From positions 12,018,722 to 12,082,721 of the forward strand of contig OZ037766.1 in assembly GCA_964035545.1 (NCBI GenBank): a stretch of 64,000 bases of DNA, given 5' to 3'. The notes beneath the pieces were generated by a model. That model saw only the letters and a program-made list of their open reading frames with translations, ran no database searches and was not told where the DNA came from. This stretch comes from Bugula neritina. Lineage: Eukaryota > Animalia > Bryozoa. Positions 1-64,000 of the stretch are shown one piece after another; the first letter of the stretch is position 1, and every line of letters starts with the position of its first letter. The position numbers were made by a program, and so were the translations under genes.

Positions 1-639
1 GCACATGTAAGCCTTTTGCAAAAGGTATAATACAGACTTGAGCTCAAGCCAAGATGTGTGATAACAAACAATTTCAGTAATCGAAACAAATTATCATTAT
101 TAAATTCAAGAAATTATTTTAATAACGAATACCAGGCAAATAGTTACTTATAGCAAGTAAAAAAATAAACAAAATATTGACACACAGTACCTATCTGAGA
201 TTAGCGGACTTCAAATTAAAAGTATGACATAAAAAATGTATATCCAAATTACTAGCACTCAGTACCTTGAGCAGCTGAAATATGTCGTTATTTAAAATAT
301 AATGAATGTAAATTTAAACTATAATAACCTTGACAAATGTACAGTAAATAGGCTCTGCTAACATTAAACTTAAATGTTATCCAGCGTATTAATTTCAAGG
401 AAATATAAAACATAGCATACAGTAATTAGTTCGGTAATGACCAGTAAAACTAAGGTTTGAAGAAATTGAAAACCATTCCAGGCTCTTAAATAGTACAAGC
501 CAACTTGCATAGGGAAAACTAAAATTTTAGATATGTACATGTTGCATAATAATTCAGCTGAAGCAGTTGATTGACTTCAACAATATCTGTCTGGCATGGT
601 GGCAGAGAGCAACAAGGTGACAGAGAGGAGAAAACTCCA

Positions 640-3600
640 TTATTTGTTTTCTTTTTCCCGATTGTATTCCAATGCATCTGCCCGAGCTCTGTCTCTATAC
701 TGCTGAGTTGAAAGGCGCTTCAGGCCAGTGAAGTCTTTGAATCTAAGAAGAGGGTATTTGGGGAGAGGAGGCCGTTGGTTGTTGTTGATAGAAGGGCATG
801 TGCTGTGGTTTCTGTAGAGCTTTGCTGTTCCATCTTTCATTGAGCTGAAATAAGCAATAGGACGATAATAAGAGTTTAGCGGGCTTCTAGAAATTAGCAT
901 AATATTTATTATGCAGTTTCTCCAAAAAAATTTAAACTGGAAAATATTTTCCCCAATTTAGCTAGAATAGCTTTTTCATTCTAATTTGAAGAGTAAAAAT
1001 AAATCCATAGAAAAACAGTGAATAGAAATTTGGTTAAGGCAGTTCATTTTTTTTAAAAATGGAGACATACTAAATAGTGCTATAGAAATAAATACAAAGA
1101 CTTACCAAGGTCTTTTCAGACCATTTACCACTTGATCTATGTTATCTATCGTCTTAGAGTCAAATCGTTCATATGGATTAAAACGCTTTGAACTTTTGCC
1201 CTACAAGAATAATCATTTCAAATGTTGAATAAAAAGTCACAATTATATTAAAAAGCAATTCAAAATTAAGTTCAGCTACTCAACAGTACATTATTACAAA
1301 ACACTAGAACTTTAACACAAACCTTAATAACTAAAGATTTCATTACTGAAAAGCCTGTATTTCTTGGTTTTACAAAATGGGAACCTTTGTCATAAGTTAG
1401 GTGTTGTGTCGTTTTATCAGTCAGCTGTTGCTGACCATCAACAGGATCACTACGATCATCATGGCCACCGCCTGTAGCGTCATCAGTGGAAATTAAAGCT
1501 TCAGCTTTCAAATGAGTTAAACTTCTCAAGTTATTCTGAATTTTATTAGAATTACTATTAGAATTGATTTTGAGTGTAGGCTTGTTTGATTCATCAGCAA
1601 CAATGTTGGATGATTTGACAGGATTTAGCTTATTGTCGGATGACTTAGTAGCATTCTCACTGCTTGCTTTAGTTGTTCTAGAGGGAATCACTGAATTATG
1701 AGCTGCTTGGCTGGATACTGTATCTTCTTGCCCATTCTGTGTTATCTTCTTATCGGAACTAGATGAATTCACCAATTCAGATCCAGTTGAAGCACCCAAC
1801 GTTTTAGATTTTGCTAGCAACTCTTTAGATGACACTAAATTAGACTCTGATGGTTTGACTTCGTTTTTAGGTGTAGGTTTTGCAAAATGGCCTTTAGCTG
1901 CCAGGTTTTCTTCTTCCTGGTGTTTAGAACTGCTGACAGAAGCATTGTTATCACCAGTGATAGGAGAAACCTGTGCCTCCAGCATTGGTAAAACATTCTT
2001 GTGCAAAGTAGAGGTCAAACTGTTGACACCCTTCAATGCTTCGCATGTTATTTCACATGTATCTTGATCGGTGAAACTCATATGCGGAGATTTTCTTTCT
2101 TTAGCGCCATCTTTTACATGAGCTGAAATAATATGGATCCCTGATTTAGATTTGATATCGGAATTATCAAGATTGTCTAGTGGGTCTGTTGACTTTTCTA
2201 GTGAAGGTTTCCGATCACGTGGATTAAACATCAGTTGAGCAGAGAGACCATCATAGATTTGAGATTTTAACTTTTCCTCCAGACCTGGATGACAAGCTGT
2301 CACCATAGAGGAAGTAGGACCACTTGGTGTCACTTTTACAGCAGGGGTAGCCTTACTACCTCCGAATTTAATAGCTGACTTGAACACTATTGGATTTTTT
2401 GACTCTGTGCCTAAATCAGTCAATGGAACTACAACAGATACATAAATTTATCTTTAAATAATGCTTTAATAAGATTTTGCTGAATTTTATAGTTCTGAAT
2501 ACTGAGTCACAAAATATAGTAGTATTAATATAAAATAAAGTAAAACTGCTAAAAATTCCTATTATTTATAATAGTTAACTCTTCCAATCAACTGCAATAT
2601 ACATTGCGCTGCACACAGTGCACGCTTGTGCATATAATATGTAGATTGTGGCTCTTACAGCATTGCATAAGAATAACAGTAATAAAATGAAAATTAACAG
2701 CACAGTCTTGGTTACTACAATATTATATATTATATTATAAACTATAAACTACATATAACTCAAAGCTGCATGATCATAAATATATAATATAGTTGGTGGA
2801 GCCTCAGAGACAAAAATATTTTTAACGCTGCAAGCATTTTAGATCTTGTGTACCTAACATTTAATATGATCTATTGCAAATTACCAACTTTCTTACTTGG
2901 AAACACATGCAGCCAACAAACTTTTTTTCCAAATTCACATCTGTTCACTACAGCTGTATTTTCTGATTGAAAATATTCATCTCCAAACAGAGAAGGTTTT
3001 ACTTAAAATCATATATACACACCTCCAGACTGTGATTTGAAATTAGGCTGAGAGCAGTGTTGAGATAACAAGCCGCCTTTACAGGGTTCACTGTTGGCTA
3101 GTCTTTTTCTCTAAATACAATATCGACCAGAATTCACTCAATTATTACCAAATATTGCAGCACATGGCATAGTAACACGAAAAATTAATCAAATAAACAT
3201 AGTTCAGAAAACGTGTACAAACCTTCTTAACTTTGGTGAAACTGTCGCATTGATTTTCTGGAACAGGAACAGTGGATTGAGTCCGAGTTAGTTTTAAAGA
3301 AGTTTCAGTGTTGAGCATAGCTTCAGTACTACCCTTTTTATTATCTATAACTGCCTTACCTAATTGCACTGCTTTATTCACATTATGTTTACCTGCAACA
3401 GAAAATATGAAGCTTTGGGAAAAAAGTAATGCTAAAACCATAAGTCAGTGGATGTGTGTCTACCAGTAATGTTAACGCCAATATGTGCATATTATGATAG
3501 TCTAGTAAAATTTTCAGCCAATTAGAACAAACCTGTAATAAATTGAAAATAAGCTGAATGTTGGGTAATACGGCAGTTTTCCATTCAGCTGAATTAGAAT

Positions 3601-6600
3601 GGCTATCACGTGAATAATATTTGAAATAAATAAATAACCTGTTGAAGAAATTTCAGGATCATGGTTGCTGTGTGATGCATTGTGGCTTTGAATCATTTCA
3701 GATGTGTCAGTGGTGAGTGGCGTTGCTGCATAAGACGTCTCTTTGGTGTTTGAATTAGGCAAAACTTTATTAACATTCTTTATTCTCTTAAGCACCGAGT
3801 CAATATCAGCTTTTTTAAGCTTTGATCGTCTGCCAAAATTCCTTTTCTTCATTTTTTCTGCAGATAAAATCAAATAACTTTCTCCACATGCAGCTGTTAT
3901 AAAAATTCATAGAAAGACATACTAAATTGCACTAAGTATGTTTTTCTTTGCAATCTTTACCTTCACCATTGTTAGATCCTAAGAGCTGCTATCTAGAATA
4001 TTCTATTAGTAAGACAACTTCTCATACAAGCATTGTGATCAATTGGCCGCGCTAACAAGTAATATTAAATTAAAACCTAAACATCGTTTACTGTCAATAA
4101 AATAAAAACGAACAAGATATAATACATTAAGATTGTAAAAGCAAGTGAGTCAAATGGTTTGACGCACTAGCCATAACTCCTCATTGGCTACAATTCCTCA
4201 GCTTTTTAATGGCTATGAGCATCAGTTTTAATAAATCAAGTAAATAAATCAAACAATAATTTATAAAGATGTTTTCTGTGGCAGCAAATAAACTTGCTAT
4301 TGATTAGGTTGCTTTAGATATCACTTTAAAAGATAAAAAGCTGCCAACTAAAGTCTCAGATGACAGCAATATGCTATGGGAAATGGTGAGAGGAGGATAA
4401 CATGAGAGGGTAGCAGGATTTGGTAACATGAGAGTAGTAGGAGATGTAGAAGCCATAGATGAAGTACCAGTAGCAGTGCCAGTAGCAACTGGAGTACAAC
4501 CTGATACTGCAGAAGCTGTAACTAGTCGACCAGTGAAAGGTGTTCCAGCAGCAGAAAAATGGGTGGCACAGGCATTAGAAGACGTTGAGGAAGGTGAAAT
4601 AACATTAGAAAGTGGACTCGCACTATAATGTTGTTCTCGGAATGTGGTGGAAGGCCATACTTGGTTTGTCTGTCCTTCGTGGAGGTGGAAGGCTTTGTTG
4701 AGTCAACTCGGCAGGTTGTGTGGTGTGTTGAGTGTTCTGAGAAAGAGCAGACAACACCTCTCTCGGTCCACCAGTAACTCTAGACTGAATCAGAGTGTTT
4801 ACAGCTTTTTCCTTTGTGCTGATCTCAGCTGGGAAAAAAACAACATTTATATTTACAAGGGGTACTAGCTGTAGACAGCGAGATGTTAACTCTGCTCAAC
4901 AGTAGCTCAAATGTTAACACCTTAATGCTTTGCATATCTTTACATTTTTAGTGTTGCAATACTGCCAGCTGTTTGGATAGAGACTAATACATGAAATGAG
5001 AAGGGCAAATGCGGAGACAGTGTGCAAGATTGTTTGCAGAACTGAAACATAACAGCTTACAGCATGGAAGCTGTACTAATTAAATATTATAAACACAATT
5101 ATAGTAGTTGAGCGGGTCACATAAATTGCCTAAGTATGGGGTCTGTTGCTTATGAAAGTTAGCTCTCTTTTAGTCGGTTGTTATAGAGCTCTGATAGAGA
5201 TTCGATATGCATACGCTGTCAGACAAGAACACGCCTACTGACCAAAAACATTAAAAAAAATAGTTAAATTAATGGGTTAAAACACTCCCGAAAGTGTGCC
5301 TGTCTAGCAAAGTGTTTAAATAAAAACAAACTCGTTCGTTTTACCATTTGCCAATGTATTCATGCTTTCATCACCATTTTTCACAAAACCTTTATCTACG
5401 TTTGCTATATTTTCATCTGTAGCCTCAATATACTCTTGATCTGTCTCGCTCTTCAGGTTTTTACCTGTAGTTTCAAAAACAGTTTTATGTGTTGGCCTCT
5501 CCATGCTTTCATTTATCAACTGTTTTATGTTTCTGCCTCATAAAATTTCCATGCTTTTATCTGCAGCATATACAATACTTTTGTAAGCAAATTTACCCAT
5601 GCCTTTATCTGAATCTTCATCTTCAACTTTTTCTGCCACTTTCCCTGCCAGTTTATCTATGCTTTTATTTAAACCTCCACCTGCCAAGTTCACCATGCTT
5701 TTATTGGGAGTTTTAACCGAGTCCGTCACTACCCTTTTATCTGCAACTGCCAACTTCTATATATATTATAACAGCATTCTTTACAAACTTATCGTTTTTT
5801 CTGCAATATTCATAGTATTTAAATGTGTTGAATTTCTCGTACCTTCATCCTTGAGCCCTTCAATGTTTTCTAACATTGGACATATTTCACTATGTGGTGA
5901 CAGTAACTTTTGGTCCTTTGTAAGATTCACCTGATTTTCAAAAACTTAAAATAATTAGAAATATAAAACTTGAAACATTTTCATGCATCAAAGAACGCTG
6001 TGAACCCAAAACTTTGAGGCGTCAAAACATAAGAGCTGGTACTTGAAACTACCAGCTTTTTGACTCCACATTTGAAAAGTAAACGCCCTCAAACAGAAAA
6101 GTAACTGGACAAAGTGTATGATTACAGCGAATAAATTCATAATATTGAAGATTAATTAATATAATTTACAATATTTAACACTAAATTAATAGAATTTATA
6201 TTACTGAACATCAAGTTTACACAATTGTCTAACCTGTGCTATAGGTTTGTGAGCCTCTGGATACATGGACAGCAATCGCTGGATACTAAAGCCTTCAGTG
6301 TCGTAGCTTTGGGTAACACCACATCTACAGACCAAGCTATACTATCAACTAAACTCTAAAGGCTAATGTGATACAACACTATAGTCCACACTTTTCTGAA
6401 ATAAACCACTATGGTGGACCTATTCAACTTTTGTGTACTTTCAGTATTAAACATTATAGCAATGCATTATGTTTCCCATTGCTTTTTTTTCAAGAACAAC
6501 AGCAACATAATATTTCTATGATCTTGCAATATGGAATAGCAGATTATTTACTATCAAAAATTTCAATTTGCGTTAAAAACCAAGCTTTCAAACAAGAGAA

Positions 6601-9600
6601 AAACGTAGCAAACATGGCTACGCTGAAAACTACCAGAAAAGCCCAGAAAATACTCCATATGTTTAAGCATCACTTCCATGTGTGTTAACTGTTACTGCTT
6701 TATTATTACTATTATAAAATAAATGTGAGCATTTATTCAGCTTTTTAAAACAAAGTACATATACCTTTTTATTGTACGATTTCTGTAAAATAGAAATATC
6801 TTTACTTTAAATAAAGAGATACACACAAATGTTTTGTAGGTCTCCCAACTTATGTAACTACTGGGCTGTCTTGACATTAAACAATGGTTTTTATTATAAC
6901 TTTGAATATGACACAAAGTTTCAAATATAAATTTTCTACCAGTATGATACTCAGATTACAAGTTTTCCAAGATTAGTACTAGCAAAGTACTCCAGGAACG
7001 CATCATAATAAACAAGAATTACTACTATGCCATGAATAGGACAAATACTCCTAGAGCTTCTTTTACACCAACATTTGTAACGAGAACACGACTCAGAACA
7101 TGTACTTATTGCCTTCACTATAGCTAGTATAGCATGATGAAGTGTAGCCTGTAGAATAGCCAGCTAATCAAAAGTTCCGTTGACGAAAGTTTAATTCAAT
7201 AGCATGCATTGTTACAACCCACCTGACTTCTAGTAAGGCAACTGGGCAGACCTGGAGAGGTTTCACAGACAGCTGGCTGTCTTCATTGTAATGGCGGATA
7301 TACCACAGTTTAGAGAGGTAAAACATCTCATAAGATCTGCAGTAATGAGTAGACAACTACAGAAAATAATAACTATAATAACCCACAATAGTAAATATAG
7401 GATCACCTTTTGCAGAGGCCAAAAACATTGAACAAATAACTCTAGACAGTTCCGCCCATTGCAAAATTAGACTGACTTACAGAGAAGGTAAGTGCAACTT
7501 ACTGATCAGCTGAATAGGAAGTCGAACCAATCAGAGTGTTGAATTTAGATGCTGGTTCACTTTGAACTACTACAGAGCTGTTGGTCACCTTCTGTCTAAC
7601 CTGTCTCTCACTTGGAAGGTGTTCAACTTTTCCCTAAAGCAGTAATCGCCAACAATAATGAAACCTAAAGACCAGGGATGGACAACTTCTTCTGTGTGGA
7701 GGCCAAGTTCAGAAGCCAGTCAATAGGAAAGGCAACATGATTGTACACATGATTAAATTTCATTATAGTAAAGTAATTTGTCACTAAATCTATGATTTGC
7801 TAATCAGAATGCATATAACAGCTTTCACTTCTCTTAAGCATTAAAAGGGTAACTGTAAGATGGGTAAAGGGCCACAGACGGCCCTGAGACACTCAGTTGC
7901 CCACCCCTGCCATAGACAAAGTCAGCTATGGTTTTATAAACCTAATACACATAAGCTGAGAGTCTTAGTTGAGAGATAAAACAATATCTCCCCTTACTGA
8001 TTCGCTTTTGGCTTGCCGATTGGGATTGAGTCGTGGGACTTGACTGCTTTAATTATAGAAAAAGCAACTTCCCACATCACTTGTTAGAACCCAAGCTGGG
8101 CATGCATGCCGTAAGAATATAAAGCAAATTAGTACATTATGTTAGTATGAAGAAAATCAATCATGATGAGACCATAATATAATTGACATTTACAGGATTA
8201 TAACGAAATAATGTCAATTTTCAACCATCTTTTTGACCATAATAAGACGGGAAATCTATACCCCAGGTGTCTATATAGTTCATCTGCAATTTATATAAAT
8301 ACATAAATTTATAACTCCTATAATTTTACTAATGATAATTATTATACCATGAAAAAGAAATTCTAAGATGACATCACCTACTATCCATACCTTCATGAGT
8401 TTAAACATGAGTAACGTTCTTTGGTAGTTCTTCCTGTATTTGTACTGAACGATGTCAGCATGCCTTGACAGCTGCACGGCTGAAATCATAACTTGGCCAT
8501 TTGATTACCAACAGACAAAGCCTATCTAATGTAAGGTAACCACAGTGGCTGCTTTGCAGCTCATCAACCAGTATATTTGATTATTTAATTAGTATTCCAG
8601 AAACTTTTATTACAGGTAAGAGATGACAGCCAGTACTGATCAATCTGAACTTCAGTGTCCCAACATCTGAACTTCAGCGTCCAGTAAAAATGGCAAAGTA
8701 GGTAAAAATGGTACATTTTCAATATTAGGTTTTGGGGTGGTGGTTGGGGGTTTGGAATGGAGGGTTTGGGGTATTGACTTTGGGGTTTAAGGGTTGGGGT
8801 TTGGGAAAATTTAACATCAGTGTGCCATTTTTACCTACTTTTTCATTTGTGCTTTTATTACCTAAAATCCTAAACTTCACTCTGTTGTATATTATATCTC
8901 ACTACACTAAATAGACCAACAGCTATTCATTTCACTAAAGTCTAGGGTGAAGAGAATACCTTTATGTGGATCCCCTAGCAATGACTTCTGTATGTTTCCA
9001 CATCCTAAACCATGTCTACAGGCAGCCATAACAGCCTCCTCCGACTCAGCACTAACATCCAGATATCCATAGCATGCATTGGTGCAGTCTTCCTTATCTC
9101 TCCATTCTGCCTGCCAGCACTTTTGGAGCTGGTCAAACTGGAAAACAGCTGCTATTGTAGACTCTTACACTGGCATATAGTTTGGTGAAATAGACATAGC
9201 ATGTGGTATTTATGTTCAGTTTCATCAGCTTCAGTTAGGAGTTTGTGACCTAAGTTTAAAGTCAGAACTGCCTGCATGTGCATCATTTCATCATTATTCT
9301 GTGCTGTAACAAATGATGTCCGGTAGAAATGGCACAGGAAAAAATGGCACATTTTCAATATTAGAGTTTGGGTGAGGTTGGGTGTTTGGGATAGGTGTTT
9401 AGGTTTGGGAAGGAGGGTTTGAGTTTGGGAAAATTTAACATTAGTGTGCCATTTTTTCCTACTTTCTCATTTGTGCCCTTATTACCCGTGCCATTTTTAC
9501 CTAAAATCGAAATAAATAACAGCCCACAGACTGAGGTAGACACAGTGAAACCAAACCAGTTACAATGTGGCTCATACTCAATCCGAATGCTCAATAATTT

Positions 9601-12254
9601 CCAACAATTGAAAATAATTGCTTATATAAATCAGTTTGTTTTCTTTTTAAAGATTTATCTGCAAATATTTTTAATGTTTTTTGCTAGTCAAAACACTTTT
9701 GAGTGCTATTGAAAAGATATGTTGAAGAAAGCCTTTTACAAAATAATGCTAAAGTGTGATTACCAATTTTAGTAAACAGTTTTGATTTGAGCAGAGAACA
9801 TCCTTTGACAAAATTTCATTTTCAAAAAATAGCTTGTCAACTGCTGTTTCCTAGCCTAAACTGAAACCATGCGACTCAACAAAAGTATGTAACAGCAAAG
9901 AAATGTCATCAAATGACTTGTCATCTGAAAGAAACCCACCTCGTTTTGGCCAGTAATGTTGTGGTGGTGACGGCAACACAAATGTCATTTTGAAAAGCCT
10001 CACTTGGGGAAAAAAAACAAAACATTTCAAAAATGTACAAATAAAAATCAGACTTTATAAAAAATGGTCATTTCCTTAAGATCAAAAGTAGCTGATAGCT
10101 GGAAATTTTGAACGTAGACTAGTTGGAAAGAAAGAAGTCAGTCTATGTGATCATATTAATTAGCCAAGCACTGAAAGCTATCTGATTTATTAGTTAAAGT
10201 TTTAAAGTAACTGATGCTAACCTTATGTTGCAAACATGTGTTGTTAACCTCATACATTTCACAGATTTCGAAACATTCTTTCTTTTCTGTGTCCAGACTC
10301 TCTAACACTGCGTTTTGAAATAGGTCAAAACTGGGTGATGGTTTTGATAGCTTGGTTATACTCAACTCTGAAAGCAATTACAATTAACAGCAGTGCCTTC
10401 TAGTTGCAGCTGAGGAGGCAGAGCACAGAGAACAGGGTTTTGGTAACAATTCTACAGTTCATTACTTCTAATAAGTTAGAACTTTAGAGTAATTGAGTCA
10501 AGTGTGCCCTTATTTTGAAACAATTTGTGAGACAATTTTGGCAGTTTAAAAGAATGCCTCCATGATTTATTTTGGCAACTGTAGTTCATTTTAAATCAAA
10601 AGCTCAAACAGAACTTTGTAGCATTGTAAGTTGTCTGAAGCACACATTCTACACCCTAGAGCCAAACCAAAAGTAATAAGCCAACAGCAAACAACATCTC
10701 CGCACCTAAATCTAACCAATTCACAGCAAAATGATGCAAAGGGCTGACCACTCACAGCACATTTGTGGTTTTCAAAGCAAGCGCTCTCAGGGCTCATAGT
10801 ATGGCTATGGGTATTTGGGTAACAGAAGCTCATGACTACACCTAAATGTCATTCTGCCACACATTATATATAATCTTCATTGCATTTAAAATCCATTGTA
10901 CCACCATGGCATACTAATGTCACACACCAGTACCCTAATTAAAACTAATTTTAGTCCTGCAAGAGAATAGTTATCTAATATTTCATTGCTAGCCATTAGT
11001 CTGAATAGGTCTGTGGCGATTTTCTATTGAAGAAGTGCAGCATATTAACTATTAATATAATGTAGGATAACCTAGCTGAAGTCTACTAATAAATACTTGA
11101 TTTGCAATATTTATTTACCGCCAGTCAACATTTATGAGCAGGTTTGCCTATTTGAGGTGCCCAAATTCTAGAAAAGTGACACAACTCCTATATAAAAAGC
11201 AAAGTCATTAGTTGCACATAGTGGTTTGCAACTTTTTTAGGCCGAGTAGTGAGTACCCATGTCATTTCTGCTAGATCCTCTACTCTATGTACATGGTAGA
11301 GCCTAGTAGAAGGATGAATTATTCACTCATCACTGAATATAACTTGACCAACAATGCATATTACCGAAGTAACCTACACATATCTGATGTTAAATACTAA
11401 CACTAACAGTACCCCAAGTTGGGAACCGCTCTGTAATATTTATATAGGTGTACATTGTACCTTACCGCTGTAATTAGTATTACTGATGACCTACTGATAC
11501 TGCACATTTGGCTTTGCAGCACCATGCACTTTTTCTTAAAGCTAACTTCCGATTAAAGATTTATGACTAGATTGCTTATACTTATAGTTTTACTACAATC
11601 TCTTGAACATCAAAACTCTATAGTACTTGCATCAGCTAGACTCTGCTTGACTGAATCTAACAATACTTCATCATAGCATTTCCAGTTATTGCCTAAAAGT
11701 TGTACCCAGACCTTTCTACAGAAAAGCAAATTATGTTGGCATGGCTAATCTAATAGAAAGGTGGCTGTTTTCAAGATGTGGTATTTTAATGAAAACTTCT
11801 CTCAAAAACATTCATTCCTGCACCCAGTGGTGAATCTTTGCTTACAAAGACCAAAGCCAAGGGCAACATACCAAGGTTTTTAAGCATTTATTTATAATCT
11901 CATACTCAAAGCGAAATACCAGCCTAAAAGTAAATAGAATATTTGTTGTTCTATAAAATGATGCTTTTGCTATGAGTTTAATTTAATCTTATAAAGTTGA
12001 ACTTGAAGTTGATCATGACTTAAAACTATAAGTATAGCATTAACAATAACTGACATGAACTTAAAGTGATCATGAAGTAACGAGCACAGCTGCCAGTACT
12101 ACTACTTCTACTACTAGTAATACTAATAGTAGTAATAATAATTACTAAAATAAAATCAAAATGTTATTTAATTAAACTTTTATGAGATTGATTATATCAT
12201 GTATTCACAAATACTATTGTATGAATTAGTTAAATTAATGATTAACTTACCCAT
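640..12254 (-). CDS. DUF3715 (pseudo-PARP, TASOR/TEX15-like) domain protein with long disordered C-terminal region, ~975 aa, 15 coding exons
   Basis: Phase-consistent GT-AG model: 12254-12251, 10367-10222, 9137-8960, 8479-8391, 7633-7503, 7336-7223, 6324-6234, 5930-5843, 4828-4661, 3893-3639, 3392-3223, 3110-3023, 2428-1323, 1200-1106, 844-640 (2928 nt). The spliced N-terminus (VNNTCLQHK-FDQLQKCWQAEWRDKEDCTNACYGYL...GLGCGNIQKSLLGDPHKAVQLSRHADIVQ...LLMFKLMKGKV...YNEDSQLSVKPLQVCPVALLEV) is collinear with the DUF3715 motifs I recall from TASOR (VHNxxLEKEF...GLxVG..LGxPxxGVYLSRxAD...FKxxKGK...RPRHVCPYAVV). Downstream exon choices are less certain. Confidence 0.75.
7673..7909. mobile_element. Old non-autonomous hAT (Charlie-like) MITE in an intron
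   Basis: Termini CAGGGATGGACAACT and AGTTGCCCACCCCTG form a 15-bp TIR with 2 mismatches. The 8-bp flanks CTAAAGAC and CCATAGAC match at 6/8, consistent with a decayed TSD. Confidence 0.55.
8685..8869. mobile_element. Non-autonomous foldback-like element with G-rich core, copy 1
   Basis: Reiterated GGTAAAAATGG(C/T)AC ... GTGCCATTTTTACC inverted ends flank a G-run-rich core (TTTGGGG/GGTTGG). Clearly homologous to 9322-9507. Confidence 0.65.
9322..9507. mobile_element. Non-autonomous foldback-like element with G-rich core, copy 2
   Basis: Same ends and internal sequence (CATTTTCAATATTAG...TTGGGAAAATTTAACAT.AGTGTGCCATTTTT) as 8685-8869, in the same orientation. Confidence 0.65.
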
Positions 12255-13257
12255 AATTGTTTCTGAGAAAAATTGAGAGAATAAACTCACAGATAATATC
12301 GTGACTTTCAACACCTATCTCTGCATACTAATATTGCCATAGCATCCTTACGTACCAACAAAGCACTTCAACATGAGCTCATTTGATTGGTTAGACACTG
12401 AAAATTAGAACAACATGCTTGAAACTGAACTAACATCTTTGGAGTTAGACTAGGGAGAGACTATTAGTGTTACATAATACAACAATGAACTTGCATTGCC
12501 AATGCCAGACGAAAACAAATTTTATTTGAATTGCTATTTCTAATAGGTGCCAATACCCAGCAAGGTTTAGCTGAAACAAGGATTAGGAGCCTATTTCATC
12601 ACAGTACATGTACTGGTACAGCCAGGAGTTTTTGAAAGGTGCAAATTTTTACTGGTAGTGGTTAGGGTTTATAATGTTTCGGTTGATTTGGATGGTTGGG
12701 GGAGGGCAACTAGATAATTAATTTCACAGACAATTGTTAAAATATTATTATTATATAATTTAATTTTATATTACCAACTGACAATTTGAATTTAAATTTC
12801 AATAACTATAAGTACAACCAAGTGCAATACTCATACTGCAATCTGCAATGGCACTTAATTTAATATTAGTATTACGACTAGTATTAACTATTATAAATAC
12901 AAAAGGATACGCACAAGTATATATAATAATATTAGTAATAAATAATAATAATAATACTCTTACAGGCACAGACACGCCCGAGGGGCTTTAATAAAATTAA
13001 TTTTAAAACTAAAAGTAAAATCCATTGGACTTGGTTGAACGTTGATAAACAAATTCAAAATGTTGTTAAAATAAACAGTCAGCCACGCGCATTCACTGTG
13101 ACTTACAGCTGCAAAATGAGTGCTAAACTCAGCCACCAAGTCTTACCTTATAGACTAAAAGCTTTTTGGTAAGCGTTTCAACATGTATCTAAATCGAAAT
13201 AAGAGCCAAGCCAATTTAGTCTGCTGTCGATAAGCGGCAGTTGAAGTTGAATGGTTT

Positions 13258-13419
13258 TATAAACAGCTCCGAGTTGGTAGCTACTGAGTGCAATAGTTTG
13301 CGGTTCTTGAGTTTAAAGTTGGGAGTTTCCAGTTTTAATCACAAATTTATACCCCAAACTCTAAACTCGAGAACTGCAAGCTATTGCACCCAGTCACCAC
13401 CGAGTCGGAGCTGTTTATA
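13258..13419. mobile_element. Palindromic MITE (TATAA[A/G]CAGCTC family), copy 1
   Basis: Long imperfect inverted arms, TATAAACAGCTCCGAGTTGG...CCGAGTCGGAGCTGTTTATA. Homologous copies at 52845-52996, 53061-53111 (right arm only) and 53319-53435. Confidence 0.7.
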
Positions 13420-13959
13420 GAATCGTTCTCTGAACGTTGATTTCGACATAATTATCGATCAATAAATTATGCGATCAATAAATGAGATAAGTGCATGAAT
13501 GTGACTTAACAAGTCAAAATAATTAAAATAGGCAATGGTTGTATTTTGACAATAAGTTGAATAAAATAATTGTATCTGAATAGAGAATATTATTGTATCC
13601 TATACAGTAGAACAAATATAATTTGAAAGAGCGGAGGATTTTCCTAATTTTTAGCCCTCTCACTTATTGCAAATCAGAATATTGCGCTATTATCAACTAC
13701 AGTAGCGAAAAGTTAATTGTGCTGGGTAATTTTACCGAAGTGTTCATTGACTGATTGAGCAGCTCTGGTTCCGCTATGCACTATATTCATACTTTAAGTT
13801 TATAGAGCTTTTAGTTTAAAATTTATCAATTGATTACAATACGTACAATTTGAGTTGACGCTAATTATTATTATTAACTATAAGTTATTTAGTTTTACTC
13901 TTAGATAAATTTAAAATTTTTAATGACCCACCGGGCCATTGGCATTTTATTTAATCATG

Positions 13960-14920
13960 AGATTGAGTGTAATTATTATTAATAAATCATCATTACTATT
14001 ACTATTAGTATTAGTATTAGTAATAGTTGAGACTGAGTAGTAGTATTATTATTATTATTATTAGTATTAGTAATACTAATAGTATTAGACCTAGTAATTA
14101 CCACTAGTAGTAGTACTAGTACTAATAGTATTAGTAATAATACTAATAGTAAATAGTAATACTATTACTAATACTGTAATAGTAATAGTAATACTCTTAT
14201 AGTAATAGTAATACTCTTATAGTAATATAGTGATACTATTAGTATTAGTATTAGTATTACTTAGTCTTATAGTTATACACTTACATTAATAGTTAATACG
14301 TACAAACTTCAGAGATTTGAAATGAGATACTAGCACAGCTCCTCCGTAAACTATAACTTTTTGAGCAGACATCCTGAACTACTGTAAGTGTATTAGCATT
14401 AGCTATGAGTATTACTATTTCTATAACTATTACTATTAGTCTTAGTAATTACTAATTAGTATTTGAAATTAATGCTAATAGTAATACTAGTAGTAATAGT
14501 AGTAGTAATACTCAATTTGAATTACTAGTAGTTATACTTATAGTAATACTAATAGTAATTGTAATAATGATGAATAGTAATACTATTTACTAATACTAAT
14601 AATTTTAAAGTTAGTATTACATTTAATATTAGTATTACTATTACTCATACTAATAGTGTAATACCGATACTGGACGTGTAAGTCTTAGTCTAACCCTAAG
14701 AGTAAGTATATTAGTATTATTATTACTGTTACAGTATTACTATTGCTATTGGTAATGGTATTACTATTACTATTAGTAATTAGTATAAGTATTACTATTA
14801 GTATTACATTTGCTAGTGCTATTAGTATTAGTATTAAACTATTATGATTACTATTGGTATTATTATTATTGTTAGTATCACTGTATGAGTATCAGTATGA
14901 GTATCACTATCAGTATGGTC
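13960..14920. repeat. AGTAAT/TACTAT-rich low-complexity tract in the divergent promoter / 5' region
   Basis: Dense imperfect TAGTAA/ATTACT/TACTAA reiterations. Similar tracts occur near 12100, 44880-45400 and 53640-53780. Confidence 0.7.
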
Positions 14921-16035
14921 TGTAAGTGTAAACTGTAAATATATAAATATTTAGACTTTTACTTTACACAATCGCTCAAAGTCAATGAGTATCACACTTT
15001 GACTAACAGTAACAGCAGCTTTGGATAGAGTTTGGGTAGACTTGATTGTCAGCAAAAGGACCAATTATATTGATTTAGTCATTTACTTTATTTATCTTCA
15101 ATGTTTGGCCTTCATCAGTGTTGGCGAGCTATTGATCATTGATGCAATTACAATAATTACAAAGTAACAGTAACACTACACTAGCATTTACAGTTACTTC
15201 ATAGTTTTTAGTAGCTGTAAAATTAGGTAAAGTTCACCTTTGAAGCTATTACTGACAAAACATAACAATGAATAAATAATTGAAATATTATCATTATGAC
15301 TATCAATATCATAATGAAAAACTGCTTAAAATAAGTTGGAGTAATTGATTTAAAAATCAATTTTATAATTACTAATTCTCTTAATAATAAATTACTCATT
15401 ATTACTCTTACTATTAGTAACCTATAATTAAATTATTTTATTTTGTATTATAGATGTAAAATGTAAGATATGATCATCTTTTTAATTCCTATTGAATTCT
15501 ATTCAAAATAAAGATAATAAATTTAGCATTAATAATTATTATATTATATTATTGAAGTATGAGAAGGTAGTTATTGTTAGGGTTTGTTAGTATTGCCCCT
15601 TGAAGTTGTCAGATTTTTCTTAGTAGGAAGCTATTGTGATATCAACTGTTGTTGGTGCTAGCAAATCTTAGAAGTCTTTATTTTATGTCTGAGCCCTAGT
15701 TTTAATAAGGCTTTTTGGGGTTTTTATCGATTTATATGTTACAGAAAAGCACTGAAAGATTTTGTTCTTTCTTTAGATCACCATAAAGCATTTTAGTCCT
15801 ATGAATCTTTTCATTTAACATTTCCTTTGCTTCTTATACTCAGCATCAACTATTGATGTTAGCTATGGCTCTTACTGACTGTGTTTGCAGATATCCTACG
15901 GCATATATTTTTATTGTGATATAGAGTTTTTATCCCTATGAGAACACTCGTGAAGGAAAGGATTTTTTGAGCAGACTTGTTTTCTATTGTGGCAATTGAG
16001 CAATTGTGATCAAAAACCTTTTCTAATATCACCAA

Positions 16036-16110
16036 TGGCCTTTGCTGGGACTCGAACCACTTACCTCGTGTTTACTAAGCTAGTGCTCTAACCACTAGAC
16101 AATGCCTGCC
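16036..16110 (-). mobile_element. tRNA-derived SINE head (Pol III A and B boxes)
   Basis: The minus strand reads GGCAGGCATTGTCTAGTGGTTAGAGCAC...GGTTCGAGTCCCAGCAAAGGCCA. A-box and B-box are present, but the acceptor stem does not pair, so this is not a functional tRNA. The body probably extends to lower coordinates. Confidence 0.55.
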
Positions 16111-16190
16111 TCCTAGTTCTCACACAGCAGATACATAGTCTATGTGAAGAAGGTGCAAGAATGACTAGCCTATATGTCTTGTCTTCGTTG

Positions 16191-16683
16191 CAGGGTTGGG
16201 GTCAATTACATATGAATGTAATTAATTACAATTGCATGAGAATTTGTCAATTACAATTATAATTACAGTTGAAATAAATGTAATTAATTACAATTACATT
16301 GAAATGTCATTAATTACAATTACTTTTGTTGTCACAGGAGACAAATAAAAGTTATATAATCTCACTTCTGGGGTACCCAGAGCAATTTTGACAGGGGGGG
16401 GGGGAACCTTCCTTGTCTTCAACAGTAGCAAATAGGATGATACATTAAATTAATCTGAACTTTTTATTAAACAGTAGGCAAGGCAGAAAAAATATGAATT
16501 TTGTAAGATTTAAAAATTTGAAGTAATTGTTATGTAATTATAAAGTAATTGTAAAATTCAATTACATTAGCAATGTAATTAATTACAATTACATTTTTAT
16601 ACATCAATTACAAATTACATTCAATTACTTGAAAAGATGTAATTAATTACAACCAATTACAAATTACCATTACCCCAACCCTG
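16191..16683. mobile_element. Non-autonomous hAT MITE (493 bp) with AATTAC subterminal repeats
   Basis: TIR CAGGGTTGGGGT / ACCCCAACCCTG. Perfect 8-bp TSD CTTCGTTG at 16183-16190 and 16684-16691. Many AATTAC/GTAATT subterminal motifs. Confidence 0.9.
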
Positions 16684-17384
16684 CTTCGTTGTTGCATATT
16701 TTTTTGCACCTGGGTGGTATAAGGTTCAACTGTAAGATATTGGTATCAGCCATCTTTGCGACCTTGCATGATTTCTTAAGAACTCATCAATAGCAGAGCT
16801 GCATCTAAATCAGATATTCAAGTTGTGGCTCAGTTAGAAACTTCAAGTTGAATCTAAATTGTACACTCAATCTGTGACTTAACCCTGTTTGATTTGACTT
16901 GTAGGTCTTGCAAATAGTTGTAATGTTCATTTCAATATTTGCATTAATTAACTATATAACTTGAATTTGGAAGTATGAGAGTCAGACATAAACTTATATC
17001 TAATGCTTCCAGGTTGCAGCTTGGATGCAATTGAAATAAGTGTGTTTTGCAAGTATTATATTCGGAATATACAATATACCTAAATGTAACCTAGTTTTCT
17101 GCATTTTACTGAAAGTTTAAACTTGAGTTTTCCTATTACCGATCAAAATCATTCAGTAACAACAAAGCTCCAATAGTGGTTATAGCATCATCATTCACAT
17201 AAAGGCTTTGGAAGCTTTAGGTTTATATGCTATTTCATAAAAATGAAGGGTCTAGCTTATTTAAAGCTCTTAAAGTCAAATTATTTTTATGTTGATAGTT
17301 TTGTTAAATACAAATCTTTGACTTATATGATGATTTCATGTTTTTAGTGCTGGAAATAAGCTTTCTGGAGTGAAGTCAGATGAA

Positions 17385-20162
17385 ATGGCTAGTTTATTGC
17401 ACTATTTGGTAACATTCTGCTGCTTGTTCTCTGTACTAGTGACCGTTAATGCTCAAATAAGCAAAGTTTCCTATAGAATTGGTGGCTCTGACATTTTTGA
17501 TGAGGGTTTCTTTAATGTGAATGAACCGCTAAGTGGTTTATGTACTGGAAGAAATGACTCGGACAATGTTGACTTACCTTTTCCTAGTAGCTCTTCTGTA
17601 AGTTTTTTCTACGCACCAAAATCTGATTGCCAGTATGTTAAAGATGCAGATTCGAATATTTCTGCTTTCCCAACTGCTACGGAAACCCTCGAAAATGGAC
17701 AGCTATCTTTTAATATAGCAACTCCTGAGTTACGGTTCTACAGATTTGCCTGTGATGTTACTTCTAACAGCGGTAGTATCTCAGCCTGTAGATATGCTTC
17801 TATGTATGATCTCACAATTACACCTGACAAAAACGAACTGATTTGCAATCTGAAATTTGCCCATCAAGATTTTGATGAGTTCCCTACTCCAGTTAACGTT
17901 TCATGGTTTCGAAATGGGGTGTCGTTGCCTAATGAAGCACAGATCATCACAGAACTTGATTTTAGCACAGTATCCTCATTTACAGATTATTCAGTCAAAT
18001 CTTTCTCTTCAGTTTTAAAGCTGTGTAAGTATAATTTTCAATATTGTAAAGTTTTTTTTGGAATGGAAGACATTTACTAATAATTTCATAAAAACAAATT
18101 GAAACTATTGCACGTTTTTTTGTCTTTTTTTTGTCTGAGCGAATTCTGTACTCTGTTGTAGCTAGCTATGCGGGTTCATCGGGAGTCTATGCGTGTAAAA
18201 TCTTCACTCCAAAACAATTTCTTAGTACTGAGTTTCTGAATGAGACTGCCCCTGAAGGACAATACATACAACTTGACCCAGACAAAGAGCAGTATGTTGA
18301 CGGCAATTCGGTCGAGATTTCCTGTGCGGTAATTACTGATGAAGTTTCACTTACACATATTGATATTTGTGAAAATTCATGATAGAATTTCAACAAAAAT
18401 GAACTATCATGGGCGTGCCTACATTAACATATTTCATTGTACAGACTACAATTGTAGCCAACCTTGAGGCTTTTACTCCAATGATGGTTCAAAGGCTTCT
18501 TCTAAAAGTCTGTTAAATATACACGTCAGCCATATTCCTAGTCTTGTTGAAAATTTTGGCATTTCTAATTTGCAATTTACTCGAGATTTCCATTTATGCT
18601 TTAGTATTTTTCAATTATGTATCAATGTAGTAATGGCTAGTTTGTAAGTCATCATGTCTGGTTTGTAACTAATATATAGAGTTAAATTATAATCATGTAA
18701 TATATCAAAGCATAGTTTCTTTTCGGTAGTATAGTTTTATGGGTTTTGAGTAAAGCATTGCTTGACTTGGCTTTAGCTCTAGTGGAAGGTTAAGCACTAT
18801 ATTTAATATAATTTGTCTACAATCTTAGTAATATATCGTTATGCCAGTACATTTATTTACAGCTCTGGGATTTTGTTCTGTTTTTTAGTTTTCAGGTTTT
18901 CCTGAGCCAACCATTGAGTGGTTCATTGATGATGCTCCATTGACTTTAAATTCTGTGGAAAAAACGGTGAATGGCCAGCGTGTTTCTACTATCACCATTG
19001 ACTCTCTGGAGAATACCGTAGACAGGGGACTTTACATGTATGTGACACATTTTACTTGCTACCCGACTTACCTGTTTTTCATCTGAGTTGACAATAAACT
19101 TTGCCTGAATATTGCTGTCCCATCTTTTTAAGCTACTCTTCTCTCTTTTAGTAGATTAAAGACTTAGTTCCATATTTAGCCATAAAAATGTCTATTATTC
19201 ATTTTAATGTGTAGTTTTTGAAATGGTGATATTCCAGTTTAGCTTTTTTGTTGCTAAAATGCTGTTTGAATTATTAGCTAGGAGGTTAGCTGTAGATTAT
19301 ATGGGTTTGGGCGTAATATGTGACGTGATTTAAGAAATCATCTGCCAACTAACACCTTTTTTCTTTTTGAAAACTTGAGGCTTTCGAATTCTAATCAATA
19401 GAATGTCTCTCTTGTACTTTAGAATATCTTCTATAATTTGGGGAAAAAATGTCTAAAAGATGTCAATGTGTCAAGCCGCTTGTGTTCTATTTTATGCACA
19501 TTCTATGCTAAGTGGATTCAGTAAACATTAAGTTCTGTTATGATGTAAGCACACGCAGGAGACCTTTAAACAGTATTTGGTTATCTCACAGGTGTCGAGC
19601 GACTAATATTTATGGAGTTGATCAGCTGACAGTTTTGTTACGAGTGAGGGATAAACTGGGTGCTCTCTGGCCATTCCTAGGCATTCTAGTTCAGGTGAGT
19701 TGTTACCTTGGCAAGTGATAAGGTAAACATTGATAGGTAGCATAAGCTCTAAAGTATTCTTCTCAACTCATGCAGTACATAGCTGTTGATTGGGAGAAAA
19801 ATCTCTTTTAAATCTAGTTAAAATAGTTTGAATTTTCTCTATAAATCTTGTATGTTACTGAGTATAGATGCTGCCACAGGCATATCACATATGATGGAAT
19901 GTGAATGCTGATAGTAGCTCACTGTATACATGTCAGTTTATTCATGCTGTATTATAGATTATTATTAGGTGCACAGGTTACTGCACTATATTACTAATTA
20001 TGCACTAATATACTGCACTGTAGTTATTTATGAATACATGTACAGGTTATTCTCCTGGCTATATGCATTGCGGTTGGCGAAAAGGTTAGAAAGAAGAAGA
20101 TAGCTGAAAAACAGATTCAAAAGCAACTTGGAAGTGAAAATGATGGAAATGTCCGCACTTAG
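17385..20162 (+). CDS. BSG: Basigin/neuroplastin-like Ig-superfamily type I membrane protein, ~391 aa
   Basis: Exons 17385-18024, 18162-18328, 18889-19037, 19592-19694, 20046-20162 (1176 nt, in phase). Signal peptide; Ig motifs (VSWFRNG, GVYAC, GFPEPTIEW, DRGLYMCRATNIYG); family signature LRVRDKLGALWPFLGILVQVILLAICIAVGEKVRKKK. Confidence 0.85.
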
Positions 20163-21482
20163 AATGTGGTGTTTGGGATATATATCTACTAGCTTGTACT
20201 AAGCAGACTGGCCTAATATTTCTATACACCTGACTGTCGTTTAGTGCCACTGTTCATAGTACACTATTTACTGCAATAATAGCCATTGTTGTAATATTTT
20301 GCATGAGTACTTTGGATTTTTCCGTTGTTGAATATTTAGTATCAACCTCTGCCTAGTTGGGACTTGTTCCTTAATCAGTGTAGTAGTGTGATCTTTACCC
20401 TACTGTTTGATGGCCTATGATTTTGTGCTTTCCTATGTCTGTAAAAGGTAACTTTACAAAGCCATGACCATCTCTAATAGACTCTGACTTGATATATGTA
20501 TGCCTATTTTAAGTATTGTTGCTATGGAACTGTTACCAGTTTTTTTGTTGCCCATTATGTAAATTTTACCTTAATGTATTTTTAGATGTCAACTAGTTAG
20601 ATTGTGTTTAATTTGAACTAATTACGTATATTATTGATAATAGAATCAATTCATTTGGCATGGGTTTTGGGAGCTATGTAACCACTTGGTTTAGTTTTTG
20701 CTTTGCTTTGTAATGACTGTAACACTGCCACATTACATCATCATAATTTGTGTCAACTTTTGAGATATTGTTTTTGTATAATACAATCAAGCTTGCATGA
20801 ATGTTTGCTATTTATTCTATTACTGTAGTATGAAAGTCACTAATAAATTATCTATTAGAATATAATGGAGATTTTATCATTTAAAAAATGAGATATCACT
20901 TTTCTTCTATAAATGTCATGATAAATTACAGATTTGTGCTAATGCAATATATTTGTTATCTGGAACTATTATAAATATGCTTTTATATTGACTTGAACTG
21001 TTGAAAAGTTGAAAATTACGTTGAAATACAGCAACTTCAAAACAAAGCAGGAAATAACTATTTTAATATTTAGAGTTTGATGGAACTCAAATCATTATTA
21101 ATGTAAACTGTTGTAAAAATTATTTTATGCACACGAATTCTACAATTTTCTTTTCTGTCTTAAATTGTATAGCTCTCAAATGTACAACATTTTTATCTCA
21201 TGTAATAAGCTAATGCAACTATGATTTATGAATAACTGCCAGAGGGAGAGCAATAAATAACCGCTATGCCAATAAAACCATGCAACATGCTCACATTACA
21301 CTAAAGTAACATTATATGTAACAACATAACATAACATTGGATTTTACATAATTGGTATACAATTGTTGGGGCAATATTTTTCTAATATACGAAGTTATGC
21401 AGAATATGCCTATAGATAGTTATATGTGAAAAGTACAAGGGTATACACAGCGTAATCAGTAAGAACAAACATTGTTGCAGGT

Positions 21483-24400
21483 TTATTTTCCATCACTTGA
21501 ATTGGCTAATATTGCTGCTATTCTTCTATGTCGAGCGTCATCTGAATTGTTACGACTACTGGGTCTGCTGCCACTATGACTTCCTGTAGAGACAACTCTA
21601 GCTATAGGGTCACATGAGCTCTTCTCACTGTTGATTGAATCCTGTGATCCACCAATAATAGACGCTATTCTTGCACGTCTTCTTTCTACACTCGTTCCTC
21701 TGCTTATTGGTGAAAAATCTCTTATGAAATGGTTATTATCTAAAGAATCTGATGAGCCTGACATTCTAGAAAGCCTTGTTAACCTACTATTCACCTCAAT
21801 GTCTGAAGCTGGAGACATCTGAGAGCGAATGAATGGCTTACTAGTTGAATCTTTATTAATTAATGTTTCTCGTCCACGTTGGGCTGCAATAGCACCTTCA
21901 GGTTCATAACTGTAATATTCAGACATTCTTGGGGGTGATCTTTCAATTTCAATAGGAATTATTCTTTCTTCTGAATCATCAAACTGATTATAATTCCGCT
22001 TAGTATAACTTCCTCTATCTTGCCTACTAGTTGGCATGGCATCATCTTCTGCATATGAAAATGGCGTATATCGTTTCTGTACACCATCAGCATCATTAGA
22101 ATTTTGATCAATGCTAATTTTTCTACCACTGTAATTTTTCTGGGTTCTTGCATACCTTGAAACTGGTGAGGAATTTTTCTCAGAGTAGTTAGTAGCTCTT
22201 GGCGGTTTTGCATGGCTAGGCGTGTCTGGTGTTGATGAAATTTCCGAGCTCACCACATGACTTCTCTCTAAAGACGTTGATCTGTCGGAGAAGCATAAAT
22301 TTGAAGATGCAGAGTTGTGTTTCTCACAGCTTCTTTTTTTGAGATGTTTTAATGGTTCACTGTTTGATTTGCCCAATTCATTTAAATTTGCACCACTAGC
22401 GTACTTAGTGACGGTTTGTGTTTCTTCAGTCGGCTTAAAATTAGAAGCTAGATCATAATTCTCTCCACTGCTCCAATGTGACTCATTCTCGGAGGGCAGC
22501 TTATTAGAGCTGTTTGAATCGTTTGCTTTAAACTCAGTATCGGTGACTTCAGGATCGCAAGATAGTTTTGTTGTTGAGACTTGAGACTCATTTGGTTCTT
22601 TTGTGAGATATTCAGCGGTTTTATTAGTCATGTTATTAAAACTTGTAGAATTGCTTTTCTGCTTAGTGATTAATTTTTGAGTTTTCTCTTCAAGTTCACT
22701 GGTGACGTCATGTTTAGTAAAATAATTTTCAGTAGTGTGTTTTGGCTCATCTCTGAGTTCATTCATATCATCAACACTTTCAGGTTTCTCTTCGAACTCA
22801 CTGTCTGTTCTATTTATGCTAAGATCCTGATTTTCATTTTCTTGGCTGCTCTGATCTAAGCAATTGTCATCATTGTATTCATCAATGATAGGCTTTTCAG
22901 TAAGAGATATTTTTTCACTTTCATTTTCTTCATGATATTCTGGCAATTCCTCATCAAAATCTTTTCCCACACTCGTAAACGGCTCAATGTACTTCTCAGA
23001 AACAGATTTTTGTCCAATATCTTGAGAGTTTTGAATATTTGGATCTTTTAGAAGATTGTCATTCTCCATTTGATCTGAGAAATTTTGTTGCCAGGTGTTT
23101 TTTAATTGACTTTGAGCAGTTTTTGTTTCTAAATCATTTACTGCTGGGTTCGAGGAATTTAAATTATTCATTGGCAATGTTCTGGCCATTTGTCTGAGCT
23201 CATCTAATGTTGCAGTAGATTTACCTGAGCTAGAGCTATCATAACCACTTGAAAAGGATACAGAAGAAGTTATTGGAACATGTGAGCCTGTAGAAAATAA
23301 CTTTTTAGTAGTAGACCGAGATGTGGCTTTGTGGAGAAACAAGTTGTTTTTTTCATCCTTTTTAGGTCTAGCTTGCAGAGCCGCTCTACTAATCTCCAGA
23401 TATTCATGAAGGTCCAATACCTTTGTTTTATCATCTGCTTCTGGCTTTGACATTTCTTCATTAGTATGAGGCTCAGTATTTTCCTTTCTCAGTTGTGCCA
23501 ACTTTTTGAGTCTGTTCAAAGCTATGATGGCTCTGATAACTTTCTGTAAAGTTCACAATATGATCATACATATATGTACAAATATATTATAGGCATGTAA
23601 AATATTAACATCTGAAGACAGGTAAATTTTCCAAATCACATTTTTTCTTTCAAGATATTTAGAGGTTGTAGACGCAGTGATGGAGAAATTTAATAAAGGA
23701 AATCAAAGAACTTAGGCTACCTAAATTTCTCCATTATGGCTTCTAAATGAAGATTTAATGGCAAGAAACCTATGAGTAAGTTACACGTGCATAATATTGA
23801 ATAGAATTTAAAACTATGTTCTCTAAAACGATTATTTAACATAACATTATCTTCATGTTACATTAGGCAGTATTAATAAGTGCTTAGATAAACTTGCAAT
23901 AATTTTAACACACTCGGACAATGGTGTCATAGATTTTACCTTCCACTTTCTTCTAACAAAAAACTTGATATGATGTTTCTTTGACAGATGCTTGTTAGTC
24001 TGGGATCTGGAAATCTTGTTGAGCCATGAATGTTTCATACACTCTTCAGCTGTCATTCTTTTCCTACAAGACATTAACACTACATAAAGTTAAACTTCAT
24101 TGCAAATTCTAATTAGTATAATAGCTAAGTCATATTCCAAGAATAGTAGATGTTTGATTATATGCACTTTTTTGTTAAAATTAGGCCTATACAGTTATGT
24201 AAAATCCGGTCAAAGTAATGAATAATTCAACAATAGAAATTTGCTGTCATAAAACCTGTGTTATGTCTTATTAGTTTAAAAACAGCTTTTTGTGGTAGGC
24301 AAAGTAGGTGTACATAAGCAAAAAACAGAGTATAGCTAACATAGCTATGAAAATTCAATTAAAGCTGTAATGATATAACAAAAGCTTTCCATGCTCTTGT

Positions 24401-27400
24401 AATGTCTTAACAACTTGCCTAGGGTCTTTCAGGAGCAACTTCTTGATAAAATCTTTACACCCAGCTGTCACCTCATCAAATTCTTCAGCAGCGAAATCAA
24501 AATCTACCATTTGTATGTTGCATATGGTTTCTGAATCATCATCTCCACAAAATGGGGATAGACCAGAAACACTGTAACAAAGCATTTCGATAGCTGCATT
24601 CATCCTGCTTGATTAGTTATAAAATTGAAGTGTTGCATACTGCCTTCTATATCGAATTTAGCACTTCTCTATTAAAAAATATGCTATACGTAATATGTAA
24701 TCAGCTGTAAATATATTTTCTTTATATAAGTTATAAATTGCTTAACAAAAATTGGTCCAGGACTCATTTGACTTTCTGTGAAATATGATATAGATTCATT
24801 TGAGCGTTTGCTATCAACATTCTTGGGGTTCACTTTTTGAAATATTCATTATTCTACTTTATACAGTTATGCCATTAAAACTCCTGCAGTAACAAGTTGT
24901 TCATTACATAGCAAGAGAAACTGAACACATTGCTAAGTCTTACAATGCTATACAGCTACATTATATAGGCACTAGATAGCTCTATGCTCTCTCACTATAA
25001 ACCACAAGTTCAAGACTAAAAATGTATAAAATGACACAATGCAAAAGTTCAACACCATGTGAGATTGGTATTGCTAAAGTAAACATAGTTAGCATATATA
25101 ACACTCACAGGACATAGCAGATAACTCCTACACTCCACATGTCTGTAGCTGGAGTCACGTCTTCATAGCTGCACACCTCAGGCGCCATGAAGTCTACAGT
25201 CCCAGCCAGAACTTTCACACTTGAGAAGGGATCATATCTCGTAGCCAGACCAAAGTCGATTATTTTTATTCTAGTTCCAGTTTTGGCAACACAGACAATG
25301 TTCTCTGGCTAAAATTGTATACGTAAGAATATCTAGTTATGATGTATGTGTAAAATAAAATGCTTAGTAAATATAGTTCAATTCACACGTAATATGATTA
25401 ATATTGCCTAAATAGGCGAACAAGCAATATTACATCCTAATAAAAGTAGCATACCAAGTTTTAATAATAATAATACTGTGAAGTGAAATTCTGATACATT
25501 AGAATAATAAAAAAACACTTTTCATGACATTAAATTTCAAAACTCTGCTTTGACTTAAAAAAGATAAGAAATAAGTCTGCTTTCAAAAGTATTACATAAA
25601 AATTAATTGAATATTAATTTCGTTTACAATCTAATCGGCAGTGAAAATACATGAAGTGTCTTTATTTTGAATACCTTCAGGTCAAGGTGAAGGACACTTT
25701 GAGAGTGAATGTATGCGAGGCCGTCGATGATCTGCCTTATGAACAATATGGCCACTCTTTCTGTCAAATTAAAATCTTCGTCTATCACCCGATCAAACAA
25801 TTCCCCGCCTTCCACCCTGCAACAAACAGCAAGAATTGTTACATTTCTTATAATACACATACAGTACACTTTGCATACTTATGCAACTGATGCAATATCT
25901 AAAACTTCAAATTAAACCACTACAATGGGGGTTGAATGTAGATGGCAAATTAATTGCAGAATTTTTATAACATATGAGACTAATGCTTATTCTACCATTA
26001 TTAAAACTGGTCCTAACCTGGCAATCTCAATCTTAAAAGGTAGATTTAAACAAAATATTTTATATTATTTTGTCCACTGGCAAACATTGCTGTGATGAAA
26101 ACAGATTTTCAATGCTATAAGGATAAGAATTGACTGCATTTTGAAACAGCAACATTTTGTTATTAATCTACCATCTACCTAACTTTAGAGTGTTAAGTTG
26201 TGTTTCTATTCTACAGCACAAAGTCACAGGCTTCTGTATGCATAGTTGATAAATACAACTCTAAAAAGGCAAAAGTGAACTCAGACTGTCTAAAAATTAT
26301 GATTAGCTATCGTGTAGGTGTATATGATTTTAGTGCATTGAGTAGGTAGTAGGGGCATCCCTATATAACACTATAACTATATGAACAGGTTAATGTATTG
26401 TGAATTATATATACTCTGATTTGATGATGCAAATGTTAATGCTGTTAGTACATTCTGCATTAGCAGATTGCCTAATGAATTCCAACGATGATTAAGTCTC
26501 TAGTAAACATTTCCTATTTATGATCACAATTATTAGCTTAGTAGATGGAAATATTACTTGTACTCAACACAACTGTATAGACAGTCAGTGAGTAAAACCT
26601 TCACCGCATCTACTCAAGTTACTTGCGTTAAAAGGAAGATCATAAATGTTATTGTATGGGAGAGTTTACAATAAAACATGATAATAATCACTCATCACCA
26701 TCTCTTGTGTAACATTGGTGAACTTTGAAAGGCATATTTGTTGGCATAACACAATTGACATTTTACAACTCACTCCATAATATTTACTGTGCTTTCAATA
26801 AAATATGCTGCAAATAGTAAGTTATTACTGAATGATATAACCACTAGTGCTATAATACCAGCCCATAGTCTAGTGATGGGCATTTATAGATGAAACTGAG
26901 CAACCCTGCCAACAAAAATGACATATTTGATTAAGTTGTAGCCTTACATTTAGAAATTTAAACTTAATAATGCATTTCTCAATTTTTCCCAACTATTTGA
27001 TTTAGCTGAAAAATTAAGTAGTTGAGCAAATTTTAAAGTCTAGTTACGACTGGGAAAAGGTGTATAAAACAGATTAGTACTTGCATGAGAGCAGAAGCAT
27101 GGGTTTTGTTTTTAAAGCCGTATAAATACCAACTGCTGGACAAATTGAAACTGATATCTGCTATTCTATTAGATTTTAGAAGGATCAGACAAAGTATGCA
27201 ATAACTTAAAAATACGAACAAAGAAAATATATAGCAGAGGTGAAAGTGCAACATGCAAAGCAGCAGGAACACTTACAGTTCAGTTATAAGGCACATCTGC
27301 TTAGCGCTTTCAAACGCATCGTATATCTGTAGAACTTTAGGATGCCGCAGTTGTGACATTATTCTTATTTCTTTTCGAACTTCTTCTTTTTCTTTCTCCC

Positions 27401-29196
27401 GCTTTGCTGATACTATTTTTGCTGCTAAAATGAGGCCTGTTGAGATTTCTGAGCATTTTTTGACTTCCCCAAACTTTCCTCTAAAAAATTAAAAGGAAAC
27501 AAAGCTTTTAAGACTATTATTTAATGTATTTAAACAAATTTACATCAGTTATAATCAATAAATATGTTTATGTTGCTGCAAAACATGCACACAAATTATA
27601 GGCATTTGAGCACTGGTGGTGTTCAAAACCCAACACCTGTACAAATGGCCATCATAATATTTTGAGTTCCCAGTGAAATTTATTTACATAAATTGTGACC
27701 CAGTTTATATTATGGTGTTTAGATCAAAATTCTGAAATGTCTGCCCCAACATCTCTTGATATTTTGGACTAAACTGTTATCACAATATTTTTGAAACACA
27801 TTTTATATATAACCTAACACTTTATAATGCTTTGCCTTGAACTTATCAAATCTTTGTTGTCAATCTTAGAGAGCTATAGTTTGCTGACTGTTTACATGTA
27901 CCAGCCAATTGTTTAGAGATCAAAGCAGTCTTACATTGTTTTATAATCCATTGATTCAAACTAAAAAAAAGTTTAAAAGGCAAAAGATGTGACGAAAGTA
28001 CAGTATTAAAAAGTGCATTTTCTAGAAAAATATACTGTAAAGAATGGAATGTTCTTACAGAAATTATAACTCAAGTTCAGACTGAAATTTTTATAGAAAA
28101 AAGAAAACTAAGGTCGTTGACATTTCTTTATTGCTGCAGCAGATTGGAGAATGTCTACCAGCCAAACACACCATATAGCAAAACCAAAACAAAATGAGGA
28201 AAATCAAGTCAAGTAGGCTACAGTGCTAACAAGGTAAAAGCATCCAATTCTTTCAGTTGTGAAAGTCATTAAATATTTCATAGACTCCAAAAAACACAAT
28301 CATATAGAAAAACAAAAAATGAAGAATTAAATCTTAGGCCGCCTACAAAACTGTTCCAACCTTTTATTTTAAATAATTCCACCAGTCATTTGTAAAACAC
28401 AATATTACACCAATCGCATGGCAGCAACTCTACATTATTATACAGAATGGAAAAACTTTGATTTAATCAACCAGCATAGACTATCATTATTTGAATATAG
28501 CCAAACCAAGAAGACATAAGCTCTCTAGTACAGCAATTATTCACATACACACACACATATATTTGTAAGAGTTTGAATTTAGATTATAAAGGGAAGGTAT
28601 GACAAGTTTACCTGCCTAGCACTAGATCATGTAGCTGGTAATCCTGATCAAACCAATAATCTTTGTGAATGACTATTTCTCGTGGAGCAAATGGCAGTTC
28701 TTCTCCTACAATAGAACGTGTAATGCATTGTTCTCCTGGTCTCCACTCTAGGTCATCTGCTATTAGCACTATGTAAACATTGTGCAGGAGGACTTTTTAA
28801 ATGTTACATTCAACTCCTATAGCTACATATACCCACATCTATAGAACACAGCCATACTCTTGTAATTAGAGCATTGACCTAGCATGACACACTTTTGCTA
28901 GATCCTGAGTTCAAATATCAGCAAAATCTCGAGGTCACAATTTTTCAAACTCTTTTACTGCCACAATATGCACATATCATGGCCTGTTTTAAGATCTGTA
29001 TCATAAATAATCTTACAGAAGCTTAGACCAACAGGATGTAGCCATATCAAATTTATTTATCATTGATGCTGTTAGCCTGTTATACACCTAAGAGCTGTTA
29101 ATAAAGATGCTAAGTTTTACTGCAAGATATCCACTAACCTTCCTCTTCAGGGTCGATGACATTCTTCCTGGCATAAGCAATTTTTCTTTTACTCAT
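21483..29196 (-). CDS. MYLK: Myosin light chain kinase-family Ser/Thr kinase (N-terminal kinase, CaM-binding segment, ~680-aa disordered tail), ~1011 aa
   Basis: Exons 29196-29139, 28705-28612, 27480-27277, 25816-25675, 25308-25109, 24571-24419, 24063-23940, 23543-21483 (3036 nt, in phase). Motifs LGRGKFGEV, AAK, GGELFDRVIDEDFNLTE, HLDLKPEN, IKIIDFGLA, APE, DMWSVGVICYVLVSGLSPF, and RRKWKKVIRAIIALNRL. The start codon is tentative. Confidence 0.88.
23661..23744. mobile_element. Short internally deleted copy of the GTA[A/G]TGGAGAAATT MITE family
   Basis: GCAGTGATGGAGAAATT ... AAAGAACTTAGGCTACCTAAATTTCTCCATTA matches both ends of 29771-29934. Confidence 0.5.
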
Positions 29197-29770
29197 TTTC
29201 ACCAATGTCAGCAGTTTACGTTCACCATGTAGAAGTTTACAAACAATTGTCTGGTACTTTTCCAACTGACTGCTAGCATACTCTAACAAGCAAAGCAGAT
29301 ATACAGCCTCCAATTGAAGCTTTATCACCAGTATAAAATAGAACCAATATCAACATGAACAAAAATCAGTATTTCTAAACACTCATATTATATTTCCCAA
29401 TCTTGAAGGTAGTTATGCAAGACAGTGGCTAGCTTACAATAAAGACTGACTAATAAGCAAGGTTAGGTGCCACTAATTAGTGCTCATTAACCACCATTAA
29501 TTAATTTATTAGGTTAGTGATAACAGAATGATTACACTGAAAAACTGCAGAATGTATGCCAGAGTGGCAACAAGGGCTGTTGCTTATGACTGCAAATGAC
29601 TACTGAGCTAACCTACATCTTTACGACCTGTAAATATTTCAACAGATATCATAATTAAAAGGTTATTTCGGAACTTGAAAAACTTATTTAACTTTCCTTT
29701 CTTTAAAAACAGATATTCTTTACCTACATCCTACCAGACGCTATCAGGCACATTATGTTATGAGTTACAG

Positions 29771-29934
29771 AGGTAGGTGCAGTAATGGAGAAATTGAGAC
29801 AAGCCAGGGTTTTAAATTAGAAATGTAGCATAAGGAGTTATGTCCTCTCGAGAATTTCAACCCACTCCCAAACCAAGATTTAATAATAAAATTAAAGAAC
29901 TTAGGCTATCTTAATTTCTCCACTACGACCCCTA
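29771..29934. mobile_element. MITE (GTA[A/G]TGGAGAAATT inverted ends)
   Basis: Inverted ends GTAATGGAGAAATT / AATTTCTCCACTAC. Related copies at 23661-23744 and, in reverse orientation, 58031-58187. Confidence 0.6.
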
Positions 29935-30425
29935 AATGGAGTTGTAGTACACCACCCTTCTACAAAATAATATTCCTACAATTTTACTCATTACAGTATA
30001 CACTTATTATTTGCAATGTATATTTTTATAACTTCAGAAGTAAATAATACCAAATAAATGTACAATTATAACAGAAAAGGCAAGTTAAAATTGTATAACG
30101 ATATAACGCATTGTACTTTAATCTCATTACCTACTAAGTATATTTCTGAGTTTTACATATATATCGAAGTTAAAAAATTTGCACTATTCATAAAATTTTT
30201 AAAGATTCCACAAAACAATATCCATGTAAGAACGAATATTTAACTGCATGAACTCAAAAGAGAAAATCTCTAGTAAATCCATATGATCTAATAATCCATT
30301 TTATTCTCTGCTAAACAACAAGATATAAACTGTGATGATGACGTATCAAAGGTATATATTATTGTGTCTATCAAATATAAAATGGAAAAAAATTATGATT
30401 GATCATCAGCTGATAATTGTAGAGT

Positions 30426-33400
30426 TTAAGGGATCCATGGATGGGCTTTCATGTGATGCTGGTTTAGAGATATACGCAGTTTGAAGGTCTTTGAACAATG
30501 TTCACACTTGAATGGTAAAGCATTATCTGGAAAATATAAAAGTGATGGTTATATAACTATCAGTATAAAGCAAAGGGAACTATCTGCTTAATGGAAATAA
30601 GGTAACAGAGGCATACTGAAGAGAATGGCAGGTGAGCTACAGTAACCCTTCAATTGCCAATTGTTTATAAAATACACCAACTATATGTACTACAAGATGG
30701 AGCATAACTAATATTCTGCATATGTTACATGAAACAGTAAAGTTAGCACAGTTCAAGTTATTGTAAATATTAAGAAGCAAAATCTATATTAGCAACTGTC
30801 TTTTCTTGGAAAGACAACTCCCAAAACAATAAAAAGCTACCAAGATATTAGAAGAAAAAGATCTTTCAATAACGAAGTTTTTATAATCTATCAACTAACA
30901 CATTGGAAACTTACATAAATGTAGGAGAGCTAAAATTTCAGAGTAAGTTTGGTAAAGAATGTAAATTAGGATATATAAACCTGTGGTAGGCAGTGCGGGG
31001 CTAGGGGTGGATAAGACTGCCGGAAGGGATGCTACAGGTGGAGGGGGAGGTGGGGCTCCTAAAACTCTCACTACATTTTGAGCTCGCCTAAAATATTACG
31101 ACAGCGTGATAATAGTGAGCCTATTCACAATGAACTGTGCGGCTATGACAAATATCCACATACAATTTCATAACCTCATATTTTAATAACTGGAAACTGA
31201 ATAATTCAAATGCATAGAGTTTGAATTGACAGTAAAACCATTGCATACAGCATATATACAAGAATACTTTCTACATCAAATCTTGTGAATACGGTAACAT
31301 TACATATTACAGTGTACTACAAATAAGTTTAAATTAATCTGAAGTCTAAAGTCAAACTAATCTGCATATAGCTGTGATGAATAAATCTCAACAATCCTTT
31401 CACTGTGGTTTGCTACTGGAGCAAATTCCATAGAGCTAGAACAAACATAGTGAAGAGAGTATATACTTACATAGACTGCACATCAGGCAACACTACATCT
31501 CCCACTCTAGACACAGGTGGTTTAGTCTCCAACACCTGGGGTGTTTCCTCTTCTAGAGTATACACAGGGTATTCTAACTTTCCCTCCTTATGTTCAGCTT
31601 TTCTGTGAGCCTTCAACTCAGACTTGGAAACGAAGATCAAGTTACACTCTTTACATTCTCGTACCTTGTGTCGTTTTGAATCTAACACCTGTTGATCCAG
31701 AAATTTGTTACTGAGTAAAATACAATCTATTCTATACTAATAACCCATGTGCTAACAATAGTATACATACACTATGCATGTGCATAGTGTATGTATACCA
31801 TATATACATGTACACCATGCACATATGCCATGTATGTACAGTGTACACCATCTATGTACATACACTGTGTGCATTCATTGTGTACATACACTATGTATGT
31901 ACGTATGTGATGTACATAGATGGTGTACATACACAGCGTACATAATGCGTGTATACTTTGTATACAGCCTGTACTTACATCACCATCTCTCATATCGGAG
32001 TTGTGCCGGTGAGAAGCTGCATCTGTGTCACTGAACGTATTGGGTTGTATTCTGTCAATAGTGGCGGGATCAATACCCTGTGCTAGCAATACTGGGTCGT
32101 GGTGGACAGATTGCACGTGGGCTTTCAACTCCGCCTTTCCAGGAAACTGGTCCCCACAGAGCTTACATGTCTTTAATTTGATCTCTATACAACAAATAAA
32201 TTTTATATTATATTATTGTACGTAACAAGCTAAAATATATTCTAAATCAAACTTCCATTGTTTAGCAAAGCGAAAGCTATTTATTTATAGCAAAGTTTTG
32301 TAGCTTAATGATCTGCATATGGAAGATGCTTTTAAAATCTTAATAATATATAAATTATAAGTCATAACCTTCTGCACCAATTGCAGAACTTACACCTGTA
32401 CTACGTTTAATACATTTTACAAAATTTTGTTAAAACTAAGCTGTCTAATTACTTCTACACAGTTTGAAACTTGCAGACACATCTTCGATACAATCTAAAT
32501 ACGATTTTATAACTTTTATAACAAAGAAAATTCGGTAAAATCCTTGTTTGCAGTGTACAAATTGGGTAAGATCAGAAACTTGGCATAAAATCAAACTGAT
32601 TCAACTATTTCTTACAACAACTACACCAATATATAATCTCACAGATTGTACCGAAACCAGGATGTGCAGGCAAGGTGAGGATTTTAACTGACCTGGCTTA
32701 GCGTCTCCCAGCACCAGCATATGTGGCATCAGATCAATACTGTTGGCCTTGACCTCATGGGCATGCTCAGTTCGCCTGTGAGCTTTCAATTCCGCTTTGT
32801 GCTCGAATACAGCGCCACATATTTTACACCTTCTCTCTTTTTTGAGCACGGGAGGTGCTGTCTCCACCAGCTGGTGAATCTGCAAAACAAACCACAAACC
32901 TCCACTTACAATGCAGCCTTCTTAACAGTTCGGGCATCAAGATATTTATTAGTTACTGAAGATATAGTGATAAAAGAAACAACGAGTGAGTGGTGAGGTT
33001 TGAACCTTCACAACACCAATTGGCTCAGCAGTGATAAAGAAACACGATCATGTAACTTAATAAAATAGTATTTATTTTCTATGAAATAAGCAATTAAGAA
33101 AATTCTAAGTACTTTTCAAACAAGGAACATTGCGCAAACTTTTAAATTAAATGCATTGCAATTTATGATATTCCGTCACTGTGGGTATCATGCAGCCGCC
33201 ATAATATGAGTCATATGCGATCATATATGACTCATGTATGATTGCATAGGCCAGTGTCACACTGTGACTGCTTTCATCCAATAAGCTAGAACTTACCTTC
33301 TTCAGATGCTGCAATTTGGCAAAGTTAGAAGGAAATCTTTTCCCACAGATGTGACATGACAAGCTAGGTGCTTGAGCATCCGCACCTGAATGTGACTTTT

Positions 33401-36400
33401 GCATGTGCCGACGTCGCGCAAACTTGCTTGGAAACCTACAAGACATATTGGAATAACTGCAAGACATAATATGCCAACAAGTCTTTTATAATTATTAAGA
33501 ATCCATACAAAATTATTATTCTCGAAAATGTTTCTAAACCAAAAGACTGAAAATGGCTTCCCCTGAATAATACAAATGGGTAGGTGTGGGCAACAGCTAC
33601 TATATGTCTTAGTACCATGTATAGCAGCTGACATGTGTAATAGTACCACATATAACAGCTGACATGTGTAATAGTACCATGTATAACAGCTGACATGTGT
33701 AATAGTACCATGTATAACAGCTGACATGTGTAATAGTACCATGTATAGCAGCTGACATGTGTAATAGTACCATGTATAGCAGCTGACATGTGTAATAGTA
33801 CCATGTATAACAGCTGACATGTGTAATAGTACCATGTATAACAGCTGACATGTGTAATAGTACCATGTATAACAGCTGACATGTGTAATAGTACCATGTA
33901 TAGCAGCTGACATGTGTAATAGTACCATGTATAGCAGCTGACATGTGTAATAGTACCATGTATAACAGCTGACATGTGTAATAGTACCATGTATAGCAGC
34001 TGACATGTGTAATAGTACCATGTATAGCAGCTGACATGTGTAATAGTACCATGTATAACAGCTGACATGTGTAATAGTACCATGTATAGCAGCTGACATG
34101 TGTAATAGTACCATGTATAACAGCTGACATGTGTAATAGTACCACATATAACAGCTGACATGTGTAATAGTACCATGTATAACAGCTGACATGTGTAATA
34201 GTACCATGTATAACAGCTGACATGTGTAATAGTACCACATATAACAGCTGACATGTGTAATAGTACCATGTATAACAGCGAACATCTATAATATACTGAA
34301 AGGTTCGACAGTAAGTCTCGAGTAAAACCAACCGTTTGTCACAAAGTTTGCAGTTGAACACTTTGACTGGAGTTGTGTGCACAGTTCTGTCATGAGTGTC
34401 TTTCTCCTCTTTACTGGGAAAGCACTTGTCACACTTGTCACAAGTGAAGTAGGTCTTCATCATAGCAGGTTCTTCTACATAAGAGACGCATCACTATTTC
34501 ACATGAGCTGTACAAGTGTCCATCAGTTATTAGAAGCTAATAGCACACCTCCTTTGTTTCCAAAATAATGGCTATATGCTGTGGCCTTTAGAGAGCACTC
34601 ACAGATTATTTTTAGAAGATTTTTGCACAGACAACTGCACTTTAAAAATATCTATAACACTTCATTTATATAGTATTAAAATATTCAGCGGCTGAGCTGT
34701 GTGTGGCAACAGCTAAGAGTAACTGCAATGAAAGTCCTTAATAATTACTATTAGTTTTATAATACTATAAAATTCAGAGCCAACCAGAAACTTCTTCAGC
34801 AAACGTTCACAAATCTCAAATTACTTCACGATATCTTTGCACAAACTTTATTATAAAACAGCTTGTAGATGATAGCCAAGATAAATATATATATATATAT
34901 ATATAGTGTATATTCCATAGGCAGTGTGTCAGGGAGTCTTTAAGCAAAACTTTTGGCAGATATAAGATAAATTAATTTTTTAGAGAACCTTGAAAAAGGG
35001 ACACCATTATCACTAATGCAATAGTGTAAGAGCCAACAAGCTGTTTACAAAATAGTGCTAGTTACCAAATACATCTTTAACTGTTTCTTTTTTCACCGCT
35101 GCCCTGATTTTCGTATCAGCAGAACGGTGATGTTGCAGAATATGACGATTCTTGGCCAGGAGTGACACAAACTTCCCACCACATATACGGCATCTAATAG
35201 ACAAATTTATGACTACAAGCTTATTGGATACGGACTAGAAGTGATGAGCTACTCAATTTATATATCGAATACCTAATAAGTTAATCAGGTTGTATATTGA
35301 TTTTTTATTAAATGCCAGCATAAAACATTACTGGGAAATAAATAAGAAGAAACTGATGATAGTCAAAAATAGCATTTTAAACACGAGAGGTAAGCTGTGT
35401 TTAGCCTATTTAAAATCTGATATGTTCTCCCTGTTGATAAATTACTTTGATTTGCCTGCTTAGAGTTTAAACGTTACCTGTACTCAGCCTGTTCATGCAG
35501 CAGCTCATGTCTTTTGAGAGACTGCATACTCGTATATGCAGCACAGCATTCTTTACACTTGAATTTCTTTTTGTTTGTTGAAGATGCAGCATTTGAAGGG
35601 TTTGTGGATTTACGGGCATTCCCTTTTGATGGTAAACTTACTCCACGTGATGACAGCTGAGATCCTATACCAACATTTAATAAAACTTTCAACTAGAACT
35701 TACTAGAACTTTCTGGAACTCTTAACAAATATGTGATACTTTGAAAATAAAGTCAAGTTTATATAGAAAACTAGAGTAGCACCCACCTTTGTTATTGGGA
35801 TTTTTTGGGCAGTGAGTGACATGCTCCACTCTCTTGGAATAAACAGTTATTTTCTCATTACAAAATGAACACCTGTTAATATGGCTCCACTCATGGCTCT
35901 TCATCTTATTCCAAGTATCAAAGGTCTTGGTGCAAAGGAGGCACTGCATTACTGCATCATATTTTGAGCATATACATAAATCTATATGATGTGCAAGTAG
36001 GTATTTCTTTTCAAATACGCCATCACACTTTGGACATGTAAAGGGAGCTGGCGATTTTGAAGGCATATGCACTTTAGCCTTGTGTTTTTTGAAGTCTTTG
36101 AGTTTGCCAAAACCTATTCCGCAGATAAGGCAAATTGACGAATAACTACCATCATGTATTCCATAATGCCTTTTCAATATGGCTGACGTTTTGAATTTTC
36201 GATTACAGACTAAACACTTGGTGCCTGACACGTCATTCACATTTGAAAAAGAAGCTTTCCTAGTGGTAGTATTGATATTGGATTTCTCATCAGCCTTTGA
36301 TTTTTCAAGTGACATTGCTGTATCATCATCAGAGTCCTCTTCAGAATCCTGAACAAATTAAAATTCCACATAAAGCAGAAAGTAGACAAATCTGTTCTCT

Positions 36401-39400
36401 ATGACCATGTTTCAAAAAGTTAGTATGTGTCTTATTATTTTTCTTCGTATATTAAATATATCAATGATGGCAAAAAGTGTACTCACAGCTCCCTCTCTCA
36501 GTCCAGTAGTCAAAAAAAGCTTGTGGTATTTGACCATGTGCATACAAACATCAGCAGCAGATTGAAAACTCAAAGAACACATATTACATCTGTTTGCATG
36601 GGACACTTCGTGACTAGCCACATGCAGAAGAAATTGCAGCTCCTGCTCATACTTAACTCCACAGCTTAAGCATTTCCATTGTTCAATCTGAAAAGTATAG
36701 TAGACTGCATATCAGAAAGTGTATTCATAATTAGTTTAAGAAGCCATACAGTATTGAACAACATTGAGCTCACGGCTTGTCACAGTAATGGATATAAAGA
36801 CGGGTGGTACCTCATCAGTTTTAACTTTCTCTGAGGTAGACACAGATTCTGACAGAATGACTTCTTCCTTTTTAGGTTGTCCACAATGTAATTGGTGTTC
36901 ATGAAGTGCTTCTTTGTACATAAATGGTTTAAAGCAGTTTGCGCACAGGTGTCTAGCTCTTGTATGTTTGACTAACATATGGTTGACTAGTTCTACAACA
37001 TTATTGTGATGTTCACCACAGATTGTGCAGGAATTTGAGAGTCTGCCAGTTGGCATATTTAATGGTAATTCTATATCATTGGGTATATCCCCCAGCTTTC
37101 CCACAGCCTCTGTTTTAGATTCAACTGAGCCTATGTTAGGTTTTTCAAACAAAACTGCACTTTCAACTACTTTGCCAGTTGATAAGCCAATTGCTTTAGT
37201 GTTTTGGAGAGCCACACATGACTTCTCATGGACTTGAAGTGAATACGGGCGCAAAAATCCACCTTTACAACCAGAGCAACGATATGGTCTTTCTTCACTA
37301 TGGATGTGAATAAGCATATGGTTTGGCTTCACTCGGGGAATACCACAAAATTGGCAGCGGCCGCCACTAGCTTTCGACGAAGCTTCTGAAATTACGCTTT
37401 CTTCATCACTTAAAATTTTCTCATCATTGATGCAAGTTTCTATTTGATTCGTGACAGTATTCGGAAGTTGTTCAGCAATGATTACTTGAGAAAGCAAGCA
37501 GCTATTGGTAACGTGAAGAATAAGATTGTCAAGATTTGCAAATTTATCATTACAAACAGCACATGTGAAATCAACCAACGATTTGATACTATGGAAATCA
37601 GCAAAATGATTATGAAATCGAACAACAAAATCAACGTTGCAAATACCACAGCGCCGGTTTTTATGGGCATTAATAGCAGGCCCTGAGCGCCTAAATAAGA
37701 GACAGTTATCCTGGTGCTTTTCTAGGTCTTCTAATGAATTAAAGGACCCCAAACAGCCATCACAAGACAGCGTTTCACTATTGGTAACTTTTGAAGCAGA
37801 GTAATGGCAACTGAAGAAATGTTCCTTACATTGGCTAATGTCGCCGAAATAAATAAAACAAGCCGGACAGTTAACACCAGCGCTGCTGTTGTTTTTGAGT
37901 GGATACTGTTTGAATAAAACTTTACATTGCTTAGAATGAGCAATAAACAAAGCTCGAACATCACAACTCCACCTACAACCAACACAACAATATCGTCTTG
38001 CAGGTTCATCATGACCAGCAACATGTTTCTGGACCTTTCTAGACCGTTTTCTATCTGAAATTGAAGCAATCTCTACACCACAAATAGGGCATTCGATAAA
38101 GCCACTGCTATTTGCTCCAGTGATAGAATTACAGACTGAGCTTTCATTGGACTCGGAATAGTTTTCGCCCTCAGACGTATCTTTACATGCTGAACTTTCA
38201 GAGGCACAATCCATCGCATCACCTTGGTCATCTGGATTTGCACCAACAGGTTTTAAGCAAAATTCAAGATGATTTTCAAAGTCGCAAAAAAAGGCAAATT
38301 GTTTGGAACATCCTTTACACCAAAATGATTTTGCAGAATCGGTGGGATTTGAACACTGATCAACTTCTAGCTCAACAGAACCTTCTTTGTTGGTTGCAGA
38401 ATGTTTTTCAATACATGGTGCGGCTTCAGCAACTATTGAATCAGATTCAGAGGAAGCTTCGTTGTGCTTTACCAAAATATTCACGTTTCTAACTTTTCCA
38501 CATTTACTTTCATGATCTATTTTATGGGTCTTTGCAACAAAACCAGCATTGCAACCAATACATCTGTATGGCTTGCGCTCTGGGTCTTTGTGCACTAATT
38601 TGTGAAAATCCAGTAAACATTTGTAATCAAATGAAATTACACAAATTTCACATACAAATTCTTTCATTTTAGGTTCAACTTTGTCGTTACAAACCACCTC
38701 ATGGTTTTTTAACTTCTCAACATCTGAAAACTTTTCTTGGCAACCAGTACCAATTATATCTGGAGGTGAAGTAACAGCTGGTATATCTGAAAAATGGTTA
38801 AGTTTACTTGAAGTGTCTTCTTGTGCCAAATCTAGAACACTGTCTGAAACTTCGACAGAAACATTTTCCTCTTCCTGGTCAACTCTATCTTCAATATTCA
38901 GCATATCTTTAACAGCTTCACAGACTTGTTTGTGAAGCTGAAAGTCGGTGTAGTCATTAAATACTTTTGGACACCCATGACACCTGAAAAAAAATCACAA
39001 AATAACATTTTTGAGGATTTTTAAACCGAAATGAAAGTTGACGAGTTGTGTGGTATACATAACATACAGTAGTATTACTTGAAAGCTGTTTTTACACCTC
39101 AAAAATTTCATAAGAGATTTAGCTTCATAAGCTCTCCGCCACTGTTGTTTACATGTGATCAATCATCAAAATGCTTTTTATGATCGAGTCCTAAAATTAT
39201 CAAACTTATCACAACGTAGGATAATGTAGCAATTGAGCTCGCTTTTAAAAGATATTCGATTTGGAACGTTTTTAAGCTGTTTCAAAATCAGTAAAATTTA
39301 TTGACTTTTTAATAACGCATGTCTTATAAAATTATAGTTCACTTCATTTATGACCTTTATTACATTTTTTTCATAAAAAAATTATTTTGCAATAAAATAC

Positions 39401-42400
39401 TCTCTCCAATTATTTTGTTTTGCTTTTACTTTCTTATTGAAACTAAGATGCTACACAATGAAATAGTTACTCTGTTATTTATTCAAGGCTAAAGCAATAA
39501 CTGAAGGAGAAAATTCTAAGCCATTTACAGCAACCGAATCTTAGTTTAACTGACACAGGGAGGTGTAAAAACAGCTTTAAAGGTACATCAATATATGCTG
39601 CAAGTTCTGCAACAATCCATGCTTAAGAGATACACTTCTGAGAGCCTTATCACGGTAAATAGATTATTTAGTGATGTGTTTGGTAAAATGATTTAATGGC
39701 ATACTGCTAAGTCATAAATTCTGGTTTTAAAATCTGTGGTACTAGTTTATGCTCCGAGATTTGAGTAGATAGCCTAAAGCAGTTACATTTTATTGGTAAG
39801 TCTTTAAGAATATAGTATTACAAGTTTAGTAATTGACCAATTCATTACTATTTTTACAACTATAAACAGAAATATCACAATGTTTTGTAGCATTATTAAT
39901 AACAAAAAATATTTAGAAATATGAACATATTAGGGTACAACAAACCTGACCAGAAATCTAAGTTTAACTCGATTTGATGGCTTAGAAATAAACCCTCACC
40001 TAAATGAAACGGAATATGATGAATCAATGCTTGTTTTCTTTAGTCCAAGGTATACCATGCATCCATTTTGGTGGCTATAGAGACCTTTGAGCAAATCAAA
40101 TCCAGCCTTGCACCCTTCACAGTTATACTTCTTACTAAGACTATCGGTGTGGCAGCTGTTTACATGCTCGGCTAAAAGCGGTGCCGACGAGAACTTGATA
40201 AGGCATAAGGAGCATGTGCTCACTGCTGTAGCTTTGGTCGTATCTAGAATAAATATAATACTAGAATAATTAACCGACAATTGTATGGCCACCATTCTTT
40301 TGCTTTCCCTATTCATGGCATCACTGCATTAGTTGCACCTTTCATCATAGCAGCATAATATTATTTTTTATAAATTACACAATAGATATAGCAAATTAAA
40401 AAAATTCAAAGTGATCTCCTGTCTAGCTTAGCTTACTTACAATCAACTTAATGATTTTATACAGTTAAAAAAGCCCAACAAAAGTTCAGTCGCTAGTTAC
40501 CGCTATCTCTATTCTGTTCTAAAACATTCTTATATTGCTTGCAGAGCTGCTGATGCCGCCGAAGAAGGGTGGACCTCAGAAAAACAGAATGACAGCCTTG
40601 GCAACTATAAGAACCATCTCCGTGCATCTTAGTTACGTGATCATCTGCAATGTAACAAGTGACTAAGCAAACACAGATCTGCTCTGAGAAAGTTGTATTT
40701 CCAATTCAAATTTAAATTGCTTCAAGAGTAAAATAAAATGCAACTTCAACAGAATTAAATTGCTTCTCAATTACAGAGTATTTTTACACTCTTCATTTTC
40801 AAATATATTTATTATAAATTTTGAGAGCTACATTATATATATTATACATATTATATTATGTAAACTTGCCAGCACTAGTTAATGATGTTCATTTATTTAT
40901 ATATAAGCTTTGGCTGACCAAAGCAGAATGTTTCACTACAGACAATTTAATGGAAAGCAAAATACAATAATTATTGCAGCACGCCATGATTTGACAATAA
41001 TTGATATGGATTACTAACCCAGTACTAACGTGTGGCACATTAGCATCTTTATTACTGTACAGATATTCTTGGGAATTAAAAATATGGTAATATACAGAAT
41101 CTACATTGAACGCACTGGCTGAAGTTTTGAATATCCTTTTTATGACGTAGCTTATATGCAACAGTGTAGATCCCTTAGCAATAAAACAAACTTACCAAAT
41201 TGTGCATAAGTAGGAAACGATTTTGTGCAAAAAGGGCAGATCATATATTCACCAGCTTTAGTCTCATTATGAGCAGATTGCACATGATCCATCAGATCGG
41301 GACTAGACTCAAATACTAAGTAACACATTGGGCACTTCCAGTCACTTGCTGATTCACTGCCAAGGTCATTCTGATAGTGAGAAGGGAACCCCATCCTGAT
41401 TTTGTCATTAGATGACGGACTGCTCCTTGTAAGATCTGCGTATAAACCAGCTTCAGGATTTTACTAGCTGATTCTGCAGTGATTGGTGATATGCAAATGG
41501 TTCTTTACTATTTATAAACTATTTTGCTGTGAAAAAAGGAACATTTCAAATATGGAGTATGTAACATAAACAACTGCAAACAAGGTCAAATATTCAAAAT
41601 TAAAAAAAGGTCGAGTGTCATCTACCTACTATGAATTTCTCAAATACCTGCAAACCGATGCTTACCTTCATGTTCAAATACTTCGCACTCAAGTCTGGGT
41701 GTTTCCACTTGCTGCTACAAAATTTAGTTAAATCAACTAAAGAAGACTATAAAGTCTTTACATATTTTCAACAATTGGCTTCAATCTCACAAATCTTTAT
41801 TTTAAAAGTAATCTACAACACCTTTCGACTGGACTTACTTACCTGAGGTGAGTTGCATTCACTGATAATGCTGAACTCATTATCTATATCAGGTTGGTCT
41901 ATTTCATTGAGATCTGTTATATCTGTTAGTTTAAGTTCACCCTGATCAGTTTGTCCCAGTCCACCCTGTATATTACTTATAAGAAGGTTGAGATTTTCTA
42001 CAAAATAGTAGATTATTTCATACCTTTAACCTTAGAATTGGCACAGCAAATGTATTTTTTTAAAGCATCTCTGTAATTATTTATAATACAAATATATGTA
42101 GAGCAAATTATAAGTTTTTAACTAAGTGACCAAACAATCTAAATTGTAAAACAATATGAGATATCAATATCGGTTAAAAATATCAATCAATACGAATTGG
42201 TAACTATTTAATATCTAAAAATAAGTTGAAGCATAACACTCTTGCATCAGAATTAAGATGATGACTAGAGAGCAATATAATGTGATATCCAATAAAAAAC
42301 AAAAATCTAGTACAAACCTTCATCATTTTCATTGTCAACATCTGTTTGGGCTTGATGGACATTGCCAGACATGTTAACAGCACTTCCAGCTTTGAGCAAA

Positions 42401-42911
42401 TGTGTGGCTAATGAGTTTATATTTGATCCATTTTTAGTTACTCCCAATCTAAAATAAACAATTATTAAACCGGAATTTAATAACTTTTAAAACTTAAGAG
42501 CTCTGCATATATTATTACAGCTCAAGTAAAATTTGACTGACTTTTTACGATTCTTTTCAGCTAAGGACAGTTGAGCTTGGACTGCCTGTTCCATCAACTC
42601 CGAAGAGGTGGAGCATGTAGAGCATATTGAATTTGTCTTGTCAGAACTGATCACCGTTCTGGTTTTAACTAAGATATTATAGAGACTTTCTGTGAGAGAC
42701 TGATGTCCATTTAAACCAACACTGCCACATACAAAACATGGAGCATCCCTGAAACCATTATCCAACGGCTTCTAAAAAATAAATTCAGAAAAATTAAAAT
42801 TTAAATAAAGATACAAACGGTAGAAAAGTCAAATATTCAAACCTTTACTCATTTAGTACATACCTGCTGATAGTTGGGATTTGCCGATTCACCAATTGCA
42901 GAGTCACTCAT
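30426..42911 (-). CDS. Large multi-exon zinc-finger protein: N-terminal ZAD-like C4 domain plus more than 20 C2H2/C2HC fingers
   Basis: Phase-consistent 5' exons 42911-42864, 42771-42542 (CFVC...SICSTC), 42448-42318, 41997-41843, 41714-41666, 41435-41196. Finger-bearing exons at about 40000-40240, 36770-38980, 36490-36690, 35790-36350, 35480-35660, 35090-35190, 34330-34490, 33300-33435, 32690-32880, 31980-32185, 31470-31700. The last exon ends FKCEHCSKTFKLRISLNQHHMKAHPWIP* at 30426. Internal boundaries are approximate. Confidence 0.85.
31760..31975. repeat. TACA/TGTA-rich simple repeat in a ZNF gene intron
   Basis: Degenerate (TACA/TGTA/CA)n low-complexity tract. Confidence 0.6.
33610..34279. 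repeat. 31-bp minisatellite, about 21.5 copies, intronic
   Basis: Unit TAGTACCATGTATA(A/G)CAGCTGACATGTGTAA; copies are near-identical. It produces the three overlapping 31-aa-periodic ORFs in the ORF track. Confidence 0.95.
39084..39576. mobile_element. Non-autonomous Kolobok-like DNA element in a ZNF intron
   Basis: Perfect 17-bp TIR AGCTGTTTTTACACCTC / GAGGTGTAAAAACAGCT. Right flank TTAA, left flank TGAA (one change from a TTAA TSD). AG...CT termini fit the Kolobok RR...YY pattern. Confidence 0.65.
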
Positions 42912-42955
42912 ACTAATACTGCAGCATCACTACAAGACAGTAGAGGTTGAAGCTA
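41600..42955 (-). repeat. Segmental inverted duplication, copy A (5' end of ZNF gene)
   Basis: The reverse complement aligns with 53690-55075 across exons and introns. Exon sizes 230, 131, 155 and 49 nt are identical in both copies. Confidence 0.95.
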
Positions 42956-45900
42956 TAATAACTCCTTATTTCTTTTATCCAAAAGCAGCATAAGCAAAAA
43001 AAACATATTAGAGTAAACAACAATTTAAATTTTAGCCTTATTAATTATAAAAAACTGTGTAATAAAACACGAAGCAAAATAGTTTGTTCATTATTCAAAA
43101 TTTAGAGCTTAGTAAATTCAAGCTGTTTAGAAATTGGCAACTTTATGCTTTGAAACAAACTCAAAGCTGTTGTATGAAGCAGATGACAAAGTAAAAGCAA
43201 TTTTCTTTATGATAGACTAATTAAAAGCAATTACCTCAGAAAAACCTATTTAAAGTGATAACAATCTAAAACACTCTCGAATCTAGATCACCGTTTATCA
43301 TTTAGTCCCTGCTTAGTTTGATTCAAAATCTTGACTAGAAAAGAGATTACATGAATAAACAGTCAAAAAATTAATTGCAAAATAAACAAAACAACCTTAG
43401 ATTGAGAGCTTTATTACTCCACAAAAATATATTAAAAACCAACCGAAAAATAAGATTTGTAAACCTCCATAATCTGAGTCTAACAATGATGTTGTGCTAA
43501 TTTAGAGATTTTTTGAGATATTTATGTTTTGGTTGACTTAATTGTTTTTGAGTTTTTGTTTTAAGAGTTAAAATTAATATAAGAAACTTACAAAGTTGAC
43601 CACAATGGCTTCGGCACACACACATTTGCACACACAAATGCACATACACATAGATATACATACACACTGATAGACATACAGGTGTGTATCAAACAACATT
43701 GTGGATAAGTAATTAAACAAGTTTATGTTTTACAACATCAAACATCTACAAGCATGATTTCTGTAGGTCAAATTCTGCGGACGAATTGAGTAAAACTATA
43801 CTTTCTAATTCTAATTATTCATGTACTTCAAGGCTGGATAGAACACAAGGATTGTGATACTGCGTGGTTTTAGTTAGTGATACAACATTAAGGTTTTTAG
43901 TATGTATACCTTTAAAATATTAGCCTTGCTGGTAGCCTACTTAAACCTTCACTTTGATTACATTGGTGTGATGCCTGCAGTATCATAATGATCAGCTAGC
44001 AAGAGTAAACTACTACACCTGTCACTGAGAATTGCATTTAAGTTTTTATCATTGATAACAATAATTATGAAATGAAAATTATAAAAAATGTAAGCAGAAT
44101 GTTACACTGATTTAACATTTAAAGCGCATTGCTTAGAGTACACGGTTCTATTATGATTATTATCCCGATTATAAATGGTACAGTGACAATACGGGAATTA
44201 CAATGAAGCATCAATATTACCAAGAGGAAGATAATGGTTGAACATTACTATAAATTTTAACAAACAATATTACTCCTACTGTTAGTTTCACTCAAAGTCA
44301 ATACTAAGTCACCACCACGATCAGTGTTATAAGAACTATCACTATCACTTTGGCTATTATCCCCAGATTCAGTACGACTATCAGTATCACTATCACTATT
44401 TACTGACTTTTTATCAAACATTTATATTAAATTTATTATTTTAAATGACATTGACTGTTTCCGTTTGTAAAGATACTACTACTCATGCAGATCAATATTT
44501 ATCCTAATACTCACAGTAATAGTAGTTAGCTAGTCACATCCAGTGTTTTACGGGCTATGGCTTTTACAGACCCCTTGACTTGGAAGATCAATATTCAATA
44601 TCATATCATTAAGATTATTAATATAAATACGGCATCAGTCTGTACTTCAGGTAGCATAAGCATAATGATAATCATACTGACAAGGTTTCTTCAGAGTTGT
44701 TCAAAATTTATTGGCTCAAGACAGAAGGCGAAACTCATTCAATTTTAACTTAAAAAATTATCAAGGTGAAGGTGTAACAGTAACACACCCTAACTTTAGT
44801 CTAACAGTCTAAGAGTAACATAGAATCTCAAACATTAAATTTAAACTTATAAGCCTCTCAATAACAACTATTCTATTTCTAACAGTAAGTTTGGGCCTAG
44901 TACTCACTACTAGTAGTAGCTGTCCAGTCCAAAAAATTATTAAATTTAAAATAATAAAGTTTAAAATTTAGCTTTACTGAATTTGAATTTCCATTACATT
45001 TACACTACAGTTAGTAATAGTAATACTATACAGTTTGAGTAAGGAATACTAAGAGTAAGTCTAATAAGTAATATTAAACTTAATAGTTATACTTATACTT
45101 ATAGTTATAGCAATAGTTTATCATTAGTTAATGTTATACTTATATTAATTGACTTAGAATTAGTAATTCTAAGACTAATAGTAATACTAATAGTTTATAG
45201 TAATAGTAACTAATTTACTACTACTATTACTATTAGTCTTAGAATTACTCAAAATAACATTTACATTATCATTATGATTAACAGTCAAGTGATTGTAAAA
45301 CCTCATGGCTCATAGTCATAGACTTAGAGTTAGACTTAGAGTCATACTCATAGTCATATTGAATTTAATAACATAATGATAATCGTTACCTATATTCAAA
45401 TTTAGCAGCTCTTCGCCAAGATTAAGAATATTTTGCAATATTGGCGAAGTGTTCATTTATATAAACTTTGGCAATAAAATAATATACATATTTTTATAGT
45501 TGGTGTTATTTTAAATTTTTTACAACTCCATCTTGAGTTTCATTCAGTTTAGAAAAGCATGCCCCAATTGTAGCCTTCATATGAAAAGAGCGGTACGCCT
45601 TTTGGGCCTTTCAACTTTTGTTCTGCAAATTATGTTAGCGTGGTCAAGGTTATTATGCGCTAGACAGCTAAGTCAAATAGTTTTTGCAAGAGTTACCCTC
45701 CCAATTCAAACTGGCAATCAGATTATTCACTCGGCCAATCAAAAGTAACTTTAATTTGACAATTTACAGCTTTCATACAATTTTATCAGTGCGAAAATCC
45801 AAATTATCAAATGAACAATGACAAAGTCTTTCAAAAGAGTCACAGATAGAAATGACTATTGTGTAAACAACTCCACCTCCTGGTTCAAAATGGTATTTCT

Positions 45901-46576
45901 GACTTCACCAACTCCCAGTCCTTCAAAGTTACATCTGCACAGTAACTATATAGTATTATAGCAGCTTTTATAGAAATATATTATTTCAAAATTGCAATCG
46001 TAACTTTATTTTAGTTAGTGAAAACTATCTACAAAGTTGTACTTTTTAGTCATTCTAATGCAAGTCAGGCTCCTTTGATTTACATCAGTATTTTATTGCT
46101 TCAACTCAATTAAGTCAACTTGTAGTATATGGTAAGCAACTTCAATTACAGAATTATACAGGCCAAGGCAAAATATCATTTGCTATATTATCATGATGAT
46201 TGTTGAAACCACTAAACTCCTATAACATGATTTACAATAAAATAACGTTTTATTTTTTAATATTTGCCTATATACAGCAACTTTTATATCAGCATTGTAA
46301 AGTAAGCATACTACTTGCTATAATGTTACTGTGATATATTTACCAACAATAATGCAAAAAAATTGTTACATCTCATGTTAGCAAAGCACATAATATAAGT
46401 ATAATAACACAAATGCTGACTTCATACTATACGAATAGAATATAGGCAGTCAATGTTGCTATATTCACTGGTTCAAATTACAGCATAAAAGCATAAAACT
46501 TTAGCAGCAGATAAAAGTGCTTCGTTACATAACAGCACTACAGAAGAGTTTTCCAAGTTGAGTCAAGTTAAAGAAG

Positions 46577-46760
46577 TTAAATAGAGTTGTTGATGTGAGC
46601 AATCAGCTGCCAATCTGCTGTCACAGCATCATCTGGTCTACTATTGCTTTTTCTTTCTGATGAGAGTTTGTAACTGGCGTAATACCCATCCTTAGACCTT
46701 TGTCTAACACCAGCTGAAGTAGGGGGGATAGTTTCCTGGGCAAGCAGCCTGTAAAATCCT

Positions 46761-46851
<91 letters not shown>

Positions 46852-49800
46852 CTAAGGATTTTACAGGCTACTTGCTGATCATATATTAATCCTATATATG
46901 AAACAGCAAGTCAGGTTGTTTTACAAATAAAACAGTATTGCATACTTTAAAGCTCCAGCAGCTATAGAACGTTCCATTAGTTTACTGATGTCATCATCAG
47001 AGCTGTGTTCAGAAGGGAATGAAAAGGAGGCTAAGTGATCATCATATAGACTTTGCAATGCATTGTTGTTGTTGTCAGCACCTACATAAAGTAGAGTATG
47101 CTCTATCAAATTGCATTAACACAATTGCCTTATTGAAATAAACTTTACGCCTATAAAAAAAGAGATGCGAATAACCTTTATAGAACACAAATTGAGGAAC
47201 TGAAGTGTGAATCTGAGAAGTTCTGAGACAATAAGTATTATAACATGGTAGGTGAGCAGCTAGCAGAGGTCAAAGGTTGGTATATGACATCAATACGAAA
47301 TTGCAAACTAATATATATTAGATTCTATATTATAAAACAATGAATTAATTTCATAAAGTATATTTAATGAAAACTATGCTGCTGAGTACTATCAAAATTT
47401 TGACTGTTATTGCTAAAAATTTGCACTATGGTATCAATTTAAACAATTATCAGTTGAACATTGAGCAGGTAAGAATTCAGACAAGTTACCTGACAGTACA
47501 TTTTCTACATCTGCCTCCGTATTAACCTGTTGCTGTCTAGAGGTTAAGAAAGCATCCAGGCTAATGCTGCGATGTAAAGAGCCTGCATGGTGACCAACAG
47601 TTTCGTTAAGTGACTGACTGCCTAGCCTTTGTTCATCTGACTACAATATAACTAGAAGATGTTCAGATCACTTTAGGGATCTTCTATAATAAAAAATTAT
47701 AATAAGAGGTGTTCCTTTAAGTTAATTAGTACTATGCAGTGACTAGGCAATAGCAGATCTATGAATATTTCACCTAATTTCCCTCTTCCAGAGATTATTC
47801 ATGTTTTCTGGGAACCTCGATATTTTTCAAACCACAGGTTTACTGATTAATTTTAGATTATTAGTATAGTTTTATTTGTTAGGAATTAGAGCGCTAAAAA
47901 TTATCTTTAGATTATATTCTTTGTGGCAATAATGTATGAAATCACAACTTAAAAATAACTAATACAATATGTCTATATTTTTGGCCATTATTTGAAGTGA
48001 TTTATTTTTATTAATTTCTGTCAATGTTATTAAAAAACACTAAAAATACGTATACAATAGCTTTAGTTTGCTATCAGCTTATATCAAAAAATTCTTACTT
48101 TGAAATCAGTGCAGCTGATACTTGCAAATGGTTTTTCAAATGATTTCTTACTACAGGAAGTGGTGGATAACTCCAGATTATCTCCTTCACCTCTACACAA
48201 TTTAGCAGCTTTCTTAGAATTATTCTTTTTATTAACCAAGCTGACATCAACATTGTCTCCCTTACTCCAAGTTATACCCTTAGACTTGTTAGCCGGCCAT
48301 AATTTTTTATCTAAATACAGTACATTTATTATAGAGTAGAATGTTTTCCACAATTCAATGTCAATGTAGCCAAATTGGTTTAGAATTTAGATACACTAGC
48401 CAAAATTCATTTGAGAAATAGTGTGTGAAATTATGAGTGTGAGCAATTAGTGGATCACATTATGGGAGGGAAGTGTTTCACATCTTCACATAAAAAGTTA
48501 CTACAATGTGTTCACATATATATTTTATTAAATTAGTAAATGTTGTGTAACTGCAGCATTTTATAAACTGTTAGTTACAGAATACTGCAAGTATAATAAA
48601 CATTCAACTTATTTCTAAATGTATGAAGACTTTTTTATATAAAGTAATTTCATACATTTCAAATGATAGGCATGTGTTTGATTTATAGCACTAGAAACTA
48701 CTTAACAAGTGCAAGTTAAACAGCATTCTAGCTTGATCACAAAAGTGCAATTATATATACTGTTAATTATAGTAAGATATAACAAGAGTGCCCATGAACA
48801 CAATTTATATACCTTGCTCTTTGGTAGGTACCAGAAGCTTGTTCTCAATCATATTCACTTCGGGTGAGCAGTCAAAGTTTTCATAATCAAACGATAGCCG
48901 GAAATCTCTTGTAATATTCATTGTATCAAAAGTCTCTAATTGATCGTTTGCTCTAAAATTTTACGCGCAGCTTTATAATACTTTTTCTACTACACCGTTG
49001 ATGATACATGTAAATGAATTTAATACTAAACAAATAAATAAACACTGAAAGTGTATAGAACGTACAGGAATGATGGAATAATATTGACAAAAACTAAAAG
49101 TTTGTAATAATCAATCAAGTTAGGACGAAGCTGTGAAAACAAAAAATTCTATAAGTTTAAGCCTTTTAAATAATTTTTGGCCTGAAACGCTAACAGCAAA
49201 TTTTTTATAAGCATTATTTTTTTTGCTTGAAGTTTTTACTAAATTCTTGATAATACAGCTCTTTCTCATAAAGCAAGCACATGCATGTAAACCCCTTACC
49301 TGTAACTAAGTTCTCCAAATCTCTATTTAAAATATCAAAAGTACAGCAATAACAGTTTCAGTTATCGAGCATTTTATTTATTATAAAATGTTCAAATCTG
49401 TATAATGTTAGCAGAGAAATGTTTTAAAGCTTTTGAACAGTTTGTTTTTTGTAAGTTTTATTACAGTTAGTCTAGTTACTCTATCTTGAGTGTCTCATGA
49501 TTATGTAGGCTCTGCTTATTCTATCTCGTAAACTGATTCTACTCTTTTAAACTCTTACATTTAGAAGATATGAAGCGCTGTTGGCTGCAAGTACACTGGA
49601 TATATCATTTAGTATACCCATTGAGTTGGTTGACACTTTAGGTAATTCATTGAGTGTATGCTGTAGATCGAATATTTTTTCTCTAACTTCCTATAAATTA
49701 AAATTGGTTACTTTTAGATAGCATGGCCACTGAACACTAATTATAGCATAAAAATATAAAATGAACAGCTCTGTTAGGCAACCAATAACATGCATAATTA

Positions 49801-50369
49801 TTTTAAAATATATGTAGTAATTTCTATCAGTACATTTTATATACAATATACATTGTAATTAATTAGCTTCATGCTTCAACAGTGTATAACATCTTGAAAT
49901 ACATTTAGTGCTATGATAATTGAATAAATAATGAACTAATATTTTAATAGATTTCATTCAAATACACATTTAATCTACAAACAACATAGAAATGGGAGCA
50001 AATGAGCACAATGTATTACTTCAAGATCAAGTGAAGAATATTTTTTAGAATGCATTCTGTAACAGTGTAACTAAATGTTTTATTATATACTTTACCCTGT
50101 TTTTATATTGAGCTCTTTTTAGTTTTTACCTCAGTTATTGCGCGTGTCATAGCTTTTTCACATCCATCAATTGCACTTTTTAAAAACTCAAACTCTGATC
50201 GTATTTTCCTCTTAGCAACTTTACTTTCTTTCTGAATTTATAAAAACATTACATGTCAGCAGCAATCCTCAAAAACTCAATGATAATTTCGACTAACACA
50301 ATAACTATCTTCAGAATAAGTGTGCGTGTGCGTGTGCGTGTGCGTGTGCGTGTGCGTGTGCGTGTGCGT

Positions 50370-50411
<42 letters not shown>

Positions 50412-51663
50412 CATTGAATAGACTTAAACTTGTCCTGCAAAATCTAGTTATTACATTGAATCAAAGATTTTAATAATTATACTTTGAATTTAGTTGTATT
50501 TATTAGCTTTTAGGTTATATTATTCGCAGTATTGAAGTATACCCCAACAATAATTTAATTTTATATTAAAACTATATAGCTTATAAATAAAAGTGTTATT
50601 TTAGTTATTGCAAGTAAAATTTGATCTCAACAGTTGGCTGGATAAATAACTTTCATCACCAACCTTCAAGGCAGACATTTGCTCTTCTGCATAATATTTT
50701 AAATCTGGAGCAGCTGCCAAATGTCTATCAAGTTTTTCCAACCGAGTGTGAAGATTTTTCTGAAAGAAAAAACACAGAAATTAAAGCCTTTCAAAGCATT
50801 TCACCATTATTGAACATAGTTGGATAGCTTAACTTCAATACACACACTATATTATACATCATACACATATACATTTATGATTTTATATACACTTCATATA
50901 CACTATATTTGTAGAAACATATAATGGCAATAAGGTTAAGATATTATAGTAAATATAAAACCTTTGAAGTAGTGTAAGCTTGATGCAAGTTAATAAGCTT
51001 ATGAGAGGCGTGAGTAGAAACACAGTCAAGGCACAAGAGCTGCGTACACCTGGTACAAAATATACAATATTTTTCTTCATGCTGACTGCACATTGTTTCC
51101 TCATTCTTCAATGCAGAGGCTGCAATAATGAATAATTAACAGACGTTATATCTAGTTGAAAGCATACTAAAGGCACAACTATTTCTCAGTGTTTGAACTG
51201 ACGTTATTTATAAACACTATACTATTTTATAGCATTAAAATGAAAGCTATAATAAGGCTAAGCAGCACTTCTTGTGATTGGGAAAAGATGTTTATTGTGG
51301 AAAACATGTGTTTATTTTATTGAAAAAGTACATTTTGAGATACTCAATTTGTGATTTTTACTGAGTTCTAAAGTCATCTACCATAGTATTAGTTGCGAGT
51401 AAAAATGGTAAAGTTGAAAATTAGCAATTTTCTATTTGTTTTACTGAATTATTGCTGCATGGTGAACTAAACTAGTTGATTCTAACACATGGCAGTAGTA
51501 ATAGATTTGATATTTACTTACCTCTTATAAGATTGTGCTTTTTCAAAGGACCAACTTTAGGGTGAAACTTTTTGATGCACACAGAACAGTAATAATACGA
51601 GCAATTTTCACATGCGACTGTTGCAACTTTTGTATCTTTTGTGCAAAAGTTGCAGAGTGCCAT
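46577..51663 (-). CDS. RING-less TRIM-like protein (B-box1, B-box2, coiled coil, possible COS-like segment, disordered tail), ~487 aa
   Basis: Exons 51663-51522, 51119-50962, 50759-50664, 50231-50130, 49690-49559, 49322-49300, 48952-48813, 48310-48099, 47640-47490, 47081-46946, 46748-46577 (1464 nt, in phase). B-box1 CNFC..ATVACENCSYYYCSVCIKKFHPKVGPLKKH (TRIM9/MID-type); B-box2 CSQHEEKYCIFCTRCTQLLCLDCVSTHASH; then heptad-rich exons. Largely missed by the ORF track. Confidence 0.8.
46740..46875. repeat. (TA)n microsatellite flanked by an ~24-bp inverted repeat
   Basis: GCAAGCAGCCTGTAAAATCCTTA ... (TA)~40 ... TAAGGATTTTACAGGCTACTTGC. Confidence 0.9.
50320..50409. repeat. Compound (GTGTGC)n(GT)n microsatellite, intronic
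   Basis: Seen directly in the sequence. Confidence 0.95.
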
Positions 51664-52781
51664 ATTTAGTTTTTGCAGTTCCGATTCCAATTGTAATAAT
51701 ATTAGGAATCATAAAAAATGTTCACAATAAAAAATTCTAATAGCAATTATAAGCTTTTATTGTTGCATTAAAAATGTGTATTTGTGGTATTTTCACACAC
51801 ATAAACAATTAATTTCTTAAGTGTTTTTGATAATAAAACTTTTTTATATTGCAGGAATGCAGTAAAACAAAGATGCAATTATGTTTATGATTGTGAAATT
51901 GTGTTTTCTTAGACACATTTCATTCAGATTATAGCAGAATTAGTTGGCTAATTACTTAAATAATGAGGCCATATTATTAGTATATAAAAACTAAATAAAT
52001 CTATTACCATATTCAATACATCATGCAGACATGCAAAGCTGGTCAACAACAGTTTAGACTTTAGAGCATTATTTCTACAACAGCTCTTTTGTAAGACAGC
52101 AAAAATGTTCTACCATGGTGTGCAAAATAGATAACAGCTTTGGTAGTTGGTACAACTCTAACTTTTATATCCTTGTTCTGAATTTAGGATAAAAGAGTGG
52201 AATCAGAAATCAACTTCTGGCTTAAAACATATTTGATGTTTAAATAGTGTTTTTAAATAACCGCTACAAATAAGATTTGCTTTACTAATTACACTACTGC
52301 TTTTTAATGTCCACACCAAATTTTATTGTCAGCGAAAAACAAAAAAGTATTCGTGAGATCTCTATAAATGAAATGTTCTGTTTATGTTTTTGATTCTCAC
52401 TTTTGTATGTCACAAGCTGTGTTGTGCTAAAGTATAGGTATATCTGTCAGCTCACAGAATTGTATCTTTGCCAAATATGGTGCTTTCTTCAATTACTTGG
52501 AGACTTCCATTAGCTAGGGTGCACACTGCTGTTTGACTGCCTGACTGCTTGCTAAAATGTTTTAATTATGTATGTATAGTTGAGAGTTAGTGTATTTGTT
52601 CCATCACCGTACATATGTGATTGCAGTAGCCTATAGGGCATAGGCCACATTATATCTACAAAGTTGTTTAGTGATACTTACAGTCATACAAATCATACAA
52701 GATCAGAAATTATAAAATATTACTATACATCAGTTGAGCCAGATAAGTTGAATGCAATTGCAAGCATTTGGTGTTTACTTC

Positions 52782-53059
52782 ATTTTTTTAAGATGTATCC
52801 AACACATGGACAATTGCAGATGCAGTAAAATGTTAGAATTATTCTATAAGCAGCTCTGATTTGGGGGGTGACTGAGTGCATAGTTTGTGATTCTCAAACT
52901 TGAGGGGGGGTTCCAATTCTAACTCAAGCCCCCAACTTCCAACTCGAGAATCACAAACTATGCACTCAGTTACCCCCCAAATCAGAGCTGCTTATAGAAT
53001 GATTCTAAAATTTTACTGCATCTGCAATTGTCCATGTGTTGAATACATCTTAAAAAAAT
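52782..53059. repeat. ~278-bp near-perfect palindrome containing a TATAA[A/G]CAGCTC-family MITE plus mirrored flank
   Basis: ATTTTTTTAAGATGTAT.CAACACATGGACAATTGCAGATGCAGTAAAA...TATAAGCAGCTCTGATTTGGGGGG on the left, with its reverse complement on the right. Confidence 0.9.
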
Positions 53060-53318
53060 CTAGAATTTCAAACTATTACAATCGGTCACCCCCAACTTGG
53101 AGCTGTTTATAAAGGGTTTCATAGTATAGCAGAGTATTTTACAGATCAATGAAATCACTGAGCTAGAATAATTAATAATTATTGAGTTCATTGAATGAAA
53201 TATTATGTGTAGAACGAAAGTTGATGGGCTCAAAACATGTACCGTTCTTTTCTAGTGTACTCTTTTCGTACGAAGGCTACTTACTGAACTGGAAAAGACA
53301 TTATTTATAGAATGGGTC

Positions 53319-53435
53319 TATAAGCAGCTCCAAGTTGGTGGAGAATGAGTTCGGGGTCTGACGTTTGGAGTTATGTCCCAAACTCGAGGTCTCCCACTCC
53401 CGCACTCATTCACCACCAACTTGGAGCTGCTTATA
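53319..53435. mobile_element. Palindromic MITE (TATAA[A/G]CAGCTC family), short copy
   Basis: TATAAGCAGCTCCAAGTTGGTGG ... CCACCAACTTGGAGCTGCTTATA is a perfect 23-bp TIR. Confidence 0.75.
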
Positions 53436-53689
53436 AAACTATTCTTATTTTTAGTTCACGGGCTTGTCTACAAAGGGTCGAAGGTCAAATATCACTCTGC
53501 TTGTCTAAACTCAAACTGAACTAAAATAAAATCTAAAATAACTCTATATTAATATTAATATTATTATGTTGCCGAAGTTTATATAAGTAATCGGTTTTCT
53601 AATACTTCCAATCTTTTCCAATAATACTATCGGTCTGTTACATTTAATTTTAGTAATAGTAATACTAATAGAAAATACTGAGATTTTAT

Positions 53690-55075
53690 AGTTTCAACCT
53701 CTACTATCTTGTAGTTGTACTTGTAGTGATGCTGCAGTATTACTATTAGCATGGCCATGAGTGACTCCGGAATTACTATTAGTGAATCGGCTAATCCCAA
53801 CTATCAGCAGGTATGTACTAAATGAGTAAAGGTTTGAATATTTGACTTTTCCACCGTTAGTATCTTTATTTAAATTTTAATTTTTCTGAATTTATTTTTT
53901 AGAAACCGTTGGATAATGGTTTCAGGGATGCTTCATGTTTTGTATGTGGCAGTGTTAGTTTAAATGGGCATCAGTCTCTCACAGAAAGTCTCTATAATCT
54001 CTTAGTTGAAACCAGAACGGTGATCAGTTCTGACAAGACAAATTCAATATGCTCTACATGCTTAGTCTTATCAGAATTAATGGAACAAGCAGTCCAAGCT
54101 CAAATGTCTTTAGCTGGAAGGAATCGCAAAAAGTCAGTGGAATTTTACTTGAGTTATAATAATATATGCAGAGTTTGGAAGTCTTGAATTTTGGTTTAAC
54201 GACTGCTCCTTTTAGATTAGGGATGACTAAAAATGGGAAGAATATAAATTTAATAACCGCACATTTATTCAAAGCTGGAAGTGCTGTTAACATGTCTGGC
54301 AATGTGCATCAAGCCCAAACAGATGTTGACAGTGAAAATGATGAAGGTTTGTACTAGATTTTTGTTTTTCAATGGATATTACTTTATATTGTTCTCTAGT
54401 CATCATCTTAATTCTGATGCAAGAGTGTTATGCTCCACCTTATTTTTAGATATTAAATAGTTACCAATTCGTATTGATTGATATTTTCAACTGATATTGA
54501 TATCTTATATTGTTTTAGAATTTAGATTGTTTAGTCAGTTAGTTAAAAACTTATAATTTGCTCTACAGATATTTGTATTATAAACAATTACAGAGATGCC
54601 ATAAACAGATCATTTGCTATGCCAACTTTAAGGTTGAAGGTATGAAATAATCTACTGTTTTGTAGAAAATCTCAACCTTCTTATAAGTAATATACAGGGT
54701 GGACTGGGACAAACTGATCAGGGTGAACTTAAACTAACAGATATAACAGATCTTAGTGAAATAGACCAACCAGATATAGATAATGAGTTCAGCATTATCA
54801 GTGAATGCAACTCACCTCAGGTAAGTATGTCCAGTCGAAGGGTGTTGCAGATTACTTTTAAAATAAAGAATTGTGAGATTGAAGTTAATTGTTGAAAATA
54901 TGTAAAGACTTTATAGTTTTCTTTAGTTAATTTAACTAAATTTTGTAGCAGCAAGTGGAAATACCCAGACTTGAGTGTGAAGTATTTGAACAGGAAGGTA
55001 AGCATCGGTTTGCATGTATTTGAGAAATTCATAGTAGGCTATGGTATGTAGATGACACTCGACCTCTTTTAACCC
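53690..55075 (+). repeat. Segmental inverted duplication, copy B (5' end of chimeric gene)
   Basis: Homologous to the reverse complement of 41600-42955, including introns. Confidence 0.95.
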
Positions 55076-58000
55076 TGAAAATTTGAATTTGTGTTGATAT
55101 AAAAATGTTCTTAAGAAAAATTCATTGCCACAAAACATCTGTAGTTTATTTTTAGTTCTCCTCATAGCTATATGAATTTTGAGCAGATAAATGAAAAATT
55201 TAAAAAAAGTCAAACTCTAAAACTTTAAGTAGTGGAAACCTACAAATTTGTATCAAGTGTTTTGATTGTTCAAGTTATAACAGACGCCAGAATATAAATT
55301 ATCTTGACAACTTCAAAATTACTTAAAAATTAACAGGATTAACTTGAAAACAGTTTATAGCAGTAAGTTTTACGTAGCATAAACTTCTACTTAAAGTTTG
55401 GTCAATTTTGTTCATAAATAAGGAAGGAGTTGAATGGAGGCTTGCAATTGGTGTAAGTGTATGATGATATACTCCAGGTATATTTATAAAATTTGTGTTA
55501 CTACTAAACTACAGTTGGTGGTGTTTGTAAAACTTGCTGTAGCTTAATTAAGCTTTCACATATCCGTTTATTGTTGTAGATAAATGTTAGTTGGGCGTCT
55601 GTATCTACTGTCTACTATAAAATCTTAGAGCAAATTAGTGGGTTAGTCTAAAGCTGAACTTTGAACACGAAATTAAACTTGTAATTTTCAGCATATGAAT
55701 TTTTCCCAATAATTAATCAGCTGTCATTTAAAGGTAGTATTTAGACAGTTTAGTTTTAATAAACCCTTTTTAGGGGTCCCCTTACAATTAAGAGTTGTAG
55801 TCTCCCAAAATTAACTTTGTTGAGCAAAATAGACTTAAACTCATTTTTGGGTTTTTCATTGCTGAGCAATGCTGAAGCGCCACATCAGTATTGCTCAGTA
55901 ACCAAAACCACAAAAATACTTTCAAGCTTATTTTCTTTAAATTGCCCATGAAGAAATATTTAAAAAAAATTGAGCTGCTAGTATGTGTGCTTATACCCAA
56001 ATACCTATTTCCTAAAAGAACAATGCTATAGCATAATTAGAATTTTAAGTAGCGGCTAAACTTTAAATTTTTAATGAGTTTGTTCTTTATACAAAGGTTC
56101 AATCTATTCACTTTGGGAAAACACAACTCTTAATTGTAAGGGGACATTAGGGACCTCTAAAAAGGGTCTATTGCTAACTAAAGGTTTCCAGGGAATTTTG
56201 GTTGCACACATTATGTTTTCTCATACATACATTTAATTGATAAGAATAGCAGTTGATATTTATTAATTGATATTTGTTTACATTATACTTGCTAAACATA
56301 ATGACTTCTTTTAGAACAACCTATGGCTGAGACTACTACTACATCACCTGAAGACAATGGTCATATAATCAAGGAAGAGATGGCAATCAGGTTTGAAGAG
56401 CAAGAATACCACGTTATTTGGCAAACAGAGGCTGTTGGTGTAAACGAAGATGAAAAAGAAGACACTCTTTTATATCATTCACTGAGAGAAGTAGAATATG
56501 GTGAATGGACATATATTTTAAGCATTGATGATTTAAACAGGTGTCAAGCGACTTATTCAAAATATTACTAACCTGTATGCTTTTATAATTGATTTGAGTT
56601 GTAGATAAATTTGAACAAGAGTGTATTTGAATTAAAATGTTGTTCAGCAAAATTCCAGCTAAGCAGAGACCGCAATACTAATACAAATACTCGTTTATGA
56701 ATGTTTCTATATCTAAAGGCAATATCTAAATTTAGAGCGGGAATTTCAAAGTACGTGCAGGGCAGATGGTGGCATTCAAAATGAAAAAGCCAGACATTAT
56801 GATGAAGAGAGTGCTAATTCTAATGTGACAGATTTGGAAGATGAATTGGAAAATTTAGAATCGTATCGTTTATTAAGAGAAGCGTTGAAAAATGGTGAGT
56901 AATTTGTTTTATAAATGGGAAAGTTAAGAAACTATGGCACTCTATGACTTTTATTATGTTTGAAAGCAGACTGTATTTTTTACAGAGTACAGTAACATTT
57001 TTACACCACCAGAAACTTTAACCAATCAGTAAAGTTCGCAATGTAGATAAAAACATTTTATCATTTAACGCTAATAAAGTTCGTTGGAAAATTTGGGAAC
57101 TTTGTTTAAAATGCTGCTAGTGTATGGTGCAACTTTGATTTTTGGCAGATGACTTGGCTTTTGTTTATTATTGTCATTTAAAGAAATAATTCTTTCATTT
57201 TAGTTGTTGTCCCAGTATACCATAAAAATGACGGTAAAAGAAATTACAGCAAGGCATCGTATTGCTATTATTGCGAAAGAACATTCACTAGCAAAATTAT
57301 AAGGCATTATCTTAAATGTCACATTGATCAAATAGCAGTGAAAAATATGATGCAAGCCGAAGGAAGAATTTCAAAGGCACACAGAGATCGGCTGATAAAC
57401 TTGGGCAATTATAAATATAACACGAAGGTATATTCAATGCAACGGAATTTTTAACAACTTAATTCAGCTTTATGTCGGCCTTTCTCCTTAAATTTTGTTT
57501 TATGGAATTTTGAGAGCCATACTCCAGGACTGATGCTGTAATTTAAATTTTTATTATGCCATTTCATAGGTTTTTTTATCGTTCAAAAGTATCCAGTTAT
57601 GAAACTAATTGCTTTTTATATAATGGTCGGATTTTAACGAAAACTTAATCCTGAATTTAGAGTAGCAACGTTCGTCTCTACATAAATATATCAAATTTTC
57701 AACAATATTAAAATTTATATATGTGGTTGGATGTTTTAATTAAAAAAAATTTGCTATTATTTCTTTTATTGAAAGTGAAATGTGGTTCTGCCTTTTATAG
57801 TGCAATAAAATCAATTGGCAGTTTTGGTGAAGAGAAGCTCAACAATAAATTATGAGTGTATAAGTCTTGTAAGTGAGAATTCCATGTACAAGGCACACTT
57901 TTTGGTGTACGTTTAATGTTCACTGTATTAATTAAATTAATTTTTGAGGATACGTCTGCCTTTTGCCTGATGCATAATGAGCTGAATTATAATAATAGAA

Positions 58001-61000
58001 TAATCTTAGAACCATGCTAAATGAGACATTTAGAAGCAGTAGTAGAGAAAACATAAGTTTTTTATTTTTTATTAAATTTTAGTTTGACTGCGCAGGTTTT
58101 AATTCTTGCGAAAACATAACATCTTTTGCTACATTTTAAATCTAGAACCCAGGATTTTTTCAATTTCTCCATTACTACACCTACCTCAAATAATATATAC
58201 AACTGAGTAGTGAAGTTACAAAGTATGTAAGATGTTTAAGTGACTATTGTCATTATGTGGTAAGGAAAGAAAATCCGAATAATTAAACACAATATATTTC
58301 TGATAGCTTTAATGCAATGTCAGTAATCTACAAGTGAATTTTCTATTGTTCTGAGTTTTCATTTTTATTTATAAACTATATTCTGCATATTTATTCAGAT
58401 TATACAAGCTGGGTATGGTGAGCTGATAGTTGTTAGAATGCCAGACACCTACAAGCATGCTGCTGACTATCTGCCATGCTACTTATGCTTGGGATTTTAC
58501 TCTAGAGATACACTCTACAGACACATAAGAGGGTGCAGCTGCCAGTCTGATGATCGACCAAATAATCGTGGGGCAGTTGGCGAGGGGGTTTCTCTAATAA
58601 ATCACATGCTGTTGACACCAATCATCAATTCAGAAGTTTCAACATTAATAAATGGCATGGCAGAACCTCTTGAAAGTCTAGGTAAATGCCAACCCTACTA
58701 GTTTGTTTGGTGGATAGACCTCAATTCAATGGAAGCCAACCCTGATTAGCCTAAAATCCTACCAATAAAATTTATGTAAAATTCTGAAAGTTCAAGTGCG
58801 AAATGCATGCTTCGGAAAACTAGCTGTGTAACTTTTATTGCATGCATTATTTTATTTCAAATCTTAAATTTGAGGCCTGTGTTCAAACACTGCTCTTACT
58901 TGTTAGTATTGCAGAGCAGTAGCAAGAGCATAGCACAGTCACTGAGCTGTAATGGCAGTGCTACACTATATTCATTAGTAGGCTACTATTTTTGAAAGGG
59001 CAAAAGTTGCCAGAATTTTGATTGCGGCACATACATAAATTTTACCATTTCTGAAGGCAAACATTTAGTAATTCTTAAAAACAAAAGGATTGTTTGACTT
59101 GTAATTCTTTGTTGTTTGTAAGCTTAAATTGTCTGTTGGTTTGTTTGAACAAGTAATTCACCTAAGGTGCTTACCAAAAAAATGGCAAGCATATATTAGA
59201 AATTGAGACTTGAAAAAAATCTGTTAGGGTTTTTTATTGGCATAAATAATTCATCTGCTGATTGGAATTTATTTTTTAGCGTAATATTAGTATCTAATAG
59301 GAGAAAGAGCTAAATTTTCTACATCTTCAATTCAAAATATTGATCTATCTTATGCTTTAATTGCTCACATAGTTTCGTAGCAATTAATATATTATATATA
59401 CAGTCTTCACTGGGCATAACAAACCTCGCTTTATCAAATTTTTGGTTGGAGTCAACTTACACTCAGGCTCCTACTTTACTCAACTGTATAATAGTAGATA
59501 ACATTTGATTAACTTCTACAATGAACGACTTCTTCAAGAATATTGTTAAACTTGTCCCTAATAGTGGTTATAGTCAGAGTGGGCAGTATTTAAATATGGG
59601 TATAAAACTTGTTTGGTTTTGTTTCAGGAACAGACAAACTACATCCGGTTAATGGTACTAATGATGATTGTGGGGAAGAAAAAAACACAGGTATGTATGT
59701 CTTCAAATTTTCAACGTTTTTAACAGCATTCGAATTGCAAGCTGGGTGCAACGGTATCTTTTTTGATAAAGCCAAGAGCATTAGTCTACTTTTAGAAGAG
59801 CTACAAGTGCTTTAGCGATTTTACCTACTTGTGAAAATGTAAATGTTGTTCCTAAACAAAATTGCTGAAGTAACTGTTCATTTTTATCATACAATAAAAA
59901 TGTAATGTTAACTTTTGCTCCAATTGGGACCAACACAAATTATTTCTAGTGGCTCTATTCAAAAGCATTTTACATCAGTCCAGTAACTCCTTCATAGTCA
60001 TGCTTCATAATTGCATGGTTAACGGATGCTTGTGATATATTTTTTTGGTAACAAATTTACGCTGGTGCTGCTCTTTATTGCACTGTTCACAGTATGATTA
60101 CTGAGCATTCTATTTATATTTTAGCAAATTCTCCTAAGATCGCTACTCGGAAAATCTCTAAAAGAACCAGCAAGGCGAAATGTAAGTTTAACTTGGAAGA
60201 AACTTTTGTTGTTGTATATATGCTATTTTTGTAACGATATTTGATGGAGAAACTTAATTTGAAGACTGCCCACCAAAAAGCCCTTTTACTTGCACTTATT
60301 CCAAGTAAATATTGCAAATTGACGAATATTGGGAGACAGTTAACATTGTATTATAATTGCAATGTCATGGTTTTCACCCAGTGAAAGTGAAGAGTATGTT
60401 TTATGCATGTCTGTCGTAGCCTATGTACAAATGTTTCATATATTCATATTCATTCTCTTCAGCATCTTAAGTCCTCTCAACAGGGTGCATGCATGTTTTT
60501 ATGTGTATATACTACTTAGTCAGTGATAAGTTAAGCCTCTGAAGGAATTTTTTCCGTCATATTCTGTGTGAAAACTTGTTGGAAAGAAGCTATCTGTTAA
60601 AACTACTGATGCTTAAGTTGTGCTAGGCAGTAATTTTTTAAAGCTTTGTTTCTGCTGCACCTTGTAAAGATTATATGCCCCAGTATAAACAAAGATTCGC
60701 AGTACTTGGCTAATTGTGTTTATGGTAATTTAGGATTGCAATGTTATTTTCTCAGTAAAAACAGGTGTTGAGCTGTTGAGAAAATGTTGAAGTAAAAATT
60801 AAAACTAAGACTTACTTGTAAAAAATTTTACCACTTACCAATGCCTACCACCTGAAGGGAAAGTAAATCAATTCTTTTCATAAAAGTTGTGACAAATATT
60901 TAAATGGGTTTTTCTAAAAATAATTATCTATATACTACAGATCGGTGAATGAAGTTTAAGTTGAAAATGGTAAACATATGGCTGCTTTGTGACAATGTTG

Positions 61001-61194
61001 TTTGAAAATGTGACTCGTATTCTGCAGTAAGGTGGCTCCCCGAAGAGAGAAGGATGTTCAAACAACTGTTTGATGGTACAAGTATGCCCAGTGCAAAGTT
61101 GCTGGATGAAATGACACGAAAAATACCAACACGAGCAAGAGATACTATAAGGACCAGGTGCAACAACATAATTAAAGGAAAACAAAAGTATTGA
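53751..61194 (+). CDS. Chimeric protein, ~587 aa: duplicated ZAD-like N-terminus + acidic linker + Cys/His module and Myb/SANT-like end resembling tyrosine-recombinase (Crypton-like) element proteins, recombinase core absent
   Basis: Twelve GT-AG exons: 53751-53810, 53903-54132, 54216-54346, 54666-54820, 54949-54997, 56315-56500, 56736-56894, 57204-57427, 58399-58681, 59628-59690, 60125-60181, 61028-61194. Total 1764 nt, every junction in phase, no internal stop. Motifs YCYYC..IIRHYLKCH, LINLGNYKYN, GYGELIVVR, DYLPCYLCLGFYSRDTLYRHIRGC, RWLPEERRMF...RTRCNN. Confidence 0.78.
55745..56185. mobile_element. MITE-like element with long imperfect inverted ends in the fusion-junction intron
   Basis: Perfect 23-bp inverted core GTCCCCTTACAATTAAGAGTTGT / ACAACTCTTAATTGTAAGGGGAC, extended by ACCCTTTTTAG / CTAAAAAGGGT. 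Boundaries approximate. Confidence 0.65.
58031..58187. mobile_element. MITE of the GTA[A/G]TGGAGAAATT family, reverse orientation
   Basis: The reverse complement GAGGTAGGTGTAGTAATGGAGAAATTG...AAATGTAGCA.AAG..GTTATG matches 29771-29850. Confidence 0.55.
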
Positions 61195-63267
61195 AGGTAT
61201 TACATGTATTATATGTTATTTTTTATATTGACCTCTCACTTTTTATTAACTATTGTAAGCTACAGTATTCTATCATAAAAATGGAATATTTATCAACTCA
61301 ATAACTCTTGTTTTTCGACATAATATATGCAGATGTACGTTAGCTTTGCAGAGACCTGCGTATATATGTCTCCAAGCATTTGATTGTGGCAATCGCAATC
61401 AAAAATGATATACAATACAAGGAATATGTGGTTTGAGGGAATATGAGTGTTTAATTAATGACGGAACCAAACCTTTTTTCAAATATTAATCAACATAAAA
61501 AGCAAAGTATATAAAGAACTTAGGAATAGGAAATACTTTTAGTGTATTACACATCATATGAATAAAAAGCAATACAAGTTATATTGAATATTTTTGAATG
61601 GAAAAAGGGATTCTTTTGATAATTTTTAGATAGGAAGAAAAATAAAATGAATGAATTTAAAATATTCTATACACATTATGGATCTTATTATATATATTAG
61701 TTATATGTAAAGTCTTTAACTGTTGAAATGTCATCTATGTTCACACAGTGTTGTAAATTATTGTAGAGCTCACTAAGTCCTTCAGATGTCAAAGTTCAGT
61801 CATTAAATACTGGCTGGGTAATTGCAGATACTAGTTTGTCCATCAATGAAAGTATATATCTTAATAGAGACCAGCAGAACCAACACTTTGAGCAGCAGTT
61901 AATGGTAAGTCAAGAACTTATTCATCACAACAGTTCTTTAATTTACCAATCTGCTCCTCTGTAAAATAATGGTCTGCCTTTTATTTCATTTGTCAAGTTA
62001 ACAAGTTGTGTATTAAAAAGAGACCTTGAGAATATGCACAAGTTACCAAACCTGTTGAAATAATCTTTCATATGTTTCTGTTTCATGCAAGTTTAGATTG
62101 CTAGCACTGCCTGTAATGTTGCAACATTTATTCTTACTTTTAGAATGGATTGCAACCATGTTTTGAAACAATTACCAATGCAATATGCTTGTTTGATGGT
62201 GAGTTGATAGATGAAAATGACTCAGTTGGAGTAGCTGGTAAAGGAAAGAAAAGTTTATAAGTCTAAAGTACTCTCAGATTCTTGAAATCAATTCATTTGA
62301 TATTTTACTGGATTTTATTGTTGTAGCATCTTTATATATTTGCTTGTTTTGGGTTTTGAAATGGCCATAATACTTCTGTTCAAAACAAAATATTCATAAA
62401 GGTTACTTTTCAAAAGTATGAGTTCATGTGGTGTGTGCATATAATATGTAGGCTAGTTTTAAATTCACTAAATTTTTTCATGAATTTTGAAATTTATCTT
62501 CACCTTCAACTACAATGCAAATATCTTGGAGTTATCTGTCAATGAATTTTAAGCCTTTACAATTTACATGAATCAACTTATTTAGCAACTCTATTAACAC
62601 AAATACTGTCTGTTGCAGCAATTTTTTAAAGAAACTAGTTTTAGGTGAATATTTCAATTCTTTCATTTATATATTTTTATATAGTGTTAAAACATAGAAA
62701 TGTGGCTAAACACACACACTACGGATAACATATTTGAATATTTTTCTATGAAATTAGATTTAGGAAATTTGCCATCTCACTGTTTCTCAAATAAAACATT
62801 AAGAATTATTGAGTTTTTACTTTTACTTTAAAACTAATGATTTTGCAACTACATCACAGATTTTTTGTTAGGGACTAGTGTTTTGGGTGTTGAAATACTG
62901 CTGCAAGATTTTACATGAGTAAAATTTATTATTGTAGTTACAAATAAACATTTACTAAATTTAAATATCTTTTATTATTTTGCATTGAGTTATTAGAGTA
63001 GTGGAATAATAAAGAAATAACATTCAACAAGATGACATAATAAAAAACATCAAATATAAATAACAAATAAAATTAGATAGTTTTATTTATTTAGAAAATA
63101 GCAAACGAGCGGACTAATGCTGAGTTTGCTTATATTCTGTAACTGAACACCAGCAGATCTTTAGATTGCTTCCATAGAATGATCTGCACGTGAAGAAATA
63201 ATCTTTTTCGCTATCACTTTAAATAATATTTCAATAAAGTTGAGATCTAACCACTAACAGGATATGA

Positions 63268-63341
63268 CTATCCAAACCAGTCTTCCATGTTGAGGTACGT
63301 GATAGATACTGCTAGAGCTATTGCAGCACCAGAAGCTATAG
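63268..63341 (-). CDS. Possible terminal exon of a gene extending beyond the window (hydrophobic C-terminal segment)
   Basis: Acceptor TTTTGTAG followed by IASGAAIALAVSITYLNMEDWFG*. Short, with no recognisable family. Confidence 0.3.
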
Positions 63342-64000
63342 CTACAAAATATTACAGACTAATAAGACCAGTAAGCCCCGCCTGCTACCATGTTAGCAAC
63401 TTGCAATCACACAAGCAATCACACAATCATACAGTATAAGGGAGTTACAGTATAATGTTTGGCAGGTATTAGAAATTAGCAGCAATAAATTTTTAAGTAC
63501 ATAAAGGAGGAACCCAAATTAGTGAAATAACTGAAAACACACAGGTGACATTTTCATTCACATAATTCTACTGGATACATTCCTGGAACTATCATATAGT
63601 TCAAACATTGAAATTAAAAAAAAAGATTGATCCAACATCTCAGCATAGATTTATACCGTCTTTAGAGGTCAGAAACCTATCATAATTCTAAGAATTCATC
63701 TGGTAAAATTATTTAAAGACACTGTTGAAGCTCTCACAATAAGGAGAAATTTGTGAACAGACGCAATGCATGAAATAATTTGGCTGATTTAGCCACGAAG
63801 AAAGTGCACACTATTAGACACCTGATGGCACTAAAAATAAAATAGCATCAACAAACAAATAGAACTAACTATAATGAACTTTTAGGTAGCACTTAAGTGA
63901 CGCGGTTAATCACAGAAGGATATACAATTTATGAACAACCATTGCATTTACAGGCACTTCCAAGTGACAACAAACTAGTTTTTCTATTTAAAATATAACT

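What the first reader, a model, noticed from the sequence alone, without database searches (positions are those of the whole stretch)
53751..61194. Young chimeric gene: host ZAD-like module fused in frame to a recombinase-less Crypton-like protein
Seen: coding exons 1-5 and their introns are an inverted copy of the neighbouring ZNF gene's 5' end. They join through a phase-1 intron to seven unrelated exons, and all 12 exons give one uninterrupted 587-aa frame. Recalled knowledge: the motif series YCxYC..RH...H / LxNxGNxxxN / GxGxLxVxR / YLPCxxCxGFYxRxxLxRHxxxC plus a terminal W-x-x-E-E Myb/SANT-like domain is typical of a widespread animal family of tyrosine-recombinase (Crypton-like, often SET-associated) element proteins. 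The several-hundred-aa catalytic region normally between them is replaced by two tiny exons. Inference: a host-transposon fusion, analogous to KRAB-transposase fusions or SETMAR, keeping DNA-binding parts and gaining a dimerisation domain. It could be a new transcription factor or a repressor of its parent element.
Basis: partly seen in the sequence, partly recalled or inferred. Interest (0 to 1): 0.88.

Follow-up and report, generated by a model that had tools for sequence, protein, structure and literature searches.

The report
Zinc-finger gene fused to recombinase-less transposon protein
A partial inverted copy of a zinc-finger gene's front end is spliced in frame onto a transposon-derived gene that kept its DNA-binding parts but lost its tyrosine recombinase, giving a transcribed 587-residue hybrid that a sister lineage also carries: a clear invertebrate case of gene birth by host-transposon fusion.

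Summary
A 1.4-kb inverted copy of the neighbouring C2H2 zinc-finger gene's 5' end (53680-55096 against 42964-41577, 92% identical) supplies exons 1-5. RNA contigs show the copied exon 5 donor spliced to 56315 (GT..AG, phase 1).

Exons 8 and 9 match the N-terminal zinc-finger region of a large animal protein family: 1028 clusters, in fish, oyster, sea cucumber and barnacle, often with a SET domain. The middle of that family folds as a two-domain tyrosine recombinase (Z 11 to XerH, Cre). That middle is absent here, with no remnant detected. The two small exons 10-11 do not replace it. They are native tail exons, and a recombinase-bearing relative on contig 3 has them too.

An orthologous locus from a roughly 10% diverged sister lineage (probably Bugula neritina complex) keeps the arrangement, all splice sites and an open frame. 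None of its 25 indels falls in an exon, and nonsynonymous sites change at half the intron rate.

Two labels are not supported:
- "ZAD": no Pfam hit.
- "Crypton": the family shows no DUF3504 similarity.

The fusion is moderately young, not brand-new. It is a new variant of the host-transposase-fusion kind. Its function as a DNA-binding regulator is inferred.

The parts
53680..55096 (+). Inverted partial duplicate of the neighbouring ZNF gene: about 70 nt upstream of the ATG, exons 1-5, introns 1-4 and the first 40-100 nt of intron 5.
   Evidence: 91.7% identity to 42964-41577 on the minus strand; exon divergence 7.4%, intron divergence 8.3%.
53751..53810 (+). Exon 1 with the start codon; it has indels relative to the parent exon 1. 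No RNA coverage, so the start site is inferred.
   Evidence: zero depth in both RNA runs.
53903..54132 (+). All four cysteines are kept in both copies.
   Evidence: joint 54132>54216 seen in RNA; no zf-AD hit.
54216..54346 (+). Exon 3.
   Evidence: Joints 54132>54216 and 54346>54666 lie in RNA contigs that are 98.7-99% identical to this copy, while the parent differs by 9-11% here.
54666..54820 (+). Exon 4, an acidic linker.
   Evidence: Joints; conserved in the ortholog L024.
54949..54997 (+). Exon 5, the last duplicated exon. Its donor is now used with a new acceptor. An alternative NAGNAG acceptor lies at 54952.
   Evidence: The parent's equivalent donor splices to 41435 instead.
54998..56314 (+). 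Phase-1 fusion intron. It holds the duplication breakpoint (about 55040-55096) and a high-copy repeat at 55701-56300.
   Evidence: Joint 54997>56315 with GT..AG in RNA run X1, absent from DNA run X3; breakpoint.
56315..56500 (+). Exon 6: acidic, and unique in the genome. An in-frame ATG at 56323, 8 nt after the acceptor, may be the former start codon.
   Evidence: The RNA contig ends exactly at 56500. The donor GTGAAT is conserved in the ortholog.
56736..56894 (+). Exon 7: acidic. Its end (..SYRLLREALKN) is homologous to the end of the acidic exon of an intact family member.
   Evidence: E 1e-4, ending at the same exon border; frame and ortholog check. No RNA coverage.
57204..57427 (+). Exon 8: family zinc finger 1 (C-x2-C...H-x4-H) and the NLGNxxxN motif.
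   Evidence: Profile E 4e-12, positions 78-153; 57% identical to L021; joint 57427>58399.
58399..58681 (+). Exon 9: the GxGELxVxR motif and zinc finger 2 (YLPCxxCxGFY...RHxxxC). All 26 columns invariant among the three in-genome copies aligned in A1 are kept.
   Evidence: E 6e-16, positions 148-234; 59% identical to L021.
58682..59627 (+). Intron 9: where the core-binding and catalytic recombinase exons lie in relatives. No remnant is detectable here.
   Evidence: In L021 the core-binding exon follows the exon-9 homologue after about 70 nt. Joint 58681>59628.
59628..59690 (+). Exon 10: a short acidic tail exon, native to the family. A homologue follows the catalytic exon at the contig-3 locus.
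   Evidence: (50% identity to L019:7962-8021).
60125..60181 (+). Exon 11: a short basic tail exon (KIATRKISKRTSKAK), a possible nuclear localisation signal.
   Evidence: The RNA contig runs on from 59690 into this exon's sequence (loose end); a counterpart lies in L019.
61028..61194 (+). Exon 12: the W-x3-E...N-I-I three-helix (homeodomain/SANT-like) C-terminal domain and the stop codon.
   Evidence: 74% identical to L019:8574-8735; model pLDDT 84 with three helices; homeodomain and SANT/Myb matches at TM 0.5-0.85 but E above 0.1; Myb-like neighbours at 0.85.
39996..42964 (-). Parent gene: the same 5' module followed by C2H2 zinc-finger exons. Its exon 5 splices to 41435.
   Evidence: zf-C2H2 at E 1e-7.

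Best explanation
This is an expressed host-transposon fusion gene of 587 aa, and the steps below are marked as shown or inferred.

1. An older gene, derived from a tyrosine-recombinase element family, had this layout: acidic N-terminus, two zinc-finger motifs, core-binding and catalytic recombinase domains, then a short acidic and basic tail and a three-helix DNA-binding-type domain. It lost exactly the exons for the two recombinase domains. The exon 9 donor now joins the first tail exon. (Shown: absence of those exons, conserved exon borders, and the splice.)

2. A 1.4-kb inverted duplicate of the neighbouring C2H2-ZNF gene's promoter-proximal part and exons 1-5 landed about 1.2 kb upstream. 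The duplication broke inside intron 5, so the copied exon 5 donor had lost its own acceptor. It now uses the acceptor at 56315, 8 nt before what was probably the old start codon, and happens to be in frame. (Shown: duplication, breakpoint, splice and frame. Inferred: that 56323 was the old start.)

3. The product joins a cysteine-rich N-terminal module, which in the parent precedes C2H2 fingers, to the element's accessory zinc fingers and C-terminal helix-turn-helix. It has no catalytic residues. It can therefore bind but not recombine DNA.

4. It most likely acts as a sequence-specific or chromatin-binding nuclear regulator. It may recognise the sites its parent element family recognised. (Inferred.)

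5. It is kept by moderate purifying selection in at least two diverged lineages.
For: - Duplication and breakpoint.
- Parent exon 5 splices to 41435, while the copy splices to 56315.
- Spliced RNA contigs cover 7 of the 11 joints, including the fusion joint.
- Frame of 587 codons with all sites GT..AG.
- Family assignment of exons 8 and 9.
- Recombinase nature of the missing part.
- No remnant of it in the window.
- An intact relative has the same exon borders, with the core-binding exon right after the exon-9 homologue.
- The same tail exons follow the catalytic exons at the contig-3 locus.
- Selection against the closest relatives: synonymous sites are saturated (pS 0.74-0.87) while pN is 0.15-0.25.
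- Selection against the orthologous locus L024, which is collinear from exon 4 to exon 9: open frame, all splice sites kept, 0 of 25 indels in exons (P 6e-4), and nonsynonymous sites against introns give odds ratio 0.48, p 2e-5.
- Other family copies in this genome carry stops or frameshifts.
Against: - The fusion joint is seen in a single short contig of one run labelled only as probable RNA, and it comes from the sister lineage, not the assembled individual.
- No molecule spans both halves end to end. E1>E2, E6>E7 and E7>E8 are unconfirmed.
- dN/dS between orthologs is only 0.67 overall (0.76 in the zinc-finger exons, 0.87 in exons 6-7) and is not significantly below 1 (p 0.21).
- The ATG at 56323 could allow a separate, unfused product.
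- No DNA binding, localisation or phenotype is known.
- Domain calls for exon 2 and exon 12 have no Pfam support.
Confidence: 0.72

Rival explanations
1. It is a transcribed but functionless chimera. The truncated ZNF duplicate and an internally deleted element copy happen to be spliced together, and the open frame is a leftover that is decaying slowly.
For: - Ortholog dN/dS is 0.67 and is not significantly below 1.
- 18 of 23 changes in exons 6-7 are nonsynonymous.
- Exon 10 differs at 7 of 61 nt between lineages.
- Many family copies in the genome are pseudogenes.
Against: - Across 351 codons compared between lineages about 9% apart in introns, there are no stops and no exon indels among 25 indel events (P 6e-4).
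- Nonsynonymous sites change at half the intron rate (p 2e-5).
- All zinc ligands and family-invariant residues are kept.
- Synonymous sites are saturated against the nearest relatives while the protein is conserved.
- All splice sites are conserved.
Confidence: 0.15
2. These are two separate genes. A short ZNF-duplicate transcript and an independent element-derived gene starting at the ATG at 56323 are the main products, and the 54997>56315 joint is a minor read-through or transcription-induced chimera.
For: - An in-frame ATG lies 8 nt after the acceptor.
- Only one contig shows the joint.
- Contig depth cannot rank isoforms.
Against: - 56315 is an acceptor, so exon 6 needs some upstream exon.
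- The single contig over the start of exon 6 continues into exon 5 without a branch.
- No loose end at 56315 appears among those shown, though 28 were not shown.
- The duplicated module has no acceptor of its own left after the breakpoint.
Confidence: 0.1
3. It is a dedicated repressor of its parent element family, analogous to truncated P-element repressors. The recombinase-less protein would occupy element ends or poison recombinase multimers.
For: - It keeps just the non-catalytic DNA-binding parts of the family protein.
- Recombinase-bearing copies still exist in the genome on contig 3, and in the sister lineage as L021.
- A second recombinase-less member occurs in another organism, P0058.
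Against: - It is only 57-59% identical to the nearest intact member in the zinc-finger exons, so shared site specificity is doubtful.
- Most copies in this genome are already dead.
- Element ends are unknown.
- This is a special case of the best explanation rather than an exclusive rival.
Confidence: 0.2

Closest known systems
Host-transposase fusion genes of vertebrates (KRAB-, SCAN- or SET-transposase fusions such as SETMAR; Cosby et al., bioRxiv 10.1101/2020.05.07.082677)
   Same: Host exons are spliced in frame to transposon-derived exons by exon shuffling. The transposon part contributes DNA-binding domains. The expected outcome is a new transcription factor.
   Different: - The mobile-element partner is a tyrosine-recombinase element, not a DDE transposase.
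- The whole enzymatic core (core-binding plus catalytic domains) is gone and only accessory domains remain.
- The host part came from a local inverted partial gene duplication rather than from a transposon landing in a host intron.
- The organism is an invertebrate, probably a bryozoan.
- The host module is not KRAB, SCAN or SET.
Crypton-derived genes (Kojima and Jurka 2011, PMC3212892): animal DUF3504 genes (KCTD1, KIAA1958, ZMYM2-4, QRICH1, WOC) and yeast Gcr1, Msn1, Hot1 and Cbf2
   Same: These are domesticated tyrosine-recombinase element proteins used as nuclear regulators. Yeast Msn1 and Hot1 share only the accessory GCR1_C DNA-binding domain with their element, as the gene here keeps only accessory domains.
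   Different: - Animal Crypton domestications keep the inactivated recombinase domain (DUF3504), whereas here that domain is deleted.
- The family here has no DUF3504 similarity.
- It has N-terminal zinc fingers and a C-terminal helix-turn-helix, which the paper says animal Cryptons lack.
Uncharacterised animal family 'zinc fingers + tyrosine recombinase + W-x3-E tail', often with an N-terminal SET domain
   Same: Exons 8 and 9 match its profile positions 78-234. The tail exon matches its C-terminal domain in pattern and position. Intron positions are shared with in-genome and sister-lineage members.
   Different: It lacks profile positions of about 235-640, the recombinase. Its N-terminus is replaced or extended by the ZNF-derived module.
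ZAD-C2H2 zinc-finger proteins (zf-AD, PF07776)
   Same: The parent has a CxxC...CxxC module at the N-terminus followed by C2H2 fingers, and a helix follows the second cysteine pair.
   Different: There is no zf-AD profile match on the exon or anywhere in the genome. Fold and dimerisation were not established.

Membership tests
Animal zinc-finger + tyrosine-recombinase + HTH-tail element protein family (unnamed; profile A2) | N-terminal C2H2-type finger, the NxGNxxHN motif and a C2HC finger (YLPCxxCxGFY..RHxxxC) | tested here: met
   hmmsearch gives exon 8 E 4e-12 (positions 78-153) and exon 9 E 6e-16 (148-234). 1028 representative clusters hit with the exon-9 profile.
Animal zinc-finger + tyrosine-recombinase + HTH-tail element protein family (unnamed; profile A2) | Central two-domain tyrosine recombinase with conserved NRRRxGE, GKRGRK, LRKHxAT and GHDxxVHxxFYR | tested here: not met
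   - Present in family members: invariant R, K, R, H, Y; PF00589 in 2 of 20; fold Z 11.0 to XerH, 10.8 to XerD and 9.8 to Cre.
- Absent from the window gene, with no remnant in 53000-63000.
- The gene is therefore a derivative, not a full member.
Animal zinc-finger + tyrosine-recombinase + HTH-tail element protein family (unnamed; profile A2) | C-terminal W-x3-E ... R..(V/I)K..V.N.I domain after the recombinase | tested here: inconclusive
   - Profile-profile comparison is weak (hhalign E 0.011, probability 4%).
- The context is strong. The 74%-identical exon at the contig-3 locus follows the catalytic exon, with homologues of exons 10 and 11 in between.
Crypton (animal CryptonA/CryptonI sensu Kojima and Jurka 2011) | The recombinase is detectably similar to DUF3504 (PF12012) and is the only recognisable domain | tested here: not met
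   No PF12012 hit at E up to 1 in 20 family members, only PF00589. The family has extra N- and C-terminal domains. The paper states that animal Cryptons have no C-terminal domain (PMC3212892).
Crypton (animal CryptonA/CryptonI sensu Kojima and Jurka 2011) | A mobile element with defined ends, multiple copies and insertion polymorphism | tested here: inconclusive
   At least 20 core-binding-exon hits in the genome, most with stops, some in tandem arrays. An intact copy (L021) seen in the sister lineage has no intact counterpart in this assembly. Element ends were not identified.
ZAD (zf-AD, PF07776) | Match to the zf-AD profile | tested here: not met
   No hit at E up to 1 on exon 2. No hit at E up to 10 in the whole genome, but that search had no positive control. 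Language-model neighbours are non-specific at 0.80 or below.
ZAD (zf-AD, PF07776) | Four zinc-binding cysteines as CxxC...CxxC followed by a helix; homodimerisation | not tested
   The cysteine pattern is visible in the sequence and kept in both copies.
SANT/Myb-like (homeodomain-like) DNA-binding domain | Three-helix bundle with helix-turn-helix; profile match | tested here: inconclusive
   - No Pfam hit.
- The model has three helices, pLDDT 84.
- Best fold matches are homeodomains, then SANT/Myb/Rap1, at TM 0.5-0.85 but E 0.3 or more.
- Myb clusters at 0.85 by language-model features.
Host-transposase (host-element) fusion gene | Host-derived and element-derived exons on one spliced, in-frame mRNA | tested here: met
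   Joint 54997>56315 in an RNA contig; continuous 587-codon frame. Caveat: one short contig, and no full-length molecule.
Host-transposase (host-element) fusion gene | Maintained by selection beyond one individual or lineage | tested here: met
   The ortholog in an about 10% diverged lineage has an open frame and conserved splice sites, 0 of 25 indels in exons (P 6e-4), and nonsynonymous sites against introns at odds ratio 0.48, p 2e-5. But dN/dS is 0.67 and not significantly below 1.

The most novel reading that the evidence does not exclude
The gene is a lineage-specific transcription factor or repressor of bugulid bryozoans, born from two events: exon-precise loss of the recombinase from a member of a large, so far undescribed animal tyrosine-recombinase element superfamily (zinc fingers + recombinase + HTH tail, often SET-linked, with no DUF3504 similarity), and capture of a ZNF gene's N-terminal module by local inverted duplication. 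It would be the first documented animal case in which a tyrosine-recombinase element contributes only its accessory DNA-binding domains to a host fusion gene. It would also give a handle for defining that superfamily's DNA-recognition module.
Probability: 0.4. Interest if true: 0.7.

Novelty: new variant of a known kind. Interest (0 to 1): 0.6.

Why it matters
Gene birth by fusing host domains to transposon DNA-binding domains is well documented for DDE transposases in vertebrates. It is hardly documented for tyrosine-recombinase elements or for lophotrochozoans.

Every step here is still readable in the sequence: the parent gene, the duplication breakpoint inside an intron, the reused splice donor, the conserved exon borders around the lost recombinase exons, recombinase-bearing relatives in the same genome, and an ortholog in a sister lineage. 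That makes it a clean model for how such fusions arise.

It also points to a very large animal tyrosine-recombinase protein family (over 1000 clusters at 50% identity, often SET-associated). Pfam does not recognise this family as a unit, and it differs from described animal Cryptons.

Tried and rejected
- **606-aa model.** A model using joint 56540>56719 was frame-consistent in the window. I rejected it because it puts a TAA in the ortholog and because the RNA contig ends at 56500. The pair 56542>56736 gives a TAG.
- **Pfam on every exon peptide.** No significant hit.
- **PDB sequence search with the family profile.** Nothing relevant.
- **Search for recombinase remnants in 53000-63000.** TBLASTN and a six-frame profile search found none.
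- **Search for a Tudor-like or other original 5' exon** between 55100 and 56315. None found.
- **Exon 6.** No paralogue in the genome and no demonstrable similarity to the acidic exon of L021.
- **zf-AD search of the whole genome.** No hit, but no positive control.
- **Language-model neighbours of exon 2.** Non-specific.
- **Complex prediction of two copies of the exon-2 module with zinc.** No verdict (score 0.02 against a mark of 0.32), so it counts neither for nor against dimerisation.
- **Joined protein.** All searches were exon by exon, by reference. In scripts the frame was checked codon by codon over exon coordinates.

Full report
**Setting**

The window is G000 contig 2, 12018722-12082721, of a 216-Mb animal genome with about 33% G+C. 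Three things point to the bryozoan Bugula neritina species complex. Metagenome contigs that are collinear with the locus carry the label AY690838, which papers use for the B. neritina mitochondrial genome. One of the RNA runs is a "symbiont metagenome". The organism name remains an inference.

**1. The observation**

*Duplication.* repeat finder gives three adjoining inverted pairs, 41625-42896 against 53778-55038, at 89-95%. BLASTN joins them (91.7% over 1273 nt) and extends them to 53720 and 55096. By eye the similarity starts about 70 nt before the ATG. The copy therefore holds a short upstream piece, exons 1-5 with their introns, and the first 40-100 nt of parent intron 5. The parent on the minus strand goes on to C2H2 finger exons (zf-C2H2 E 1e-7). 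A B-box gene lies between the two copies.

*Frame.* The exon set listed under parts totals 1764 nt, which is 587 codons plus a stop. There is no internal stop, and every intron is GT..AG.

I first built a 606-aa variant using 56540>56719. I dropped it for two reasons. It places a TAA in the orthologous sequence of the sister lineage, and the RNA contig over exon 6 ends exactly at 56500, as expected at a splice branch.

*RNA.* Only Logan contigs of two probable RNA runs (X1, X2) and one DNA run (X3) were available.

- Spliced contigs show 54132>54216, 54346>54666, 54820>54949 (with a NAGNAG alternative at 54952), 54997>56315, 57427>58399, 58681>59628 and 59690>exon 11.
- The last three appear shifted by a base or two because of single-base differences at the joints.
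- None of these joints is in the DNA run.
- The contigs over exons 2-4 are 98.7-99% identical to this copy, whereas the parent differs by 9-11% there. So the duplicate itself is transcribed and spliced.
- A second contig leaves exon 5 for "ATCTTACAAGG...". That sequence lies at 41435-41406 on the minus strand, so it is the parent's own exon 5 to exon 6 joint.
- The fusion joint rests on one 235-nt contig (47 nt of exon 5, 188 nt of exon 6).
- E1>E2, E6>E7 and E7>E8 were not covered, and no single molecule spans the gene.

**2. What the 3' half is**

*Family.* No exon peptide hits Pfam. A profile of exon 9 and its two in-genome relatives finds 1028 representative clusters at E up to 0.001.

Full-length members (600-1200 aa) come from teleosts, oyster, sea cucumber, barnacle and many metagenomes. 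All are "uncharacterized", and many carry a SET domain.

*Recombinase core.* Three lines of evidence place a tyrosine recombinase in the middle of the family protein:

- An alignment of 20 members shows invariant NRRRxGE, GKRGRK, LRKHxAT and GHDxxVHxxFYR, that is Arg, Lys, Arg, His and Tyr in the order of tyrosine recombinases.
- PF00589 is hit by 2 of 20 members, best E 1.8e-5.
- An AlphaFold model of the central 416 residues of one member (pLDDT 79) matches almost only tyrosine recombinases and type IB topoisomerases. Foldseek gives probability up to 1.0 for XerH, XerD and Cre. VIA-align gives Z 11.0 for XerH over 276 residues and Z 10.8 for the XerD catalytic domain at 3.9 A over 157 residues.

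DUF3504, which marks described animal Cryptons (PMC3212892), is not hit at all. That paper also says animal Cryptons have no further domains. The family is thus a tyrosine-recombinase element family, but it is not shown to be Crypton.

*What the window keeps.* Against the 728-position family profile, the window holds only positions 78-153 (exon 8, E 4e-12) and 148-234 (exon 9, E 6e-16). Nothing else between 53000 and 63000 matches on either strand.

*Relatives in the same genome.*

- Contig 3 (L019) has core-binding and catalytic exons with intact motifs. These are followed by homologues of exons 10, 11 and 12, with exon 12 74% identical. It has no zinc-finger exons within 5.8 kb upstream.
- Contig 1 (L020) has the same parts but with frameshifts.
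- Two copies on contig 6 (L011, L012) have zinc-finger and recombinase exons with stops.
- The core-binding exon alone has at least 20 hits, most with stops, and some in tandem arrays.

*An intact relative.* A metagenome contig (L021) has an intact copy 57-59% identical in exons 8 and 9. It shares the same intron positions. Its acidic exon ends ..SYSLLKEHLKN, like exon 7 here (E 1e-4). Its core-binding exon starts only about 70 nt after the exon-9 homologue.

*Conclusion on the loss.* The exon 9 donor and the exon 10 acceptor are ancestral borders, and the exons between them are simply gone. Exons 10-11 are native tail exons, not replacements.

*Exon 12.* It models as a three-helix bundle (pLDDT 84). 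Its nearest folds are homeodomains and SANT/Myb/Rap1 domains, at TM 0.5-0.85 but weak E-values. Language-model neighbours are Myb-like at 0.85. It is a generic homeodomain-like helix-turn-helix. The SANT/Myb label is plausible but unproven.

*Exon 2.* It has CxxC-x38-CxxC, but zf-AD does not match it or anything else in the genome. "ZAD-like" is therefore a pattern, not a membership.

**3. Age and selection**

*Duplicate against parent.* The duplicated module differs from the parent by 7.4% in exons and 8.3% in introns, with dS 0.17 and dN/dS 0.33.

*Against the nearest family relatives.* Synonymous sites are saturated (pS 0.74-0.87) while pN is 0.15-0.25. The element-derived part is therefore old and has long been kept as coding sequence.

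*Sister-lineage ortholog.* Searching exon 6 found one protein, 89% identical, on metagenome and Logan contigs.

- L024 is collinear with 54629-58768, and L023 with 55204-59478, at about 90%. The sister lineage thus has the ZNF-derived exons 4-5 upstream of exon 6, so the fusion predates that split.
- The RNA contigs carry the L024 variants. The expression evidence therefore comes from that lineage.
- Across exons 4-9 (351 codons) the ortholog has no stop, and all twelve splice sites are identical.
- Exon divergence is 4.9% against 8.8% in introns.
- None of 25 indel events is in an exon (P 6e-4).
- Nonsynonymous sites change at about half the intron rate (odds ratio 0.48, p 2e-5).
- dN/dS is 0.67 overall: 0.29 for exons 4-5, 0.87 for exons 6-7 and 0.76 for exons 8-9. 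With 14 synonymous and 37 nonsynonymous changes it is not significantly below 1.
- Of the first 74 residues of exon 9, which span the zinc-finger-2 core, only the first differs (I to V).

This adds up to moderate constraint, strongest on frame integrity and on the finger cores.

**4. Mechanism**

The steps are set out under Best explanation. In brief: the recombinase exons were lost with conserved borders, a local inverted duplication broke inside parent intron 5, and the orphaned exon 5 donor now splices to the acceptor at 56315.

That acceptor lies 8 nt before an in-frame ATG at 56323, probably the old start, so former 5'-UTR bases are now read as E-Q-P.

The product has a cysteine-rich N-terminal module, acidic linkers, two element-type zinc fingers, a basic stretch and a helix-turn-helix, but no recombinase. 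It can bind DNA but cannot recombine it.

A nuclear DNA-binding regulator is the most likely role. Repression of the parent element family is a special case that I rate at about 0.2.

**5. Comparison and novelty**

The gene works like the vertebrate host-transposase fusions (bioRxiv 10.1101/2020.05.07.082677). It also works like yeast Msn1 and Hot1, which keep only the accessory DNA-binding domain of a Crypton (PMC3212892). It differs in three ways: the class of element, the complete loss of the enzymatic core, and the local-duplication route. It is also from an invertebrate. I rate it a new variant of a known kind.

**Limits**

- The RNA evidence consists of contigs only, from the sister lineage.
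- The joined protein was not searched or folded, by rule.
- Element ends and mobility were not shown.
- The dimerisation test gave no verdict.

Noticed in passing
L019:4660-5134 and 5791-8738 (G000:C3:22276500-22286499): The recombinase-bearing relative on contig 3 (core-binding, catalytic and tail exons without stops) has no zinc-finger exons. Instead it is preceded on the same strand by leucine-rich-repeat exons (Pfam LRR_1 E 8e-5). This may be a second chimera, or just a neighbouring gene.
   Followed up: partly
window 54629-55038 against 41625-42034: In this span the duplicate is closer to the parent (95.9%) than to its own sister-lineage ortholog (93.4%). Further 5' the copies are only 89-91% alike. 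This suggests gene conversion between the inverted copies after the lineage split.
   Followed up: partly
window 55701-56300, 58101-58300, 58701-58900: High-copy repeats lie inside introns 5, 8 and 9. Summed contig depth in the DNA run is 1400-9900 against about 100 elsewhere. The first repeat has inverted ends (GGGGTCCCCTTACAATTAAGAG... and its complement near 56130-56180), like a MITE.
   Followed up: no
G000:C4:21052234-21064256 and G000:C2:21893293-21898384: Fragments of the family's core-binding exon occur in tandem arrays, spaced about 3.3-4.7 kb and about 2.2 kb apart, and most carry stops. Tandem arrays may reflect integration of circular intermediates.
   Followed up: no
P0058 (692 aa, other organism): Another family member goes from the zinc fingers and half of the core-binding domain straight to the W-x3-E tail, without the catalytic domain. 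Either recombinase loss is recurrent, or this is a gene-model artefact.
   Followed up: no
L021:1308-1586 (metagenome contig of the sister lineage): Upstream of the acidic exon of the intact relative lies an ORF with a weak Tudor-like match (Tudor_2, E 0.006). Together with the frequent SET domains, this hints that the family proteins read or write chromatin marks. No trace of it is found in the window.
   Followed up: partly
window 54949 / 54952: Exon 5 has a NAGNAG alternative acceptor (cag|cag). Both forms are seen in both RNA runs, though they could also come from the parent copy.
   Followed up: no
window 52782-52910 and 52931-53059: A 129-nt inverted repeat (91%, 20-nt loop) lies about 700 nt upstream of exon 1. 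It could be a hairpin-forming repeat element near the presumed promoter.
   Followed up: no
window 50944-51690 (minus strand): Two B-box zinc-finger exons (zf-B_box E 1.7e-8; ANCHR-like B-box E 1.1e-8) of a TRIM-like gene lie between the parent ZNF gene and its inverted partial copy.
   Followed up: partly
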